DNA from: a virus
Lineage: Duplodnaviria; Caudoviricetes
Length of the DNA: 63,927 nt
Reading direction: 5' to 3' (one strand)
IMG/VR virus record: IMGVR_UViG_3300048587_000084
Location: 1 to 63,927 of that record
Both the position numbers and the translations under genes were made by a program. This document shows positions 1-63,927 of the stretch, one piece after another; the first letter of the stretch is position 1, and each line of letters opens with the position of its first letter. Under the pieces are notes generated by a model, which was given only the letters and a program-made list of their open reading frames with translations, searched no databases and had not been told where the DNA came from.

Positions 1-127
1 ACGGTCAGCTGCTCTGCCGTGGTCGGCACGCGGTAGCCGTGCAGCGTGAGCGTGCCTGCAGCGTCCGGCACTGGCGCTACGGTGTAGCTGTCGCTGGCGA
101 TGTCGACGATGATGCGGCGGGTGATGC
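1..127. repeat. 127-bp exact terminal overlap with 63801-63927 (circular contig)
   Basis: acggtcagct...gtgatgc is identical at both ends, and a CDS reads in frame across the join. Confidence 0.97.
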
Positions 128-434
128 TGCCGGTGTCGGTCGCCCAGTTCGGCTCGTGGATCTGCGCAACGGCGAGCGAGGTGATCTCGATCGGATCGTT
201 GCTGGCGCTGTGCTCAGCGCGCGACAGCTCGAACCAGCCCGCCGGCATCGCATAGGCTGCGGTGCCGATCGCCAGCACCTGCGTGGTCGTGGCGCGCAAC
301 AGGCGCCCACGCTTGCACGCTTCCGCAATGCCGTCGTTCAGCGCCTCGATGCCGTGCGCAGTGGAGTGCAGCTGCGGCTCGGCGTTGTCGTCGATGACCT
401 GGCGCCAACGCGCCAGCAGCTCGCGTTGATTCAC
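1..434 (-). CDS. 5' part of a head-tail adaptor-like protein (about 220 aa, continues at 63800-63572)
   Basis: GTG at 434 overlaps the stop of 431..901. VNQRELLARWRQVIDD...LNDGIAEACKR is in frame with ORF 63572..63871 across the join. Sits after the capsid genes. Confidence 0.75.
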   Translation of the reverse strand, partial: MNQRELLARWRQVIDDNAEPQLHSTAHGIEALNDGIAEACKRGRLLRATTTQVLAIGTAAYAMPAGWFELSRAEHSASNDPIEITSLAVAQIHEPNWATDTGSITRRIIVDIASDSYTVAPVPDAAGTLTLHGYRVPTTAEQLT

Positions 435-901
435 GGCGTGAGCGCAGCGATGCGCGACTGGATCAGCGTCACCACCGACGTGCGGGGTGCCGGCGTGGTC
501 GACGCCTGCTCAGCAGCCAGCACAGCCTGCAGCACAGCCAGATCCTCGACGGTCGTGATGATGGAGCGCAGGTCGGCAACGGTGGATGCACGCAGCGCGG
601 CGGCGCGCTCATCCTGCTCCGGCGTGAGATCCACCGGCGACAGTGCGATGGCCGGCGTTTGCGGCAGACTCGGCGGCGGCGAAGTGATCTCGACCGGTGC
701 GGGCTGGCGCGTTAGCGCTACGGGCGGCGTTGCGGCCTTGTAGCCCTCGGTGATCGAAAGTAGGCGCTCGATGTGCTCGGGGTCGTCGACCTCGCACACG
801 TGCGGCGACTGCGGGTTGTTGTCGAGCGGCCGAAAGAAATACTCGCGCGTGCCGAGTGACACCGGCGCGTGTGGCCGCTTGAACAGAGATTCAATGAGCA
901 T
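431..901 (-). CDS. hypothetical head-region protein
   Basis: 156 aa, coupled to the next gene, HVCEVDDPEHIERLLSITEGY motif. Confidence 0.75.
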   Translation of the reverse strand: MLIESLFKRPHAPVSLGTREYFFRPLDNNPQSPHVCEVDDPEHIERLLSITEGYKAATPPVALTRQPAPVEITSPPPSLPQTPAIALSPVDLTPEQDERAAALRASTVADLRSIITTVEDLAVLQAVLAAEQASTTPAPRTSVVTLIQSRIAALTP

Positions 902-930
902 GGGGGTGTCCTGGAGCGGAAGGAAGCGAA

Positions 931-948
931 GGGGCGGTTGCCCGCCCC
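931..948 (-). terminator. putative intrinsic terminator or hairpin after 958..1416
   Basis: ggggcgg-ttgc-ccgcccc stem followed by a pyrimidine-rich tract on the minus strand. Confidence 0.45.
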
Positions 949-957
949 CTCGTCAGA

Positions 958-1416
958 TCACGCGTGAGCCGGCCGGAAGGCCATCTTGAACACGATCTTC
1001 TTGGCGACCACACCGGTAGCAACGGCCGTTTTGACGGTGGCGATGATCAGGCGATCTTCGTCACTGGCAGCGGCGTTGTACGGGTCGATGAGGTTCGGCG
1101 CGTGGTTGTAGTACGCCTCGGTTCCACCGAGCGCAACCCCATCGAAAATCAGATCCAGGTTGCCATCGATGCCGACGTCGAGCGTGCCGGTCGGCGCGGC
1201 GTTGCTATCCAGTTCCTCGAACCGGACGCGGCACAGGTCCGGTTCGAGCACGTACCCAGCGGGCCAGTAGCACACATCGATGGTGTCGTTAATGGCCGGC
1301 GCGACAGCAGCGCCGAACTGGTATTCCGACTCGATGATGACGGGCACGCCAATCTGCCCGCGGTTGGTGATCGGCGCGTTGGACGCGGCGCCGCGCGTTG
1401 CGACATAAGCAGCCAT
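958..1416 (-). CDS. putative capsid decoration/cement protein
   Basis: 152 aa, beta-rich, directly after the major capsid gene, GGAG RBS. Confidence 0.6.
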   Translation of the reverse strand: MAAYVATRGAASNAPITNRGQIGVPVIIESEYQFGAAVAPAINDTIDVCYWPAGYVLEPDLCRVRFEELDSNAAPTGTLDVGIDGNLDLIFDGVALGGTEAYYNHAPNLIDPYNAAASDEDRLIIATVKTAVATGVVAKKIVFKMAFRPAHA

Positions 1417-1445
1417 TTTGAAACTCCTGAACTTGAGCGGTGGTA

Positions 1446-1475
1446 GACAGCGCCGGCATTGCTGCCGGCGGTGTC
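1446..1475. terminator. GC-rich hairpin after the major capsid gene
   Basis: gaca-g-cgccggca ttgc tgccggcg-g-tgtc inverted repeat. Confidence 0.5.
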
Positions 1476-1488
1476 AATCGCTGATGGG

Positions 1489-2592
1489 TTACGCCGGGTC
1501 GGCGGCGGCGGTGTCGATCGAGATAACACCGTAGTCGTAGCCGTTGAATCGGGACTTCTTGCAGCCCACGATTACATCGGCGCCGATGATCAGGTCGTTA
1601 CCACGGTTCTCCATTTCCTCGTGCCACTGGAAGCGGAGGCCTTCGCCCGGCGAACCGAACGCAAGCACGCCAGCCTGGCGGCCAAGGAACAGCGCGCGCG
1701 CTGCAGCCACGTTGTTGCCCGCACCGTAGTCGTTGAACCGAACCACGCTCTCGTGCGAGTGCAGGATGGTCCCGCGCAGCATGCCCAGCGCTTCCCCGAA
1801 GATCGGGTTGCTGCGGCCCTCGGCACCGGCGGCGGCCTTCTGGATGTCCAGCCAGTCGCCCGTGGTGCTCGTGGTGCGCATGTCATGCTCTTGGTACGTG
1901 TGCATGAGCATGCAGTAACGGCCGGTGCCCTCGATGTTGCTCGGCTGCAGCTTGGTCAGCGCGTTCTGCGCCGAGCCGCCGCCCATCGTGGTCGCCTTGG
2001 TCACGGCGCGCTCGACCACCGCACGGCTCATCTTGCCGCCGCTGGTGAGCGTGGCCTTGGAGCTGCCATCGCCGTACATGATGTGCGAGCTGTCCGGCGC
2101 CTGGATCGCGTTGTTGGCGCGTCCCGTCCAGCCCAGCGGCCAGACGAAATCCGGGTTGATACCGCGGGCACCCGACAGGTAGATGAAAATCATCTCGTCG
2201 AACAGGCGCGCCCAGTATTCCCGGAGGCGAGCGCGGGCGATCGTGCGCAGGTTGTGGAGCGTGCGCTTGCGGCTCATCTTGCCGCCGGCATTCACACCCT
2301 TATACATCTGGTCGATGCGCACGTAGTCCTGGAAGAACTTGAGGTTCGACTCAGAGCCTTCGCGGGCGGCATCGCCCTCCACCGGCACGCCGTTGACGGC
2401 GACGCTGATGTCGTACTTGACCTCGTCACCGTCGTCGGATTCGAGATCGGTCTTCAGCTGGATCGGCAGCGTGTCACCGGTGCCCATCATCTTGCGGGTG
2501 AAATAGCTGGACTTGGAGATGTCGACGAACAGCGACGCGCTCCAGAGTTTCACTGCTTGGGGGCTGTTCAGCCCAATTACGGTCTGTGCCAT
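1489..2592 (-). CDS. major capsid protein, N4-gp56/DUF4043 family
   Basis: 367 aa. MAQTVIGLNSPQAVKLWS, GGKMSRKRTLHNLR, NPIFGEALG, KSRFNGYDYGVISIDTA are typical of this family. Confidence 0.9.
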   Translation of the reverse strand: MAQTVIGLNSPQAVKLWSASLFVDISKSSYFTRKMMGTGDTLPIQLKTDLESDDGDEVKYDISVAVNGVPVEGDAAREGSESNLKFFQDYVRIDQMYKGVNAGGKMSRKRTLHNLRTIARARLREYWARLFDEMIFIYLSGARGINPDFVWPLGWTGRANNAIQAPDSSHIMYGDGSSKATLTSGGKMSRAVVERAVTKATTMGGGSAQNALTKLQPSNIEGTGRYCMLMHTYQEHDMRTTSTTGDWLDIQKAAAGAEGRSNPIFGEALGMLRGTILHSHESVVRFNDYGAGNNVAAARALFLGRQAGVLAFGSPGEGLRFQWHEEMENRGNDLIIGADVIVGCKKSRFNGYDYGVISIDTAAADPA

Positions 2593-2603
2593 GGCATGAG
2601 TTC

Positions 2604-2837
2604 CTACATTGCGAGTGGGTTGTCGGCACTCATGCGCCTGGGTGTTGCATCCTCAGCACTCGTGCGCTGGGGAGTTGCCGGCCGCGTGAACGGCTTGGGC
2701 GGATCCTTGACTTGCGTGACACGGTCGGGGCCATCGATGCGCACGCGGATGCGCGCGCCGGTCTTGGCCTCGATCGTTACCGTGGTGTCAGCGATGCGGA
2801 TCTGGTTGCCGGGCACCAGATCCAGATAGAGCGCCAT
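2604..2837 (-). CDS. small CsrA-fold-like protein
   Basis: LYLDLVPGNQIRIADTTVTIEAKTGARIRVRIDGPDRV follows the CsrA strand pattern ([39 protein letters not shown]). Confidence 0.55.
   Translation of the reverse strand: MALYLDLVPGNQIRIADTTVTIEAKTGARIRVRIDGPDRVTQVKDPPKPFTRPATPQRTSAEDATPRRMSADNPLAM
2626..2667 (-). promoter_or_regulatory. twin GCGCAYGAGTGC hairpin motifs upstream of the capsid start
   Basis: GCACTCATGCGC at 2626-2637 and GCACTCGTGCGC at 2656-2667, 30 bp apart. Confidence 0.5.
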
Positions 2838-2840
2838 CGC

Positions 2841-3689
2841 TTAGGCTTGCTTCTCGACCACGCTGTACGAGCCGGGCGTTTTGAGCAACAGCTGCTCGAT
2901 CTGGTCGCCGCTCATGCGCATCAGCGCGGACTCGGCGTCCTCGATCGACAGATTGGCCAGCGCGCCCACGTCGTGGTGCACCGGCGATGCGGTCGATGCA
3001 GACGGCGCACTGGCCAGCCGCGGCGGAATGCCTGAGAGGTCCGGCGTGCGCGAGGGCGGGCCGGCTGGCGCTGCGGCCATGCCGGGCACGACAGCCCGGA
3101 ACTGCTTGTATGCCTCGCCCAGCAGTTCTGCGTTTCCGAGCTTGCGGCCCGTTTCCGCGTCGATGCGGTCGACCAGCGACTGAAACAGCTTGTTGCGCGT
3201 CGGGTCAGCGAGGTCGGCATTCTCCGGGCGCTGCATCAGCTGCACCGACAGATCCTCGAAGGTCTGCGCCTGCACCTGCGCGTTGTGCGCCGCGGTCTGC
3301 GTGCTGATCTGCGAGCCGATCGCCTGCAGCAATCGTCGCTCGGTTTCGGCCGCCGTGATGGCGTCGCGCTTCTCGTCGTACTCCGACTGCAGCAGATCGC
3401 CCTCCTCCATTGCAGCCTTAAGTGCTGCGCGCTCGGCCGCGAAGTCGCGCGCTGCGAGTTCTGCCGGCACCTCGATGTTGATCGTCGGCGCGACAGCCAC
3501 CGGCGCCTGTGCCTGCAGCACTGGCGCTTCGACGACGGGCGGCACTTCCGGAGCGGCTTCCGGCGCCGGCGCGTCTGCTGCAGCCTTTGCGGCCGCTGCG
3601 GCTGCGCGTTCGGCCTCATCCGCCTCGATGACGGCACGTTCGCCGTCGGTCAGCTCGTCAATCCCGCCCTGTGTTTGTGACTCGGTCAT
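2841..3689 (-). CDS. putative capsid scaffolding protein
   Basis: 282 aa, acidic, Ala-rich and helical, between portal and capsid. Confidence 0.7.
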   Translation of the reverse strand: MTESQTQGGIDELTDGERAVIEADEAERAAAAAAKAAADAPAPEAAPEVPPVVEAPVLQAQAPVAVAPTINIEVPAELAARDFAAERAALKAAMEEGDLLQSEYDEKRDAITAAETERRLLQAIGSQISTQTAAHNAQVQAQTFEDLSVQLMQRPENADLADPTRNKLFQSLVDRIDAETGRKLGNAELLGEAYKQFRAVVPGMAAAPAGPPSRTPDLSGIPPRLASAPSASTASPVHHDVGALANLSIEDAESALMRMSGDQIEQLLLKTPGSYSVVEKQA

Positions 3690-5791
3690 ATGGCACCCGG
3701 TTGTTGGTTGGCATTCGCGATGACCTGGTCGGCAGTTGGTGCAAACGGCAGCATCTGCGCGATCAGTTGCGCGGTGGTCAGGGCCTTGCCCTGTGTATCG
3801 ACTCGCTGCGACTCCGCATCTGCGAGTAGCTTCTTGGCCTGCGCTTCGGTGTACGTAACATTGGCGCCGCGCTCGCGCTGCACCATGGCCTGTTCCTCAG
3901 CTGCAGCCTGTTCCTTCTGCTGTCGCTTGGCCTGCTGCTCGGGATCGTTCTCGGATCCTGGGTCAGCGTGTCCGTTCAACTCACGGATGCGCTTGACGAT
4001 CACGTCCTTGCCCGGCAGGTCGGTCAGGTCAATGGCCAGATCCAGCAGCTGCAGGCCGATCTGCGGATCCAGCTGACCGATCGTCTCCATCAGCTGCTCG
4101 GCCATCGCGAGGCGCATCGTTTCGCGGTAGTCCTGCGCGTCGACCACGAAATCAGCCTGCTGCGCCGTGATGTCGTTGTGGTAGGTCCACTCACCGGTGG
4201 TTTCATCGAACACCGGCGTATTGATCTCCATCCAGTCGATGGAATGCTGGTTCTCTGTGATCCGGAACTGCATCGGCCCGGTGCAATACTGCTCGGCCAG
4301 GCTTAGTACCTTCTGCCCGCTGATTTTGAACGCGAGCCTGTAGTTGTCGAACAGCGCCGCGGTGGTCAGCGCGCCTTCGCTCTGCTTGGCCTGAATCGCC
4401 CGGCCGCTCTGGGCATTGGTGTCGCGCCCCAGCTGCTCGCGGTTGACGCCGGTGCCGTCGTGAATGTGCGCGGATGCCACTTCGGCGAGGTTCACCTGCC
4501 CTGCGGCCAGTGCCTCACCTCGAAGGATCTCGAAGCGCTTGCTGCCGGCGCCGTTCTTGGCGCTGTTGAGCTTGATGATGCCGTCCGGTCGCGCGGCGTT
4601 GTCCGCCACGTCGTCCCAGTCGTTGACCGCATCCTCGTCGCCAATGACCTGGTTGGCCGCCAGGTGAAACTGCGCCTTGCTCATGCGCTTGTTGAAATCG
4701 CTCTGCGCATCGCGCACGCCACGAATCACGCCGTAGGGCATGCCGTCGCGGTCGCGCCTGAACCCCCAGTATGGCGTGAGGCTGAACCGGTCATGCCGCA
4801 TCGGCATCTTGTCTGACCGCAGCACCCCGTTCGGAACCCACAGCGCGTAGTGGATTTGCTGCCGGATCGTGTCTGACAGGCTGATCGCCCCATCCTGGTA
4901 CAGCTTCACCAGATCCGGGTTGCTCGGATCAAACCACTGGCCGTGATTCCCACCGTCTCGCGCCGTGATGCGCTTGGCCGCCACCGGCTTGCGGAACTGC
5001 GTCTCGATGATCGTGACGCGCATACGCAGGCCGTAGGGCGCGATCCCTGCCCAGTTGCGCGATACCCTTGTGCGGCCGAACTCGTCCGCCCGCAGCCACA
5101 GCTGCGGCACGTCCTCGTCCGACATTTCATCGTCGATGTCGAAGCCGAGCCGGCCCTCGATGTTCGCTGCCGACTGAATCAGCGCCTCGTGCTCCGGGAA
5201 CATCGCCACCGCATATTCCACGTCAAGCGTGCGGCGCCGATGGATGTAGCGCGCGTCCTTGAGCTGCAGGTGCCGTGAGTGCGGGTCCAGCCACACATTG
5301 CGCCATGACTCGTGCTCGCACAGCACCGGCGGGTCGTTCGGGTCTGTCGTGACCGTCTCATCGGTCCAGCCGATGCCGACCTTGACCTGATCCTCGAATG
5401 CGCGTGAGCGCTCCCAGCTGAACCCGTTGACGTCGTCCAGATACTTCATGAAGGCCTGTTTGGCCTTCGCCGGCTCCGTGTCCTGCGGTCCACGCGGGCG
5501 GATGTTCCAATCCAGCCGGCTGCGTCGCTCCGTTCCCAGCAACCAATCGGTGGCGATCTTGACCTTGTTGAACACCAGCGGCGCCTGGAACCGCGCGTGC
5601 ATTTCCGCGATTTCCTCGGCGGTGTACTGCTCGTGGTCGTAGAACGCGGCGTCGGTCGCCTGCTCTGCGCGGTTCTGGCTGTGCCGATCGCGTGCGTCAT
5701 ACCACCAGTCGCTCAGCTGGCGCAGCAGCGCACTGTCATCCTTGCGCGGCGCTTGCGCGGCCGCGGTCGGCGTCGCCGGCTCCATGATCAT
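3686..5791 (-). CDS. portal protein (P22/933W-like)
   Basis: 701 aa. FYDHEQY, PLVFNKVK, GIGW, PYGVIRGVRDAQSDFNKRMSK, SGRAIQAKQ motifs. Confidence 0.9.
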   Translation of the reverse strand: MIMEPATPTAAAQAPRKDDSALLRQLSDWWYDARDRHSQNRAEQATDAAFYDHEQYTAEEIAEMHARFQAPLVFNKVKIATDWLLGTERRSRLDWNIRPRGPQDTEPAKAKQAFMKYLDDVNGFSWERSRAFEDQVKVGIGWTDETVTTDPNDPPVLCEHESWRNVWLDPHSRHLQLKDARYIHRRRTLDVEYAVAMFPEHEALIQSAANIEGRLGFDIDDEMSDEDVPQLWLRADEFGRTRVSRNWAGIAPYGLRMRVTIIETQFRKPVAAKRITARDGGNHGQWFDPSNPDLVKLYQDGAISLSDTIRQQIHYALWVPNGVLRSDKMPMRHDRFSLTPYWGFRRDRDGMPYGVIRGVRDAQSDFNKRMSKAQFHLAANQVIGDEDAVNDWDDVADNAARPDGIIKLNSAKNGAGSKRFEILRGEALAAGQVNLAEVASAHIHDGTGVNREQLGRDTNAQSGRAIQAKQSEGALTTAALFDNYRLAFKISGQKVLSLAEQYCTGPMQFRITENQHSIDWMEINTPVFDETTGEWTYHNDITAQQADFVVDAQDYRETMRLAMAEQLMETIGQLDPQIGLQLLDLAIDLTDLPGKDVIVKRIRELNGHADPGSENDPEQQAKRQQKEQAAAEEQAMVQRERGANVTYTEAQAKKLLADAESQRVDTQGKALTTAQLIAQMLPFAPTADQVIANANQQPGAI

Positions 5792-6231
5792 CAGCGGGCG
5801 TCCAGCATGATGACCTTGTCACCCGACTTGTGCGTCGCGGTGACGCGCACGCCGTCCTGCTCGATCTGTCGCGCGAACTGCTCCGGCGTCTTCACCGGTG
5901 CCGGCGTCTTGCGCAGCAGATCCTGCGTCCACTCGTAGACCGTGTCCAGGATGCGGAACACGTGACGCTTGTCGACGAACCCCTCCGAATACAGCGTGTC
6001 GGCGGCCTGCATCGCATTCAGCATCGCAGCGCGCGGGTTTCCCTCTTGGCGGATGTCCCATTGGTGCGCATCGTCCATGTAGATGCACACTTGGCGCTCC
6101 GGCCGCAGATGGTGCGACAGCACGAGTACCGGCTGCCGGCGCGTCGACCCCTCGGTCTTCACGCCATAGCCGAACTCGACGCGCAGGTCTCCTTTGCGCC
6201 CGGTGGCGTAGATGTCGGTTGCGTTGCTCAT
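5791..6231 (-). CDS. hypothetical protein
   Basis: 146 aa, overlaps both neighbours by 1-4 nt. Confidence 0.75.
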   Translation of the reverse strand: MSNATDIYATGRKGDLRVEFGYGVKTEGSTRRQPVLVLSHHLRPERQVCIYMDDAHQWDIRQEGNPRAAMLNAMQAADTLYSEGFVDKRHVFRILDTVYEWTQDLLRKTPAPVKTPEQFARQIEQDGVRVTATHKSGDKVIMLDAR

Positions 6232-6587
6232 GCCAGCTTTTCTGCACGCAGCTTTGAGCGCAACTCATAGCCAAGCAGCGGCCAGATCTTGTCTACGGCA
6301 TTTTGCCGCGCGATCTTGCGGCCGATAGCGGCATCGAAGTTGTCTGGGCTTGCGCAGGCTGACTCTCCCGTGGCAGTGAACCCGTTCCGCATGACCAGAA
6401 CGCAAAACGTCAATACAGCGAGAGCCCCTGGCACTCGGTGAGGATGGATTGCCGTTGCCTTTGCGCCATCCTCGGCCGTGAAATAATGCTCGCTTGTGAT
6501 TTCCGCCTCGATGGCTGTCGGTGTCACGCGTGGCGCGGTCAGGCCTTTGGCGAGGATTTCAGATTCGATGTCCATCACGTTGCTCAT
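6228..6587 (-). CDS. Gp49 family protein (Phage_gp49_66), possible Acb4-type nucleotide sponge
   Basis: ATG 6587 overlaps the terL stop. TAPRVTP, LTFCVLVMRNGFTATGESACASPDNFDAAIGRKIARQNAVDKIWPLLGYEL. Confidence 0.85.
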   Translation of the reverse strand: MSNVMDIESEILAKGLTAPRVTPTAIEAEITSEHYFTAEDGAKATAIHPHRVPGALAVLTFCVLVMRNGFTATGESACASPDNFDAAIGRKIARQNAVDKIWPLLGYELRSKLRAEKLA

Positions 6588-8161
6588 GCGGTCTTCCAGT
6601 TCCCAGGGTTGCCCTTCTTGCGGCGCTCCTGGCGTTGTTTTTCGGGCTCGAACCCCTGCGCGGCCTGCCTGAAGGCATCCACCCAGTTGCTCGACCAGTC
6701 GTGTAGCGGGTGATCGCGGAAGGTGCCGGTGACGTCCGACCACTCTTTGCGGTACGTGGCCAGCGCCGGCAGCAGCCCAACGCCTTCGCCCTCCAGCAGC
6801 TCTCCGCACCGCACCTTGTCGAACCGGCACAGCGGCAGCATCTGGCGGGTCATGTCGATGCCTTCGCCGATCGTCGATATGCGCGGCACCACCTTGACCT
6901 TGAACCCCAGGCCTTCAAGCACTTCACGCCGGCTCTTGCGGTCCTCGCGTGAGTAGTCCGTGACCGCCGCGTCATGCGGCAGGTGCTGGAACCCGTACAC
7001 GTAACCGCGCTCCATCGCGCGCTGCTGCAGCCACTGGGCGTAGTGGTGGATCGCCTCGCCGTTGTTGGCGTAGCTGTCGATCCAGTCGTAGTAGTCGCCG
7101 TTGTGCTGCATCAGCAGCAGCACGTTGGTGTCGTTGCTGCCGATGTCCCAGAACACGTGCACCTTGGCGCCCGGCCGCACTGGCAGCGGCTGCAGAATCC
7201 GCCCCTCAGACTCTGCTCGCGTCATCAGCTTGCCGAAGTACGTGCCGTCCTTGGCCGCCTTGAAGGCTTCTTCCGGTGTGGATGGGTACTCCTTCCACAT
7301 CTGGTCGCCCTGCTCGATCCGCTTCTTGGCGTACCAAGCGCGCTGCGATGGCGTCAGCGTGTAGCCCGTTTCATCCTCGACCGCGGCGAAGTATTCCGCC
7401 AGCTCGTCGCTGATCTCGACCCCATCAGGGTCCAGTTGGTACGTCGGATCCTCGAACCACGGCAGGAAATGGACCTTGTAGTCCATCTGCCCCAGCTTCG
7501 CGGTGCCCGATGCGATGCGCCGCTGCAGCGTGAGGGCCGCTTGGCACTTCGCGTAGAAGTCTCCGAAACTGCCCTCGGCCGTCGACTCGATCGTGACGTA
7601 GTTGCCTGGCGCGACCGTGTTCAGCGCACCCGACTGGATTTCCTTTGCTCGGAGCGGATCTCGCGAACAGATGCGGCCGTATTCCGATATGTGCAGCCAC
7701 TGCAGCGTGCCGGAGCGATGCGACAGTGACACCGTGATCTTCGAGCCGTTCGACAGCTCGAGCACGCCATTCATGTCGCGGCGTTTCACCGGCCTTGCGG
7801 CGCGAATCGATGCGGGCAGCTCGTCGTAGGCAAACAGAATCTTGTCGATGAACGCTTCGCGCGCATCGTCCTTGGTGTGAAACACCAGGCCGCACGAGGT
7901 GTTCGAGCGAAACAGCGCGATGTCCAGCGCGCGGATGCACGCCCAGGTCGTGATTCCGTGCTGGCGCGCTTTCAGGATGATGTTGAGGTTGTGCAGGCCA
8001 GCGTCTACACGCTTCTGCACCGCGTTCAGCCGGAACCGTCTCAGGTTCCCGTGCTTGTCCTTGATCTTGTAGAGATTGTTGAGGCGCCACTCGCGCGACG
8101 CCAGCTTTTCACGTAGCGATGCCTCAACCGCCGAATCCGGTGTCGGCGCCGTCGAGTTCAT
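6584..8161 (-). CDS. terL: terminase large subunit
   Basis: 525 aa. Walker A ILKARQHGITT, LHISEYG, IESTAEG, nuclease motifs WDIG and HDWSSNWVDAFR. Confidence 0.93.
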   Translation of the reverse strand: MNSTAPTPDSAVEASLREKLASREWRLNNLYKIKDKHGNLRRFRLNAVQKRVDAGLHNLNIILKARQHGITTWACIRALDIALFRSNTSCGLVFHTKDDAREAFIDKILFAYDELPASIRAARPVKRRDMNGVLELSNGSKITVSLSHRSGTLQWLHISEYGRICSRDPLRAKEIQSGALNTVAPGNYVTIESTAEGSFGDFYAKCQAALTLQRRIASGTAKLGQMDYKVHFLPWFEDPTYQLDPDGVEISDELAEYFAAVEDETGYTLTPSQRAWYAKKRIEQGDQMWKEYPSTPEEAFKAAKDGTYFGKLMTRAESEGRILQPLPVRPGAKVHVFWDIGSNDTNVLLLMQHNGDYYDWIDSYANNGEAIHHYAQWLQQRAMERGYVYGFQHLPHDAAVTDYSREDRKSRREVLEGLGFKVKVVPRISTIGEGIDMTRQMLPLCRFDKVRCGELLEGEGVGLLPALATYRKEWSDVTGTFRDHPLHDWSSNWVDAFRQAAQGFEPEKQRQERRKKGNPGNWKTA

Positions 8162-8858
8162 CCATCATTCTCCGCAAGTCGTCGCCTCCCGCCTGCTCTG
8201 GCGTCTTGGCATCTTTGATGCCGTGTGCGATTCGCTCGATCGCATCCAGGTCGCGTAGCGATGCCACCAGTTGCCGCGCTGTCTTGGCCAACTGCTCGAC
8301 CTGCAGCGCAGCAAGCGTGGCCAGCACTGCTCGCCTGATCTCCGCGTCATCGAGCGCCATTGCCGCACCACCCAGCGCCGTGAGCGTCGCCTCGATGTCG
8401 GGCGCTCTGTCCATCATCTGCGTAAGCCGGTCCAGCACGCGCTGGACCGTTACACGCGCTGCGCGCTGGTCTGCGCGCTGGCGCCCGATCACCGTGGCCG
8501 TGGCCTCGATGAACGCCGTCTGCACGTCATCCGCGCTTGTCAGCGGCCTGCCGGTGGCGTGCTCTGCCACGTGGCGCTGCACCGTAGCGGCGATGCGCCC
8601 AGCGACGTCGTCCGCGTCCGCGCGCTGCGCGCCGTTGCGTTTCGCCAGGCGGTACACGTAGGTGTCGCTGGTTTCGAACCGCCGCGCGATCTCGCGCACG
8701 CTCATCGCGCTGGCTGTGAACGCGTCCAGGATGGCGCGATCACGCGGTGTCACAGCTGTTGCACCTGCCGTTGCACCGCAACGCTTCCGTTGCACGTGCG
8801 TTGCCCCACCGCTACCGCCCGTTTTCCTTGTCCTACCAGCCTTTCCGGCCATTTCCAC
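8124..8858 (-). CDS. terS: terminase small subunit (alternative GTG start at 8753)
   Basis: HTH MSVREIARRFETSDTYVYRLAKR, C-terminal IERIAHGI, directly upstream of terL. Confidence 0.75.
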   Translation of the reverse strand: MEMAGKAGRTRKTGGSGGATHVQRKRCGATAGATAVTPRDRAILDAFTASAMSVREIARRFETSDTYVYRLAKRNGAQRADADDVAGRIAATVQRHVAEHATGRPLTSADDVQTAFIEATATVIGRQRADQRAARVTVQRVLDRLTQMMDRAPDIEATLTALGGAAMALDDAEIRRAVLATLAALQVEQLAKTARQLVASLRDLDAIERIAHGIKDAKTPEQAGGDDLRRMMDELDGADTGFGG

Positions 8859-8915
8859 ACCTAGCTCTTAGTTCCCTCTCGCGCGTGCGCGTGGAGGTGC
8901 AACAGGTTGTGCAAC
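8758..8915. repeat. inverted array of GTTGCAC heptamers (candidate pac/TerS-binding region)
   Basis: GTTGCAC at 8758, 8770 and 8789; GTGCAAC at 8897 and 8909. Confidence 0.6.
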
Positions 8916-8916
8916 A

Positions 8917-9369
8917 TCAGGGCATGTACGCCTTGCCCTTCGCCCCCGGCAGCAGCCCCGTCTGGATCCACTTACCAACGTCATCTCCAGACACGTTGCG
9001 TTTCAGTCCGTAACGCTTGAGCTTTGCGTCGATGCGATCTGCTGCGGATTGCGGGAACACCAGATCGTAATCGGTCACGAGTTGGGCCAGCGTCATCTGC
9101 TCCATGTGCTCGCCCAGCAGCGCGCGAACATTCTCGTGCAGCAGCATCTGCCGCTTGCGCTGTGCGTCTGCGCTGTCGGCCGTCTTGCCGTGACAGCCAC
9201 AACCGCCACCGAGGTCAGCAATGCGGATGCCGCGTCGAACGTGCTTTTCGTAGACCTTGGCGACGTCGATCACGGTCTTGGTGTCTGGCGTAATCGGCTC
9301 GCCTGCGTAGGTGATCTCAGCCGTTGCCAGCCTCAAACACTCCAGCCTGATCCCAACCAACGGATTCAC
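8917..9369 (-). CDS. hypothetical protein
   Basis: GTG 9369 overlaps the o-spanin stop; 150 aa. Confidence 0.65.
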   Translation of the reverse strand: MNPLVGIRLECLRLATAEITYAGEPITPDTKTVIDVAKVYEKHVRRGIRIADLGGGCGCHGKTADSADAQRKRQMLLHENVRALLGEHMEQMTLAQLVTDYDLVFPQSAADRIDAKLKRYGLKRNVSGDDVGKWIQTGLLPGAKGKAYMP

Positions 9370-9659
9370 TTCGTCGCCCTCTCGTTGTGCCTGTTCACGC
9401 ACGCCCACAAGGCGCGCAAGCGCTCTGCGAGCTGCGCGGCGTCGCCTGCCATCGCAACTTCTTCTGTCGTTGCATCGGAGGCGTTCGCGGCTCGCGCGGG
9501 CGCAATGTCCGGCGCGGCCGGCACCTGACAGTCGATGCGCTCAATGACCACCACGCGCTTGGTTGGCGGCGGCGGCGGCGGCGGCGGCTTGCTGGTAGGC
9601 ATCAGCGCGCAGGCGCTGCACGTCATCAGGCAGCACACAAGTAGCCAAATTGCTCGCAC
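9366..9659 (-). CDS. o-spanin (Rz1-like lipoprotein)
   Basis: signal peptide with lipobox-like TCSAC, poly-Pro, partly overlapping the i-spanin. Confidence 0.7.
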   Translation of the reverse strand: MRAIWLLVCCLMTCSACALMPTSKPPPPPPPPTKRVVVIERIDCQVPAAPDIAPARAANASDATTEEVAMAGDAAQLAERLRALWACVNRHNERATK

Positions 9660-9933
9660 TCAACGCTCCCTTGAGCTGCGCGCCGATGCTGCCGGTGCGC
9701 TGCTCGATCGTCTTGATAGATGCCTGCACGGCCACAAGATCAGCGACGGCCTCTGAGGCGCGCTCCTTTCCCGAGTCCACCTGGTCGCGCAGTTCTGCGT
9801 TGGCTTCATCGCGCTCTTGGATCGCCTGCGCCTGCATTTCAGCCAGCATTTGCGTGCGGCCATAGTCGCGGCCGACAAACGCTGCGACCGCGATGGCCAG
9901 CACAGTGATGATCCAGCGCAGCCACTCCATCAC
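9541..9933 (-). CDS. i-spanin (Rz-like)
   Basis: N-terminal TM helix, coiled coil, C-terminal Cys, in the lysis cassette. Confidence 0.7.
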   Translation of the reverse strand: MMEWLRWIITVLAIAVAAFVGRDYGRTQMLAEMQAQAIQERDEANAELRDQVDSGKERASEAVADLVAVQASIKTIEQRTGSIGAQLKGALSASNLATCVLPDDVQRLRADAYQQAAAAAAAANQARGGH

Positions 9934-10079
9934 GCGTTGAAGCCTTCAAACTCTTTGATGCGCTGGCGCCAGAAGTGTAGGTAGAACCTGCGGAGTGCCG
10001 TCTCTGCGGGCCCGATGCGAAGCGCGTGCTTGATCGCCTCGGCAAGATTTCTTGGCGCTGTCGGACTACGTAGGTTCAC
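9930..10079 (-). CDS. 49-aa hypothetical protein (below the ORF-track cutoff)
   Basis: VNLRSPTAPRNLAEAIKHALRIG...EGFNA, GTGA overlaps at both ends. Confidence 0.5.
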   Translation of the reverse strand: MNLRSPTAPRNLAEAIKHALRIGPAETALRRFYLHFWRQRIKEFEGFNA

Positions 10080-10468
10080 GCCGGGGGCACCCACGCATCA
10101 GCCGCGCGTACCTCGCGCACATACGCATCGATGAACGGCCGTGCCATCGTCTCCCACCAGCTGTCGAACACCGCATCAGCAATGCCGACAGCGCCCCAGG
10201 CTGCGCGAACCGCAACGCGCACCTCGATCAGCTTCTCGTTTCCAGTGGCCGTCGCTGCAAACTCGGCAGCGCGCACCGCCAGGCGCACGTACTCCAAGTC
10301 TGCGATCTGCTCCGGCTCCAGCGCCGCGGCCTTGTCGCCGAGCACCAGCAGCGCATTGGCATACGCCCGGCGCTCGCGCCAAAGCACCTCGATTGGCGGC
10401 AGCTTGGCCAGCTTCGCCCGGATCTTTGCCTTCGCGCTGGATACCCAGCCCTTCACCATTTCAAACAC
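10076..10468 (-). CDS. hypothetical lysis-region protein
   Basis: 130 aa with GGAG RBS. VRAAEFAATATGNEKL resembles LL-H-type holin-associated proteins. Confidence 0.65.
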   Translation of the reverse strand: MFEMVKGWVSSAKAKIRAKLAKLPPIEVLWRERRAYANALLVLGDKAAALEPEQIADLEYVRLAVRAAEFAATATGNEKLIEVRVAVRAAWGAVGIADAVFDSWWETMARPFIDAYVREVRAADAWVPPA

Positions 10469-10477
10469 AGCAATCTC

Positions 10478-10984
10478 CTACCGATCAGACGGCGCAACGG
10501 CCGGCTTGGTCGATCCAAAGTAAGGTGCTTGCGGGTAGTGCGTGTGCGACGGCGCGCCCGCCGGCCACAGCACATGCACCACGCGGCTCAGCGGAAACTC
10601 GGCGACACTCACGGCGTTTCCTTGATTCCCGCCCAGCAGCCGCACAGATCCTTTGCTCACGCCTTCCAGAAACCCGACGTGCCCAGATGCCGGCCCGCGG
10701 TCGCTCGACAGCACCACGATGGCACCGAGCGTGTTGTCAGCGATCAGGCATCGGATGCCCGGCTCGAACCCCCGCGCGCGAGGCGTTCGTGGGCTGCGAT
10801 AGCCGGCGCTCTCGATCGCAGCACAGGCAAAAGCCGCGCACCATGGGGTTTCGTCGTCGTTGACGTCGAGCGGAACTTTACCGATGTCCCAATACTGCAC
10901 AACCCGCGGATTGTGCTTCGCCCCCACAATCTCACGCGTTCCAAATTCGCCGCGCGCCCAGGCAAGCCATGCTGGGATTAGCAT
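10478..10984 (-). CDS. endolysin, TIGR02594/NlpC-P60-CHAP-like peptidase
   Basis: PAWLAWARGEFG, HNPRVVQYW, DDETPWCAAF, GHVGF, LLGGNQGNAVS. ATG 10984 in a TAATG overlap. Confidence 0.88.
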   Translation of the reverse strand: MLIPAWLAWARGEFGTREIVGAKHNPRVVQYWDIGKVPLDVNDDETPWCAAFACAAIESAGYRSPRTPRARGFEPGIRCLIADNTLGAIVVLSSDRGPASGHVGFLEGVSKGSVRLLGGNQGNAVSVAEFPLSRVVHVLWPAGAPSHTHYPQAPYFGSTKPAVAPSDR

Positions 10985-11088
10985 TACGACACCATCATTG
11001 CGATGAGACTGCGCACAGCCAACACGAACAGGCCTACAGCAACACCGAGCGTGAACGCGGATACTTCTCTGTCGCTGTATCGCTTCAC
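10984..11088 (-). CDS. 34-aa single-TM peptide between holin and endolysin
   Basis: VKRYSDREVSAFTLGVAVGLFVLAVRSLIAMMVS, with GTGA and TAATG couplings. Confidence 0.55.
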   Translation of the reverse strand: MKRYSDREVSAFTLGVAVGLFVLAVRSLIAMMVS

Positions 11089-11567
11089 GGCGATTGGCCT
11101 TTGTCATTGTGGTCAGTGCGGCGTCGGCGTGGCGCTGGCGGTAGAACGCTGCCGAACCATCCACTAAACCATTGCGACCATGCCGCCTGTCCAAGCCTGA
11201 GCGTCACCCAGGCGACGAACGCAACGACGGTCGACAGCGCCAGCATCGCCTCCGCGGTATTCGGGAGGCTCGCCTCAATCACGCGGACGCCAGCAGCTGT
11301 TTCGATCGTTACCGCATGCGTCAAGCGCTGAAACAGGAACGGTGTGATCGCGATGCTTGTTAGGCTTGACACTGCCCACTTGAGCCCGATCGACCTTCGC
11401 GTTTCTGACGGCGCCTCCGGGACGATAGCCACGGATAAAAAACCTCCGATGATTCCGCCGATGGCAGCAACCCCAAGTGCGCCGTAGTCCGGCGGCAGGA
11501 TGGCTGTTGCAACCCCGGCTGAGGCCAGTGCGTAGGCCGCCAGATCCGTCACGTGCTGATGCGACAT
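11085..11567 (-). CDS. putative holin
   Basis: several TM segments, basic C-terminus, upstream of the endolysin. Confidence 0.65.
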   Translation of the reverse strand: MSHQHVTDLAAYALASAGVATAILPPDYGALGVAAIGGIIGGFLSVAIVPEAPSETRRSIGLKWAVSSLTSIAITPFLFQRLTHAVTIETAAGVRVIEASLPNTAEAMLALSTVVAFVAWVTLRLGQAAWSQWFSGWFGSVLPPAPRRRRTDHNDKGQSP

Positions 11568-11572
11568 TGTCG

Positions 11573-12046
11573 TCAGCCGCCGCAGTACAAACCAAATTCA
11601 CGGCACATGCGTGGGTAGTGCGGTCCAGATGGTTGCGGCAGGGGCGTCACTGCAGCGCAACTGTCCTCGCCAACGTATGAGCCTGCCTGGAGCCACGTCC
11701 CACTTTCTCCGTTCAGGCTCAAGGTCAACCCACCAGCGCCATGAATTAGCGTCACAGAACCGACTGGCGTGGTCATCGGCCAGCGATACAGCTGCAACGT
11801 CAGCGGCGACTGATACGCTTGGTTGGGTTGCGCAACCCCAGTGACGTAGGACTGACCGCCCTGGACGCACATCACCGACACGCGGTGGTTGCAGTACGCG
11901 CCGGCGTTGATCTTGTCGATCATCACGTTGCACTGGCTGTGCACGCCAGTCTGCAGCCAGCCTGAATCGGTTGGCACCAGCGGCGCAGCAGCAACAGTCT
12001 CGCACAGCATGACGCACGCGGCGATTGCCGCGATCACGTGTCGCAT
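11573..12046 (-). CDS. secreted Cys-containing hypothetical protein (cargo)
   Basis: Sec-type signal MRHVIAAIAACVMLCETVAAA, GGAG RBS, 157 aa. Confidence 0.75.
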   Translation of the reverse strand: MRHVIAAIAACVMLCETVAAAPLVPTDSGWLQTGVHSQCNVMIDKINAGAYCNHRVSVMCVQGGQSYVTGVAQPNQAYQSPLTLQLYRWPMTTPVGSVTLIHGAGGLTLSLNGESGTWLQAGSYVGEDSCAAVTPLPQPSGPHYPRMCREFGLYCGG

Positions 12047-12059
12047 GACGTACTCCAGT

Positions 12060-12134
12060 TGGTAGCAGGGGCCGGACTCGAACCGGCGACTTCCGGGGTA
12101 TGAGCCCAGCGATCTGCCGCTGATCTACCCTGCG
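12060..12134 (-). tRNA. tRNA-Met(CAT), initiator (fMet) type
   Basis: CGCAGGG-TA-GATC...GATC-G-CTGGG-CTCATAC-CCCGG-AAGTC-GCCGG-TTCGAGT-CCGGC-CCCTGCT-ACCA. Shows the C1:U72 mismatch, A11:U24, three GC pairs in the anticodon stem, and an encoded CCA. Confidence 0.92.
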
Positions 12135-12142
12135 ATAGAAAT

Positions 12143-12160
12143 GCCGCGCGCCAGCGCGGC
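12143..12160 (-). terminator. putative tR'-like terminator between the Q-like gene and the late genes
   Basis: gccgcgc-tggc-gcgcggc followed by ATTTCT on the minus strand. Confidence 0.45.
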
Positions 12161-12264
12161 GAATGCACGAATGGCGTAACCAGCTAGGCTCTGGGTTTCA
12201 TCGTACCCTGACAGAATGGCATGGAATAGTGGTCCGTTTCACGAGCCATTTTTGCGACCGCCTC

Positions 12265-13038
12265 TCACGGCTCAGCCAGCTGATCTCGCAGGTGCCGAAC
12301 AGCATCCCTGCGCGCCGTGTATGCCTCTTGCCACATCCAGTGATACGCCGGCTTCACGGCCCTCGCGTACACCCCGCGGCTCACGCCAAGCAGATCCGCG
12401 CGCTCGCGCTCGCTGTAGCGCGTAAGCCCTGTACCAAAGCACCGCGGGCATGGTACCTCCCGTAGCCGGTCATCGCGCACGTAAGGCATTACGCCGGTGC
12501 CTGAGCAATCAGGGCAGCGCTCATCCTCGCGAAACTCGAACAGCACCCCATTGGCGATGCGTGCCATCAGCGTGCCGGTCAGGTCTTTCCACACCCTGTG
12601 CTGCGCCTCGATGACCTCGTCCGTGGCGCGACGCATGATGATGCGGGCTTTGTCGTTGCATATCTTCCCTGCCTGGCGCGCCATGTCCCGCTCCTCGCGC
12701 ACAATCTCCGCCAAGTGCAGCGCGTCCGAGCGCGCGCGGTGTTCGCGCCTCAGACGGTCGCGCGTCTGCTGCTGCATCTGCTGCGCCGACAGCCACTGCG
12801 GGATCTCGTCATCGCTGTCGCGTTGGTCGCCCATCCAGCGCTGCCACATTTCTTCGGTGGCATCACTGTGTAGCGCCAGTTGCGTGCCCCATCGCATCCA
12901 CTCCTTGTCGTGAGGGCGGCCGTCGTAGTCGACCGGTGCGGCAGCGCGTGAAGTGAAGACGATTGCTGCAATCAGATGCTGGCCGCAGCGCTTGTCGACC
13001 AGCGACAGCAGCCCACCGATTCCACCGTGCTGCATCAT
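12265..13038 (-). CDS. late antitermination protein (Q-like, Zn finger)
   Basis: CPDCSGTG...CPRCFGTG then an HTH (ERADLLGVSRGVY); last early gene before the tRNA and lysis genes. Confidence 0.75.
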   Translation of the reverse strand: MMQHGGIGGLLSLVDKRCGQHLIAAIVFTSRAAAPVDYDGRPHDKEWMRWGTQLALHSDATEEMWQRWMGDQRDSDDEIPQWLSAQQMQQQTRDRLRREHRARSDALHLAEIVREERDMARQAGKICNDKARIIMRRATDEVIEAQHRVWKDLTGTLMARIANGVLFEFREDERCPDCSGTGVMPYVRDDRLREVPCPRCFGTGLTRYSERERADLLGVSRGVYARAVKPAYHWMWQEAYTARRDAVRHLRDQLAEP

Positions 13039-13511
13039 CGTAAACCCCCAGGCCTGCGCAGTTCGAGAGCAGTTTCCACATCGGCGATGATCGATCGGTC
13101 TTTCAGGTCGGCTGACGTGCACGGGAACACAATCCAGCCCATCAGCTGCGCTCTGCGACTCTTGCGACAGTCGCGCTTGAAGCCATCTGGCCGCACGTGG
13201 GCGCCGCGGCTATGCACCCCGCCCTGAACCTCGATGGCCACGCGCGCGGACAGCCACGCGAAGTCCAGTTCCCACCTACGTGGGGTATCAAATTGATAGT
13301 TGCGCTCGAACCCACCTAACCCGGCCTGCATCAGATCCACTACCAGCGCGCCCTCAAGATCCGGCGCGGCGCTGGACCGCTCACGCTTTGCCGACAGCGC
13401 AGCGCCAGCATTTGCCGGCTTCGGATCTGTAGGCAACTCGACGCGGGCAGGATCTTTGCCCGTGGTCTTCTTCCACGCGTCGTACTGCTCAGGCGTCCAA
13501 CGGATTGTCAC
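13035..13511 (-). CDS. PD-(D/E)xK nuclease, DUF559/Vsr-like
   Basis: ERNYQF, RRWELDFAW, VAIEVQGGVH, GWIVF. Confidence 0.8.
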   Translation of the reverse strand: MTIRWTPEQYDAWKKTTGKDPARVELPTDPKPANAGAALSAKRERSSAAPDLEGALVVDLMQAGLGGFERNYQFDTPRRWELDFAWLSARVAIEVQGGVHSRGAHVRPDGFKRDCRKSRRAQLMGWIVFPCTSADLKDRSIIADVETALELRRPGGLR

Positions 13512-13753
13512 TCCGAGCCCCCGTCATAGACCGGCGGGATGGCGTAGTGGGCAATTGGCGTCCAGCCCAGATAGAGCATCCGCGCCATTTCCTCGCTCCA
13601 TGCCTGCATCCGCCCTGCGTGGAACGTGCAGGGCCCGGCTGTGCGCGCGCCGTTGGTAAACTGCAGCGTCACCATGTAGATCCCTGGCTGCTGCGGCAGG
13701 CCGCGCATCCATGTCGGCAGTGCCTGGGCTTTTTGTGCAGCCACTACAGCCAC
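13508..13753 (-). CDS. hypothetical protein
   Basis: LPQQPGIYMVT motif; GTG start coupled to the upstream stop. Confidence 0.55.
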   Translation of the reverse strand: MAVVAAQKAQALPTWMRGLPQQPGIYMVTLQFTNGARTAGPCTFHAGRMQAWSEEMARMLYLGWTPIAHYAIPPVYDGGSE

Positions 13754-13968
13754 TTCGCCAGCAGGCGCGCGACCAATGACGGCGCCTGCTTGGTGTCCTC
13801 CGGCTGCTGCGCGGCGCGCTCGCAGGCGGTTTCGATCTGACGCTCGGTAAACAGCGCCGGCACCCACTCCCCGCCTTGAGAGCGCACCCAGCACGGCACG
13901 TAGCGCGTGGCCTCGGCAAACCCGCGTTGCGCGTTGGGTTTCGGTGTTTTCACGATGATTCCGCTCAT
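13744..13968 (-). CDS. hypothetical protein
   Basis: ATG with AGGAG RBS, 74 aa, PALFTERQIETACERA. Confidence 0.7.
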   Translation of the reverse strand: MSGIIVKTPKPNAQRGFAEATRYVPCWVRSQGGEWVPALFTERQIETACERAAQQPEDTKQAPSLVARLLAKWL

Positions 13969-14002
13969 GTTTGGCTCCTGTAGTGATATGCGCGGGCACT
14001 GG

Positions 14003-14515
14003 TCATGCCGGCGCTGCAATACGCATTAACGCCTGCACCAGCGCCGAAGCGCGCGGCGCATCGCTGTCTTGCTTTGGTGGCGTGTAGGCCGCATCCGATG
14101 CCAGCGCGCATATGGCAGCCTCCACCAATGCGCCTGCTGCCTTGAGCTTCATCCCGGCCCGGCGATACGTTGCACGCTGATCCTCGCTGAACGTGAGTCC
14201 GGCGTTGCGGGCGGCCTCGAACAGTTTGACCGCAAGCTCGGCGCTGGCTGCCTCCGGCAACGGTGCCGACTGCACCTCCCGCGCAATGGCCCACAACCGT
14301 TCGTGCCTCACCAGCACACCCGTTGCTTTCGGCCACCCTGCCATGTTGGTTGCGCCGAAGTGGCCAGCACAGACGCGTTGTCCGCTCTCGGTCCTGATGG
14401 TTCCAGGGAGCGGGCAGCCATGGGCCGAACAGGCCTCAATTTGCCGCTGCGCTGGTGCCTGCGCCTGCCGCTGGTCGAACTGGTCGACCGGTGCTTCCCT
14501 TCGCTGCCGGCTCAT
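14003..14515 (-). CDS. hypothetical protein (possible helicase loader or Zn-binding protein)
   Basis: CSAHGCP...CAGH; directly after the initiator. Confidence 0.65.
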   Translation of the reverse strand: MSRQRREAPVDQFDQRQAQAPAQRQIEACSAHGCPLPGTIRTESGQRVCAGHFGATNMAGWPKATGVLVRHERLWAIAREVQSAPLPEAASAELAVKLFEAARNAGLTFSEDQRATYRRAGMKLKAAGALVEAAICALASDAAYTPPKQDSDAPRASALVQALMRIAAPA

Positions 14516-15476
14516 GGAAATGGCCCTCGATGATCTTGGTGAAGTTCTTTGGAGCGAACAGCCAGTCGAACGTCAGTGCGAATGGTCTGGAGCTGCGGTC
14601 CCGCGGCGGCTTCTTGCCCATCAGGAACTCGCTGGCTCTGCAGTACCGGAACAGGCGGTCAAACCACGCCATGCCGTCGTCCTGCGTTGGCCAGCGGTAG
14701 TGCGCGGCCTTCTCTCGCCAGCGGGCTGACACGGCGCTGCTGCGGTGGGGCGGCCAGTCGATTGGCTGGTGCTGGTCGGGCATGATCTCGGCCCACAGGT
14801 CCATCATCCGCGGCCCTGGCGAGGCAGGCAGCTCGGCCCGCTTGGGCTTGGCAGCATCGGCATCGTCGCTGGTGGCGCTGGGCGGCGAGTCGGCAGACTC
14901 GTCGGCCCTGACCGTCAGGTCAGAATCTTTTGATCTTGGAGACGGAGACGGAGACGGAGACGGAGACGGAGCAGAGCGCGCAGCACAATTCAGCATGCTA
15001 GGCTCTGCTACTAGCAGACTTGCAGCATGCTGCTTATCTGCTACGTCGTTGTTTTCGTCATCGTGCGCGTCTGCTACACCGATGCGCGCGGCGTACTCAG
15101 GCATGCGTTCAGCAGCGCCGTCGCGTCCATGGTGCTTGCACAGCGCACGCCATGCAGCACGCTGGCGGCGGTCATCTGATCCTGCCGACCATGGCTGATG
15201 CTCTGCCCAGTCGTGCACCTGGTAGCTGCCAGCCTCGCCGTCGATGAACTTGACGGCAGCCAGCGCACTCACCAGCGCACCGTCTTCGCCATCCCAGTCT
15301 GCAGCCAACTCGATGTCCTCATCGGACATTCCGGACAGATCGCCTGTAGGGCGGCTCTCTCTGCACCACAGGAATAGGCACACCAGCGCCCACGGCCCGG
15401 CGGGCCCGAGGCGCTTTTTCAGCTTCTTGGTCTTTGGGTGCGCCGGAAATCCGGTAGCAAGCCGTGCGTCGCTCAT
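14436..15476 (-). CDS. phage replication initiator (O-like)
   Basis: HPKTKKLKKRLG, YQVHDWAEHQP, (PS)n linker, C-terminal FLMGK...TFDWLFAPKNFTKIIEG. Confidence 0.82.
   Translation of the reverse strand: MSDARLATGFPAHPKTKKLKKRLGPAGPWALVCLFLWCRESRPTGDLSGMSDEDIELAADWDGEDGALVSALAAVKFIDGEAGSYQVHDWAEHQPWSAGSDDRRQRAAWRALCKHHGRDGAAERMPEYAARIGVADAHDDENNDVADKQHAASLLVAEPSMLNCAARSAPSPSPSPSPSPRSKDSDLTVRADESADSPPSATSDDADAAKPKRAELPASPGPRMMDLWAEIMPDQHQPIDWPPHRSSAVSARWREKAAHYRWPTQDDGMAWFDRLFRYCRASEFLMGKKPPRDRSSRPFALTFDWLFAPKNFTKIIEGHFHEPAAKGSTGRPVRPAAGAGTSAAAN
14938..14971. repeat. (GGAGAC)5 in-frame hexamer repeat encoding PSPSPSPSPSP
   Basis: seen directly. Confidence 0.9.
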
Positions 15477-15478
15477 GG

Positions 15479-16195
15479 CTACGCCCCTGCGCGATCCAGA
15501 TCCCCAGCAATCTCCCGGAGGTAATGCGCCACGTTTGGCGGCATCAGCCCGGCCAGCGTCGTGAGGACGCTCTGCTTGATTCCCAGGTCAGCGATCACCG
15601 GCGGCGGCCGCTTGGCCCGCTCGATCAGCTGCTCAATGGCATGCAACTCATTCCCGACCGTGTCGACCCTTTCCTCTACGTCAGGCTCGCCAGCGCGGTC
15701 CGGATCGTCGCTGGCTTCGTCGTCCGGCCAGATGCGCTCGGCGATTGCAGCGCACTCTGCCTTGATGTCCAGCGCTGGCGGCTCTGTCGCGCGCGCGGCG
15801 CTGTGCTTCCGCACAATGTCGCCCAACGTGAGCTTTGGCGGCTCAGGCGCCGGGATCGGCTCAACTCGAATCGGCACCGAGCCAGCTGCAGGCGTGGTGA
15901 TCTCCATGCGCGTCGCTGTAGGCGCACGCGCAGTAGTGCGTGCATCCTCCACCAGCGCCATGCACTCCTTGATGCCAGTGCCTGCCCGCATGCGCCGGCT
16001 GATCTGGCCTGCCTGAGCCAGCGTCCATATGGCCTTTGCAATCGCATTGCGGCCGTCGTGCGTGTCGCACCCCAATGCCTTGGCGATCTCAGCTGCCGTC
16101 CGCCACGCATTGTTGCTGCCGATCAGCGACCGCAGGTGCAGGTACACGTTGCTTGGCGCTGCCGGGCTTGTTGCTACCGGTTTGACTTCGCTCAT
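15479..16195 (-). CDS. hypothetical protein with N-terminal winged-HTH
   Basis: WRTAAEIAKALG...LAQAGQI; GAGGA RBS. Confidence 0.65.
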   Translation of the reverse strand: MSEVKPVATSPAAPSNVYLHLRSLIGSNNAWRTAAEIAKALGCDTHDGRNAIAKAIWTLAQAGQISRRMRAGTGIKECMALVEDARTTARAPTATRMEITTPAAGSVPIRVEPIPAPEPPKLTLGDIVRKHSAARATEPPALDIKAECAAIAERIWPDDEASDDPDRAGEPDVEERVDTVGNELHAIEQLIERAKRPPPVIADLGIKQSVLTTLAGLMPPNVAHYLREIAGDLDRAGA

Positions 16196-16602
16196 CACTT
16201 CTTCCTCGCCCACCCGAAGCGCGGCCGCATCGGCAGCACCCACAGGTGACGCATGTTGGCGACGTCAACGACGTCGTCGTCAGGGGGGAACAGCTCGACG
16301 GCCCAACGGTCGCCGTAGCCGCATTCGGATTTCAGCCTCTGCATTTCGTCCCAGCTGATGCCGTCCTCCCAGCGATGACCGCCGGGCTTGAGCGCAGCTC
16401 GGATGATGGAAAGCCGGTGCCCTTGCGGGGCCCGGTAGATCTGGACCAGATGCGTGCGGCTGCGCCACACGTCGATCAGGCCTTCTGGCCGCGATTCGCG
16501 CGCCGGCCAATGTTCTTGCGGCAGCCGCGTCAACTTGACCGGATACCGCTCGGATTCCCGCTCCAGCGCGGCCGCATAGTCGGGATGCGCGCGCAGGTCC
16601 AT
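16195..16602 (-). CDS. conserved phage protein (DUF7694-like)
   Basis: ISWDEMQRLKSECGYGDRWAVELFPPDDDVVDVANMRHLW. Confidence 0.75.
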   Translation of the reverse strand: MDLRAHPDYAAALERESERYPVKLTRLPQEHWPARESRPEGLIDVWRSRTHLVQIYRAPQGHRLSIIRAALKPGGHRWEDGISWDEMQRLKSECGYGDRWAVELFPPDDDVVDVANMRHLWVLPMRPRFGWARKK

Positions 16603-17243
16603 TACGCCCACCACCGGCGGCCGGGGATAACCATCATGGTTAGTTCTTCCAGCGCCCAGTGCAGCGGCCCCACGTCGTACACCAGCCCGAAGTGCGCGCG
16701 GCGGATGTGGTTGAGGAACGCGCCGAACTCGGTATCACCTTCGTCGTAGGCTGCTTTCAGGAAACGCTTGTTCAACTCCAGATCGAGCGTCGGCAGGTAC
16801 GTGCCCACCATCCGCTCACGCCGGGCACACTCGCGCACGATGAACCATCGCGCTTTGGCCAGATCCTCGGCCATGCGGCCCTTGTAGGGCGCGCGCCAGA
16901 CGTACTGCAGCGCCTGCGCCAGATTCGCGGACAGGTGTTCGGAGATCTCGATGCACTCGACGCCCGATCGATGGGCGGTGTAGTGCGATGGCCTGTTGAC
17001 CGGGTCTGTGCCGTCACCGGCGGGCGCACTGGGCGCGGGCGCAGCCGCGTTGTCCCCAGGCGCCGCACCGGGCAAGGTCACACTCGCCGGAGGAGTGCCG
17101 AGCGAGGAAGCACCCGGAACAGGTTGCGCAGTGCCCTTGCTGCCGCTGTTAGGCTGACCGGCGGCTGCAGCGCCATGTGCGTCCGGGCTGGCACCCGCGA
17201 TTCCTGGCGACGCACTCGCCTGGCCGCCGTGAGCAACAATCAC
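16602..17243 (-). CDS. DUF3310 (SaV-like) domain protein
   Basis: DPVNRPSHYT, ECIEI, YVWRAPYKG, EDLAKARWF. Confidence 0.85.
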   Translation of the reverse strand: MIVAHGGQASASPGIAGASPDAHGAAAAGQPNSGSKGTAQPVPGASSLGTPPASVTLPGAAPGDNAAAPAPSAPAGDGTDPVNRPSHYTAHRSGVECIEISEHLSANLAQALQYVWRAPYKGRMAEDLAKARWFIVRECARRERMVGTYLPTLDLELNKRFLKAAYDEGDTEFGAFLNHIRRAHFGLVYDVGPLHWALEELTMMVIPGRRWWA

Positions 17244-17728
17244 AGCGGCCCCTCCCTGCTAAAGCTCGTGCGCGTCGGCGATTCAGCCTCGATGCGCGCG
17301 TCGTGTTGGTTGCGTTGCTCGATCAGCTGCCGCATGTCGCGCAGCTCGCCGATGTCGTGCTGGATCTGACTCAGGCGCGCGTCGATGCCCTCCACCAGCT
17401 CGGCATCAAACTCGCCATCTGGCACCTCGACCAGCCGGAAACCCGCGGACGCAGCCCAGAAAGCCAGCAGCGCATTCCCGCCGAACTGGCATGACAGCGC
17501 GATGATCTCCTGGGTGCGGAACCGCTCCCCGTGCGTCCCGTTCAGCGCGTGTCGGAACTTGCTCACCGCGCCGTCCAGGCTCAAGGTCTGCGGCCAGAAC
17601 CCGGCATCGATCAGCCACGCGGCCATGACCTTGACCGCCTCGGCCCGGTGATCGAAGTCCGCGCGAAACGCCTCGTGAGCGCGCGTCGACCAGCGATCGT
17701 TGATCACGCAGCGGGGGCGGTGTTTCAT
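17240..17728 (-). CDS. putative CII-like regulator
   Basis: 162 aa, downstream of cro, helical (SKFRHALNG...ERFRTQEI). Confidence 0.45.
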   Translation of the reverse strand: MKHRPRCVINDRWSTRAHEAFRADFDHRAEAVKVMAAWLIDAGFWPQTLSLDGAVSKFRHALNGTHGERFRTQEIIALSCQFGGNALLAFWAASAGFRLVEVPDGEFDAELVEGIDARLSQIQHDIGELRDMRQLIEQRNQHDARIEAESPTRTSFSREGPL

Positions 17729-17943
17729 GCCGCCCCCCCATACTGGACCGCCAGCTCGTCAGTCGGCAGCGGCACGGGGGCCTCGACCGTTTCCGCAGCT
17801 GGCGGCTCGTCGTTCGGGCGGATGCCGGCGCTCGCTGCAGGCGTTTCCTGCCCTTCCTCCAGCAACCGATCGCACAACACGCACACCACGCGCTCAAGGT
17901 AGGCCACGCGCTTTTTCAGCTGCTTTCGCGTCGGCTTGCTCAC
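17725..17943 (-). CDS. hypothetical protein
   Basis: VSKPTRKQLKKRVAYLE; GAGGA RBS and coupled ends. Confidence 0.55.
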   Translation of the reverse strand: MSKPTRKQLKKRVAYLERVVCVLCDRLLEEGQETPAASAGIRPNDEPPAAETVEAPVPLPTDELAVQYGGAA

Positions 17944-18062
17944 AGATGGATGTCCTCGTCGCTGTATGGAGACGGCATGTAGAGCGCGATTGCGCGGACA
18001 ACCGCCGCAATCAGCAGAACACCGGCAGCCGCTAGAGCTATGGCGAAGGCGACTGTCTTCAC
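17940..18062 (-). CDS. 40-aa membrane peptide
   Basis: VKTVAFAIALAAAGVLLIAAVVRAIALY...; GTGA overlap with the cro stop. Confidence 0.5.
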   Translation of the reverse strand: MKTVAFAIALAAAGVLLIAAVVRAIALYMPSPYSDEDIHL

Positions 18063-18376
18063 AGCGCCCCCTCAATAACCCCTGCATCCGCGGGATCGAC
18101 GGTTGACGCCGATTGCTCGACACTGGCATCCGTCGAGAACCGCACGCGATAGCCAGTCACCCGGCCAGCGTCGTCGCGGTCCCAGTCGACGTCGGGGCGC
18201 AGCTCCTCGCAGGCAACACCGGTAACGCGCTCGATGTCGGCGCAGCGTTCCGGTGGTGGTTGGGCATTTCGGACGTAATGCCAGATCAGGCCCTGAGTAA
18301 CACCGATCAGGCGCGCCAAAGCGGTTTGCCCTCCGGCAGCTTCTACGGCTCGTTGCATTGGTGTGGATGTGCTCAT
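18059..18376 (-). CDS. cro: Cro-like (YdaS family) HTH regulator
   Basis: GGQTALARLIGVTQGLIWHY...PPERCADIERVTGVACEELRPDVDW; divergent from the repressor. Confidence 0.85.
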   Translation of the reverse strand: MSTSTPMQRAVEAAGGQTALARLIGVTQGLIWHYVRNAQPPPERCADIERVTGVACEELRPDVDWDRDDAGRVTGYRVRFSTDASVEQSASTVDPADAGVIEGAL

Positions 18377-18382
18377 ACGAAC

Positions 18383-18452
18383 AGACTAACGGAGTTAGTT
18401 GATGCGCGCAATAACTGAGTTCGTTGGACACCTTGACCTGCCTACGTACCAT
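18383..18452. promoter_or_regulatory. divergent promoter/operator region (OR-like)
   Basis: operator ACTAAC-GGA-GTTAGT at 18385-18399 and a degenerate copy at 18410-18424. Minus-strand TTGCGC-N17-TAGTCT; plus-strand TTGGAC-N17-TACCAT. Confidence 0.7.
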
Positions 18453-18458
18453 CGCGGG

Positions 18459-18857
18459 ATGTCCAGAAAGACGCTTTCCCCTGCCGAGCTACAGGCTGCT
18501 GACGCGATTGCGGAGGCGGTTCGTCGTACTGATCGAAGTCAGGACGAGGTGGCTGCGGAGGTCGGCGTTTCTCAAGGGCTGATCTGGCAATGGGCCAACC
18601 GACGTGTTCCGGTGCCCGCCAACCGCGCTGTTGCCCTGGCTGCGGCAATTGGTTTAACGCCGCGAGTCGTCAGCCCGGCGTACTGTGAGATTGCCGATGT
18701 AGTGCAACAACAACTGCTTGCGCCAGATGAGGCCGCCTTACTCGCCAAGTACCGCACAGCGGACGCGGCGGGCAAGCGGTCCTTGCAGGCGGTTAGCGAC
18801 GCGCTTGCTCAATTCGACCCACACCAGAACGGAGGAAAGCATGGGCATGCTGGGTAG
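18459..18857 (+). CDS. CI-like HTH repressor (no visible S24 peptidase domain)
   Basis: SQDEVAAEVGVSQGLIWQWAN, C-terminal DEAALLAKYRTADAAGKRSL. Confidence 0.8.
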   Translation: MSRKTLSPAELQAADAIAEAVRRTDRSQDEVAAEVGVSQGLIWQWANRRVPVPANRAVALAAAIGLTPRVVSPAYCEIADVVQQQLLAPDEAALLAKYRTADAAGKRSLQAVSDALAQFDPHQNGGKHGHAG

Positions 18858-19155
18858 GATCGCTGGCACCGACAGCACTGGTACAGTTTGTGCTGCGTCT
18901 CCAGATAAGCAGTACGTTGTCATGCAGTGCGATCGCAGCGCTGCCATTTCCGGCGCCAGAACAGTGTGGTCAGTGATTTCCATGCAGCGCGCATGGGATG
19001 GGTTTCATGGACCGTGGCACGGTGCGTTGACTGTGCTCGGTCCGGGGCAGGTTCGGGACGGCGACAACCGCGTGCTGTTCATTCACGTGCATGCGACATT
19101 CTGGTGTCGCAGCGACGCTGAGAAGCTACTGACGTGCGTTCCGTTGGATAACTAA
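18841..19155 (+). CDS. hypothetical protein, probably co-transcribed with the repressor
   Basis: GGAGG RBS, 104 aa. Confidence 0.65.
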   Translation: MGMLGRIAGTDSTGTVCAASPDKQYVVMQCDRSAAISGARTVWSVISMQRAWDGFHGPWHGALTVLGPGQVRDGDNRVLFIHVHATFWCRSDAEKLLTCVPLDN

Positions 19156-19192
19156 CCCAGCTATTGACTCGGGCGACTAACGCGGTTAGTTT
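19151..19192 (+). promoter_or_regulatory. early promoter with operators (OL/pL-like)
   Basis: TTGACT(19164)-N17-TAGTTT(19187). Operator ACTAAC-GCG-GTTAGT at 19176-19190 and a degenerate copy at 19151-19165. Confidence 0.75.
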
Positions 19193-19222
19193 CCACCGGA
19201 ACCCCACCGGTGGAGCACCGCA

Positions 19223-19567
19223 GTGTCAGAACAACCCATCCCTTCCGGCGTCAGGCCCTATGCGGTCTATGACGCGCTGAACCCCGATCAGCAGCCGCGC
19301 GTCATCATCGAGCAATCCCCGAGCGGCGCCGTCGCTCACGTGGTCCGCGGCCGATTCACCGCCGAAGCCCTGCACTCGATGGACGTCCTGCGCCTGCAGG
19401 CCCTCGGCGTCGACATCGAAGATCCGCGCAAGACGCTGCCACAGCCCCAGGTAGAATTGCCGCTGGCGGCGCCGTCAGGCGCGCCCCTCCCGTCTGATCT
19501 CGGCCCGTGTCCGCCGGCTGCTTGCGGTCAGATCCAACCCGAGGCCACTGACGCGGTGTCGCCATGA
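19223..19567 (+). CDS. hypothetical protein
   Basis: first gene after the promoter, GGAG RBS. Confidence 0.65.
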   Translation: MSEQPIPSGVRPYAVYDALNPDQQPRVIIEQSPSGAVAHVVRGRFTAEALHSMDVLRLQALGVDIEDPRKTLPQPQVELPLAAPSGAPLPSDLGPCPPAACGQIQPEATDAVSP

Positions 19568-19782
19568 ACGGCCGCCGGGCGAAGTTGCTGCGGTCGATAG
19601 CTCGGAGCCGGGCCAAAAAGGCTCCGCGACTCGTCGGCGGATGGGTCAAGAGCACCGCGAACGGCAAAGAGCGCTGGGATTATAAATCGGTGGTGCACGC
19701 CGCTGGCACGTATCGGCGCATCTACCAAGATCTTAAGCGCTTCCTGCAGGGCAAGTCGTTGCCGGCCGGAGCACTGTTTTGA
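19564..19782 (+). CDS. basic hypothetical protein
   Basis: MNGRRAKLLR...YRRIYQDLKR; ATGA coupling. Confidence 0.7.
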   Translation: MNGRRAKLLRSIARSRAKKAPRLVGGWVKSTANGKERWDYKSVVHAAGTYRRIYQDLKRFLQGKSLPAGALF

Positions 19783-19949
19783 CCGCCCGCCCCTACGCCA
19801 CGTGGGAGCTGATTCTGATGGCCGTCGTCGTGATCGGATGGGAGGCCATCGTAATCCGCGTCCTGGTCGCGCTTTGGCGGCAACGCCAGCGCGACCGCGA
19901 CCCGATCAACCGGTGGCGCCCGCCACCACCATGGAGGAACGATCAATGA
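19779..19949 (+). CDS. 56-aa membrane peptide
   Basis: TTG start with GGAG RBS, TM segment LILMAVVVIGWEAIVIRVLVALW, coupled at both ends. Confidence 0.5.
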   Translation: MTARPYATWELILMAVVVIGWEAIVIRVLVALWRQRQRDRDPINRWRPPPPWRNDQ

Positions 19950-20305
19950 GCATCTTCCGCAAGATCGCTGCGTGGGTACGCCTGCGCCTCGTGGCCGCCC
20001 AGTGGCGCGCCGAACAATCCAAGCCGCACGTCACCGAAGGCGCGCGCCGCTGCATCGCCAACCACAAGCAGCGCGTGCGGGCGGCGATCAGCCGCAACCA
20101 CCTCGACCACGCCGACGAACTGCGCGTGCTGCACCGCTCCGATGCCCTGGTCGACGCCTACCTGCGCGGCAAAATCTCCACGATCGACGACGTCACCGTG
20201 TGGACGCTCAACCTGGCGAACAAGCTCGGCAACGCCGCAGCCACGCAGCGCCTGATCCGCGCCCGCGGCGGTTCGCTTGGTCACACGTCGTTTCTGGCGA
20301 GGTGA
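19946..20305 (+). CDS. hypothetical protein
   Basis: GGAGG RBS, MSIFRKIAAW. Confidence 0.7.
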   Translation: MSIFRKIAAWVRLRLVAAQWRAEQSKPHVTEGARRCIANHKQRVRAAISRNHLDHADELRVLHRSDALVDAYLRGKISTIDDVTVWTLNLANKLGNAAATQRLIRARGGSLGHTSFLAR

Positions 20306-20308
20306 GTC

Positions 20309-20581
20309 ATGCCCTACGTGACCGTGCATATCGACCTTGGCGAGATCGTTTCCGATCTGTCATCGGATGAGCTTCACGACCTGATCGACAAGGCGCGCGC
20401 AGCGCTGCTGCGCATGGGCAAGAACGCCCCGGCTGGCGTTCAGGCCGACTACGACGACGACACACCGGACGACATTCACGTCGACGTCGGTGAGCGCGAG
20501 CTGTGCGCTCGGCTGTCCGGCGTTCCGCTGTCCCGCCACGCCCTTTACATCGCGCGCACCCGCGCGTGCCTTCCGCTCTGA
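20309..20581 (+). CDS. hypothetical protein
   Basis: GAGG RBS, 90 aa. Confidence 0.65.
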   Translation: MPYVTVHIDLGEIVSDLSSDELHDLIDKARAALLRMGKNAPAGVQADYDDDTPDDIHVDVGERELCARLSGVPLSRHALYIARTRACLPL

Positions 20582-20589
20582 GGCATCTC

Positions 20590-21507
20590 ATGTTCAAGAA
20601 CATCAGCGCATTCCGCCTTCCCGCCGACTTCACATGGCTCGACGATATCGGCACCCTGCACGACGTGCTGTGCCAATTTCCACTGCGCGAGCCCGGCCCG
20701 CTGGAGCTTGAAACCCGCGGCTTCCTGTCCCCGTGGCGCAGTGGCGACCTCCTGTCCGCGCACACCACGGGCGCCGGTGGCGCTTTCCTTGTGCGCCTTG
20801 GCCAGATGTCCCGCCTGCTGCCCGCGTCCGTCCTGCGCGACGCCATGGATGCGCGCGTCGCTGACCACCAGGCCAAGACCGGCCGCAAGCCCGGCAAGCG
20901 CCTGCGCAACGACTTCCGCGAGGCCGCCCTGAGCGAACTGCTGCCGCGCGCCTTCATCCAGCGCCGCGTGGTCGACGCCATGTGGCTTCCGGCCCACCGC
21001 CTGCTGATCATCGACGCCACCAGCGACACGACCGCCGAGGCCGTTGCCTCTGCACTGCGCGAGGCCCTGGGCAGTTTTCCTGCCCGCCCGCTGGCCGCTG
21101 ACGCATCGCTCACGCTACTTATGTCCGAGTGGCTGGTCAGCAACACGCTGCCCGATGACTTCGAGTTCGGCGACAGCGCCGAGCTTAAAGACCCGTCCGA
21201 CAAGACCACCGTCGTGCGCGCCCGTCACCACGACCTGAGCGCCGACGAAGTGCGCGAGCACGCCCGGTGCGGCAAGCAGGTCACACAGCTCGGCCTGACC
21301 TACGACGGCCGCATCAGCTTCGTCCTCGACGCCAAGCTCAAGCTCCGCGGCATCTCGTTCGCGGACGGCATCCTCGAAGACCTGGACGACAAGGCCGCGG
21401 AAGGCGCCGACGCCGATCAGATGTTCGAAGCCGAGCTGTTCCTGCAGGCCGAAGAACTCACCCGCCTGTTCACCGCCCTCGATGGCGTGCTGCGGTTTGT
21501 GGACTGA
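20590..21507 (+). CDS. rdgC: recombination-associated protein RdgC
   Basis: MFKNISAFRL, RGFLSP, RLLPASVL, LLPRAF, LREALGSFP, GKQVTQLGL, RISFVL. Confidence 0.92.
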   Translation: MFKNISAFRLPADFTWLDDIGTLHDVLCQFPLREPGPLELETRGFLSPWRSGDLLSAHTTGAGGAFLVRLGQMSRLLPASVLRDAMDARVADHQAKTGRKPGKRLRNDFREAALSELLPRAFIQRRVVDAMWLPAHRLLIIDATSDTTAEAVASALREALGSFPARPLAADASLTLLMSEWLVSNTLPDDFEFGDSAELKDPSDKTTVVRARHHDLSADEVREHARCGKQVTQLGLTYDGRISFVLDAKLKLRGISFADGILEDLDDKAAEGADADQMFEAELFLQAEELTRLFTALDGVLRFVD

Positions 21508-21512
21508 GCGCC

Positions 21513-21761
21513 ATGCCGTACTTCGAGATCAAAGGCCAGCTGGTGCACGTCAACATTCCCACTGGCCGCTACATCGGCCAAGTGCGCCGCACGGGCGCCC
21601 GCACCTGGCGCACCGTAACCGGCAACCTGCAGTGCCTGCGGCGGGCGATGGCCAAGGCTGTCATGGCCATGGAGCGCGACGACATGCGCTGCCGTGTGCT
21701 GTTTGTGCCCACGTGTGGCTATTACGAGTCCAGCGTGGTCATGGAGGCGAAGCGCTCATGA
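21513..21761 (+). CDS. hypothetical protein
   Basis: MPYFEIKG..., 82 aa, in the operon. Confidence 0.6.
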   Translation: MPYFEIKGQLVHVNIPTGRYIGQVRRTGARTWRTVTGNLQCLRRAMAKAVMAMERDDMRCRVLFVPTCGYYESSVVMEAKRS

Positions 21762-22042
21762 CTGCCGTCGCCTACCGCCGCACATTCGCCGACGCCGGCA
21801 CCTTTGTTGCAACCCGCGCCGCTGAAGCGTGGTGCAAGGAAAACGGCATCAGCGTCGGAACAATGCAGGGCCCGGACCCGCGAGGCCTACTGGTTGGTGA
21901 CTTCTACATCGCCAAGTGGCGCAACCTCAGCCGCGACGAGCGAGCGGCCCTGCACGGCACGATCACGGGCAATGGTCGCGAGGGCCCGGTGCATGTCGAG
22001 CTGTTCGCCAACTGCCCGCCGATCACCGGAGTGATCGCATGA
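21758..22042 (+). CDS. conserved phage hypothetical protein
   Basis: GTFVATRAAEAWC...IAKWRNLS...GREGPV. Confidence 0.7.
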   Translation: MTAVAYRRTFADAGTFVATRAAEAWCKENGISVGTMQGPDPRGLLVGDFYIAKWRNLSRDERAALHGTITGNGREGPVHVELFANCPPITGVIA

Positions 22043-22767
22043 TCCTCACCACCCTAACCGCCCTCTGGCTCATCGCATCCGGCCCGCAGCACGTGTCGGT
22101 CGATGCGATTGCCCAAACCACGTGCATCACGGTCGCGGTCTACACCGAGGCCGAAGGCGAGCCGTACCTTGGCAAGCTCGCCGTCGCAGCCGTCGTGCGA
22201 GAGCGCGCCAGGCGCTCCAACACCCCGCCGTGCGCGGTCGTCACCGCGCGCCACCAGTTTTCGGGACTGGGTAGGCGCGTGGGGCGCATTCACCCCGGAG
22301 CGCTGCTCGATTCGCTGGGTGCGGCACGCGCCAGCGCTCTGTCTACCGCGCCGGTGCCTGAGTGCGCCGGCGCAACTCACTTCGACAACAACTCGCGCGC
22401 GTCGTGGACACGCAAGTTTCCCGTTGTGTGCGCGATCGCCAACCACACCTTCTATGGAGAAACCACACGAACGAAACACCAAGCCCGCTTGCACTTGCGC
22501 TGGTGGCAGCCATGCTCGGCATGGCTGCCGAAGAATGCGAGTGCGCCAAGTGCGCGGCCAAACGCCAAGCTGATCTCGACGATAAAGCTGCGGATGTGCG
22601 CGCCGAACTGGCCGCTGGCGCAATGGCGTCCGTCAGCATCAGCGCTCCGCGCGACTTTGGATGGGCGCTGGCCATGCTTCGCGAAGGCTACGCGCTGCGC
22701 CGCGCCGGCTGGAACGGCAAAGGCCTCGCGCTGCACCTGCAGATACCCGACGCCAACTCCAAGATGA
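22039..22767 (+). CDS. SleB/Hydrolase_2 cell-wall hydrolase (expected end about 22470, reads through)
   Basis: N-terminal signal, AVYTEAEGEPYLGKLAVAAVV, HQFS, GATHF, IANHTFY. Confidence 0.8.
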   Translation: MILTTLTALWLIASGPQHVSVDAIAQTTCITVAVYTEAEGEPYLGKLAVAAVVRERARRSNTPPCAVVTARHQFSGLGRRVGRIHPGALLDSLGAARASALSTAPVPECAGATHFDNNSRASWTRKFPVVCAIANHTFYGETTRTKHQARLHLRWWQPCSAWLPKNASAPSARPNAKLISTIKLRMCAPNWPLAQWRPSASALRATLDGRWPCFAKATRCAAPAGTAKASRCTCRYPTPTPR

Positions 22768-22886
22768 CGCTGCCCTACATCTACATCGAGTACCCGAAGG
22801 ATGCCGCCAACACGCCGGGCGCGCGGTGCCCGTGGCTGGCGTCGCAGACCGACATGCTGGCTCAGGACTGGGAGCTGGCCCAGTAA
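22467..22886 (+). CDS. DUF2829 / Tad2-like anti-defence sponge protein (ACG at the expected start; internal ATGs at 22512 and 22622)
   Basis: DFGWALAMLREG..RRAGWNGKG...PYIYI...PWLASQTDMLAQDW. Confidence 0.85.
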   Translation, partial: TNETPSPLALALVAAMLGMAAEECECAKCAAKRQADLDDKAADVRAELAAGAMASVSISAPRDFGWALAMLREGYALRRAGWNGKGLALHLQIPDANSKMTLPYIYIEYPKDAANTPGARCPWLASQTDMLAQDWELAQ

Positions 22887-22889
22887 GCC

Positions 22890-23138
22890 ATGAAACTCGT
22901 CCCCCTCGACCGCCTTCTTGAACTGCACTTTGAAGACCGCTCGACGCGCATGCGTCGGCGCCTCGTCTCCCTCGCGCGCGCCGCCAAGCTCCCCGGTGCG
23001 CAAAAGCTGGGCTCGCAGTGGATGTGCGACCTTGAGGTGTTCGAGTCGCGACCGGCAAACGATCCACCGCCCACCGCTCCTGCTGCATCGCTGCGCGAGC
23101 TGGTGGAGGCGGCGAAGGCCAAGAGGGCAGCACAATGA
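22890..23138 (+). CDS. putative excisionase / HTH_17 DNA-binding protein
   Basis: LARAAKLPGAQKLGSQWMCD wing motif, 82 aa, upstream of int. Confidence 0.55.
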   Translation: MKLVPLDRLLELHFEDRSTRMRRRLVSLARAAKLPGAQKLGSQWMCDLEVFESRPANDPPPTAPAASLRELVEAAKAKRAAQ

Positions 23139-23851
23139 AAGAACGTCCGATCCTGTTCTCCGCCGCGATGGTCCGCGCCCTGCTCGCCGGCACGAAGACG
23201 CAGACGCGGCGGGTTGTGAAGCCGCAGCCGGCCAAGTCGTCCGGCACCCATCGTGGCTACCCGCTGGAACTCATGGCCAACGATTGGGCATGGCCGCATC
23301 CGCGCACCAGCGGCGCAACGACGATCAGCAACCGCCCGAACGGTCCACTGGGTTGGGAGATCCATTGCCCCTACGGCCAGCCCGGAGACCGGCTGTGGGT
23401 GCGGGAACGATTTACGCCGTTGCCGATGCAGGCGCCAACCGAAAACCCGTCGAGGTGGCAGATCCTTTACGCGGCTGGTGGCGCAGAAGAACGCGAGGCG
23501 CCGGCAGGCTACAACCCGATGCTCTACAACTATGAGCGTTGGTCGCCATCCATCCATATGCCCCACTGGGCCAGCCGCCTGACGCTCGAAATCACCGGCG
23601 TGCGAGTGGAGCGGTTGCAGGACATCAGCGAGGAGGATGCGCAGGCTGAGGGCATAGAGCGAGTGGGCGGCGAGTTCAGTTGCACGCCGTGGCGCAACTA
23701 CCGCATCGGATGCCCTGACGAGATGCGCAGCCACTGCTCGGCACGGTCGCGGTCTTACATGACTCTGTGGGAATCGATCAACGGCCCCGGATCGTGGGAT
23801 GCGAATCCGTGGGTGTGGGTTATCGAGTTCAAGCGAGTCGAGCAAGCGTGA
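23135..23851 (+). CDS. ASCH-like phage protein
   Basis: MKERPILFSAAMVRALLAGTKTQTRR, CPYGQPGDRLWVRE, WSPSIHMP, RVERLQDISEEDAQAEG, NPWVWVIEF. Confidence 0.85.
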   Translation: MKERPILFSAAMVRALLAGTKTQTRRVVKPQPAKSSGTHRGYPLELMANDWAWPHPRTSGATTISNRPNGPLGWEIHCPYGQPGDRLWVRERFTPLPMQAPTENPSRWQILYAAGGAEEREAPAGYNPMLYNYERWSPSIHMPHWASRLTLEITGVRVERLQDISEEDAQAEGIERVGGEFSCTPWRNYRIGCPDEMRSHCSARSRSYMTLWESINGPGSWDANPWVWVIEFKRVEQA

Positions 23852-24996
23852 CCCGCCCCCGCACCCCAGGCCGCCGCGACCTACCGCGCTGGTTCCGCGC
23901 CCGCAAGCGCGGCGGGGGCTATTACCTGGAACACCCGATCACCCGCGAATGTGCCACGCTCTCGGCCGATCGCGCCGAGGCGCTTGAGCTGTATTGGGCG
24001 CTGGTGCCGGAGATCGAAGCCCAGGTGCGCGCGGCGCGCGAAGGTCGCAAGGCCGGCAAGCTGGCCACCGTGCTGGAGGGCAAGCTCAAGGCCACCGGCG
24101 AAACCCTGCGCGCGTTCCTCGCGCGCTGGCGCACCGACGTGCTGCCCACGATGAACAAGCGCGGCAGCACCGGCGCGCTGTCGCCCAAGACGGCCGGCGA
24201 CTACGCCCGCATGCTGCGCCGCCAGATTGAACCCCTCGAAGCCACCCTGATCGAGCTGACCCGCATCGACGCCCAGTCCATGCGCGCCCTGCTCTCGCCC
24301 TGGCTGTCGATGCCCCACCAGTACAACTACATGCGCGCCGTCCTCACGCGCGCACTGCAACACGCCGTCGACGAAGGCGTGCTGTCCGTCAACCCCATGC
24401 GCTCGATCGACGCCCGCGCCAAGACCAAGCGTCGCGCCTACATCAGCGACGCTGATTACATCGCCATCACCGGAAAGATCACCGAACCCTACGCCGTGCG
24501 CGCGTGCGACCTGCTGTACCTGCTCGGCATGCGCCCGGCCGACTGTCTGGGCCTGCGCGCCGACGCACTGGTCAAGGTCGACGGCCGCTGGTGCGTCAAC
24601 TTCGCCGCCGGCAAGACCGGTGTCGAACAAGAACTGATCGGCAACCAGGCGCTGCACGATCAGCTCGAATGGTGGCGAGCATGGCGCGCCGAACACGCGC
24701 CACTGTCCGCGTACCTGCTGGTCCACCCACGCACCGCACACCGCAAGATCTGCTCACGTCAGATCAAGGTGGAATGGCTGTCCCGCACCTGGACCACCGC
24801 CACCCGCGAAGCCGGCCACCCCGAATACACCCTGCGCGACATCCGCCCCAAGTCCCTCACCGACGAGGCGCTTGCCGGCAACAAAGGCAACAAGGGCGGC
24901 CACCTCACCCAACAAATGCGCGACCACTACCAGCGCGTGCGGCTGCCGGAGCGGTCGGACGTGACCATCAACCTACCCAAGAGGAAATCCCAGTGA
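23848..24996 (+). CDS. int: tyrosine integrase (lambda-Int-like)
   Basis: N-terminal RRDLP...GYY arm-binding domain; catalytic R (GMRPAD), K (GKTG), LRDIRPK, GGH, Y (DHYQR). Confidence 0.88.
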   Translation: MTRPRTPGRRDLPRWFRARKRGGGYYLEHPITRECATLSADRAEALELYWALVPEIEAQVRAAREGRKAGKLATVLEGKLKATGETLRAFLARWRTDVLPTMNKRGSTGALSPKTAGDYARMLRRQIEPLEATLIELTRIDAQSMRALLSPWLSMPHQYNYMRAVLTRALQHAVDEGVLSVNPMRSIDARAKTKRRAYISDADYIAITGKITEPYAVRACDLLYLLGMRPADCLGLRADALVKVDGRWCVNFAAGKTGVEQELIGNQALHDQLEWWRAWRAEHAPLSAYLLVHPRTAHRKICSRQIKVEWLSRTWTTATREAGHPEYTLRDIRPKSLTDEALAGNKGNKGGHLTQQMRDHYQRVRLPERSDVTINLPKRKSQ

Positions 24997-25625
24997 GCAC
25001 CATCAATCTCACTCCTTTTTGCAGCAAGAGCGACACGCGGGCCTACATGCAAGAGCCGTTCACTGTGCTCGGCGGAACCGGCGCCAGCAACGGGAACATA
25101 TTGGCCTGGCTCGCTGGCCAGACGTTCGGAAAGCCGCTTGGCGACTCCAAGACAGCTGAAAGTATCAAGATCTTGATTGAGAAAGCACAGGCCGAAGCAT
25201 CAGATAAGGACGCGCAGTGGATCGACGTCGAAACCATCCGCACGTCGTCGCGCAAATGCGCGCAGTGCGACGGCACCGGCGTGGTCACGATAGTGAAATG
25301 CGAGGACTGCGACGGCGACGGCGAGTTCTGGCATGGCAACCACGTCTACGACTGCAAAGAATGCAAGGGTGTTGGGCACAAGAACGAAACCGGAATTGGA
25401 GAGCGGTGCGACGAGTGCGGCGGCTATGGCATGTCCGAGATTGGGCTACCGTCGTCGTATGGCGCGGACGGGTTCACCGTTGCGTCGCACTTCATCAGTC
25501 GCATGCGCACGCTGCCGGGATGCAGGATCAGGCGTTACATAAGCCGCCCAGGTGGCGGCATCACATTCGCCTTCGATGGCGGTATCGGCATCGTGATGCC
25601 GATTCTGAAAGAGCCAATCCCATGA
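24993..25625 (+). CDS. DnaJ-type Zn-finger repeat protein
   Basis: four CxxCxGxG repeats; GAGGA RBS. Confidence 0.75.
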   Translation: MSTINLTPFCSKSDTRAYMQEPFTVLGGTGASNGNILAWLAGQTFGKPLGDSKTAESIKILIEKAQAEASDKDAQWIDVETIRTSSRKCAQCDGTGVVTIVKCEDCDGDGEFWHGNHVYDCKECKGVGHKNETGIGERCDECGGYGMSEIGLPSSYGADGFTVASHFISRMRTLPGCRIRRYISRPGGGITFAFDGGIGIVMPILKEPIP

Positions 25626-25936
25626 GCTACACCGTCGAGGTCAATGGAAAGGACGTGATCGTGTCGCATCCGTCGTCGCCGGAGCCGAAAGTGCTGGCAG
25701 GCTGGACATGGCACGCCGAGCTTGTGCGGCAACTGATCGCCGAGCGCGACCAACTCCGCGCCCGCCTCGCTGCGATTGATGCGGCGCCGACGGTGGCGTC
25801 ACTTGGTATAGGCCCCGACGGAAAGCATAGCGGGCTGTACTTCCCGCACCCGCACAGAAGTGCGCTTACTGCGACGATGGACGAGCGCGACGGGTGGACC
25901 ATCAAAGAGTTGATCGCCAGACCGGAGGCGAAATGA
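25622..25936 (+). CDS. hypothetical protein
   Basis: MSYTVEVNG..., ATGA coupling. Confidence 0.65.
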   Translation: MSYTVEVNGKDVIVSHPSSPEPKVLAGWTWHAELVRQLIAERDQLRARLAAIDAAPTVASLGIGPDGKHSGLYFPHPHRSALTATMDERDGWTIKELIARPEAK

Positions 25937-26127
25937 AGACCCTTGCAGCGCCATTCCTGATCCGTGATGAGTGTGGCAACTTCGAGGAATTCGACGATTA
26001 CGAATCAGCACTGAGCAGCGCCAAATCCGCCGCAGAAGAAGGTGCCTTGGTGACTCTCTACGCTGCACAGATCGACATCGTGCCGACGAAGAGATACCGA
26101 ATCGTCAAGTATGGAGATGCGAAATGA
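25933..26127 (+). CDS. hypothetical protein
   Basis: GGAGG RBS, 64 aa. Confidence 0.65.
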   Translation: MKTLAAPFLIRDECGNFEEFDDYESALSSAKSAAEEGALVTLYAAQIDIVPTKRYRIVKYGDAK

Positions 26128-26948
26128 ACGAGCGATACGAAATAGCCGCGCAAAATGACGGAGCTATCGACATCGCGCGCAATGGAGTGGACGAGGTGAT
26201 TCGGCTGGGCAAGCGGGTGGCGGAACTGGAGGCAGAGAATGCTTACCTTCGCGCAGCCAATAGCGATGGCGCGGAACTCGCGCAGAAGCTGCAAGTTGAT
26301 CGAGAAACGTTGCGCAACGAAGCATCCCGTCTACAGATGTTGGCGCGGCACCTCGTCCGCACCGAAGGCGACGACATCAAGCCTGGTCTCGCACTATTTG
26401 TGCAGGCAGAGCATATCGGCGCACTGCGCCTACAGCTTGACGCGATCGAGCGGGCGCCGACTGTTGGCCATGTGCGGTGCGCGATGGGTACTCTCTACAA
26501 GTTCCTGGCCGCGGACGCGCTGCACTACGACGAGATGCCGCCGGATGGTACTGAGCTGATAGCGCGGCCTGTGCCGTTACAGCAAACACACAGCAAAGTT
26601 ACAGCCACTTCTGAAAAAGGCGCGCAAGATGTTGATTTTGGTGCCGCTGGCCCGAATCGAACGGGCGACCTACTGATTACGAATCAGGGCGGAGATTGCT
26701 CGGAATCGCCGCAGAATCAAGAGCATAGGCAAGAACTGGCACCAGCCGCAACGGCTGATTCAGTGCGTTTGGGATCAAGCACCTACGATCCAGTTACAGC
26801 AACGCCAGCAGCGCTCAAAGACCACGAGATCGCCCAGCTGGTGAACGAGCTGCGCGACACGGCCATCAAGTATCGCGACGCCCAGCAGCTGCGCGAACGC
26901 ATCGCCGCCCTGGTGGTTCCGGCGCTGCGCGGGAAGCGCGCGCCGTGA
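26124..26948 (+). CDS. coiled-coil protein whose ORF spans attP
   Basis: GGAG RBS, open through attP, ends with KDHEIAQLVNELRDTAIKYRDAQQLRERIA. Confidence 0.65.
   Translation: MNERYEIAAQNDGAIDIARNGVDEVIRLGKRVAELEAENAYLRAANSDGAELAQKLQVDRETLRNEASRLQMLARHLVRTEGDDIKPGLALFVQAEHIGALRLQLDAIERAPTVGHVRCAMGTLYKFLAADALHYDEMPPDGTELIARPVPLQQTHSKVTATSEKGAQDVDFGAAGPNRTGDLLITNQGGDCSESPQNQEHRQELAPAATADSVRLGSSTYDPVTATPAALKDHEIAQLVNELRDTAIKYRDAQQLRERIAALVVPALRGKRAP
26576..26803. mobile_element. attP: core is the 3' half of tRNA-Thr(CGT) (26639-26687, minus strand), with an IHF site and arm-type repeats
   Basis: reverse complement CTGATTCGTAATCAGTAGGTCGCCCGTTCGATTCGGGCCAGCGGCACCA. IHF consensus match AATCAACATCTTG at 26625-26637. 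GTTACAGC at 26576, 26598 and 26793. Confidence 0.85.
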
Positions 26949-27151
26949 TCTGCCCCACCTGCCAGAACTTCCTACCCCTCGGCCAAAAGAACCCGATCGC
27001 CCCGCGCTGCACGTGGCAAGCGTCGCCCGAACAGATCGCCGTTCTGCGCTCAATTCTTCCCGCCCCGTCACTTTCGCGCGCGCTGGTGCAGTCGACACCA
27101 CACGAGGTGGAGGCCTGCGGCGCGCATTCACCTATTGGAGATTCACCATGA
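26945..27151 (+). CDS. small Cys-rich hypothetical protein
   Basis: CPTC...C...C, coupled. Confidence 0.6.
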   Translation: MICPTCQNFLPLGQKNPIAPRCTWQASPEQIAVLRSILPAPSLSRALVQSTPHEVEACGAHSPIGDSP

Positions 27152-27762
27152 CCTACCGCCGCGCCACCCTATCTGAGATCCGCCCAGGCTCCGTTGTGTT
27201 TGTCGACGCCGCGGTGATGTCGCTGGCCGACACCGACGAGCGCGTGAACGACGGCCGCACGGCCGTCCGCGTGCTGGACTCTGACGCTGCGCGCACGGGC
27301 GCAATCGTCGTTTGCGGGTTCCCATCCGTGACCATGGGGCGCGCGGCGGTCGCCGCGGTGCGGCCCAACATGATCTGGGTCCAGCTGGGCAACCCCGGCG
27401 ACCCGCTGCAGCCCGGCGCAATCCAGGAGCATCCGGACAAGGCGCCGACGCAGCTGGTCTACCCGCCCGGCATCGATATGTCGACGGTCGGCACGCCTGG
27501 CGGTCCAGCCGTCCCGCCGGCCGCCGTCCTCGCCCGCCCAGCTATCATGCACGCGGACGATCACACGTGGCAGCTCGAATGCCCCACCTGCCCGCTGGCC
27601 GCTGACGGCCCGCCGATGATCTGCGCCGCCGGCACGCGCCTGCCCGGTGGCGGCTTCATGATGGGCATGCACTGCCCGCACAACCACGGGCTGCGCCAAG
27701 AGTCGGGCGGCAGCAAGATTAGCATTGGGTGTTCGTACAGTGGAGTCGGGCATGAACCTTGA
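27148..27762 (+). CDS. hypothetical protein
   Basis: GGAG RBS, C-terminal Cys cluster. Confidence 0.7.
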   Translation: MTYRRATLSEIRPGSVVFVDAAVMSLADTDERVNDGRTAVRVLDSDAARTGAIVVCGFPSVTMGRAAVAAVRPNMIWVQLGNPGDPLQPGAIQEHPDKAPTQLVYPPGIDMSTVGTPGGPAVPPAAVLARPAIMHADDHTWQLECPTCPLAADGPPMICAAGTRLPGGGFMMGMHCPHNHGLRQESGGSKISIGCSYSGVGHEP

Positions 27763-27925
27763 ACCGTATGCCGCCGAGATTGAACATCTGTACGAAACGT
27801 CGAACCACGGAACAAGAAAAGAAGACATTGAGGCGGCATTCATAGCTGGGTTCAATGCCTGCAAGCTCGTAGTCCAAGCCAAGATCAAGAAGTATTTGGA
27901 TGCCGCCGCGCGCCGCAAGCCATGA
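27752..27925 (+). CDS. hypothetical protein
   Basis: GGAG RBS, EAAFIAGFNAC motif. Confidence 0.6.
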   Translation: MNLEPYAAEIEHLYETSNHGTRKEDIEAAFIAGFNACKLVVQAKIKKYLDAAARRKP

Positions 27926-28407
27926 TCACCCTCCCCTACCTCACCTTTTACATCGAGCGCCTGCGCGCGCACGACTGGCATTACGAGCAGTCTGACGATC
28001 CGCGCGTGTTCAAGGCTGGGCAGGCGGCCAAGCTGGCGCTGCAGCGTGAGGCGAAGCTCGACGACAGCGGCATGTTGCAATCGCTCTACGAGGCGATGGA
28101 GCGATCAGCATGGCGCCGTAGCAGCGGCCCGCACCAAGTTGTTGCGGATCTCACCTTCGACGAATACGCCGCCGTGATCCTCAAGCGCATCGATCCGAAG
28201 GCCTCGATGCCGACCGCCGTCCAGAAGCTGGCCAAGATCGTCCACACCCTCGCCGTCGCCCTCGCGCGCGCCGATCCTGACAACCGCGCCCCGCAACGCG
28301 CCCTCGATGCGCTCCAGTCCATGGGGCTGCTGGAGGCGACGCTCACTACGCCACCCAAGGAAGCTGCGGCGCTGTGCACACAAAATCAGGAGGTTAAACG
28401 TGGCTGA
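27922..28407 (+). CDS. hypothetical protein
   Basis: LRAHDWHYEQSDDPRVFKAG motif. Confidence 0.7.
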   Translation: MITLPYLTFYIERLRAHDWHYEQSDDPRVFKAGQAAKLALQREAKLDDSGMLQSLYEAMERSAWRRSSGPHQVVADLTFDEYAAVILKRIDPKASMPTAVQKLAKIVHTLAVALARADPDNRAPQRALDALQSMGLLEATLTTPPKEAAALCTQNQEVKRG

Positions 28408-29206
28408 GTTGCGCGCTTTCTACCACTGTGCGCATGTTCTGGACGAGGCAAGGACCACCCGGCTATTCCAGGCAAGCGAGGTCTGCGCAGAGATTTGCAG
28501 GATCATCAGTGCCTCACAAAAGTTTGCGGTGCCTGATAACTGCGAGATTCTTCGGCTCAGCCCCGCAGGCGTTAGGAAGGCGCTGCAAGAGTTCCCCATC
28601 AGGCTTCCCTATGAAAGCGTGGTTCTTGAGTTTGCCGGCGACGCCGATGGCGGCGGCAAGGACAAGTTAGTCCTTGCCATGGAACAGATCGGGGACAACA
28701 TCCAGTGCTATCGGGTACACAACCGCGAAGCTCGCGAGTCCCGCAAGCAATGGGTAGCCGACAATGTGCGGTATGACTTCATAGGGATCAGTGGGCATAG
28801 CCCAACGATTGGCCTGCACCATGCTGATTTTGGCACTTTTGACGATTGGCCGGAATACTACAAAGACATGGCGGCACTCATTCTTGGCTCTGTTGTCGAG
28901 TTCTGTGCGGCATTGGCGTGCAAGAACGTGGACGCACGGGATGTGATAGTTCCGCCAGAAAAGCTCAACAGGGCAAGAGTGAGACGCGGAAAGTCGCCGC
29001 TGCATGTCTACCGCGTGTTGTCGATATCCGGCCAGTCTGCCAACTCTGATGATCGCGGCGGGACGCACGCAAGCCCGCGCATCCACCTTCGGCGCGGTCA
29101 CATTCGCCGGCTTCCTATCGGTCCTGTGTGGGTAAACGCATGCGTCGTGGGCGACAAGTCGCGCGGCATCGTAACCAAAGACTACGCCGTTGTTGCACGC
29201 GTCTGA
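28400..29206 (+). CDS. conserved phage protein with HxRRGHxR C-terminus
   Basis: RLPYESVVLE, KLNRARVRRGK, ASPRIHLRRGHIRR; AGGAGG RBS. Confidence 0.78.
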   Translation: MAELRAFYHCAHVLDEARTTRLFQASEVCAEICRIISASQKFAVPDNCEILRLSPAGVRKALQEFPIRLPYESVVLEFAGDADGGGKDKLVLAMEQIGDNIQCYRVHNREARESRKQWVADNVRYDFIGISGHSPTIGLHHADFGTFDDWPEYYKDMAALILGSVVEFCAALACKNVDARDVIVPPEKLNRARVRRGKSPLHVYRVLSISGQSANSDDRGGTHASPRIHLRRGHIRRLPIGPVWVNACVVGDKSRGIVTKDYAVVARV

Positions 29207-29225
29207 CTTTCTAACCCGGTGAACC

Positions 29226-29253
29226 TCAAATTCCCGTGATTACGGGTATTTGA
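29226..29253. terminator. hairpin where the early and late units converge
   Basis: tcaaat-t-cccgt gatt acggg-t-atttga. Confidence 0.5.
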
Positions 29254-29272
29254 ATCCTTGCCACCCCTCAGA

Positions 29273-30001
29273 TCAGGGGGCAGCCATACCCAGCTGCCCC
29301 TCCAGCCGCGCCCGGATCCGCTTGTCCACGATGACCCCGTTGTCAGCCTGCGCGCTGTAGCGTGCGCGCGACTCCAGGCTGCGGCGGATGCTTTCGCTGG
29401 TGATGGCAAGCTCCGGGTAGGTGCGACTGAATGCGCGCATCTTCTGCAGTACGGCCTCGCGCGCGTCGACGTCGCCCAGGCGCCATGCCAGCGCGAAGGC
29501 ATCCATCAGGCGCGATCGGCGGCTGAGGATCGCCTGCTCGTAGTTCTTGATGTCGCGCGCGGTGTCGTAGGCGTTGGCCACGCTCGCCGGGCTGAACCCT
29601 GCGATCTGCGCTAGGCTCTCGAACACATTGAGGTCTTCGACGATCGCGTCGCCGCGGATGTTGTTCACGCCCTCGTCGAGATACCGCAGCGACTTCATCG
29701 CGTCCTTGAGCGCTTTGGGCATCATGGTTTCGACGCCACGCCACACGTGTCCCTCGCTCATCAGCTGCTGGCCGCGGAAGAAGTTGGTGATCATGCCGCC
29801 CATGGGGCCCGCCGCCTGCTCGAACAGATAGTTCGACCACGCGCGCCCTTCCAGCTCCCGATCGGGCTCGCGGAACCACAGATCGCTCATGCTCACGCGG
29901 CTGGCGATGCCGACACCGGTTAGCGCCTGAACTGGTCCACGCAACACCGCCTCGGATCCAGTATCGCCCAGCATGTCGCGCAGGAACGCGCGCGCCGTCA
30001 C
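29273..30001 (-). pseudogene. orphan paralogue of the giant protein's C-terminal about 240 aa
   Basis: aligns to 31298-about 32017 at about 66% aa identity (by hand); ORF intact but no RBS visible. Confidence 0.85.
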
Positions 30002-30017
30002 CGGGCGGTGCGCGCTT

Positions 30018-30578
30018 TTAGCAGTCGCGGCTCCCAGCCAGCGCCCTGCATCTAGCCCTCTCGTAAGCAGAGTTGTTTCGGCGATCGGTGTCGGACGGCC
30101 GGTAATAGTTGCTTTGGTCGCGGTACTCGGTCCGCCCGCTCATGTGAATATCTGAGTTGTACCGTTCTGGCAATGGCGCCTGCGGTGTGGTCTGCCGCGC
30201 GCGCGGAGGCACTGGCGGCTGCGGCACTGGACGGCGCACATCAACCAGCGCTTCGCGCGGAATCCCCGTCTGCGGATCCACAACCGTCCTGAACTCGCGA
30301 GTGATGTAGAAGGCTCCATTCGGAGGCGCCGGGCCATCGTGCCACGCCTCAGTTGGCGCGCCAGTTCCCGGATCGAATGCCTGCACCATGCGCCGCGTCT
30401 GCACCGGTGTCGGTGGCGGCGGCGCTACGATCTTCAGGTCTTGCTGCTGGTCGGCGGTTGCGCATGGCAGTTGCTGGTAGGACGTTACGCCGTCGTCCTG
30501 CTTGCACTTGAACATCTTCTGAGCTGGCGCAGCCCACGCGATCGCAATCAGCACCACAAACACCAGCCACCTGCCCAT
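30018..30578 (-). CDS. secreted DUF4124-domain protein
   Basis: signal peptide then MFKCKQDDGVTSYQQLPC. Confidence 0.8.
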   Translation of the reverse strand: MGRWLVFVVLIAIAWAAPAQKMFKCKQDDGVTSYQQLPCATADQQQDLKIVAPPPPTPVQTRRMVQAFDPGTGAPTEAWHDGPAPPNGAFYITREFRTVVDPQTGIPREALVDVRRPVPQPPVPPRARQTTPQAPLPERYNSDIHMSGRTEYRDQSNYYRPSDTDRRNNSAYERARCRALAGSRDC

Positions 30579-30650
30579 AGCCCCGCTCCGCTCGATCGAC
30601 GCGACAGCCTATTCCCGCCAGCGCGCGGCGGCAACCCCTCGAAATGGGGG

Positions 30651-31142
30651 TTAGTTGAGGGCGAGCCTCATCTGCGGATGCAGTTGCGCCAGCGCCTGCA
30701 GCTGCTGCGGCTTGATGTCCTGCCATCGCCGCATGTCGCGCGCGGACTCTGACACGTGGCGCTTGTCCGACAGGTGCTGCTGATAGGCCTTGTTGAAGGC
30801 GTCGAACGCCTGCATGGCTTGGGCGCGGATGAACTCGGCCATGCAGTCGAAGGCCCTGATGAACGCTTCTTTGATGCGTGCGGCCTCTCGCCCTGTGAAG
30901 CCCATCACGAGAAACATGAAGCCGTTTTTCGTCATGCGGACTTCGCGCCTGCTTTCGCCTTTTGCATCCAGGTATTCAACGGGCTCAAAATTGAGCCGGT
31001 TGAAATCCTCGCTGCACTCGATGTTCTCGTAGGCGCGAAGCACGTTCTTGTGCTGCTTCTTGAAATGCTTTGCCACGGTGCGCGAATCGGTGAACACGCC
31101 AGCATCGCTGGCGACAACAAAGTCCTGCGGAACGATATTCAT
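30651..31142 (-). CDS. rha: Rha family phage regulatory protein
   Basis: TDSRTVAKHFKKQHKNVLRAYE, LNFEPVEYLDAKGE, MTKNGFMFLVMGFTG. Confidence 0.92.
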   Translation of the reverse strand: MNIVPQDFVVASDAGVFTDSRTVAKHFKKQHKNVLRAYENIECSEDFNRLNFEPVEYLDAKGESRREVRMTKNGFMFLVMGFTGREAARIKEAFIRAFDCMAEFIRAQAMQAFDAFNKAYQQHLSDKRHVSESARDMRRWQDIKPQQLQALAQLHPQMRLALN

Positions 31143-31241
31143 AGTGAACTCCAATCTCCGGGCATAGGAGCGCGGCCGGCCGGGCTAGGAGACATCGCCC
31201 GGCACGTCGGCCGATCGTGCCTAGGCCGCGCGTAGAAACGA

Positions 31242-31269
31242 GAAAGGCCCGCGCGATGGCGGGCCTTTC
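31242..31269 (-). terminator. intrinsic terminator after the giant gene
   Basis: GAAAGGCCCGC-N6-GCGGGCCTTTC stem followed by CTCGTTTCT. Confidence 0.7.
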
Positions 31270-31297
31270 GGTGTTGCGTGTGTCGCTTGGTGGGTTG

Positions 31298-34200
31298 CTA
31301 CTGGGCCATACCGAGCTGACTTTCCAGCCTTGCCTTGATCCGCGGATCAACTACCACACCGTTCTCCGCCTGCGCGCTGAACCGTGCACGCTGCTGGAAG
31401 CTCTTGCGAATGCTGTCGCTGGTGATGGCCAGCTCTGGGTACTTGCGGCTGAACGCCATCATCTTGACGCGCACGTCTTCCTGCGCGTCGGTATCGCCCA
31501 GGCGCCAGGCCATGGCAAAGGCGTCCATCAGGCGGGTGCGGCGGGCCTTGATGTAGTCGGCGTAGCCCTTCACGTCGCCTCGGATGTCGTAGGCGTTGGC
31601 CACTGCGGCCGGCGCCATGCCCATAAGCTGGGCAATGGTCGGGATCACGCCCAGGTCATCCACCACCGGATCGCCGCGCATGTTGTTCACGCCCTCATCC
31701 ATGTAGCGCACGGCCTTCATCGCGTCCTTGATGGCCTTGGGCAGCATGGTTTCGACGCCGCGCCACACCTGACCTTCCTCCATGAGCTGCATGCCGCGCA
31801 GCGCACTGACGAACATGCCGCCCGCCACAGGGCCCGCTGCCTGCTCCAGCCAGTAGTGAGCCAGCGCCTGCCCTTCCATCTCGCGATCTGGCGAGCGGAA
31901 CCACAGTTCGCCCAAGCCAACGCGTGAGGCGATGCCCATGCCGGTGGCGGCCTGCACCGGCCCGCGCATGACGTACTCGGCGCCCTTCTCGCCCAGCATC
32001 TCGCGCCAGAATGCGCGCAGCTCGGTTTCAGCGTCCCACGGCTCGTCATCGTCGCCGAAAGCTGCTGCCAGCGCGTTCATGATGCCCATGACCATGCCCA
32101 TCATCGGCAAGCCCATGGTGCCGGAGAACAGCGCCGTCATCCCCAGCGTGCCGGTCAGCGCGCGCATGTTTTCCTTGCGGGTTGCGGGATCAGCGTCCTT
32201 GAGCGACTTCCACGCCATGCGGCCCAGCAGCCAGGTCATGCCCATGCTGTACTGCTTGAACTGCAGCAGCACCTTGGCCACGGCGCCGCGCATGTAGCGG
32301 CTGCGGTTGGACGCGCTGTAGTCGAAGTGGGTCTGGTTGACCGCCTTGTCGCCCAGCTCGATCGCCATGTCGTGGCTCTTGCCGGAGGCGCGCGCCATCC
32401 GGTAGGTGGCCAGCGACGTGGACTCACGGTTGACCACCTCGGCGCGGTGGAATAGGAACGAGGCCCAGCTCAGCGCCTTGTGCAGCATCGGGTTGTAGGT
32501 GTGCGTATCGGTTTCGCTCAAGCCTGCCAGGTTGTGCACCTGCGACTTGTCGAACGTGCCGCGGCGCTTGAACTCCGCGTAGGCGCGCTGCTCATCGTCG
32601 GTGAGCGCGCCCGGTCCCTCGATCTTGTCGGTATTGCCCAGGGTACGTGCCGACTGCTTGAACCCGCGCCACAGCTCGCGCGCGGCGACGTCGAAGCCAT
32701 AGCGCGCGCCGAGCACGGGGAACGACACCATGGCCGTCTGCAGCAGGTTGACCAGCGCGGCAGCGGGTGACACGGCCAGATACCAGAGGAAGCCTAGCGT
32801 GGTGAGCTTCTGCGCGGCGCCGGAGTCCTGCGGGTTCATCACCCACTCGTGCCGGTCGCGCAGCTCGCCCACCAGCTGCCCCGCCTTGTTGGCGTCCGGG
32901 CTGTCCACCTCGGCCATGCTGTCGGCCAGCGCCTGCGCCTTCAGTACCTGCGCATCCAGCTTGTGCGTGTATTTCAGGCGGGCAATCTGGTAGCTGCTGT
33001 GAAACACGTGGCTGGCCAGCGCGCGCACCACGTCCTCGCTGAATCCGGGCGTGCCCTTGCGATGGATGAAGTTCTTGCGCATGGACATTTCCGGCAGCGT
33101 CGTCAGGTACAGCTGATAGACGTCGTTGCGGATCTTGTCTGGCGCGTGGCTCTCCTGCAGCACTTTGTCCACCTCGGCGATGAACGATGCGCTGGCGCCT
33201 TCGAGCTGCCGCGTCATCTTCGACTTCACGCCGCTGCTGATTCGGGTGTAGCCGGCCGCGCTCAGGCGCTTTTTCACCATCCGCTGTTCTTCGGTGGACT
33301 CCTGCATGTGGAACTCGCGCGTGCCATCTGGCGCGGTCGCGGCCACAAAGTATTCGCCCCAGCGCGACAGAGGCACGTAGAACGGTACCCGGTTGCTTTC
33401 AAAGTTCAGCTTGAGCTGCGCGATCATCCGCGCCTTCTGGCGGTCGTCGGTGATGGCCGCTTTCAGGCTTTCCATCAGCGCGTCCTGATACTTGTCGCTC
33501 TGCGAGGCGTAGGCGTCGCGCAGCTCCACCCACAGCTTTTTGCCCTCGGGCGACAGCTTAGACCAGATCGGCTTCATGGCTGCGTGCGAGTCAGCGCGCT
33601 TTTTCTCCTGCGCCAGCATCTTCTTCGCCTGCTTTTTGCGCGCGATGAAGTGCTGCGCCGAGCCCGGCGACATTTTGGCCAGGTTGTCCATGAGCTTGGT
33701 GAACGCCTTGACGTTCGCCGGGGTCACGGGCTGGTTGCTCTGCTCGGTGGCGTCCAGCATCAGCAGCGGCTGGTGATCGGCCGCCGGGTCGACGCCGGCC
33801 AAGGTCGCATCCATCAGCATGCGGTACATCTTCAGCGCCTCGGCCTTGTTGGCGCCCTGGTACTTCATGGCGCCTTCGACAATGTCGATGCTCACCTGCT
33901 GCAGCTCATTGCGCAGCGTCTGCATGTGCTGCACGGTGTCCGCGTATTCGGCCACCGGCGGCAGCAAGTCCTCACCAAGCTCGCCAAGGTGGCGTAGCTG
34001 CAGCGCGCCGAGTGCAGCCGGGCGCCAGTCGGCGGCCTTGTCCTTGAGGCGCTGCAGCAGCGTCGTGTCCTTCGGGCTGATCGCTTCCTGGAGGCGGTCG
34101 ACGATGGTGGGCTCGGAGCCTTTGGCGAATAGTGCCCCTTGACGTGGCGCAACATCAGCAACCGAGTCATGCTCGATCGCGATCTTAGTTGGCGACTCCA

Positions 34201-37200
34201 TCACGGCACCCCACGCGCGACGCATGTCCTCTATCGCCACGGCGTTCGTTGCGTTATCAGCAAGGTAATTGGTCATCCCGCGAAGCATTGCGCGCGCTCC
34301 ACTGAAGCGCTGTCGACCAAGGAATACATCGTTGATCTGAGGCGATAGTGGCCGAGGCCCCTTCATGTTCGGCGTCATCCCAAGCGAGCGCTCTCGATGA
34401 AACGTCTCGATTGTTGCCCTACCAACAGAGTCGACGCGTGCAATCAGGTAGCGGCCATCCATGCGATTCACCCGGATGTCAGCAGTTGGCTTTTCGCCAG
34501 TCAGGTCAAGGTCGACGTACTCGACCTCCCACCCAGCATCACGCATAACCCGATTGAGCTGGATCGCGCGCTTGTTAACCGGCGCGGCGTCCTTCCCCTT
34601 CGCGAACAGCGCCTGCCCCCCAGATGCGCCAAGCCCCTCGCTGGGAGGGGCTTGGCGGGTGTCTTGCTGGTCGGGTGATGGCGGAGGCTCATCCATCAGA
34701 TCCAGCGCCATTCGTCCGCGCTTGCGAACGTCCGCGCCTGGGAACTGGCTATGAATCGCCTCCGCAGACTCCTCTTCGTTCGCGCGGTCAAGGGCTGCGT
34801 AGGCGATCTCCATGTCGTCGAAACCAGCGGCAGTTAGACGCTGGTACTCATTGGCCGAAACATCCACGATTGGCAGCTTGTGCCCGCGCTCGGCAGCGAC
34901 TGAGGCGCGGTTGTGACCATCAAGAATCTCGCGCGTCCCATCGTCCTGCAAGATCGTGACCGCAGGGAAATACTCGTCGCCTGGGAAGTCTTCACGTACC
35001 GCATCAAGTCGGTTCTGTTCCGACTCACGAAACACCAGTTCGGCAGGATCGACAAGCGTGCGCTTCATGCCCCCAACGCTACCACCATCCTTTCCAAAGC
35101 TATACCGCTCCATCGCCTCCCGCTGCGTCGTCGGCTCCGGCCGCCCAAGGATCTTCTCAGCGCTCGATCGATACGCACGCCCCTCCAGCTTCTGCCCAGC
35201 CTCCCACAGCAGTTGCCGCAGCTCGCCATGGCTCAGCTCCAACTGCGGGAACAGCTTTCGCAGCCACGCGCGCACGGCGTTCATGGCGCGCTGCAGGATG
35301 CTTGTCTGGATGTTGCGCTCGGCGAACACGGCGATCGCCTCGCTGGCGAAAGTCGCATCGTTCAGCGGCCGGAACGTGCCATCGGCGTTGCGCTCGTAGC
35401 GCCTTTCCACCTCGGCGAACACCTCGGGCCACTTGCCGCGGTCCTTCAGCGACACAATGCGGTCGGTCAGCTCGCGGAACAGCTTGGGCCCCAGCATCTG
35501 CTCCATCGACAGATGCCCCACCATCTCGTGCGCGAACAGCTTGGCCGCATGCTTCGGGCTGCGGATGCGAGCGGCCACGAAGTACACGGTCTTGCGGTCG
35601 CCGGTGATGGCGGCCTGCACCGTGTCGTCATAGTCGTCCTGCGCAACCACCTCGGGCGCCACGCTGGCCAGCTCGGCGCCGTTGGCGACCACCACCACGC
35701 GGATGCCCTGCTCCTGCATCGCATCTGCAGCGCGCTTGAATTGAGCCTGCAGTGCAGCCTTGCTCAGTCCGCGCGCGCCGGCATCGCCAGCGCCGCGGGC
35801 GTACAGGATGCTTTCTAGCTCTGACCCGCGTAAGCCAGCGCGGCCGAGCTGAAGCAGGCGCGTAACCACCCCTCGCCATGCAGGCGTGCCTGCTCTGCGT
35901 TCCAGGGATCGCGACACCACTCCACGACGAAGCGTTGATACTCCCGCTCGCGCCGCTCTGCCTGCTGGGGACTCGGCGAGTGTTTGGAAATCAGCGCGCG
36001 TAAACGGCTTTCCGCTTGCACCAACGAATTGTCCGCTGTCCCAGTCATAGTCGATCGCCTGCAGGTCTGGCACGTTGTCGACGACATTGTCTGCCGAAGC
36101 GCGGATCAGCTCAAGCAGGTTGTTCTGGTCGTCGCCCTCGATCCAGTCGAGCCCCTGGTCCTCGTGCGGCAGCATGTGTTTCGTGGTGCCGGTCTTGAGC
36201 GCGCTTGACAGCATGTGCTCGCCGCGGCGCTGCATCGCGGCCTCGCTGACGTCGGCCGGGTCCGGAATGAAGGTGATGCCGTTGTTGTGCGCATAGGCCA
36301 GCGCGATCGAGTACAACGCGCTGCCACGGTGCACGCCTTCCTGTAGCTGGCTGGCGTCCATCGCCAGTTCGCCATCAAGGATGGTCATGGTCACGGCCTT
36401 AGGCTTGCCAAGCGGGTTCACCTTGACGCCGGTGAGCGCGCGCACGTGCGTGTTGAGCCCGGCGGATCTGCCGGCGGTGCCGCTCTGCGCAAGCAGGCGG
36501 TCGGCGATCTCTTGCCCGAACTCCGTCACCACGTCCGCACGGCCGTTCACCGGCATGCTGAACGCCTCTTTGCCGTCTTTGGTGTAGCCGAACAGCGTTC
36601 CGTGACCAATGTCCGTTGGCGCAATGCCCACGCCACCGCTGGTGCGCACGTATTCCACCCGAACCAGCGTGGTGCCCATGTCGCGGGCGACGTTGCCGGC
36701 ATCATCCTTCTGCGGCTGCACCGTGATCGTGGCGCCGTCGTCCACCTCCACCACCTCAGCATCCGGAAGGATCGCCTTGGTGATGTCCTCGAAGCTCTTG
36801 GCATACGTGCGCGGGCGCTGGAACGTGCCGGGGATCTCCGCCAGCGCCTGCCAGGCGCGCGCCGTGGCGGGGGTGAACTTGGGGGCGTCGGCGGACTTGG
36901 AGAAGCTGGCGCGGTTTCCGCCATCTAGCTTAGCGATCTCCGCGTCGAGCTTGTCCTTCGGGAAGGCTCTCTGTTCAAGCGCGGTTTTGATTGTGCCGCG
37001 ATTCTCGACGATGGCCTTGTTTGCCGCCTCGATGGCTGCCTTGCGCGTCTTGCCGAGCCCAACACGCAGCCCGGTTGTTGCCTCCATGATCTCGAACTGC
37101 CCGCTATCTCTGCCAACGCCTGGGGCGATGTAGAACTGGCCATCTGGCATCTCAGACAACTCGATGCTCTTGGCGTTCGGCTCGTGCACGATATCGCCGC

Positions 37201-40200
37201 CAAAGTTGCGGAAGTACGGCCGACTACTCACTACACTACGCGCCGGTGTCGACTCGATACCTGCGGCAGGCGGCGCCGGTAACGCTGGCGCAGCATTGGA
37301 AACATTCGTCTGGACGACAGTCTCCGGGGTCGGCCCCGTGCCGTCCTTCGGCGTCTCGCCTGGCTTAGCGTGCACGATCGGCGCCTTGAACTCGCGCTGC
37401 TCGTACAGCGGCATGCCTTGCGCGTCCTTGGCGTCAAGGTACGGGATTACGACCTCCCCGCCCTTCGCGTCTTGCGCGATGACAAACCACCCGGCGCCGT
37501 TCCAACGATGGCCGGTCACGACGAATGCCGTTCCGTTCCACCGCACCTTAGTATCAATCGCGGCGCCGTTGCGCAGCCACGCCGGCGGCGGCACCGGGTT
37601 GAGCTGGATGTCCTTTTCAAGATTGAGCAACTGCTGCTCGGCGCGCTTGAGTTGATCGGCGCGCTGGAACTTCTGCCCCGCCACTTCGTCAAGTCGCTGG
37701 ATTGTTTCGAGAGCCGGTTGAATCCGCGCGCGCAGCTTGTCGACTGTGCCCGTGTACGCCCGCAGTGACGACTCCAGGCTTGCCACCGATGCGGCGCCCG
37801 TCGCGACTTCCTCTCCGGCAACCACTGCGACGAATACCGGGGCCTCATAGAAGCGAGGCCACGCCACATGCAGCGGCAGGCCGCCGTATGAGCCGATGCG
37901 CATTGGATCGGCGCCGGTCCTCATGTTGGCGCCGATGAACTTGCCGATCGCCTCGTTCGCCTCCTTGCGCTCGGAGATCTCTACGCCGTCGACTGTGATT
38001 CTGAACTTGTCGCCAGCATGGTCAGCAACCGCCTTGGCGGCCATTTCTTGGGCGCCGGACTTCTCGATGCGATCGATCTCGGCCCGCTGACGCGCCAAGC
38101 CGTCGCGAGCGTTGCGCGCGGTGCTCTTGGCATCCGCCACGCCTTGCGTGTGCAGGCGCTCGCGCTTTTGCAACTGCTCAACTTGCGCGACCAGCTTTTG
38201 ACGAATCAGAACGCGCGGATCACCGGCAGCTTCGGCAAACGTGCTGATGATGTCGCTTTCCTCATCGGATGCAGCGTCGCCCTCAATTACGCGAGTGTCC
38301 CCGTCGGCCTTCAGGAAGTCCGTAATGAACTTCTGTTTGATGGCCAGCACCTGCCAGCGCCGCCCGTCGATGCGGTCGGTGATGTACCGGTACTCCATGA
38401 CCGTGTTCCACTGGTTGCCCTGGCGGTGCCCGCGGCCGTTGCGTTGCTCCAAGTCGCCAGGCATCCATGGCGCGTCCAGGTGGTGCATGGCGCGCAAGTT
38501 GCGTTGCATGTTGACGCCAACGCCAAGGGACTGCGTGGAGCCGATGACGATGCGCACCGTGCCGGCGTTCATGGCGTCGGCGATCTCCTTTCGCCTGTCC
38601 TTGCTGGTAGAGCCGTCGACGATCTCGATCTCTGAACGCGGGACGCCCTGCTGCACCAGGCGTTCAACCATATCTCTGATGGGCGAGAACACCTTGACCT
38701 GCCTGCGCAGCGTTACCCCGTCCGCGTCCTTGATCGTCCCGCCTGCGGCGTCACGCAGTGCGCGGTTGGCTGTAGTTCCAAGCCCGGTGTTGGTGAACAC
38801 CACTTGCGTAGCGCGCGTGTCGCTGCGGTAGATCTCCAGCAGGTTGCGGATGGCGCGAGATACCTTGCTGTCCGGGTGATCTGGGACGTTGCCCTCCTTG
38901 CCTGCCAGCGCCTCATCGTTTTCCATGCGCGCGTCGAAGCTCGCGCGCGCCGCCAACTGCTCGTAGACGATCGGGACAACCGGCAGTCCGGCCGACATGG
39001 CGTCACGACGTGCCTTGCCGCCCATGTTCCGCCACTCATTGGCAAGCGACTGCACGCCTTCGAAGATCCGCATCTGATCTGGCGTTGGGTCCGCCGTCTC
39101 GTTGACCACCTTCTTGTATGGCCTGTCCTTGGCGCCCTCGGTGCGTCCGTTCAGTAGCTCGGCGCGCTCCCGCTCGGTCAGGCTTTGATCCGCCAGCAGC
39201 TTGCCGGATGCGGTTCGACGCGGCTGCATTTCCGGCATGTCGTCGGAAAACACCACGTCCATGTATTGCCCGACCATCTTGCGCAGCTCGGGCACGTTGA
39301 TGAACCCGCGCAGCCTGTTGACCGCCTCATAGTCGCCGGCTGCGGTGAGTTCCACGTCCTGAATTTCTTTGGCAAACGATCCAAACCACCCGTCCCACTG
39401 ATCCACACCCACCGCGGCCATTTCGTCGGCCATGATGTAGCGCATTTGGTGGAAGATCTCGGTCAGGGTGTTGGTGATCGGTGTCCCGGTGAACAGGTGG
39501 ACGTTGCCGCCATTGTTCTGCTCGCGGACGTAGCGCGTCAGGAAACTGAGCTGGATCGAGCCCAGGGACGATTGGGTCTGCAGCCCTTTCATCTTCATGC
39601 GTGTGGCGATCGGCGGCTTCTTGAACTCGTGCGCCTCGTCGACCAGCACCATGTCGATGCCCAAATCCTCGAACGGCACAGCGCCTTCGCGCGATGACTG
39701 CTGCGCCTGCTTCTTGATCGTCTCGATGATGCGTGCGCGGGCCTTGACCAGTTCCTTGGCGGTTGGCGATCGCAGCTTCTTCAGTTCGTCCGGGTCATCC
39801 AGCATTGCGTCGGTGAAGTTCTGGCCATCGTCGCTCGCAGCCAGGCGGGCCTCCGCCTCAAGCGCTTCGATTTCCTCTCGGGCCATGGCCATGAGCGTTT
39901 CCTCACGGAAGGACAGGCGCTCAATCAGCGAGTGCGGCAGCACAATCAGATCCCAGTCGTCATTGGCGATCTGCCGCAAGCGCACGTCGATGGCCTTGGG
40001 CGACAGGTTGTCGATGTAAAGCACCTTCGCCGCCGGGTACATCATTTGGATTTCAGACGCGACGGACTTACTGTTGGCATTGTGTGCCAGCAGAACAGGC
40101 TTCTTGGCGATGCCGTACCTGCGCGACTCGACTGCAATGCCGCCCATGGTGAAGGTCTTGCCGGTGCCGACCTCATGGGCGTTCAGGGATCGGCGCATGA

Positions 40201-43200
40201 CCAGCGCGCGCCAGATGGCGTTGACCTGGTGCTGGCGCAGGTCGAAGGGGCCGCGACCGACGCTCAGCGCCATGCCGTCGAAGTTGAGGAACGAACCATC
40301 GAACGACGGCGAGGCGTAAGCGTTGCGCACCTCGTTGTATTCGCGCTCGATCTCGATCCGGCGCTCGGCGTCCGACCATAGCCAGTCGCCGAACTTCTCC
40401 CGCATATCGGCAATCTTGGCGTTGGTTTCGTCCGTTGCGGTCTGGTCGACAAACTCGCGCCCGTCCCGGTCCCTCTCCTTGATCACAACCGTCTGGTTGC
40501 TGATGGCCGCGTTGACCAGCTTTCCGAATCGGTAGTACCTGGTCCCGAAGCCGGTCTGTGCCTCCGTGGAACGCTGCAGGCTAGGATCGACCGTCACCTT
40601 CCAGCGCCCCATGGTGTAATTGGCGGAGATCCCGTCAGTGTCGCCGCGGTTGAGCATGTGCGCGACAAACTGCTCGTAGGCGCGCGTCGGAACCCAGGTG
40701 GCGCCCATCTGCACTTCGATGTTGAAGTACGGAATGTCGGCTGGCTGCACTTTCTCCAGCGCCTCCACGTTGCGCTGCATGGCGTCGTTGCCATCGGCCA
40801 GCGCCACCTTGGCCTGACGCAGCTTCTCGCGCACGTTGCCGGACAGGTACATATCGGACGGCACGATGTCGCCGCCCGGCGTCTCGAACACGGCGCCGCT
40901 GTCCACAAGCTCGGCGCGCACCATGGCTTCCGGCTTCTGGGCGATCTTCGCGATCTCATCCAGGGATGGGTTCACATTGCCATTGCGCGCCAACACAAAG
41001 GCATCGCGGATCGATGGGTTCGTGATCCGTTTCGCTGACCGGATGGTGCTTTGCGACAGGATTGCAGCCGGGCGGTAGGTGTTGCCGTCCTTTGTTTCCA
41101 GCGCCGCAAGGGCGTAATAGAACGGGTCGTCGATCCTCTCCAGGTAGCCCAGGCCGAAGCTCTCACTCATCGGGCCATATGCCTTGACGAAAGCCTCGTA
41201 CCGCTCCCGTAGTTGCGTGCGGATCGGATCTGGCGCTGCCCCCGACGTTCCGCGCTCGGCTTCGATCAACTGCCCGTAGGACTTGCGCATGTCGATCAAC
41301 GCATTGAGCTGAGCCTCGCGCGCGGCGGTGTCCTTCTGGCTCTTGACCTGATACTTGAGCACCTCATGAGCTGGCGCCAGGTGTTCCCCGCGGACGATGA
41401 ACAGCCCGGCATCGGTGCGCGTGAGCGCCCCCTCTCGGTCGCTGGTGTGATTGGCGATGTAGCTGACCGCATCCTGGCGCGTCGCGGACAGGTAGGCGCC
41501 TTCCGGGACCATCGACACGATGCGGTCGAGCTGCGCCTGCATGTCATCCGGGCGGTGCACGATCATTCCGGGGCGGAACGTGGTCGTCCCGTGGCCATAG
41601 TCGATGGTCCCCACCACGCTTTGCGGGTTGTTCTGGTAGTAGGCGTTGACGCGGACCTTTTCGCCAGCTGGCGTGTCCATCTCGACCGTATCGACCCACG
41701 CCTCGCCGTCCACGTTCGACGCGGGCTCGGGCCGCTTGCGCAACACGATGATGTCAGTGACAACCTTCGTGCCTGCGTAGTTCTCGAAGGCCCCGGACGG
41801 CAGGCGGAAAGATGCCAACAGCTCGGCCTTCTTCGCCAGCTCACGGCGCACCACGGTGCCCTTCTTGTCCATGGACCCAGCGGACGTAATGCCGATCACA
41901 ATGCCGCCCGGCCGCACTTGGTCGAGCGTCTTCAGGAAGAAGTAATCGTGCAGCATTGGGTTCAGGCGGTTGTACCGCCGATCGGCGACCGGGGTGTTCT
42001 CGAACGGCCAGTTGCCGATCACCAGGTCATAGAAGTCGTCTGGCGTCTTCGAGTCCTGGTAGCCCATCACCTTGACCGTGGCGTCAGGGTAGAGCATCTG
42101 AGCCATGCCGCCAGTCACCGGGTCAAGCTCGATGCCGGCGAGCTTGCTGCGCTCTTTCAGGTCCAGCGGCATCATGCCAAAGAAATTGCCAATGCCCATT
42201 CCGGGCTCCAGCACGCGCCCTCCTTTGAACCCCATGCGCCGCACCATTTCCCACATAGCCATGACGGTTGGCGGGTCGGTGTAGTGCGCGTTGGTGATCG
42301 AGCGCTGCAGGCCTTCCCAGTCCGACCTGCCAAGGTGATCGCGCAGCCATTGGTCGCGCTGCTCCCATCCCTGCTTTGGCTGCGGGTATGCCCAGCTGCC
42401 CTGAAACAGATCCTGGCCAAACGAGCCCCAGCCGGTGTATCCGGCCAAGACCTCCTGTTCCTCGCGGGTTGGCCGGCGGCCTTCGTCGCGCAGCGCGACG
42501 AACAACTCGATAGCGGCCTTGTTCTTGTTGAAGCGCGCGACCTGCCCACCGCCGACGATTTCAAGCGGGTTGGCAATGTGGAAGTTGCCGGGGCCTGGGT
42601 TTGCCGGACTGACAGTCTCCGGCTTGGTTACGCCTGGGCGATCTGTTCCTCTTGTGCTTCCGGCTCCAGCATCAGGTGATTTCTTTCTGCCTGCTCCCTT
42701 GCGTCCGGTGCCGGCATTCCCGCTTCCCTGAGACTCTTGCTCTCCTGCCACATCCTCTGTTGGAGAACGAACGCCAGCGGCACTGCCAGATTGTTGCGCT
42801 CCAGGCTTCGCCACATCTTCGGACTGTGCAGCCGCCACGTCTCCAGTATCCGGCGGTGCATTTCCAGATTGTGCATCACGCTCTCGTCGTTCTTGAGCGC
42901 CTGATACTCCTTCCTGATCGCCGCCGCGAACGCTGGGCTCAGTTGGCTTTGGTGCTGCATCGGTGCTGTCCTCCGTGACGTCATCTTGCGCCGGTGCTGG
43001 CGTGCTGTCCACCACCGCATTCTCAACGCTGGCCGCGCTGTCCATACCATCGAAGCCAGCGGCGCGCGGGTCGTACTTCACTCCCATGTACCAGCTCTTG
43101 AGGTACGGCTTTACCGCGTCGCCCAGGTCGTCGACCATCGCCTTGGCGTAGGCCGCGAACGTGCGCGCGCCGCGCTCGATGTGGTACATGCCAAGCGTGA

Positions 43201-46200
43201 TACCGTCGAGCATCATTTCCGGGTCGATGCCGCTGTTCAGCCGGTTGAACTTGGCTTTCAGGCGCGCACGCGCGGCCTCGGCGTCGGCGTCGGTAACGAT
43301 GGTGTTGGCGGATGGTGCGGGCTTGGCCTTTGGTTGCTCGGTCGGCGCTGTGTCTTTGGTGGCTGCAGCTGATTCCTCTGCAGTCATGAACTCCCGCTGC
43401 AGAACACCGCGGTCGATCTGCATGCCTTGGCGTGTCGGCCGCATGCTGACCGTCTCGAAGATGCGAACTCCGCCCTGCGCATACCAACGCACACCGCGCT
43501 CGTCCTCGCGGATCATTACGCCGTCAGCGCGGCGTCCGACAATGCCTTTCTCTGGCTGTGCCGGCGCTGGCGCAGCTTCCACCACCTCTATTTGACGGCT
43601 ACTTGATTGCTTGGCCTGCTCCCGCTCAATCGCCGCACGCACGTCCGCGGCCTGCACCGTCCTCGGCTTGAGGTTGTACGTCACCCCGTCCAGGTTCTTC
43701 GCTTCGGACTTGATCTCCCCAACGATCTCCTGCGCGCGCTTTTTCGTGACCTTGAGCGTATCGCGCACGATCGCAATGGCGTCGCTGCGCAGAATGATGT
43801 TGCGCTTGCTCAGCAGCGCTTCCGGCTTGGCTGCTTCGGCGGCTGGCCCGGCCTCGGCTGCTTGCTCGGTGCGTGGGGCTTCTTGCTTGGCATTGGTCGG
43901 CTCCTGTGCGGCCGCGGTCGCCGCAGTCGCGCCATTGGCCTGCGCCGCCGCCCGCCGCTTCACTTCCGCGATCGTGATCGTGGTGCGCTCCGGCGTGGTG
44001 CGAACTGCCTCCCACACCGCTTCCTCGGCTTTTGTCAGGGTATCCACGCTGATGTTGCCGAGCACCGGTCGATCGTCGCCTTTGGCCTTCACGGCGGCTG
44101 GCGTTGCTACCTGCGCAACCTGTAAGCCTTCCTTACCAGTTGCCTCCGACGTGTTCGCTTCTGGCGCTTTTGCTGACACGTCCGGCGCAGCCGTCAAGGA
44201 TTCCTTGACAGCTCCCACTTTTGGCACCCGCACCACAAACCCGCCATCCACCTCGATCACCTTGCCGCCCGGCGTCCTCTTGGCCGCAGCATCGGCCGCG
44301 GTGCGAATCGTCCACGGCGAGCCACTTGGAGGCGTAATATCGCCTTCCAACTGGTCCGTGCTGGTATCGTATGACTGAGTTTCCGCCGCCCCCTGCGTTC
44401 CGACCGCCACCGATGCGGATGTTTGCGAACTACCAGCTTGGAGTGGCGTGCTACCAGCTTGCGCAGCTGCAGTTTCAGGTTGATCAACTGAAGTGGATTG
44501 AACAGCTGCGGCTGATGCAGTCGGAACGGCTTGTGCAGTGGTCGCTGCCGCCAGATCCTGACTGGCACTCGCCTTCGCCGCTGTAGCCTTCCGCTTCTGC
44601 GCCAGCGCCTGCCGCATCTGATCCACGCGCAGCGGCGTAACGCCGAGCTTCTTGGCCATCGCCATCATGCTTGCGCCGTCGATGGGCTTGCCAGCGTCGA
44701 TGTTGGCCTGCACTACAGCCTGAATATCCGCGTCGGTGGTCTTGAGCGCTTCGGCCTGCGCGTCTTTCTCGGCTTGCCGGCGGTCCTTGTCCGCCTGGCG
44801 CGCGGCTTTGTCGGCTTCCTTGGCCTGCTTCTCGGCGACCTTCTGCTGCTGCACCTGCGCGCGCTCGGCCTCGGCCTGCTGCGCGGCCTGAGCCTGCAGC
44901 TGCTGATCCTGCTCGGTCTGCACGCGCTGCTGCTCGGCGATCGCTGCGGCACCGGTGTCGAACGCGGCCGCAGCGGCCGCCGACGTCGGGCCTGCTGCCG
45001 GATCTGGCCGCGGCGCACGCGTGAGCGCGCTTTCGCGCTTCGCTTCCATCTTCGCCTGGAACGCTGCCGGGTCCGGCGGCGTGGATAGGCGCGTGATCGG
45101 CGTCGGGCCTGCCGGTGCCTGCGCAGTCCCCTGCGCTTCCGCAGCGGCGGCCACTGCGGAGGCCTCCGGCCCACCACGCACGGCCGCTTCGAGCGCCTTC
45201 TGCTGCTCGGCCGCCTGCGCCTTCTTGTCGAGCTTGGCGATTTCCTTCGGGTCGACCACGGTGCCAGTTGCCGGATCGACCAGCAGCTTGCGGCCCTTGC
45301 CCTTCTCCCATCCGCTCACGTAGCCCAGCCGTTCCAGCTCCGCGAACAACTGTTGCTCGGTCTGCCCGTCGATGTTCAGCTTCTGCGCGAGCTTGCCCTT
45401 GCCCGGTACCTTGCCCTTTGTGGTCGCCAGCACCGCCATGGCATCGGCCACCAGGTCGCGCTCTGGCGATGCGGCCGGAACCTGCGCCGCGGTGTCCGCA
45501 ATCAACGGCGGGGCAGCCGGGGCAGTCGTTACTCCCGGCGCCGCACCAGTCGCCACCGCAGTCTCCGCGGCCGCGCCAACCGGTCCGGACGGGCGCGTGA
45601 TCGGCGCTGGCACCGGCGTAATCGCTTGGCTGGCCAGTTCTTCTGGCCGCGGCTCTGGCGCCGTGCTGATATTTGCCGGTGTCGGTGGCGCCTTCGGCTG
45701 CACTTCCGGTGGCCGCGCGAGCGCACCCGCTGGCGCGCCGAGCGCGAAGCCACCAACAGCGCCAAGGCCTGCTTGCTCGCCCACACCCTCGAACGCGGCT
45801 GCATTCGGGTTGACGGTCTGCTCGGCAAGATTGCCGAACAAGCGTCCGCCACCTTCCTCGATGGCTTCCTGAGTTGCCTCGCCAAATCCGCCCTTCGCTG
45901 CTCCGATTACGCGCCCCATGCCCGGTAGCGCATTGCCCGCACCAGCGACCGCACGTTCCAGTGCCCTGGCGCCCGGAAACACCTGACTGGCCAGCGACAC
46001 GCCGGCCGCTCCGGGAAATGCCGTGCGCGCGGCGCCAAGTGCCAAGGCCTCACGAACCGCGGCCGGATCTTCGCCAGCGTCCACGCGCTGCAGGTATTCC
46101 GGGTTGCTCTGCCACACCTCCGGCTTCGCGTCAGACACGCGCTCGTAGGTGCCGGCAGATGCGTCGGCGCCGGCCTGTGCTGCGCCCGTACCAACGCCAG

Positions 46201-46714
46201 CAGCCACGCCAACCAGTGGACTCGCCAGCGCGCCAATACGGCCAGCAGCGAACGCCGGCACCATGCTCGCCGCCGTCGACGCAGCCGTGTCCACAAACAG
46301 CGCAGGGTCTGTGATCGTTTCCGCGATGCCGACGCCGAACTTTGCCAGCTCGCCATCCGCCGAGTTGATCGCATCCTGACGCTGCTGCCGCTTGAGCTTG
46401 AGTTGCGGGCTAATGCCTGCATCCCAGTATTCGCGCGTGCTCTGACCAGTGCGCGTGATCGGGTTGTTCATCTCGCCGGTGGCGAGCCCCGCAAGCGTCC
46501 CGATGTTCTCCACGGCCGAGCCCACACCGCTGGCCAGCGCGCGGCCGGTGTCGGCGATCGCGGTGCCCATGGAACGCGTGATTGGCGGCGGCTTGGCAAT
46601 GCCGGACAGGATGTCCGCATACCGACTTGCCTTCGGCTTTCGTTGCGCATCAGGTGCGCTCTGGACAGCAGGACTCTGCGGCTTTACGCCGAGAATGTCG
46701 TCATAACGACCCAT
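31298..46714 (-). CDS. 5138-aa DarB-like large polyvalent virion protein (N6 methyltransferase, SNF2 helicase, GNAT-like, zincin, ParB-like, PLxRFG)
   Basis: VLEPGMGIGNF and VIGNWPF (about 42000-42220); AHEVGTGKT, VDEAHEFK, LEQRNGRGHRQGN (about 38400-40200); RGSALYSIA (about 36300); AHEMVGH (about 35520); ILDGHNR (about 34920); VPLSRWG (about 33365). Confidence 0.9.
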   Translation of the reverse strand: MGRYDDILGVKPQSPAVQSAPDAQRKPKASRYADILSGIAKPPPITRSMGTAIADTGRALASGVGSAVENIGTLAGLATGEMNNPITRTGQSTREYWDAGISPQLKLKRQQRQDAINSADGELAKFGVGIAETITDPALFVDTAASTAASMVPAFAAGRIGALASPLVGVAAGVGTGAAQAGADASAGTYERVSDAKPEVWQSNPEYLQRVDAGEDPAAVREALALGAARTAFPGAAGVSLASQVFPGARALERAVAGAGNALPGMGRVIGAAKGGFGEATQEAIEEGGGRLFGNLAEQTVNPNAAAFEGVGEQAGLGAVGGFALGAPAGALARPPEVQPKAPPTPANISTAPEPRPEELASQAITPVPAPITRPSGPVGAAAETAVATGAAPGVTTAPAAPPLIADTAAQVPAASPERDLVADAMAVLATTKGKVPGKGKLAQKLNIDGQTEQQLFAELERLGYVSGWEKGKGRKLLVDPATGTVVDPKEIAKLDKKAQAAEQQKALEAAVRGGPEASAVAAAAEAQGTAQAPAGPTPITRLSTPPDPAAFQAKMEAKRESALTRAPRPDPAAGPTSAAAAAAFDTGAAAIAEQQRVQTEQDQQLQAQAAQQAEAERAQVQQQKVAEKQAKEADKAARQADKDRRQAEKDAQAEALKTTDADIQAVVQANIDAGKPIDGASMMAMAKKLGVTPLRVDQMRQALAQKRKATAAKASASQDLAAATTAQAVPTASAAAVQSTSVDQPETAAAQAGSTPLQAGSSQTSASVAVGTQGAAETQSYDTSTDQLEGDITPPSGSPWTIRTAADAAAKRTPGGKVIEVDGGFVVRVPKVGAVKESLTAAPDVSAKAPEANTSEATGKEGLQVAQVATPAAVKAKGDDRPVLGNISVDTLTKAEEAVWEAVRTTPERTTITIAEVKRRAAAQANGATAATAAAQEPTNAKQEAPRTEQAAEAGPAAEAAKPEALLSKRNIILRSDAIAIVRDTLKVTKKRAQEIVGEIKSEAKNLDGVTYNLKPRTVQAADVRAAIEREQAKQSSSRQIEVVEAAPAPAQPEKGIVGRRADGVMIREDERGVRWYAQGGVRIFETVSMRPTRQGMQIDRGVLQREFMTAEESAAATKDTAPTEQPKAKPAPSANTIVTDADAEAARARLKAKFNRLNSGIDPEMMLDGITLGMYHIERGARTFAAYAKAMVDDLGDAVKPYLKSWYMGVKYDPRAAGFDGMDSAASVENAVVDSTPAPAQDDVTEDSTDAAPKPTEPSVRGGDQEGVSGAQERRERDAQSGNAPPDTGDVAAAQSEDVAKPGAQQSGSAAGVRSPTEDVAGEQESQGSGNAGTGRKGAGRKKSPDAGAGSTRGTDRPGVTKPETVSPANPGPGNFHIANPLEIVGGGQVARFNKNKAAIELFVALRDEGRRPTREEQEVLAGYTGWGSFGQDLFQGSWAYPQPKQGWEQRDQWLRDHLGRSDWEGLQRSITNAHYTDPPTVMAMWEMVRRMGFKGGRVLEPGMGIGNFFGMMPLDLKERSKLAGIELDPVTGGMAQMLYPDATVKVMGYQDSKTPDDFYDLVIGNWPFENTPVADRRYNRLNPMLHDYFFLKTLDQVRPGGIVIGITSAGSMDKKGTVVRRELAKKAELLASFRLPSGAFENYAGTKVVTDIIVLRKRPEPASNVDGEAWVDTVEMDTPAGEKVRVNAYYQNNPQSVVGTIDYGHGTTTFRPGMIVHRPDDMQAQLDRIVSMVPEGAYLSATRQDAVSYIANHTSDREGALTRTDAGLFIVRGEHLAPAHEVLKYQVKSQKDTAAREAQLNALIDMRKSYGQLIEAERGTSGAAPDPIRTQLRERYEAFVKAYGPMSESFGLGYLERIDDPFYYALAALETKDGNTYRPAAILSQSTIRSAKRITNPSIRDAFVLARNGNVNPSLDEIAKIAQKPEAMVRAELVDSGAVFETPGGDIVPSDMYLSGNVREKLRQAKVALADGNDAMQRNVEALEKVQPADIPYFNIEVQMGATWVPTRAYEQFVAHMLNRGDTDGISANYTMGRWKVTVDPSLQRSTEAQTGFGTRYYRFGKLVNAAISNQTVVIKERDRDGREFVDQTATDETNAKIADMREKFGDWLWSDAERRIEIEREYNEVRNAYASPSFDGSFLNFDGMALSVGRGPFDLRQHQVNAIWRALVMRRSLNAHEVGTGKTFTMGGIAVESRRYGIAKKPVLLAHNANSKSVASEIQMMYPAAKVLYIDNLSPKAIDVRLRQIANDDWDLIVLPHSLIERLSFREETLMAMAREEIEALEAEARLAASDDGQNFTDAMLDDPDELKKLRSPTAKELVKARARIIETIKKQAQQSSREGAVPFEDLGIDMVLVDEAHEFKKPPIATRMKMKGLQTQSSLGSIQLSFLTRYVREQNNGGNVHLFTGTPITNTLTEIFHQMRYIMADEMAAVGVDQWDGWFGSFAKEIQDVELTAAGDYEAVNRLRGFINVPELRKMVGQYMDVVFSDDMPEMQPRRTASGKLLADQSLTERERAELLNGRTEGAKDRPYKKVVNETADPTPDQMRIFEGVQSLANEWRNMGGKARRDAMSAGLPVVPIVYEQLAARASFDARMENDEALAGKEGNVPDHPDSKVSRAIRNLLEIYRSDTRATQVVFTNTGLGTTANRALRDAAGGTIKDADGVTLRRQVKVFSPIRDMVERLVQQGVPRSEIEIVDGSTSKDRRKEIADAMNAGTVRIVIGSTQSLGVGVNMQRNLRAMHHLDAPWMPGDLEQRNGRGHRQGNQWNTVMEYRYITDRIDGRRWQVLAIKQKFITDFLKADGDTRVIEGDAASDEESDIISTFAEAAGDPRVLIRQKLVAQVEQLQKRERLHTQGVADAKSTARNARDGLARQRAEIDRIEKSGAQEMAAKAVADHAGDKFRITVDGVEISERKEANEAIGKFIGANMRTGADPMRIGSYGGLPLHVAWPRFYEAPVFVAVVAGEEVATGAASVASLESSLRAYTGTVDKLRARIQPALETIQRLDEVAGQKFQRADQLKRAEQQLLNLEKDIQLNPVPPPAWLRNGAAIDTKVRWNGTAFVVTGHRWNGAGWFVIAQDAKGGEVVIPYLDAKDAQGMPLYEQREFKAPIVHAKPGETPKDGTGPTPETVVQTNVSNAAPALPAPPAAGIESTPARSVVSSRPYFRNFGGDIVHEPNAKSIELSEMPDGQFYIAPGVGRDSGQFEIMEATTGLRVGLGKTRKAAIEAANKAIVENRGTIKTALEQRAFPKDKLDAEIAKLDGGNRASFSKSADAPKFTPATARAWQALAEIPGTFQRPRTYAKSFEDITKAILPDAEVVEVDDGATITVQPQKDDAGNVARDMGTTLVRVEYVRTSGGVGIAPTDIGHGTLFGYTKDGKEAFSMPVNGRADVVTEFGQEIADRLLAQSGTAGRSAGLNTHVRALTGVKVNPLGKPKAVTMTILDGELAMDASQLQEGVHRGSALYSIALAYAHNNGITFIPDPADVSEAAMQRRGEHMLSSALKTGTTKHMLPHEDQGLDWIEGDDQNNLLELIRASADNVVDNVPDLQAIDYDWDSGQFVGASGKPFTRADFQTLAESPAGRAARAGVSTLRRGVVSRSLERRAGTPAWRGVVTRLLQLGRAGLRGSELESILYARGAGDAGARGLSKAALQAQFKRAADAMQEQGIRVVVVANGAELASVAPEVVAQDDYDDTVQAAITGDRKTVYFVAARIRSPKHAAKLFAHEMVGHLSMEQMLGPKLFRELTDRIVSLKDRGKWPEVFAEVERRYERNADGTFRPLNDATFASEAIAVFAERNIQTSILQRAMNAVRAWLRKLFPQLELSHGELRQLLWEAGQKLEGRAYRSSAEKILGRPEPTTQREAMERYSFGKDGGSVGGMKRTLVDPAELVFRESEQNRLDAVREDFPGDEYFPAVTILQDDGTREILDGHNRASVAAERGHKLPIVDVSANEYQRLTAAGFDDMEIAYAALDRANEEESAEAIHSQFPGADVRKRGRMALDLMDEPPPSPDQQDTRQAPPSEGLGASGGQALFAKGKDAAPVNKRAIQLNRVMRDAGWEVEYVDLDLTGEKPTADIRVNRMDGRYLIARVDSVGRATIETFHRERSLGMTPNMKGPRPLSPQINDVFLGRQRFSGARAMLRGMTNYLADNATNAVAIEDMRRAWGAVMESPTKIAIEHDSVADVAPRQGALFAKGSEPTIVDRLQEAISPKDTTLLQRLKDKAADWRPAALGALQLRHLGELGEDLLPPVAEYADTVQHMQTLRNELQQVSIDIVEGAMKYQGANKAEALKMYRMLMDATLAGVDPAADHQPLLMLDATEQSNQPVTPANVKAFTKLMDNLAKMSPGSAQHFIARKKQAKKMLAQEKKRADSHAAMKPIWSKLSPEGKKLWVELRDAYASQSDKYQDALMESLKAAITDDRQKARMIAQLKLNFESNRVPFYVPLSRWGEYFVAATAPDGTREFHMQESTEEQRMVKKRLSAAGYTRISSGVKSKMTRQLEGASASFIAEVDKVLQESHAPDKIRNDVYQLYLTTLPEMSMRKNFIHRKGTPGFSEDVVRALASHVFHSSYQIARLKYTHKLDAQVLKAQALADSMAEVDSPDANKAGQLVGELRDRHEWVMNPQDSGAAQKLTTLGFLWYLAVSPAAALVNLLQTAMVSFPVLGARYGFDVAARELWRGFKQSARTLGNTDKIEGPGALTDDEQRAYAEFKRRGTFDKSQVHNLAGLSETDTHTYNPMLHKALSWASFLFHRAEVVNRESTSLATYRMARASGKSHDMAIELGDKAVNQTHFDYSASNRSRYMRGAVAKVLLQFKQYSMGMTWLLGRMAWKSLKDADPATRKENMRALTGTLGMTALFSGTMGLPMMGMVMGIMNALAAAFGDDDEPWDAETELRAFWREMLGEKGAEYVMRGPVQAATGMGIASRVGLGELWFRSPDREMEGQALAHYWLEQAAGPVAGGMFVSALRGMQLMEEGQVWRGVETMLPKAIKDAMKAVRYMDEGVNNMRGDPVVDDLGVIPTIAQLMGMAPAAVANAYDIRGDVKGYADYIKARRTRLMDAFAMAWRLGDTDAQEDVRVKMMAFSRKYPELAITSDSIRKSFQQRARFSAQAENGVVVDPRIKARLESQLGMAQ
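35815..36048 (-). CDS. putative nested gene (+1 frame, 77 aa) inside the giant gene
   Basis: MTGTADNSLVQAESRLRALISKH...; GC3-rich codons, while the host frame switches to rare AGA/CGA/GGA/GTA codons. Confidence 0.5.
   Translation of the reverse strand: MTGTADNSLVQAESRLRALISKHSPSPQQAERREREYQRFVVEWCRDPWNAEQARLHGEGWLRACFSSAALAYAGQS
42628..42960 (-). CDS. putative nested gene (+1 frame, 110 aa, TnpV-like pattern) inside the giant gene
   Basis: GGAGG-N9-ATG; RRILETWRLHSPKMWRSLE...AREQAERNHLMLEPE; the host frame here is a low-complexity linker. Confidence 0.72.
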   Translation of the reverse strand: MQHQSQLSPAFAAAIRKEYQALKNDESVMHNLEMHRRILETWRLHSPKMWRSLERNNLAVPLAFVLQQRMWQESKSLREAGMPAPDAREQAERNHLMLEPEAQEEQIAQA

Positions 46715-48276
46715 TACTGTGCCCCTTGCGGTGCGCCGAAGTACCGATCCTGAATCGCCGCGGTCTTTGCTGGGTCGCCCGCAGCCTGATTGAGCGCATC
46801 CATGTACTCGATGTATGCCTGCTCCTGCGGCGTTACCGGGTCCAGTCGATTACCGCGAGCATCGAATCGGCGATCTACCTTGGCCGTTTTGACCTCCCCC
46901 CCGAACCCGCGCGAGATTGGGATCTCGAACGAAGACGTGAACGGCTGGCCTGGCTCAATGTTCTGCAGTTTGGCCCATTGCTGGGTGGCGGCCGGATCGC
47001 CAGCAAGCATCTGGGTTTGCAGTTCTTGCATTTTCTGCGCCTGCTGCAGCTGCAGCTGCTGCGCCTGGGTCTGCACCTGCGTTTGCTCGTTGGCCAGCCC
47101 CTGCGTCTGCTGATCCATGCCCAGGCGCTGTTGCTCCATCGCAAGGCGCGTGGCGTCGTTGGGGTCTGGGCGCGTCATTGGCGTGATGCGCGGCGGCTGC
47201 GCGATCGAAGCGGTTTGCGCAGCCTCCTGCAGCGCGGCAGCCTTCCCGGCATCGCCGTACTTTGCCGCGCGCGTCGCACGCTCATTGAAATCGCGCACTT
47301 TGTAGTCCCGGCCCTGCCTGTCCAGGTTGTCGGCCTGCGCTGCCCGGTCCTCAGCCGTGAAGCCTCGCGGCGCGCGGCTGATCACCCCAGGCGTAACCCC
47401 GCCACTGACCATCGATGCCGCAACACCCGGCGCTGGCGTGCCCATCGGCATCACGTTGCGGCCGGCATACTCGTCAATGAGCCCGCGGTTCTTGTCCACC
47501 CACGCCTGGTCGTACTGCACCGATCCATCGGCTCCGACCAGTGGCGCACCCGGCAGCGCACGCCCACCGACCTGCTCACCATTGACCGTGCGCCGTTCGC
47601 TGAGCGCTACCTGCCCCGGCGCCGCTTCGTTGGCTTTGCCCGACCTGCCGTCGCCGCGAAATGCGATGAATGTGCTGTCGGACGGCGGCGTGGCAATTCC
47701 AGCCGGCGCGGATTGGCCCTGCACTGGCGGCGGCCGCGTCACGGGCCCAACCGTTGGCGGCTGCGCTGGTTGCTGCGGCATGAACCCAGGCGCCTGCGGC
47801 GGCCATGCCGCGCCAGGTGCGGCTGGCTGGGTGCTGCGGGCGATGGCTGCGGGGACGGCCGGCGGTGGGGCAGCCATCGATGGCTGCTGTTGCGCAGCGG
47901 TAGGCTCTCGCATCGGCGGCCCAGGAACGCCTGGCCAGCCAGAATTGAACCGCGGCCTCGTGTCGACAGCTGCTCGCACCTCTGGCAACGCGCGATGGCC
48001 GCGCTTGGTGGGGCTTGGAGACGCCTGCATCACAGGAGGCGCAGCGATCCCCGGAGCCGGCGGCCCAATCTGACTGGGCATCGGCTGCCCTCCGCGCGCT
48101 AGCCTGCTATCCACCAGCTTCGCAGCAGCGGCGCCAGGCGAGAAATGGTTGGTGACGGGCGCGAACATCGCCGCGTCCCGCCGCAGCTTCGGCGCCACGA
48201 CGTCGTTGACCACTGGCGCGCTGCCGATCGCCCCTGCTTTCTGGCGCTGTCGCGTGTACGTATCGTCATTGAACAT
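46714..48276 (-). CDS. putative internal virion/ejection protein
   Basis: 520 aa, Pro/Ala/Gln-rich, coupled to the giant gene. Confidence 0.65.
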   Translation of the reverse strand: MFNDDTYTRQRQKAGAIGSAPVVNDVVAPKLRRDAAMFAPVTNHFSPGAAAAKLVDSRLARGGQPMPSQIGPPAPGIAAPPVMQASPSPTKRGHRALPEVRAAVDTRPRFNSGWPGVPGPPMREPTAAQQQPSMAAPPPAVPAAIARSTQPAAPGAAWPPQAPGFMPQQPAQPPTVGPVTRPPPVQGQSAPAGIATPPSDSTFIAFRGDGRSGKANEAAPGQVALSERRTVNGEQVGGRALPGAPLVGADGSVQYDQAWVDKNRGLIDEYAGRNVMPMGTPAPGVAASMVSGGVTPGVISRAPRGFTAEDRAAQADNLDRQGRDYKVRDFNERATRAAKYGDAGKAAALQEAAQTASIAQPPRITPMTRPDPNDATRLAMEQQRLGMDQQTQGLANEQTQVQTQAQQLQLQQAQKMQELQTQMLAGDPAATQQWAKLQNIEPGQPFTSSFEIPISRGFGGEVKTAKVDRRFDARGNRLDPVTPQEQAYIEYMDALNQAAGDPAKTAAIQDRYFGAPQGAQ

Positions 48277-48278
48277 GG

Positions 48279-50201
48279 CTACGCCTCGTGGTTATAGCTG
48301 TGGGTTTCTGAATACGAGTTGCTGCTGCTGCCACTGGCCGAACCGTTGCCGCTAAGACTGGCCTGCACGTGCATGGCACTCATCGCACCCGCCGACAGTT
48401 GCGCGCCCATGGCGCCGGCTGCCTTGAGCGCTTCACTCAGGATCTGGGCTTGTGCCAGCAGCCTGCTTTGCCGATCGGTGTACTGGCGGCTGGCGATCTC
48501 GATGCCGGCGATTACGTTGCGCAGTCGCGCCTCGATGACCTGCACGCGCAGGTTTCGCTCGGTGCTGTCGGCCTGCAGCTCTGCGGAGTAGCGCCCGAGG
48601 TCTGCCCGGAACCCTTCGGCCTTGGCCTGGATCTCGGACACCTCGGCGCGGACGCGGTCGCTCTCGGCGCGCGTGGCGCTGTCGAACTTCTGCACGCTGG
48701 CCAGCAGAGCATCACGGCGCGCGCCGATGCGGCCGAGCTTGATGTTCTCGGTCGTTCCGAAAGCATCGACGGTGGCCGCGAACGCGCGCGACTCACTGTC
48801 ATACATGCCAGCGCGCGCCGCGGCTGCGCGGGTCTGCGCCTCGTAGGCGTCGAACTCCACCTTGCGCGCGCCGATGCGCTCTGCCCACGCCTGTACCTCG
48901 GTGCGGTAGATGTCGGCCTTCGTGCGCTCGATCTCGGCGTTGGCCTGCGCCGCGCTGATGTCGGCGCGGTAGATCTCCACCAGGTTCTTGATCGCGTCCA
49001 AGCGCGCCGAATACTGGCGGATCAGCTGCTCGTTGACCGTACCCTTGAGCGCCTCGGCCTCGATGTAGAGTTTCAGCGCTTCCAGCGGCGCCAGCGCAGC
49101 GCGCAGCTGCGCCTCGAAGATCTGCACCTTGACCGAGCGGGCGGCCTGTTTGCTGTTGAACAGCGCGATGTAGACGTTGACCAGCGCCACTTCGGCGGCT
49201 GATCGCTGCACCGCAGCTTCCAGCGCGCGCGACGCAGCGGCGTTGAACAGCCCGATCAGCATCGTTTCGCACGCGATTCCCTGCGACACGGCGTTGCGCA
49301 GGTTTTCCTGCTCCCACTCTGCGCTCTTGATATAGATCTCGCGACTGAGTACCTGGCTGGCGAGCTGGTTGCGCTCGATGACCTGCGCCACCGCATCCAC
49401 CAGCACGCCGGGCGGCAGCTCGTAGCCGCGGGCAGCAATCGCCGCGTGCGTGTCGTCGATCGCCTTGCGCGCGGCGGTGTCCTCACGAGCGCGGCCGCGC
49501 TCGAACAGCGCTACCTCGACAGCCGGGTGCATGCCGGTGCCACCAGCCATCCAGCGGCGGATCTGCGCCGTGATGTCGGCTTGTAGCGTGGCCGTATAGG
49601 TCGGCTCGGTATAGCTGAACCCGGCGCTTGGCATCGGACCCTGATACTGCGGATCTTCGCCTGCTTCGAGCGTCGGCAGCGTCGGGAACGCCACTTGCGG
49701 GATGGTGATCTCGATCAGCGTCGGTTCCGGCACGTTCGGCAGCATCGGACGCTCCGGAATGACGATCTCGGCCAGCGTTGGCGCTGTTGGTGCGTCGCTA
49801 ACCTGAATCGGTGCCGGCGGGCGTGGCACCTCGAAGCTGGTGATCGACGGCGTGAACGTCGGCGCCGTGCCCCAGGTGATGCCCTCGTCGAAACTGAGCG
49901 TTTCGTAGTTCGGCATCACAAACGGGTCGATCTCGCCCAGCAACGTCACATCCGGGGTATTCAGCTGCGCGCGCGGCGGCAAAGTAACGTCAGGAATCGT
50001 GATCGCAGGTGGAGGTGTATCTCCGGGCAGAAACCTGCCAATTCCCTGCAGGCCCTCGATTGCGGTGAATACGACGTCACTGAACTGGTTTACGCGCTCA
50101 TCCATCGCCGCCATCTGCTGCACGACAACGCCCGCCGGGAACTCATACACGTATGGCATTGACGGCACTTCTGGGAATGTTACATCGGGCTGGAGCGGCA
50201 T
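48279..50201 (-). CDS. coiled-coil virion (ejection-type) protein
   Basis: 640 aa, Pro-rich N-terminus, AARGYELPPG, long Ala/Glu helices. Confidence 0.7.
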   Translation of the reverse strand: MPLQPDVTFPEVPSMPYVYEFPAGVVVQQMAAMDERVNQFSDVVFTAIEGLQGIGRFLPGDTPPPAITIPDVTLPPRAQLNTPDVTLLGEIDPFVMPNYETLSFDEGITWGTAPTFTPSITSFEVPRPPAPIQVSDAPTAPTLAEIVIPERPMLPNVPEPTLIEITIPQVAFPTLPTLEAGEDPQYQGPMPSAGFSYTEPTYTATLQADITAQIRRWMAGGTGMHPAVEVALFERGRAREDTAARKAIDDTHAAIAARGYELPPGVLVDAVAQVIERNQLASQVLSREIYIKSAEWEQENLRNAVSQGIACETMLIGLFNAAASRALEAAVQRSAAEVALVNVYIALFNSKQAARSVKVQIFEAQLRAALAPLEALKLYIEAEALKGTVNEQLIRQYSARLDAIKNLVEIYRADISAAQANAEIERTKADIYRTEVQAWAERIGARKVEFDAYEAQTRAAAARAGMYDSESRAFAATVDAFGTTENIKLGRIGARRDALLASVQKFDSATRAESDRVRAEVSEIQAKAEGFRADLGRYSAELQADSTERNLRVQVIEARLRNVIAGIEIASRQYTDRQSRLLAQAQILSEALKAAGAMGAQLSAGAMSAMHVQASLSGNGSASGSSSNSYSETHSYNHEA

Positions 50202-51412
50202 CAGAGTCTCCTGGACGTCTGCAACGCGATTGGCGTCATGTCATGTATGGCGAACGGCACGCCGTCCTCAGTGGTCACGGTGATGCGGTAGTACCGATTG
50301 CGTAGCCCGCGCCCGAACTTGCAGCGCGTTGTGACTGGCACAGCGGCCGCGCGCGCCGGAACGGTGTAGTCATAGGTAACTTCCTCGCTGCCTTCCTGCG
50401 TGTTGCCCACGGATACCAGCAACCCGGACTCGCCGGTGAGCGCGAGATACACGCCCTCCATGCGCCACTGCTCGATCGGGCGTCCGTACTTGTTGGCGGC
50501 CAGATCAGCCGTGTCGAGTAGCCCGGTGCTGAACGCTTGCGACGTGAGCGCCGCGCCCTGGTCGGTGGCACCGGTCATGGCCACGATGCCGGCGTCAGTG
50601 CCCAGCAGCAGTAGCCCGAACGCGCTGCATGAGCTGTTGGCCGGCGTGTTGCTGTACTGGCTGATCGCCAGCAGGTCAGTGCTTGCCGTCCACGCGCCGT
50701 CGATCGCGTCCTCGCTGGTGCGTAGCTGGTCGTCGGCATAGGCTTGGTCGTACAGCGACAGCTGCAGTGCCGTGCTCCACGCCAGCGCATCGCTGCCGCG
50801 CGCAGCATCGGCGTAGTTACCCCTGAACCGCAGCGTGTAGCTGAACGTGTCGCTGGCTGTCGCGCCATCGGCGTAGGCCTTGCGCAGCTTCATGCGCCTG
50901 CTGAGCGCGTCATTGCCGGTGGCGCCATCGGTGTAGATGCCGCGGGACCGCGGCAGGAACACCTCACTGGCAGTCGCCGCGTCCGTGACCGCACACACCA
51001 GCCGCATGTGTGGTGTCAGCGTTTCGCTCGCGCGTGCGCCGTCGGTCAGCGATATGCCGTAGCGCCAGCTCCAGGTTACTGAATCACCACCGGTCGCTTC
51101 ATCGGTCGCCGTTGCGCGGCTACGGGGCAGGAATGCGTCGCTTCCTGTGGCGCCGTCGGAATACTGCCGCGTGAGTGCCATGTGCGGCGTAAGCACGTCG
51201 CCAGCAGTGGCGCCGTCGATGATCGCGGCGCGGCCTGCGCACGACAGCGCGTCATCAGCGGTGGCGCCATCGGACAGCACTACCTTGCCGCTCATTGCCA
51301 GCGCATCGGCGCCTGTGGCCGCGTCGGTCAGCGCATAGACCCACCGGAACGTTAGGCTTTCGCTCGCGGTTGCGCCGTCAGTGTAGTGCTCGCATTGGTC
51401 AGCCATCGACAA
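50201..51412 (-). CDS. virion protein with about 20-aa DGAT(A/G)SD repeats
   Basis: many repeats, C-terminal KFGRGLRNRYY. Confidence 0.7.
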   Translation of the reverse strand: MSMADQCEHYTDGATASESLTFRWVYALTDAATGADALAMSGKVVLSDGATADDALSCAGRAAIIDGATAGDVLTPHMALTRQYSDGATGSDAFLPRSRATATDEATGGDSVTWSWRYGISLTDGARASETLTPHMRLVCAVTDAATASEVFLPRSRGIYTDGATGNDALSRRMKLRKAYADGATASDTFSYTLRFRGNYADAARGSDALAWSTALQLSLYDQAYADDQLRTSEDAIDGAWTASTDLLAISQYSNTPANSSCSAFGLLLLGTDAGIVAMTGATDQGAALTSQAFSTGLLDTADLAANKYGRPIEQWRMEGVYLALTGESGLLVSVGNTQEGSEEVTYDYTVPARAAAVPVTTRCKFGRGLRNRYYRITVTTEDGVPFAIHDMTPIALQTSRRL

Positions 51413-53912
51413 CTCCGACGTATGTAGCCTGGTTGCGGGTCAGCTCGTTGATCAGCGGACCACCCGCCACGCGGAACTCGCTGGCGTTGGGGTGCGGGTC
51501 GTACTGTGTCTGCTCGCGATCGCCGAGCGTATTGCGTGTCGATGCGATGTACTGCTTCTCAAACGTGAGCGGGTCCGGGCTGGTCCGGCTCCACTGGTCA
51601 ACCGCATTGGTCATCAGCCCGACCTGCGTGCGTTGATCGACCTGTATCGGCGACAGCTGGCTGGCGTTGTAGAGCATGACCGTCAGGTCTACTCGATCAA
51701 CATTGACTTCCGATGTCCACGCCGGCAGCGGTGGTAGCGGGTTGTCGTAGACCATTTGATCGGCGTTGTCGCAGACACTGGCCCATGAGCCCTGGTCGGC
51801 GTCCTCGCTGCACGGGTAGTCGCTGCGACTCTCTGACCACACCGTGCGCGCTGTCACCGGCCCGCAGCCCGCGGGGTGCTCTGATCGCGGTTGCCCGGAG
51901 CGACTGTAAACGGTGTACCCGGCGAAGTTGCGCCATGTCGGATAGCGATGCGGGTCGCCCAGGTGCACATACACCCACGTCTGACTGAACGATCGCGTTC
52001 CCCACCCGTAGTGATAGGCGTAGTAGTACGCCGATCGATCAAAGAACGGCACGCGCACCGTAGCCCCAATTCGCGGGCCTGATTCAATCAACGTGGTTCC
52101 ATGGCGTTTGAACGTCCGTCGGCGCGACATAACGCCGTGCGGCGGGTAATTGATGTCATCCGCCACGATGACGCGTGTGTAACCGATTGCGTTTGCCGTC
52201 AGCGTGTAGGTTTCGCGGTACTCGTGCGCATCAGCGCGGTCGTCGGCATCGGTCGTGAACATCGTTGGCTGCACTGTTGCCGGTGCCGTGCTGGTAGTTC
52301 GCGTCCATGACCCTTGGTACTGACACTCCTCGAAGGTGTCGTCGTCGCTTGGCGCTGCTGGCCGCGGGTCGCTGAGAAACGACACAGTCTTGAGGATGTC
52401 CCCGTGGTGCAATACGTGAACTACCGTTTCGCAGCGCGGGGCGGGTGAGATATTTGGCCCGAACTGCTGCCGCATCTTGTGGCTGATGCAGTAGCCCAAC
52501 ATCGGCTCCGGAAACTGAATCCAAGGCTGATACAGGCCTGGCCAATACAGCTTGCCTTCCTGCATCTGCCGTACCGATCCAGTCGCCTGCGCAATTGGAT
52601 CAAGCGTGATTCCGCGCAACATAGCGACAGCCGCCGCAGTTGATGACTGCGCCAGAACGCCCTGGCACTGGGTTCGCGTCATCCTGTTCGCCTTGGCGGT
52701 CAGCCAACGCTTTTCATCGCCGCCGATCTGCGCCAGATCCAAGCGGCGAATGACTCCGCGCGCTTCCGGAGCAGGCTCTACGGTGATCGTTGCCCCAACC
52801 GACAGCTGAATGGCGTACCACACGCCTCGCTGCACCCGATCGGACTCGTACCGCCATGCCGTGACGTGCGCCTCGCTGCCTCGCTGGTTGAAGCTCCAGC
52901 CCATGGCGGTGCTGTACGGGCTGTGATGGTCGTAAAGCGGTTCGAGGTCTTCCGGCGTCAGCAACTCCTGCACGTAACCGGCACGAATCGCCTGTGTGAG
53001 CGCGTCTCCAGTCGGGAATGCCTCACCAGTCGGCCATCCACCGAACGCTTCGAGCGCCGTCAGCGCCGGCGTGTCTCCGAGCGCTTCGAGCTTCTGCCGA
53101 AACCGCTCGTCTTGCTGCGTCACCTCGTTGAGCGGTAAAGGCATCGCGAGAACGCCGCTTTGCACGCTGATCTCGATCAGCCACAGTACGTCATCGGCCG
53201 CTGTCGTGATTCCGTGCGTGCGCGCGAACGACCAGTCGTAGAGCACGCGGCGGCCTGTACTTCTGACACGTTGCTCATAGGCCGGCAGGATCTGTCGACG
53301 CGCAGCGTCAACCCCATATTTTGTCAGCAACGGCGGCTCGTTGTCATAGCGGCTGCGGTCCGGCTCCTTGCCGAACCCCAGCAGCATCTGCACGACCTGG
53401 CACATCTTGCCCGAGTACAACGTCGGCACCACGCGCATGGTCTGCGCGGGCCGGATCACGCCCGTCATTTGCTTCCACCGGGCTTCGAGCGCGTCGTCCG
53501 GCTTGATGGCAAGCCGTTCATTGAGTGCCGCCCCAGATGGCAGGTCGAACACGGTAGCGCAGTACGGCGTTGGCCAGAACGACTCCATCGTCGGCGGCCT
53601 TTCTTCCTGCTCGACCAGTACCGAGCGGAGTGCCACACCAGACAGAAAGTCCGGAACGTCGGTGACTGCCCTGTATCTGCTGTCAGCGGATTCCTTTGCT
53701 GAGTAGCCCGCCGTAATGACGGCCTTGGCAATGCCTGGCCCAATGAATGCCACCACGTAGGCCTTGTCCGACAGCCGCATCTGCGTCGACGCGGTTTCAG
53801 CGCCGCTTCCGCCGAGCTTGGCGCGCAGTGCCTCAAGACACTTGCGCGCCATCTTGACGTGCCTACCCGCCTCGATTGGATCGCCCTCGAAGGCGATCGA
53901 GTCGACCGCCAT
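51399..53912 (-). CDS. large tail/virion structural protein
   Basis: 837 aa in the structural operon. Confidence 0.7.
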   Translation of the reverse strand: MAVDSIAFEGDPIEAGRHVKMARKCLEALRAKLGGSGAETASTQMRLSDKAYVVAFIGPGIAKAVITAGYSAKESADSRYRAVTDVPDFLSGVALRSVLVEQEERPPTMESFWPTPYCATVFDLPSGAALNERLAIKPDDALEARWKQMTGVIRPAQTMRVVPTLYSGKMCQVVQMLLGFGKEPDRSRYDNEPPLLTKYGVDAARRQILPAYEQRVRSTGRRVLYDWSFARTHGITTAADDVLWLIEISVQSGVLAMPLPLNEVTQQDERFRQKLEALGDTPALTALEAFGGWPTGEAFPTGDALTQAIRAGYVQELLTPEDLEPLYDHHSPYSTAMGWSFNQRGSEAHVTAWRYESDRVQRGVWYAIQLSVGATITVEPAPEARGVIRRLDLAQIGGDEKRWLTAKANRMTRTQCQGVLAQSSTAAAVAMLRGITLDPIAQATGSVRQMQEGKLYWPGLYQPWIQFPEPMLGYCISHKMRQQFGPNISPAPRCETVVHVLHHGDILKTVSFLSDPRPAAPSDDDTFEECQYQGSWTRTTSTAPATVQPTMFTTDADDRADAHEYRETYTLTANAIGYTRVIVADDINYPPHGVMSRRRTFKRHGTTLIESGPRIGATVRVPFFDRSAYYYAYHYGWGTRSFSQTWVYVHLGDPHRYPTWRNFAGYTVYSRSGQPRSEHPAGCGPVTARTVWSESRSDYPCSEDADQGSWASVCDNADQMVYDNPLPPLPAWTSEVNVDRVDLTVMLYNASQLSPIQVDQRTQVGLMTNAVDQWSRTSPDPLTFEKQYIASTRNTLGDREQTQYDPHPNASEFRVAGGPLINELTRNQATYVGVVDG

Positions 53913-53918
53913 CAGTGA

Positions 53919-54578
53919 TCAGATGTCGGCGAGCGTCAGCGTGTAGTCGGCGTCGAACAGCAGTCCATTGGGGAGGACCAGCTGCGTCGGCGTGCGCACC
54001 GCATTGACCAGGATGCCCGTCGTGCCGCCACGCGTGGCCACGGTGTTGAGCCCGAACCCGTTGACGTTGATCGACGTGGTGGCAACGATCGTGAAGCGCG
54101 CCAGCGATGCGGTGTTGCTGATCGACTTGGCTGCCGCGGTGCCATCCACCCATTCCGGCCGCGTCGCCTCCGAGTAGCCCTCGGTGGTGCTGGTGATCTC
54201 GGTGGCGTTGGCCGCGTAGTTGGCCGCCGTCCAGTTGGATGCCGGGTCAACTGCGCCGCTGCTCATGCCAAGGTAGAAGCTGGTCGGCTTCGCTGTGGCT
54301 CCAAGGTACACCGCCAGCGCAGCGGTCAGGCCTTCGTCGGTCCACAAGTTGTGTGCCGGCTCGAAGCTCATCGCGCCGTCCGGCGTGCTGAAGTGGAACC
54401 AGCCGCCCAGCTGCAGCTCTCGCTTGATCAGCACGCCCTTGTCGTTCATGGCGTAGTCGCCATTGCGCACGGCGCGCAGGATTTCGAGCCGGTGGCGCAT
54501 CACGCGGTTCTTGGCCTTGAGAATGCGAGACAGCAGCGCCCGACTGTGCCCGAAGCACAGATTCATGATTTCGCCCAT
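53919..54578 (-). CDS. virion structural protein
   Basis: GGAG-N8-ATG; HNLWTDEGL, GYSEATRP motifs. Confidence 0.7.
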   Translation of the reverse strand: MGEIMNLCFGHSRALLSRILKAKNRVMRHRLEILRAVRNGDYAMNDKGVLIKRELQLGGWFHFSTPDGAMSFEPAHNLWTDEGLTAALAVYLGATAKPTSFYLGMSSGAVDPASNWTAANYAANATEITSTTEGYSEATRPEWVDGTAAAKSISNTASLARFTIVATTSINVNGFGLNTVATRGGTTGILVNAVRTPTQLVLPNGLLFDADYTLTLADI

Positions 54579-54589
54579 TGGTGGTGCTC

Positions 54590-55762
54590 CTACGTTTCGA
54601 GAAACGCCGTGATCCGGCGGTCGTGAACAACCAGAGATCCGCGTTGCGCGGCCCCGGAACTGAATGTCTTTGCGCGCGGCTCGATGACCTGTCCGCTGGA
54701 AGTGCCAAACGCAAACCCGCGGCGACCGAACCAGCACGCTGCGCGTGTCTGCCCGAGGCCCAGCTCAGCATCAAACAGCGTCGGCTCGACGACTGCGCTG
54801 CAGCCCGGTATCGGCGGAGCGGCCGCTGTCGCCGCCGGGTTCCACGCTGCCGGGTCCGTGCCCGCGAGGAATCTGACGCCCATTGCCGTTGCTACCCACA
54901 CGCCACCCTCGACCGGCTCGACCATCGTCAGCCACGCCGGCATGCGCACAAAAGCGCGCGTCGGCGAGCACAAATGCGTGCGGTACGGCTCGGTGTACCA
55001 AAGCGTGTCGCCGCGGGCGATCAGCAGCCGGCCCATCCACCAACGGACAATGTGCCCGCCTGGCGTGCGGCGCAGGTGCTGCGTCGATGGCGTGGTGCTC
55101 ACGTCTCCGGATCCGATGAGGTACGTGGTCATTCCCGTGGGCACAGTCGCGCACCGGTGCAGCACGTCACCGTTTGCATCCGTTCGGTAGATCCACGCGC
55201 TTGCCGCATCCGCAGGCCATGCCAGCGTCAACGTCAGCCCGCCACCTTCGGCGATTCGTACATACCCGAGCCCGGACAGCGATCCTTCCTCGCCACTGGC
55301 GCCGATATAGCTCAGGCCCACGGCGTAGGTGCCGGCGCGCAGGCCTCCGGATGCGGATGCCGCAACAGCCACCATTGACCCATCGTGCACGCCTACCTGG
55401 CGCGCGCCGGTGCTCGTGATCTGCCCCGTCATGCTGGACTGCGTGAAGTACACGCGGTCAGGCCCTGCCGCAAAGCTCACCGGGCCCGTGCTCGGCAGCG
55501 TCAGCAACGTGGTACGCGTGTAGTCGCTTGCGATGCGCACCAGCGAGGCGCCCACCGCTCCATAGAGCGTCGAGCCATCCGACCATAGCGAGTGCACACC
55601 TGCTACCGCGGACGCCAGCGCCTGGCCGGCGCGCGTCTGCAGCCAGCCATCGCGGTTGATGTCTAAATCGATGCACGTGCGCAGCGCTGACGGGCGCAAA
55701 GCCACGTCGCGACTGATCGTGTCGATGCCGTCAGTGAACGGCCCGATGCGCAGGTCAGTCAT
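54590..55762 (-). CDS. tail stabilisation/nozzle-like protein
   Basis: GIDT...LDINRDGWLQTRAG, beta-propeller-like pattern. Confidence 0.65.
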   Translation of the reverse strand: MTDLRIGPFTDGIDTISRDVALRPSALRTCIDLDINRDGWLQTRAGQALASAVAGVHSLWSDGSTLYGAVGASLVRIASDYTRTTLLTLPSTGPVSFAAGPDRVYFTQSSMTGQITSTGARQVGVHDGSMVAVAASASGGLRAGTYAVGLSYIGASGEEGSLSGLGYVRIAEGGGLTLTLAWPADAASAWIYRTDANGDVLHRCATVPTGMTTYLIGSGDVSTTPSTQHLRRTPGGHIVRWWMGRLLIARGDTLWYTEPYRTHLCSPTRAFVRMPAWLTMVEPVEGGVWVATAMGVRFLAGTDPAAWNPAATAAAPPIPGCSAVVEPTLFDAELGLGQTRAACWFGRRGFAFGTSSGQVIEPRAKTFSSGAAQRGSLVVHDRRITAFLET

Positions 55763-58721
55763 GGGCTACCTCGTGAGATCCGATTCCACCCGCGTCGAAC
55801 GCGGCCAGTGCCATCGCCAATGCGTATTGGCTGTTGCAGATGCGGTTGCCGCCGTCATGCGCAGCGGTAGCAAGTCCGAACTCCGCCGCATCGCGCCCGG
55901 TCGGTTCGACTGGCAGCGTGATCGCAATATCGCCCGTGAGCAGCGCATCGAGCCCGCTCCCGCCCACGACGAACGACAGTAGCGTCGAGCCCATGCCGCC
56001 CATGGCCTCGCCGTAGGGCTGAACGTCGTCACCTGCCTGCCACTTGCTCGGCGTGCCGATCGTGCCGGCGCTCACGCCGGACGGATCGATGCGACTTACG
56101 CCGCGAACCTGCGCGCCTTCGGGCACCTGGAACTGCGGCCGCTCGATTCCATTGACGCCCCACACCCGATCGATATGCGTGACCGTTGCCGTTCCGCTGG
56201 CCGTGTGGACAGATCCCACCGGGCTGAGGAACGTGCGCGAGCGCACTCGCATTCGATCGCCCGACCAGCCGGGGAACGGCGTCATGTCAAGCATGTCGGT
56301 TCCGCCGAACCCATCGAACGTGCGGTGCAGGTACTGCACCAGCATCTCGCCCCATTGCGTCGAGTAGATCGCGGTCATTGGGAACGGGTCGTATTGGTAC
56401 GATGCCCACTGCGTTCCAATGCGTGTTGCAACCAATCCGGACAGATCCAGCTGCCGATGCTGGTTCTGCACCTCCTGATTGCCAAACGCTCCCGCCATCC
56501 CCTGAACGATCAGCGTCTGGTCGCCGGTGTACGGTGGTGGCGCAACGATCGTGTCGCCGAACAGCGTGGCATCCAGTCCATTGCCATCGCAGTCCACATC
56601 GGTCTTGCTGTTGACGATTGGAAAGCCTGATCGAAACGCCCGCCAACCAAGCAGCGGCAGCGTGCGCTGCTGGTTGGTCACAGCCGTATCAAAGCCGTAC
56701 AGGCTCATGAGCGTCCCAACGCCGGTCATGGCGCGGTGCTCGTGCGTGACCAGTGTGGACCCAAACCGTGGCCGAGTCGGATCGAACCCAAAGATCCGCG
56801 TGTCTATCAGCTCGCCCTGCCCGCGGCCTATTCCGAGCGGGCCGAATATCCAATGCGGGGTAAGGCGAATGTCGCCAATCCTGCCGAAGTCGTGCTCGTC
56901 ACTTGTTGTTACAAACTGCGTGCCAGGCATTGTCGGAATGCCGACGGGCCCACCCTCGCCGTAGCCCGGAGATGGAATGCCGATTGGCCAAATACCATTG
57001 GCCACCACATTCGCGGTGCCAAACTCAGCCGAAGCTATGCCGTATGGGTACACGTAGTTGGTGCGGACGCTGACACCACCAACGGCCGTTGTTGTTCCGA
57101 CTGACGCTGCCTCAAGGAATTGCGTGACTGGCGGATCCGGCAACTCGTTGCGAATCCAATGCGTCTCCGGCACAAACCCGCCAGCCCCGGCAAACGACGT
57201 GCGCACCGTCTGGCGACTGTCGCGCACCATCGCCAGCGCGAACAGGCTGTGCGTTTCTCCGGCCAGCGTCAGGTACTCAGGATCACGGGACACGCGCGGC
57301 AACCCACGCGGGCCGGCGTCGAGCCCACCTATGCGCAGCTCGCGGTCCTCATTGACCAGCGATGCGGTGCCATAACTCGTGTGCGGCAGAACGCGGTCAG
57401 GGATAATCCTGTTTTGCCGATGTTCCAGGTACAGCGTGCCGGTCGTTGGCGTCCAGTAGCCATCTGGCGCAATGAAGCGCTCCCAGTTCTGCGCCAGCGG
57501 CGCCGGCCACAGCGGTTGCGGCGGCCCCTCGATGATGGCGACTGACCTCACCGCCCGCGACACCCAGGGATCGCCGGTTGCGCCAGCGTCCGGGAATATC
57601 TGCTGCACAAACCGCAGCTCATTGAACACGATCGGCTGCGTCATGGTGAGCGTCGACAGCCCAACTGGCCGCAGCAGGCGCCCATTATTCAGCGCGTGGT
57701 GCCACGTGGAACTGTAGAAGCTCTCGAACGGCTCAGCCGCCAGCGTGCGCTCCCAGTAGGTGGCGGTAGTACCCGCACCAACGGCACCCGCGGCGAGTCC
57801 TGCCGGGTTGATCACATGGCCACTGCGCGTCACGTCGACGCGGTCTGCAGCGACACCTGCGACGAGGCCCTCGGACCACACCGTCATCATGCGCATGTAC
57901 GGCGTGCCGATGCCTCGATCTTCCGCCGTGACACCGTATGAGTGCAGCAGCGTGCGCAGCAGCGGCACCATTTCAGCCGTGCCGAACAGCGTTTGCGCGT
58001 ATCCCAGCGGCTTCAGTTCGCGCAGCGACGAGATCACCTCGTGCGTGCCGACAGCGCCTGCAGCGACCGCATAACCGTAGACGCGCTGCAGGTTGCTTGC
58101 GACCGTTGCAGTGCCCCACTGCCCAGCCAAGCCGTCCAGCGGCCCAATCGTCAGGTACTCTCCAACGAATGCACGCCCGAACGATGTCGCGTAGAACCAT
58201 GGCGGCCGCACATCACGCGGAGACTCGCCAATGGATGGCGTTCCTATGCTTCCGGCGATCAGTGCCTCCGGCCGTGCATGCTGCAGCCAATGCGTGACGT
58301 CAGGTTCATCCAGCATCGGTGCGAGCAGCGCGGCCGGCGACAACCAGCGCAGGTCGTTGCGGATCTCTACACTGCCTAGCGCACCTGCGTAGAAGCCAGT
58401 CGGCCAAAGCGCTTCAAGGTCGTTTTGAAGTGCTGCGGTGCCGAACGCGCTGTGCGTGGCCCCTGATGGGCTGACGCGGTCTGCATCAAGACGCGCTGTC
58501 GTTGTACCAATCGCGCCGGCCGAAACGCCTGCAGGCGACAGCGTTTCGAGCACGTTGACAACACTGGCTGCTCCGAACGCAAGGCTCAGCCAGCCAATCC
58601 CGACGATTGTGCCGTCAGGTATCTGCAGATCGCCGCCAACGTCTGTGAATGCGGGCGGGGTGTAGCCGTTTGTGATCGATCCACCCGCATCCGTAAATGC
58701 GGGCGGGTTGTAGGTGCTCAT
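55755..58721 (-). CDS. repeat-rich tail/virion protein
   Basis: 988 aa, duplicated Y(N/T)PPAFTD(A/V)GG N-terminus, recurring P-x-G...FG...V units. Confidence 0.7.
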   Translation of the reverse strand: MSTYNPPAFTDAGGSITNGYTPPAFTDVGGDLQIPDGTIVGIGWLSLAFGAASVVNVLETLSPAGVSAGAIGTTTARLDADRVSPSGATHSAFGTAALQNDLEALWPTGFYAGALGSVEIRNDLRWLSPAALLAPMLDEPDVTHWLQHARPEALIAGSIGTPSIGESPRDVRPPWFYATSFGRAFVGEYLTIGPLDGLAGQWGTATVASNLQRVYGYAVAAGAVGTHEVISSLRELKPLGYAQTLFGTAEMVPLLRTLLHSYGVTAEDRGIGTPYMRMMTVWSEGLVAGVAADRVDVTRSGHVINPAGLAAGAVGAGTTATYWERTLAAEPFESFYSSTWHHALNNGRLLRPVGLSTLTMTQPIVFNELRFVQQIFPDAGATGDPWVSRAVRSVAIIEGPPQPLWPAPLAQNWERFIAPDGYWTPTTGTLYLEHRQNRIIPDRVLPHTSYGTASLVNEDRELRIGGLDAGPRGLPRVSRDPEYLTLAGETHSLFALAMVRDSRQTVRTSFAGAGGFVPETHWIRNELPDPPVTQFLEAASVGTTTAVGGVSVRTNYVYPYGIASAEFGTANVVANGIWPIGIPSPGYGEGGPVGIPTMPGTQFVTTSDEHDFGRIGDIRLTPHWIFGPLGIGRGQGELIDTRIFGFDPTRPRFGSTLVTHEHRAMTGVGTLMSLYGFDTAVTNQQRTLPLLGWRAFRSGFPIVNSKTDVDCDGNGLDATLFGDTIVAPPPYTGDQTLIVQGMAGAFGNQEVQNQHRQLDLSGLVATRIGTQWASYQYDPFPMTAIYSTQWGEMLVQYLHRTFDGFGGTDMLDMTPFPGWSGDRMRVRSRTFLSPVGSVHTASGTATVTHIDRVWGVNGIERPQFQVPEGAQVRGVSRIDPSGVSAGTIGTPSKWQAGDDVQPYGEAMGGMGSTLLSFVVGGSGLDALLTGDIAITLPVEPTGRDAAEFGLATAAHDGGNRICNSQYALAMALAAFDAGGIGSHEVAHD

Positions 58722-59077
58722 CCCGGCTGCATGCCAGGCACAATCACGTCACGCTCGCCGCTGGAGACCACGCCGCGGATGACCACATCGTAGCCCTCTG
58801 TGCGCGCTGCAAGGCCTGTGAAAGCATAGGTGCCGTCGCTGGCTGACGTCGTCGTAGCGACGAACACGCGCGATTCGCGGTCAAACAGGTCGACGACGCG
58901 TGCAGCTGGCGCTCCGCCGACACGCACCAATCCGTCTGGTGCGTCGCCGCCGATGCGCAGTGCACCTGTGGATATTGTTGCTCGCACCGTGTCATGGACG
59001 CGCAAACGGAACGCTAGGCGTAGTCCGTCGACCGGCACCAATGGCGTATTTAGCAGTGTATCGATGATGAGCGGCAC
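58718..59077 (-). CDS. virion protein with carboxypeptidase-regulatory-like Ig domain
   Basis: PAARVVDLFDRES...TTSASDGTYAFTGL. Confidence 0.7.
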   Translation of the reverse strand: MPLIIDTLLNTPLVPVDGLRLAFRLRVHDTVRATISTGALRIGGDAPDGLVRVGGAPAARVVDLFDRESRVFVATTTSASDGTYAFTGLAARTEGYDVVIRGVVSSGERDVIVPGMQPG

Positions 59078-59080
59078 AGC

Positions 59081-59998
59081 CTACGCTTCCCAGATCAGCC
59101 CAAAAAAATCGAAGTAGCTGAATGCACGACCGACGCTTATGTACTCATACTCAGTAACGCCGGTAACGGTGGCGTCGAAGATAGTGCCACGCACAATGTT
59201 GTCCGCGGGCACTAAGGACACTACGTTGAGAAGTGGCAGGATTAGCGGCGTTGGGACGTAGTGTCGGAAGATTTGGAAATCCCCCGGAGAGCCCGCAACC
59301 ACCGTGCCTGTTGCGACCAGATTGTAAGGAATTGCGGCGGCATACGAGTTAGGCGCCCCTCCGAATGACTGTATGCTCCCGCCTGCGGCTTGCGTGAACC
59401 CAGTTGCGAACATATAGCAGACCGCCCAGCAACAGTAGTTGGCGCCACCTTGCGGTCCCCTGTAGAACACAAATCCAGTACCTGTACTACTCCCGGCGGT
59501 ATCCTTCGTGCGCTCAATAACGAATGAGGCGCTCGCATATTGAGTGTTGCGGCTCTCGCACTTGAACGCCGCCCACACGCAGCCGTTCGCCATGCCGGCG
59601 TAAGAGACTCTTGGCGTTGTTGGCGAGGTGATGTTTTGTGAGTTTGTCTGCCCATTCTCGCGCGCAATGCAGATGCCAGTAATGGTGCCAGAACCATTAC
59701 TTCCAGTGCCTATCGTATACCAAACTCCGGGGCACGTAGCTCCGCCACTCCCCGTCCCGTACTCGATTTTGACGAAGATTGGAGCTGTCGCGTGTAGCGA
59801 GTCATCCAGGTAACGTATTTCGTAGCCTGCAGCTGTGTTTGAGGCTGGCCTCGTCACCGTCGCCCAATTTATTTGCCCACTATCCCCGGACTTGGTGAAC
59901 CCGATGTCGTCGAGCATGTTGGACAGCTCAGACCCCCACGCCCGGAACGTAGCGTCGTCGGTATGCGCAATTACCGCTGTGTTTGTCGCTCTGGCCAT
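59081..59998 (-). CDS. putative tail fibre/receptor-binding domain protein
   Basis: 305 aa, Gly/Thr/aromatic-rich, visibly more A/T-ending codons than its neighbours. Confidence 0.6.
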   Translation of the reverse strand: MARATNTAVIAHTDDATFRAWGSELSNMLDDIGFTKSGDSGQINWATVTRPASNTAAGYEIRYLDDSLHATAPIFVKIEYGTGSGGATCPGVWYTIGTGSNGSGTITGICIARENGQTNSQNITSPTTPRVSYAGMANGCVWAAFKCESRNTQYASASFVIERTKDTAGSSTGTGFVFYRGPQGGANYCCWAVCYMFATGFTQAAGGSIQSFGGAPNSYAAAIPYNLVATGTVVAGSPGDFQIFRHYVPTPLILPLLNVVSLVPADNIVRGTIFDATVTGVTEYEYISVGRAFSYFDFFGLIWEA

Positions 59999-60471
59999 TA
60001 CTGCACCATCTCCCGAAACTCCCTGATCACCCCATCCGCCCGCGTGGCCGCATCACCCACCAGCAGATCAGTCGGCGCCTGCGCCCCACACCGCTGCAGC
60101 AGCCACGCTGCCGCGTGCTCCACTGCATCCTGCGGAAGCTGTGCCATGCCGCTGCGCTGCCACGCGAACGCTTGGAACGTGGGCGTCTGCACCAGCTTGT
60201 GGATCATCTGCATGCGCTGTGCGTGCTCCGGCCGTACCGGCGAGTTGTGGCCGAGCTGCAGCGATTCCGCGCCATCTGTCGAGATCGTCTGCGCTGGCGC
60301 TGTCGGCTGCTCCGCGCGCGGCTGTTCGCGCTCGAACATCAGCACCATTCCAGCGCCGATCGCATGCTCCGCAGCGGCCAGCGCCTGCTCGCGCGTTAGC
60401 GCCACGTCCATGACCCACGTGCCATCTGCCAGTTCGCGCAGCGCACCGCGCGCGCCGCTGATCTCACGCAT
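59998..60471 (-). CDS. hypothetical protein
   Basis: 157 aa, coupled. Confidence 0.6.
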   Translation of the reverse strand: MREISGARGALRELADGTWVMDVALTREQALAAAEHAIGAGMVLMFEREQPRAEQPTAPAQTISTDGAESLQLGHNSPVRPEHAQRMQMIHKLVQTPTFQAFAWQRSGMAQLPQDAVEHAAAWLLQRCGAQAPTDLLVGDAATRADGVIREFREMVQ

Positions 60472-60640
60472 AGCGGATGCCGGCCTCCGCGTTGACGTCG
60501 GCCGGCCCCGCCGTGACTAGCCCGTCGCAGGCTTTCGACAGCGCCTGCTCGGTGTCCGTGCTCAACGGCGAGTCAAATCCGAAGCGCGTCGCCACAAAGC
60601 CCTGCGGCTTGATGACCTGCAGCAAGTGATCGTTGTTCAT
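60464..60640 (-). CDS. hypothetical protein
   Basis: MNNDHLLQ..., AAGGGG RBS. Confidence 0.5.
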   Translation of the reverse strand: MNNDHLLQVIKPQGFVATRFGFDSPLSTDTEQALSKACDGLVTAGPADVNAEAGIRYA

Positions 60641-60650
60641 TGAGCGCCCC

Positions 60651-61079
60651 TTACAGCTTGAAAATACGATTCGGCCCGTTATCCCAGGACACGATGATGT
60701 CGCCCGAGTTGCCCGTGATGGGCAGCCCATTGGCCACGTCGATCCACAGGATCAGCGGGCTTGTCGCCTCCGACCCTGAGTCGGCATAGCCGATGATTGC
60801 CTCGATCGTTACACCCGTCGCCACTGACACGAACCGGATGTCATCACCATCTGCAGCGCCGCCGGTCGTGGTCTTGTTCGCCAGCGTGATCGGCCCCGAG
60901 ATCCGCGGCGGTGTCGGCGGCGTGCTCGACGTGATGTCGATGAACTCGTGCGTCGAGAAATTGGGCGTGTACGCACTCGTGTCGATCAGATAGAACCTGA
61001 TCGTCGCCGTGAGCCACGCGACCGACGAGACGCACTCCAGGTAGCGCTTGCGCCCCAAGTCAAACAACGTATTTGCCAT
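60651..61079 (-). CDS. conserved tail protein
   Basis: MANTLFDLGR...GLPITGNSGDIIVSWDNGPNRIFKL; GGAG RBS. Confidence 0.78.
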   Translation of the reverse strand: MANTLFDLGRKRYLECVSSVAWLTATIRFYLIDTSAYTPNFSTHEFIDITSSTPPTPPRISGPITLANKTTTGGAADGDDIRFVSVATGVTIEAIIGYADSGSEATSPLILWIDVANGLPITGNSGDIIVSWDNGPNRIFKL

Positions 61080-61099
61080 TTTTGCGGCTCCATAACGAC

Positions 61100-61123
61100 G
61101 AAACCCGCCAGTTGGCGGGTTTC
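61100..61123 (-). terminator. terminator hairpin after the tail fibre module
   Basis: GAAACCCGCCA-GT-TGGCGGGTTTC. Confidence 0.65.
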
Positions 61124-61218
61124 AGGTGGTGAATTTATGTGTGTTTTATCAGTCGGAACTGGAAGGGTTGGGTCACGTCACCACCGCACCAGCCGCCACG
61201 AACAGCGCGTCGACCTGC

Positions 61219-61623
61219 TCAGTACGCGAGCAATGCACTTGCCTGCTCCTGCGTCAGCAGCCCCGCGCCAACCAGTGCTTGCACGCCCGCAATCGTCTCG
61301 TCAGAGCCCAGCCACACCAGCGGCTCGGCGTCGAGTCGCGCGAGGTAGGCTTGAAGCTCGGGCACTACTTCCGCTGCCGCGAGGATCGCCAGATAACTCT
61401 GCGCCGGAATGCGCCGGATGAACGCCGCCGTCGAGATTGCGTCGCTGCGCGTCGTGTCGCGCAACTGCTCGGCATACTGCTCGATTGCCAGTTGCACGAA
61501 ACCCTCGACACTGCCGCCCGTGCCAGCAGTCGTCGGCGGGACAGTGGTCGGAATCGTCGCCGCGTAGGCCGCATGCACTGCGGCGAGGTGGCGCGGGTGC
61601 GTGAGAGTGGCTGTGATGGTCAT
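61219..61623 (-). CDS. putative tail fibre assembly chaperone
   Basis: ISTAAFIRR...ALVGAGLLTQEQASALL; follows the fibre gene. Confidence 0.65.
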   Translation of the reverse strand: MTITATLTHPRHLAAVHAAYAATIPTTVPPTTAGTGGSVEGFVQLAIEQYAEQLRDTTRSDAISTAAFIRRIPAQSYLAILAAAEVVPELQAYLARLDAEPLVWLGSDETIAGVQALVGAGLLTQEQASALLAY

Positions 61624-61635
61624 GTTAGTTTGTCC

Positions 61636-63153
61636 TTATGCCGCGATCACGGTGCGGATGTGCCCGGATGGGTAAATGGTCGTCGCCGCGATGCCGGTAA
61701 ACGTGACTTGAAGCGCGCCGTTTGTCGTGTCAGCAGTGCAGGTCACACCGGGCGATCCGCCCGACAGGTCGGAGCCGAAAGTGGTCGTCACGTTGGTCCC
61801 AACGATTGCAGTTGCCGCCGCATTCGCCCCGCGCCGGATTGTGCCCTGCACTTTCCAGCTCGCGGATTTAAGCGAGGCATCGTGCGCCACGACATCGACC
61901 TCGAAAAACATACTGGAGTTATTCGGTAGCACCATCTGATTGGTTGCACTTGCAGCGCCCGCGTCGGACGTCATTACCGTTGCAGTGGCGTCGGTGCGGG
62001 CCGCGCAGGAGATCGGCAACACCATTGTCTGCCGGTCGCCAGCGGCAGATCGCTGGACCGACGAATATGACCCGGCGCCATAAATGCCGCGCGTAGTGCC
62101 GCGTGCGCCGCCAGGAATCCAGGAGTCTTGCCCGGTGACTTGGTTAAACCGCCCGCCGGCTGCTGTCGCGCCAGTTGCCGACGCCAAATTGTTGATTCCG
62201 CCGCCCACAGTTGAGTTTGTCCCGGACGCTGTGTGCTGCTCGCCGCCAGCGATCACAGACTGCGCGCCGCTCGCGACTTGGGCTGCCGCATTCCGCGCTT
62301 GCTGCCAGTCGACTGCGCGAGTGCCTCGTTTGTTGCCGGCAGCAGTGGTCGCGTCTGGTATTTGCGCTAGCAGCGCGCCAGTCCCCTTCGGAATCAGCGC
62401 GGCGTCAACATTCGTCGCCGCGTTGTTTGCAGTAAATGATGCAACTGGCACCGTTGAGTTTGGCGCTGACGTGTTTTCGGCGGCAGTAAATCCGGTTATT
62501 GACGCGGCTGGCGTCCCACCCACCGCCGTCGACCCCACGCGGCGGATGTACTCGCCATCAGCGACAGCGCCGAGTGTGAGCAGCGTCGGGCCAGATGTCT
62601 CGCGTAGGCCGGATGCGGTGCGGTCGTCTGTCCCCTGCGCTGCCGTCGCATAGCGCGTGTCGGCATCGCCGCGAGTCGGGATCGATGTCGAGGCGCCGAC
62701 GCCGATTGCGCGCGAAACTACCGTGCTGCCGTTGCCCTCAAGTAGGCCGGTTAGATCGGTTGCGGTCGCGACGGTGACGGAGTTTGGGCCAGTCGCGCCC
62801 GTTGCGCCTGCTGCCCCGGTAGCGCCTGCTGCGCCAGTCGGGCCGGTTGGACCTGCTGCGCCTGCGTCGCCCTGCGGGCCTGTTGGGCCAGTTGGGCCGG
62901 CAGCACCATTGGCACCGGCAGCGCCGGTTGGACCAGTCGGGCCGGCAACGCCAGCGTCACCTTGAGGGCCGGTCGGGCCGATGGACCCGGTCGGGCCTGC
63001 GGGTCCGGTGGGGCCGGCTGGGCCAGTTGGTCCGGTTGGTCCGACGGGACCGGTTGGTCCGATTGCGCCAACACCACCCTCGCTAAGTAATACCTCGCGT
63101 GCAACCGTAACCGCGAGCGTCGCCCCGCGCACGGTGATGTTGATCGTGCTCAT
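61636..63153 (-). CDS. collagen-like tail fibre
   Basis: long G-X-Y (GPT/GPA) run, then Gly-rich beta-roll repeats (SVIAGG, STVGGG). Confidence 0.82.
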
Positions 63154-63581
63154 CGGGTCGTGTCCGGCTGCACTTCAAATCGCCCACCGAACGGCGTGAT
63201 GACAACGCCACTCGCCCAGGTAATCTGCTGGTCATACCAGCGCTTGATGTTTCTGCGCTCCGACGCCGGGCACAGTGCATTGGTCAGAGCCGGCGGCATC
63301 TGCTCCCACCGCCACGCGCCAGCCGCCGCATCTGTGATGGTGATCTCGAACTCCGGAACCCCACCAGGCGCAGCCGGAGCCCCGCTGGTTCGCCCGACCG
63401 CAAGCACAGCCCCGGCGATCGCGTCTCGGAACTGCACGTAGATCTCCGCTCCCGTGAGATCGACGGGCGTTCCATCGTCGTTCGTCCAGACGTGCTCGAC
63501 AATCGGGTACGTATCGCCGCGCACGCATACCAGCGCCGGGTCGACCTCGGCAACGAAGTGCACCATGTCCATTACCAACAC
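63150..63581 (-). CDS. BppU-N-like tail protein
   Basis: RGDTY...PVDLTGAEI...WYDQQIT. Confidence 0.7.
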
Positions 63582-63800
63582 GCCCTTGTGCGCTGCCCGC
63601 GCACCTGTTGTCGGATGCGCAGCGAGTGCGCAGTCACTGGTGGACCGAAGTGGGTTTCAAACTGCTCCAGGTGCATTGCAGCGCGTCGCAGGTCGCCAGC
63701 ATCTGCATCGCGCGTCAGGAATGCCCAGTAGGCGGCCCAGTGCACCAGCTGCAGGTGCATGTGCGACGGCACGCCAACTGGCACACCGGTCGCGCCACTC
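63572..63800 (-). CDS. 3' part of the head-tail adaptor-like protein (continues from 1..434)
   Basis: HLQLVHWAAYWAFLTRDAD...FETHFG. Confidence 0.75.
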
Positions 63801-63927
63801 ACGGTCAGCTGCTCTGCCGTGGTCGGCACGCGGTAGCCGTGCAGCGTGAGCGTGCCTGCAGCGTCCGGCACTGGCGCTACGGTGTAGCTGTCGCTGGCGA
63901 TGTCGACGATGATGCGGCGGGTGATGC
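63801..63927. repeat. copy of bases 1-127
   Basis: exact match. Confidence 0.97.

Follow-up and report, generated by a model that had tools for sequence, protein, structure and literature searches.

The stretch at positions 35815..36048 (minus strand) of the virus record analyzed here most likely represents a real protein-coding gene that is overprinted on a giant gene, lying wholly within it on the same strand in another frame, with both frames under selection. On comparative sequence grounds, we place the probability of this reading at about 0.8. With comparable confidence, its product is predicted to be a separate protein of ~75-105 aa with a conserved core of ~40 residues. The window, a complete virus record of 63,927 bp, has direct terminal repeats at its ends, and its gene set includes integrase, portal, large terminase, head-closure and tail-fibre genes.

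The giant gene, its LPD37 module and the nested frame

The gene that contains the small one is a single ORF of 5138 aa (31298..46714, minus strand) and codes for a polyvalent, DarB-like virion/antirestriction-type protein with an SNF2-type helicase, LPD37, an HExxH peptidase motif and LPD39; its homologue in cultured Erwinia phages carries the annotation 'DarB-like antirestriction'. Based on the positions of the two junction motifs that flank it (ASFSKS and ILYARG), the LPD37 module spans aa 3269-3641 of the giant frame (35792..36910, minus strand). The giant frame is a clear member of the LPD37 domain of Iyer et al. 2017 (PMC5512222), as it matches Pfam PF18853 at aa 3436-3607 (35894-36409) with 161.8 bits (gathering cut-off 27) and E = 2.7e-47. 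The same profile, and no other, was matched by all 13 aligned module sequences, none of which hit any acetyltransferase family at E <= 1, so that the label 'GNAT-like', under which the module had been introduced in the preliminary description, is unsupported by sequence. In LPD37, a set of polar residues is invariant (D, N, D, R, R, H and Q), and searches by sequence found no relative of the module with a solved structure. The ILYARG motif (aa 3636-3641; 35792..35809, minus strand) is also the point where the downstream HExxH peptidase module begins, the HEMVGH of which is located at 35513-35530 (minus strand).

As described previously, the nested +1-frame ORF (35815..36048) comprises 77 codons followed by a TAG, with its ATG at 36046..36048 and its stop at 35815..35817 (both on the minus strand). 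It covers giant codons 3556-3634, i.e., the C-terminal end of the LPD37 match just before ILYARG, and the measured distance between the nested stop and the Ile codon of this motif is 5 nt, not the 6 nt given earlier. The ATG is formed by the TAT codon of giant Tyr3556 together with the following Asp codon (GAC), and the TAG by a rare CTA codon (giant Leu3633) followed by Glu GAA. A possible N-terminal extension of 13 codons (36049..36087, minus strand) would lead to a 90-aa form starting at an in-frame ATG at 36087, which derives from a rare Asn codon (AAT) followed by GTN and is also found in two related loci (L011 and L012); measured from stop to stop, the nested frame is open for 96 codons. 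A 77-aa protein in a public collection (P0027) is identical to the nested product of the window at 69 of 77 positions (90%), with the differences located mostly in the N-terminal part.

The rare giant-frame codons reported earlier for this region (AGA, CGA, GGA, GTA and TCA) were all found over the nested ORF, together with TTA and CTA. For codon adaptation, only one distinct 78-codon window of the gene scores lower than giant codons 3556-3633 (rank 32 of 5060 sliding windows). The giant-frame GC3 is 0.55-0.60 here vs. 0.79 gene-wide, and the third positions of the +1 frame keep a GC content of 0.72-0.81. The giant peptide encoded here (AGRAARAGVSTLRRGVVSRSLERRAG...) resembles an out-of-frame reading. 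Over the conserved core, Leu, Arg and Ser account for 43% of the giant-frame residues (22% Arg, with CGA codons), and 90% of the residues are of high or medium degeneracy; low-degeneracy residues make up 10% as opposed to 36% gene-wide, and 45% in the nested core. An enrichment in high-degeneracy residues, Arg and CGA is known from overlapping genes (PMC6195259), and the giant-frame core has a matching composition. Unlike in other overprinted viral genes, the 'accommodating' composition belongs here to the long annotated frame, while the small frame looks ordinary; judged by composition, it thus looks like the giant frame accommodates the small gene.

Conservation of the open frame and selection on both frames

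Locus searches with a single sequence returned no loci, and the relatives were obtained with an alignment-based scan (6 viral, 3 genome and 18 metagenome loci), with a scan for the Pfam domain in 401 genomes from a single order, 8 of which contained LPD37, and from named records that supplied more loci. The +1 frame was stop-free for 83-154 codons in each of the 24 distinct loci that match the LPD37 C-terminus in full, and it was also open across the LPD37 C-terminus in L037, for 90 codons at this place in the Erwinia phages Pavtok, PEp14 and Stean, and for > 200 codons at the LPD37 C-terminus of a Massilia plasmid. In total, the frame is stop-free in 29 of the 30 distinct LPD37 loci for which DNA was available, the sole exception being the first LPD37 copy of L010 with three +1 stops, and the expectation of the preliminary description that the ORF would be kept where the module is kept was hence borne out. 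Four short fragment loci (L040-L042 and L044) retain both frames, and they resemble decayed or truncated pieces rather than free-standing genes.

A codon alignment of 13 homologues, which are 29-60% identical in the giant frame, allowed a comparison between frames. Over the columns of aa 3556-3626, the +1 frame is open in 13/13 sequences, the +2 frame in 1/13 and the three antisense frames in 0, 2 and 2 of the 13; in neighbouring control windows of 77 codons (windows running off the alignment end excluded), the +1 frame is open in only 0-4 of them. By synonymous resampling, the probability of the frame being open over 75 codons has a geometric mean of 0.167 (range 0.006-0.72), and it was open in all 21 loci of this set, from which 3 short fragment loci were excluded and for which codon tables were taken from short flanks; as the loci are related, the raw product of these probabilities overstates the significance. 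The homologues profiled show the same dip in giant-frame GC3 at the corresponding alignment position, even those that are only 29-39% identical, and L011 and L012 have the rare codons of the window at the same positions (e.g., CGA/AGA, TCA, CTT, GCA and GTT).

Selection on the nested frame was assessed with a forward test, in which the giant protein was fixed, synonymous codons were resampled, and the mean pairwise BLOSUM score of the +1 translations served as the statistic. At aa 3584-3621, the conservation of the +1 frame exceeded the resampled null by z = 12-13, while the +2 frame reached ~6 there, and the highest forward-test value elsewhere was 7.9, found in a very conserved block (HMLSSALK) where related sequences still share codons. 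Pairwise forward tests with the two closest loci gave z = 5.4 and 6.4 vs. 0-4.8 in control windows. The synonymous-constraint analysis across homologues, which had been suggested earlier as a check, therefore speaks for the nested gene. The region did not stand out from its flanks when plain third-position identity at identical residues was compared; resampling tests were needed because codon bias masks the signal in this measure. In the reverse test, with the nested protein fixed, the giant frame was conserved beyond what the nested frame demands, with z up to 10 in the first half of the core; in the second half, its absolute scores were low (0.1-0.3 vs. 1.1-1.3 for the nested frame). Since the reverse test is positive for the giant frame too, both frames are selected, and we consider the stretch encoding giant aa 3584-3626 (35837..35965, minus strand) as the dual-coded conserved core.

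The nested core follows the motif ER..R..E..[S/C].P.[Y/W]A, then 4-6 residues, then P.[Y/F]W..[F/L]. Among 150 cluster representatives, a set that was selected by the profile and is biased for this reason, the conservation is 0.99 for Pro and Trp, 0.91 for Ala and 0.81 for two Tyr. The invariant nested Pro lies on the giant codons TCC, GCC or ACC, meaning that the giant residue varies and the 'silent' third base is fixed. Substitutions in the +1 frame are conservative at the amino-acid level (W/Y/F, D/E).

A compensated frameshift, in which relatives would read through this part of their giant protein in the +1 frame, was also considered and rejected: 11 giant homologues align with the window in the giant frame over all 201 test residues at 49-72% identity, the stretch ARAGVSTLRRGVVSRSLERRAGTPAWRGVV is nearly invariant in the giant frame across them, and the nested translation found nothing better than E = 4.1 when searched against these 11 proteins.

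The small-protein family and its linkage to LPD37

A profile built from the nested product retrieved 257 proteins of 54-233 aa at E <= 1e-3 (18 of them at <= 1e-10) among 1.84 billion representatives, and no long proteins were present among the 150 profile matches listed. The profile also matched at loci outside its building set, namely L029 (5.8e-23), Pavtok (6.9e-14), L039 (5.9e-11) and L036 (3.6e-9). Most database matches originate from contigs < 4 kb, and nearly all of the 10 that were looked up were < 12 kb. The one named member that was checked, a 'hypothetical protein' of Rhodoferax sp. in RefSeq, belongs to one of the clusters, and its 90%-identical match in L029 is likewise nested, the surrounding frame being open for at least 2759 aa. 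The database matches are probably gene-caller picks of the same nested ORF and not independent stand-alone genes, and no stand-alone, non-overlapping copy of the small gene was found among the loci and database matches checked. In Pavtok, PEp14, Stean and the Massilia plasmid, the giant CDS alone is annotated (the feature table of the plasmid is incomplete).

Searches of the small protein against family collections gave best E-values of 0.056-0.11 in Pfam, which is below its cut-offs, no match in NCBIfam and PHROGs, and one PADLOC match at 0.019, in 1/16; profile searches against the PDB gave no match. An ESM Atlas model of a homologue (P0176) is of low confidence (pLDDT 0.47).

The linkage of the nested ORF follows one module. 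In relatives that are devoid of LPD37 (P0014, P0015 and P0019), the match to the downstream peptidase module does not begin before the junction motif, and the nested ORF is retained in LPD37 loci that carry other domains downstream; because of these two patterns, we assign the ORF to the LPD37 module. The dual-coded stretch corresponds to approximately the last 70-80 positions of the Pfam LPD37 model, and in the fragment loci these match alone.

The start codon and the translation signals were compared across homologues as well. The conserved Tyr from which the ATG arises is encoded by TAT in 8/9 homologues vs. a background TAT share of 0.11-0.44, and where this Tyr is missing, a different ATG lies no more than a few codons away. 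At the same place, the Erwinia phages have GGAG-N7-GTG, which gives a product of 74 aa. Good Shine-Dalgarno sequences were seen in these phages and in the L014 and L019 groups, and most loci, like the window, have a weak one or none; in agreement with the weak RBS noted in the preliminary description, no GGAG-like site is present 5-12 nt upstream of the ATG at 36048 or of that at 36087. A scan for internal promoters found 0 sigma-70-like sites in 35500-36600.

Competing explanations and possible function

Taken alone, the window would allow for a chance ORF in GC-rich DNA: in the giant gene, the +1 frame runs without a stop for 77 codons or more at 22 places, among which the nested ORF ranks 16th (the +2 frame has 21 such places), and the probability that the nested stretch is open, given the giant protein and its codon usage, is 0.12 by synonymous-codon resampling. 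The length of the nested ORF is thus not beyond chance, but its conservation across relatives is, and since all comparative results oppose a chance origin, including loci at only 49% GC (L003 and L038), this explanation is refuted as far as sequence comparison permits and keeps a negligible share of the probability. A programmed +1 (-2) ribosomal frameshift, producing a truncated isoform of the giant protein with an alternative C-terminus that ends at the module junction, is improbable. It would fit the weak RBS and the +1 stop, which in most loci lies no more than ~15 codons from the junction motif, and rare zero-frame codons can favor +1 shifts. Against it stand the start codon kept by rare codon choice in 8 of the 9 homologues and the GGAG-N7-GTG of the Erwinia phages, as well as L003 and L025, in which a +1 stop located 1-4 codons before the start leaves no upstream room for a shift site; a non-systematic look noticed no conserved shift-prone sequence. 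Less probable again is an untranslated element acting at the nucleotide level (an RNA structure, a pausing signal or a recombination site) that would constrain synonymous sites, although the +2-frame score is raised too and the rare codons are clustered at a domain boundary. Such an element does not explain why only the +1 frame is kept open (13/13 vs. 0-2/13 in the four other alternative frames) or why its substitutions are conservative at the amino-acid level; moreover, RNAalifold predicted 0 pairs from 11 sequences, and Rfam had no match above threshold, the only sub-threshold match being on the other strand.

With an overprinted gene as the preferred reading, the giant frame would encode at this place the C-terminal helix and the linker of the LPD37 module, and the small protein would arise from ribosomes that initiate internally on the giant gene's late mRNA, and would act in trans as a partner of this module. 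A partner role for LPD37 is the most economical guess, because the small gene is inherited only with LPD37. From this linkage we tentatively propose that the small protein could be a chaperone, a packaging adaptor or an inhibitor of the module, which we see as possible at odds well short of even. The giant gene itself may have been welded together by read-through of a pre-existing small gene in the other frame, which would then have been put to use as a helix or linker.

A more specific proposal sees in LPD37 a harmful enzyme and in the nested protein its built-in antidote, a cognate inhibitor that would guard the producing cell up to the packaging of the giant protein. It is likewise argued from linkage, the ORF being strictly tied to LPD37 and not to the neighbouring modules, and the invariant polar residues of LPD37 could form an active site. 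On the other hand, the module has no sequence match to GNAT, to any enzyme family or to a solved structure, the small protein matches no antitoxin, immunity or defence families, and a phage in its lytic phase has limited need for host protection. In addition, LPD37 is absent from the LPDs considered as probably enzymatic in the available part of Iyer et al. 2017 (PMC5512222), and this omission weakens the picture of an effector plus an antidote. We therefore regard the antidote as rather unlikely, about half as probable as the broader partner role. From the idea put forward in the preliminary description, i.e., an effector-immunity module that moves as a unit, what stands is a nested frame that is selected and travels with LPD37, and what finds no support in the sequence is the GNAT-like label. 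If the antidote were nonetheless real, the same ~230 nt would encode an effector in one frame and its immunity protein in the other, the module shuffling of polyvalent proteins could never separate the two, and the giant protein could be made safely, becoming armed only once it had been packaged and injected without the small protein.

Several known systems offer a comparison for the overprinted gene. In phage lambda, Rz1 lies inside Rz in the +1 frame, and the likeness consists of a small gene located wholly within a larger phage gene in the +1 frame, both frames being coding and conserved. Unlike Rz1, the nested gene is devoid of a lipoprotein signal and a lipobox (by eye, neither a hydrophobic N-terminal stretch nor a lipobox of the Rz1-type o-spanins is present in the 77- and 90-aa sequences), its host is a 15-kb polyvalent protein gene, and its overlap sits on the Pfam domain LPD37, together with which it travels. 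Effector-immunity and toxin-antitoxin pairs, such as those of polymorphic toxins and colicins, are similar in that a small gene is inseparable from one module and inherited with it when modules are shuffled. In effector-immunity pairs the small gene lies beside its module; here, in contrast, it overlaps the module, and the small protein has no family match. Neither 'overlapping' nor 'frameshift' is used in the main text of Iyer et al. 2017 (PMC5512222), and no description of this nested gene was found in the openly accessible literature on LPD37 and on overlapping genes in polyvalent proteins. Embedded phage genes are already known, and what is new here is a widespread family that is embedded in a polyvalent-protein domain.

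For LPD37, dual coding of about the last 70-80 positions means that the conservation of this part of the domain must be read differently. A family of at least 257 sequence clusters is absent from annotation, including that of three cultured Erwinia phages in which the giant gene is given as a single CDS. The nested gene also offers a testable case for how giant polyvalent 'antirestriction' genes may be built, namely by read-through of small genes in another frame, and its product is a candidate accessory factor for virion-delivered proteins, the folding, packaging and activation of which are poorly understood.

Rare-codon minima and +1 frames in the giant gene and in more distant loci

Further rare-codon minima were located in the giant gene, which encodes the 5138-aa polyvalent DarB-like protein, at codons 1279–1356, 726–803, 4092–4169, and 3845–3922, the first two of which overlap extended stop-free runs in the +1 frame, of 149 and 135 codons, respectively. 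The giant-frame sequence at these two minima was low-complexity when inspected by eye.

In a more distant relative (locus L028, with duplicates L024, L026, and L027), similarity did not extend past residue ~60 of the test segment, the 201-residue giant-frame stretch used for comparison. A protein-like +1 ORF of 133 codons is found there at about 2173–2571, beneath a long giant-frame GC3 dip (0.37–0.47), where the giant frame is of low complexity and rich in G/S/R/A; this ORF may be a different nested gene. On the Massilia violaceinigra plasmid NZ_CP024609.1 (L050), the nested ORF, i.e., the +1-frame ORF over the C-terminus of the LPD37 domain, is lengthened to well over 120 codons (about 2150–2560), and the giant frame is low-complexity along the extension. 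The profile built from aligned nested +1 translations gave no match to this plasmid ORF, though the family motif could be discerned by eye.

Partial copies and fragments of the LPD37 C-terminus

The sole LPD37 copy lacking the nested ORF (L010/L033, genome G004) lies in a 974-aa gene that stops immediately past the junction motif. After this gene comes another LPD37 C-terminus, an incomplete one in a 144-aa frame, which carries a nested-like +1 ORF of 125 codons with a weak profile match (E = 1.3e−3). Two other loci hold short fragments. In genome G045 (L042, positions 1–1760), a CRISPR-like array consists of a 36-nt repeat present 22 times with spacers of ~30 nt (period 66 nt), and the final two repeats are separated by 378 nt, giving one oversized “spacer” of ~342 nt; this is a polyvalent-gene fragment spanning exactly the LPD37 C-terminus and the nested ORF, with both the giant and the nested frame free of stops. 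In genome G065 (L041), a short fragment of the same region adjoins a downstream putative toxin-antitoxin pair, read by eye as a putative DinJ/RelB-like antitoxin and a putative YafQ/RelE-like toxin.

Downstream gene and module junctions of the giant protein

Directly downstream of the giant gene, a separate 242-aa gene (29273–30001, minus strand) matches positions 4407–4637/4647, the extreme C-terminus, of a “DarB-like antirestriction” PHROG (E = 3e−50), and its counterpart in other phages is a fused part of the giant protein. The module junctions of the giant protein carry a repeated motif, hydrophobic-[F/Y]-[S/A]-[K/R]-[G/S], occurring as ASFSKS (aa 3269; 36893–36910), ILYARG (aa 3636; 35792–35809), and twice as ALFAKG (aa 4035, 34595–34612; aa 4194, 34118–34135); the same junctions in homologues read [AP]MFSR and IFYSK. 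These motifs may be processing sites of the HExxH peptidase or else recombination joints.

Follow-up and report, generated by a model that had tools for sequence, protein, structure and literature searches.

In the +1 frame of a giant DarB-like virion-protein gene, across a low-complexity linker just before its methylase–helicase module, lies an open reading frame (ORF) of 110 codons that is in all likelihood a functional gene in its own right. The window, by which we mean the whole 63,927-nucleotide stretch of viral DNA analyzed here, carries this arrangement on its minus strand (Table 1), and the coordinates there bear out an earlier sequence-only reading, which had seen a GGAGG-N9-ATG signal opening a 110-aa +1-frame ORF. 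The predicted nested product has a mass of 12.9 kDa. What lifts the ORF above chance is its conservation, its substitution pattern and its start signals, but not its length.

Table 1. Features of the giant gene and of the predicted gene nested within it (window coordinates)
Feature	Position	Strand	Remarks
Nested gene (predicted)	42628..42960	(-)	110 codons + TAA stop, +1 frame of giant ORF; ATG 42960-42958, TAA 42630-42628
SD-like GGAGG	42970..42974	(-)	GGAGG 42974-42970, 9 nt before ATG at 42960 (spacer 42969-42961)
Host gene	31298..46714	(-)	5138-aa polyvalent DarB-like virion protein, from Pfam domains and relatives' annotation
Helical 'LDG' domain	43013..43300	(-)	aa 1139-1234 of giant protein, directly upstream of nested gene
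Low-complexity linker of giant frame	42585..43012	(-)	overlaps nested gene; boundaries approximate
Methylase–helicase module of giant protein	38417..42584	(-)	upper boundary approximate

First, the nested protein has many homologues: 126 protein clusters match at E ≤ 1e-3, of which 51 still do so at E ≤ 1e-10, and most are 100–130 aa long and match over the full length. A search for longer homologues returned a single 202-aa protein, and tblastn against plasmids gave no match. At 29 of 29 viral loci, spanning 36–91% identity, the ORF is open (102–187 codons), always offset +1 within a giant ORF and with the third frame closed, and the giant frame is likewise open across the linker in all 29. 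Of 14 genome loci and 35 metagenome loci, 7 and 25, respectively, show the same nested arrangement. None of the relatives' deposited annotations that we examined lists the gene, as the earlier suspicion that annotation misses it had anticipated, and our literature searches, which extended to the text of PMC9144972 and PMC5512222, turned up no description of a gene nested in a DarB-like one. It could be argued that openness and similarity of this kind merely follow from shared ancestry and constraint on the giant frame, the ORF being an untranslated remnant of a former gene boundary. In the GC-rich DNA here, long +1 open stretches are indeed common, those of at least 102 codons covering about 20% of related loci, which puts the length of the nested ORF within chance; other same-strand ORFs, of 129–154 aa, lie close to it. 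We nevertheless regard a relic as very improbable, given that the ORF stays open at every viral locus down to the lowest identity, that core residues are kept across 40 diverse family members, that a confident fold is predicted, and that the giant frame proves unconstrained and the small frame constrained.

Second, selection acts on the small frame. Across 10 independent pairs of loci, and uncorrected for transition bias or multiple hits, the substitution rates per site are 188/594 = 0.316 for changes that are synonymous in the small frame and replace an amino acid in the giant frame (SN), 78/838 = 0.093 for the reverse (NS) and 178/1474 = 0.121 for NN, giving a dNN/dSN of 0.38 for the small frame and a dNN/dNS of 1.30 for the giant frame; the codon alignment was built from the small-frame protein alignment and could favor the small frame, and the changes counted are those in ungapped blocks and close pairs. 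Between the window and its 91%-identical relative L003, 31 changes are SN and 1 is NS. Among the seven natural variants listed in contigs, six are silent in the small frame and all seven change the giant frame. Amino-acid identity is highest when the loci are read in the small frame (47.6%); the giant frame gives 32.5% and the unused frame 34.7%. The mean pairwise nucleotide difference at the three small-frame codon positions is 0.428, 0.352 and 0.478, and therefore the third position of the giant frame is the least variable; in the methylase flank, which serves as the control, the corresponding values are 0.225, 0.166 and 0.514. The giant-frame linker is disordered, its sequence drifting freely under the sole demand that it stay open, and the anticipated persistence of the +1 ORF over a diverging linker is what the loci display. 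The same pattern speaks to the idea that a conserved RNA or DNA element, such as a structure or binding site, occupies the linker region in place of a second protein. Nothing specific favors such an element, as the weak terminator-like hairpin at 42789–42774 (1 found vs. a shuffle mean of 0.8) is within chance expectation; the three-base periodicity with small-frame position 3 most variable, the specifically small-frame-synonymous nature of the changes, and the occurrence, in unrelated contexts, of homologous proteins that stand alone or are fused in frame leave it scarcely credible.

Third, the start signals and the composition of the ORF resemble those of a gene. An ATG is found at the aligned position in 30 of 30 loci, against a chance of 0.23 of meeting one in a 12-codon span, and an SD-like 4-mer lies at −16 to −4 in 21 of 29 homologous loci compared to 347 of 2266 (15.3%) other same-frame ATGs, both statistics being uncorrected for the relatedness of the loci; the remaining 8 of the 29 have no such 4-mer at the chosen ATG. 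These signals sustain the earlier view of a real coding gene with its own ATG and SD. A longer, 140-aa form beginning at the ATG at 43050 is not conserved, and in L003 no ATG precedes the aligned one. The combined share of R, P, S, G and A in the nested product, 0.40, is the lowest of all 41 open stretches that reach 80 codons in the alternative frames of the giant ORF on the same strand, in keeping with the remark that its composition differs from that of the other shadow ORFs. Its own-frame GC profile is normal for coding sequence (GC1/2/3 of 0.649/0.378/0.757 vs. 0.668/0.471/0.789 for the genome's coding profile), and over the same bases the giant frame reads 0.766/0.649/0.378. Translation would most likely start from the ORF's own GGAGG-N9-ATG on the same late mRNA as the giant gene. 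A promoter scan of 42300–43500 found none. A relative's metatranscriptome contig spans 42705–42951 with 18 differences, which is not proof of transcription.

The giant protein itself is, judged by its predicted domains and homology, a polyvalent, DarB-like virion protein: it has Pfam matches to Helicase_C (at 38417–38704), LPD37 and LPD39, and its relatives are annotated as DarB-like antirestriction proteins. The methylase assignment is taken from those annotations, the methylase domain having no Pfam match at E ≤ 1e-3. The module begins about 15 codons past the nested gene's stop, and the methylase flank is conserved, with 212 ungapped columns at 70.9% identity (29 loci; 260 codons, starting 20 codons past the stop). 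Upstream lies the domain for which we coined the label LDG, which has no Pfam family and is the best-conserved DNA among 36 phage records. Between the two, the giant frame translates into a stretch rich in G, A, S, R, D, E and P, which confirms its description as a low-complexity linker, and its GC3 drops to 0.378 as compared to 0.789 overall.

The small domain also occurs in other arrangements. Free-standing copies exist at loci L033 and L036, the latter beside a Tn3-type transposase and a resolvase, and the domain is fused in frame to LDG in L035, L038, L039, L040, P0028, P0050, L063 and L077; in L063 the nested ATG is replaced by ATA. Close relatives switch between nested and fused forms through one-base indels, and therefore fusion products exist in nature and expression by frameshifting stays conceivable. 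If the domain were not made on its own, a +1 (or −2) ribosomal frameshift after LDG would yield a shorter product, made up of the N-terminal part, LDG and the small domain, in addition to the giant protein at full length. Such a product would mimic the fused architecture, which is found as in-frame LDG–small-domain proteins in at least four lineages; the window's +1 frame is open for 39 codons ahead of the nested ATG, and orf33 of phage PBC5 ends in frame with the small domain, overlapped by the methylase frame. However, in Atu_ph08, a close relative of PBC5, the giant ORF runs on unbroken and the domain is nested in it, and therefore the PBC5 arrangement may be a one-base difference or an error. 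Moreover, a shift mechanism requires neither the conserved ATG nor the enriched SD-like motifs, a +1-frame stop 1–9 codons ahead of the ATG in 10 loci leaves almost no space for a shift site, and no obvious slippery run is visible by eye in the 90 nt upstream in the window. We thus consider frameshifting unlikely and favor initiation at the nested gene's own start.

How did two frames come to share this DNA? The sequence-only reading had proposed that the linker is there to host a partner translated separately. The fused and free-standing forms, the GC3 values and the substitution rates suggest the reverse, that an older gene was already in place when the linker came to overlie it. Because the family also occurs free-standing and fused to LDG, the small gene probably predates the giant's low-complexity linker and would be the older reading of the two frames. 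In the likeliest history, an upstream gene ending in LDG and the small domain would have been joined to a downstream methylase–helicase gene by read-through across the small gene in another frame, and the small protein would have been retained through an internal start.

As to function, the sequence-only reading had thought of an inhibitor, chaperone or packaging adaptor. We hold tentatively that the small protein may associate non-covalently with the giant protein, docking on LDG and being made in step with it. Of 29 loci, 19 have the LDG domain 35–1880 nt upstream of the small gene, and in the other 10 a search of 700 codons did not find it; since it is not always adjacent, the docking idea is weakened. 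Complex prediction for the LDG domain with the small protein, run without controls and with scores of 0.20 and 0.01 where the mark is 0.32, counts neither for nor against docking. AlphaFold2 predicts a confident six-helix fold for the nested protein (pLDDT 83.8, pTM 0.73), and in the natural fusion P0028 both domains are confident, with a pTM of 0.52 that makes the model uninformative on domain packing. Foldseek of the nested protein against the PDB reached a best E of 2.6, and against BFVD its best match was Q8W6J4_2 (E 0.27, probability 0.99, TMq 0.57), which we take, as a guess, to be PBC5 orf33. A wide VIA-align search gave a best Z of 6.0, in the noise range for helical models.

The relationship to TnpV, another proposal of the sequence-only reading, is indirect. 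The window protein has no Pfam match at E ≤ 10, and Pfam and PHROGs searches with the 110- and 140-aa forms returned nothing except phrog_37110 at E 0.15. None of 40 window-family members matches Pfam TnpV (PF14198; gathering score 27 bits) at E ≤ 1. However, hhalign links the window family to an Atu_ph08-type nested family (91.4%, E 9e-7; a link that covers the Atu_ph08, PEp14, Itty13 and PBC5 ORFs), and the nested ORFs of these four phages, together with the Bcep22 ORF, have TnpV as their top Pfam match (E 2.9e-4 to 0.071), with scores of 13.5–21.2 bits that all fall under the 27-bit cut-off. TnpV also appears on 11% of the members of one ESM Atlas cluster, at rank 8 with a score of 0.82. 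A TnpV match in a Psychrobacter genome sits in an unrelated 473-aa ORF. The resemblance thus survives as a distant lead, and the nested protein is, as far as profile comparisons tell, a member of an unnamed family that is distantly TnpV-like and outside Pfam TnpV. Comparing the window family with the nested ORFs of Bcep22/UAM5, Skulduggery/ZX1 and 8P by hhalign gave 0.1–0.4%, no signal, and the Atu_ph08-type and Bcep22-type nested families are linked at 30%. Of 14 other DarB-like phage genes that we looked at, 13 have a +1 nested ORF at the same position, so that the general overprinting design once proposed finds support at this position only, and not for the ORF at 35815 offered as its second example, which has no match in five of five relatives searched. 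A broader scheme, possible but well short of probable, would extend across an entire podophage supergroup: the linker ahead of the enzymatic core of the giant injected protein would have arisen by overprinting of an older TnpV-like gene at the fusion of two virion-protein genes, the nested protein would persist as a dedicated non-covalent subunit that docks on LDG and is packaged or acts with the giant protein, and one-base indels would switch lineages between fused and nested forms. If true, polyvalent proteins would follow a general rule of design that gene callers cannot see.

These results add an unannotated, strongly conserved predicted protein to the antirestriction/polyvalent locus in phages of Pseudomonas, Burkholderia, Ralstonia, Erwinia and Agrobacterium, some of which are under study for therapy or biocontrol. 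The locus would also be a clear natural instance of overprinting, with a folded protein in the old frame and, in the new one, a disordered linker belonging to a giant gene formed by fusion; fused, free-standing and nested natural forms are all available to compare. The functionally obscure TnpV-like proteins gain a new context that can be tested, and gene callers that forbid same-strand nesting would overlook genes of this kind.

Finally, several known systems share parts of this arrangement. In the Dar system of phage P1, as here, a small protein is encoded at a methylase–helicase antirestriction gene, an example being Ulx beside darB, and Ulx is reported by Piya et al. 2017 to enter virions together with DarB; in P1, however, ulx is a separate gene downstream of darB, and a relationship of Ulx to the nested protein was discarded at an hhalign probability of 0.08%. 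Programmed-frameshift pairs such as the tail assembly chaperones G/GT likewise draw two products from two frames of one DNA stretch, with a stoichiometry set by translation, but they share an N-terminus and need a slippery site, whereas here separate initiation is indicated by a conserved ATG and SD and by stops close ahead of the ATG. TnpV of mobilizable transposons such as Tn4451 is similar in size and helical character; it belongs to a serine-recombinase transposon, whereas the nested gene lies inside a phage structural gene. According to PMC3158075, its role in excision is postulated only, by likeness to lambda Xis. An architectural parallel is the embedded Rz/Rz1 spanin pair of phages, in which, too, one gene is wholly contained in a same-strand neighbor, in the +1 frame and with its own start, both products being late; the JC1 paper (PMC9144972) describes an embedded Rz1 in Bcep22-like phages related to these. 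Here, by contrast, the outer gene is a 15.4-kb virion-protein gene, constraint falls on the nested frame, which is probably the older, while the host frame over it is an unconstrained linker, and the predicted product is a soluble helical protein, unlike the lipoprotein of the Rz1 type.

The 110-codon ORF inside the DarB-like giant gene is a real, previously unannotated gene, a conserved, selected and foldable protein-coding frame nested within a much longer one. The window is a complete phage genome of 63,927 bp with direct terminal repeats, and its giant ORF has Pfam matches to Helicase_C, LPD37 and LPD39; relatives in Bcep22-like and allied podophages are annotated as DarB-like antirestriction proteins. 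Residues 1-2600 match no Pfam family at E ≤ 1e-3, and the relatives' annotations put a DNA methylase there. The sequence-only reading had described a GGAGG-N9-ATG start, a 110-aa product, a +1 frame and a low-complexity giant frame, all of which agree with the coordinates and translations; the giant-frame linker over the nested ORF is rich in G/A/S/R/D/E/P. An antisense 108-aa ORF mirrors the nested gene, has an open counterpart in phage USP_18, and is probably open simply because GC-rich coding frames usually leave their mirror frame open.

Positions of the nested gene, its surroundings and its counterparts
Feature	Sequence	Position	Strand	Remarks
Giant ORF	window	31298..46714	-	5138 codons; GC1 0.668, GC2 0.471, GC3 0.789
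Giant aa 1-2600	window	38915-46714	-	
LDG, helical domain	window	43013-43300	-	aa 1139-1234
SD-like GGAGG	window	42974-42970	-	9-nt spacer, then ATG
Nested ORF	window	42628..42960	-	ATG 42960, TAA 42628-42630; 110 codons; +1 offset from giant frame; GC1 0.649, GC2 0.378, GC3 0.757
Giant frame, overlap only	window		-	GC1 0.766, GC2 0.649, GC3 0.378
Antisense ORF	window	42652-42978	+	108 aa
Antisense counterpart	USP_18 (L002)	2267-2734	-	
Second +1 ORF	window	35815-36105	-	96 codons
Nested ORF	Bcep22 (L046)	3287-3610		+1; equivalents in L091, L092, L093, L053, L094, L095
Nested ORF	Skulduggery (L052)	3195-3647		+1, in linker of giant gene
Nested ORF	Klebsiella phage ZX1 (L054)	3422-3817		+1, in linker of giant gene
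Nested ORF	phage 8P (L047)	3822-4136		+1, in linker of giant gene
Split giant gene	Sinorhizobium phage PBC5 (L045)	~3200-3574 onward		
Free-standing small gene	Pseudomonas MAG contig (L036)	1093-1494		
LDG fusion and neighbors	Psychrobacter proteolyticus (L035)	1251-10018		

The length of the nested ORF is not exceptional: about 20% of the related loci is taken up by open +1-frame stretches 102 or more codons long, and several same-strand ORFs of 129-154 aa lie close by. Its composition is distinctive: among the 41 open stretches of 80 or more codons that the giant ORF contains in alternative frames of the same strand, it has the smallest share of R+P+S+G+A (0.40). Measured from stop to stop, its own-frame GC1/2/3 is 0.62/0.48/0.75, and the GC3 of the giant frame collapses across the overlap (Table). 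Giant-frame GC3 also dips, to 0.59-0.67, at aa 223-334, 667-889 and 3886-4218, where no alternative frame has a convincing coding profile. The second +1 ORF, which had been proposed as a parallel case, also has an own-frame GC3 (0.73) above that of the giant frame there (0.59); it is unmatched in all five relatives searched, each of which has the 42960 gene.

When 1.84 billion representative proteins were scanned in full with HMMER, 126 homologous clusters came up at E ≤ 1e-3, of which 51 reached E ≤ 1e-10; almost all are 100-130 aa long and match over their whole length. A word-indexed search added 33 homologues, all of them named at most "hypothetical protein" and lacking any Pfam domain. 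An alignment of 40 homologues (A1) holds five invariant residues (W42, A63, M70, A87 and A91) and 14 more columns with conservation of 90% or higher. In the GenBank phage set, tblastn matched only Pseudomonas phages vB_PaeM_USP_18 and USP_25 (57.5% identity, E 7e-23), and the USP_18 homologue is likewise an open +1 ORF within one annotated giant CDS. The +1 ORF, whose persistence in homologues the sequence-only reading had proposed to follow, stays open over 102-187 codons between stops in USP_18 and in all 28 homologous IMG/VR loci (36-91% identity); in each it lies wholly within a giant ORF, offset from it as in the window, and the third frame is closed.

It is the smaller frame that selection acts on. 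Across 29 distinct sequences and 88 ungapped codons (L019, identical to L018, was dropped), mean pairwise amino-acid identity is 47.6% in the small frame, 32.5% in the giant frame and 34.7% in the unused frame. Mean pairwise nucleotide difference at small-frame positions 1/2/3 is 0.428/0.352/0.478, the least variable being position 2, that is, the giant frame's third position; in a control of 212 codons of the methylase flank, giant-frame positions follow the normal pattern (0.225/0.166/0.514). An overlap-aware count over 10 phylogenetically independent pairs (72-99% nucleotide identity), made on a codon alignment built from the small-frame protein alignment and without correction for transition bias or multiple hits, gave 188 substitutions at 594 sites (rate 0.316) for changes synonymous in the small frame and non-synonymous in the giant frame (SN), 78 at 838 (0.093) for the converse (NS), and 178 at 1474 (0.121) for changes non-synonymous in both (NN). 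The resulting dNN/dSN of 0.38 for the small frame and dNN/dNS of 1.30 for the giant frame bear on the per-frame test that the sequence-only reading had proposed: the small frame is constrained, and the giant frame across it is unconstrained, yet kept open. Between the window and its 91%-identical relative L003 the SN, NS and NN counts are 31, 1 and 12, and among seven variants listed in the nested ORF for wastewater-run contigs, six are silent in the small frame and all seven change the giant frame; 107 more differences lie along the stretch compared.

The start signals are conserved as well. In all 30 loci an ATG aligns to within about 10 codons; by chance, a 12-codon window of the nested frame would contain an ATG with a probability of 0.23. 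An SD-like 4-mer at -16..-4 accompanies it in 21 of 29 loci, as against 347 of 2266 (15.3%) other same-frame ATGs (binomial p 9e-12, ignoring the relatedness of the loci), so that the expected retention of the SD holds for most homologues and fails in eight. In 10 loci a +1-frame stop stands just 1-9 codons upstream of the ATG, so close that a shift from the giant frame would have hardly any space. In the metagenomic locus L063, closely related to L014 and L015 with their nested genes, the small domain continues the reading frame of the upstream part: ATA replaces the ATG, and the loss of one base 13 nt further downstream brings the two frames together. The ATG, the SD, the upstream stops and L063 favor separate initiation, a mode of expression that appears well supported on sequence grounds.

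AlphaFold2 with A1 predicts six helices (mean pLDDT 83.8, pTM 0.73), with no convincing structural match among solved or viral predicted structures. The family is mildly acidic (median pI 5.25); the window's own member (12.9 kDa, pI 6.5) matches no family in a Pfam search. The proposed likeness to TnpV finds no direct footing, as none of the 40 family members matches TnpV at E ≤ 1, and survives through a second set of nested ORFs (Atu_ph08, PBC5, PEp14 and Itty13) that is homologous to the window family (HMMER E 3.6e-7 to 1.6e-5 at Z = 1000; hhalign 91.4%). The top Pfam match of this set and of the Bcep22 nested ORF (E 0.045 for the latter) is TnpV, at 13.5-21.2 bits, under the 27-bit cut-off. 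Because these linking matches fall below the cut-off and the ESM Atlas lead is weak (rank 8, score 0.82, TnpV on 11% of members), the likeness is a reasonable pointer to remote kinship, with membership putative.

The small gene also occurs outside giant ORFs. The 14 loci from bacterial genomes comprise seven nested in giant ORFs, presumably prophages, four Psychrobacter fusions, two free-standing genes and one frameshifted hybrid. In the Psychrobacter proteins, of about 370 aa or less, the small domain is in frame and C-terminal, and the domain preceding it is LDG, our label for the helical domain upstream of the nested gene in the window, which has no Pfam family. One such fusion (371 aa, L035) is flanked on one side by an MmeI-type restriction-modification gene and on the other by a Zorya-like set, made up of a 689-aa ORF, a MotB_plug/OmpA protein and an EH_Signature protein; these neighbors place it in a defence island. 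Free-standing copies follow ffh-rimM-trmD (L033) or stand beside a Tn3-type transposase, a resolvase and a umuC-like polymerase gene (L036). Among 35 metagenome loci, a set that overlaps the viral one (at least L066 shares a contig with L017), nesting within an ORF 300 or more codons long is seen in 25 and lacking in 10. Proteins P0028 and P0050 and locus L063 are further LDG fusions, and a 443-codon ORF (L077) carries, in order, a TnpV-like domain, two LDGs and the small domain. Since free-standing and LDG-fused forms both exist, the small domain is a unit that folds on its own and is repeatedly found joined covalently to LDG. AlphaFold2 of an LDG-small-domain fusion gave pTM 0.52. Of the 29 nested loci, 19 have LDG 35-1880 nt upstream, and in the other 10 it was not detected within 700 codons. 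That LDG is not always next to the gene speaks against strict docking; the spacing that stays constant is that to the methylase module. The recurrent fusion and the fixed position before the enzymatic core suggest that the nested protein may be a partner of the giant protein.

In eight of the nine other DarB-like giant genes examined, the giant ORF is continuous and its linker downstream of LDG holds a nested +1 ORF, 104-150 codons long. In PBC5 the gene is split: orf33 ends with a TnpV-like domain in frame, the methylase frame is already open over the same stretch, and an unannotated gap of ~650 nt precedes the annotated orf23 start. Because the giant ORF of its relative Atu_ph08 is continuous, PBC5 may differ by one base or contain a sequencing error; the split may also be a real frameshift site. 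Bcep22-like and Gervaisevirus phages keep a nested ORF in seven of seven cases (two also among the nine; ~107-135 codons), opened by GGAGG-N9-ATG in Bcep22, BcepIL02 and DC1, and in the Bcep22/DC1 pair both frames look constrained (SN 0.157, NS 0.085, NN 0.014). Altogether 13 of 14 distinct phages have a nested ORF at the same place, and none of the deposited records of these 13 lists it. The ORFs of Skulduggery and ZX1, and that of 8P, have no detectable similarity to other nested ORFs. The record of Pseudomonas phage Itty13 (L051) carries two long "hypothetical protein" CDSs on the other strand from the giant DarB-like ORF, probably a mis-annotation of a GC-rich mirror frame.

From its genome-like codon profile, its wider distribution, including non-nested forms, and its disordered host frame, we infer that the small gene is the older reading of the two; the linker would have come from the fusion of two long genes across the small one. 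The full-text literature searched, including the JC1 and polyvalent-protein papers, yielded no description of the nested gene, and the words "overlapping", "frameshift" and "TnpV" do not occur in the main text of the latter (PMC5512222). Embedded genes are a known theme, and the nested gene described here extends it.
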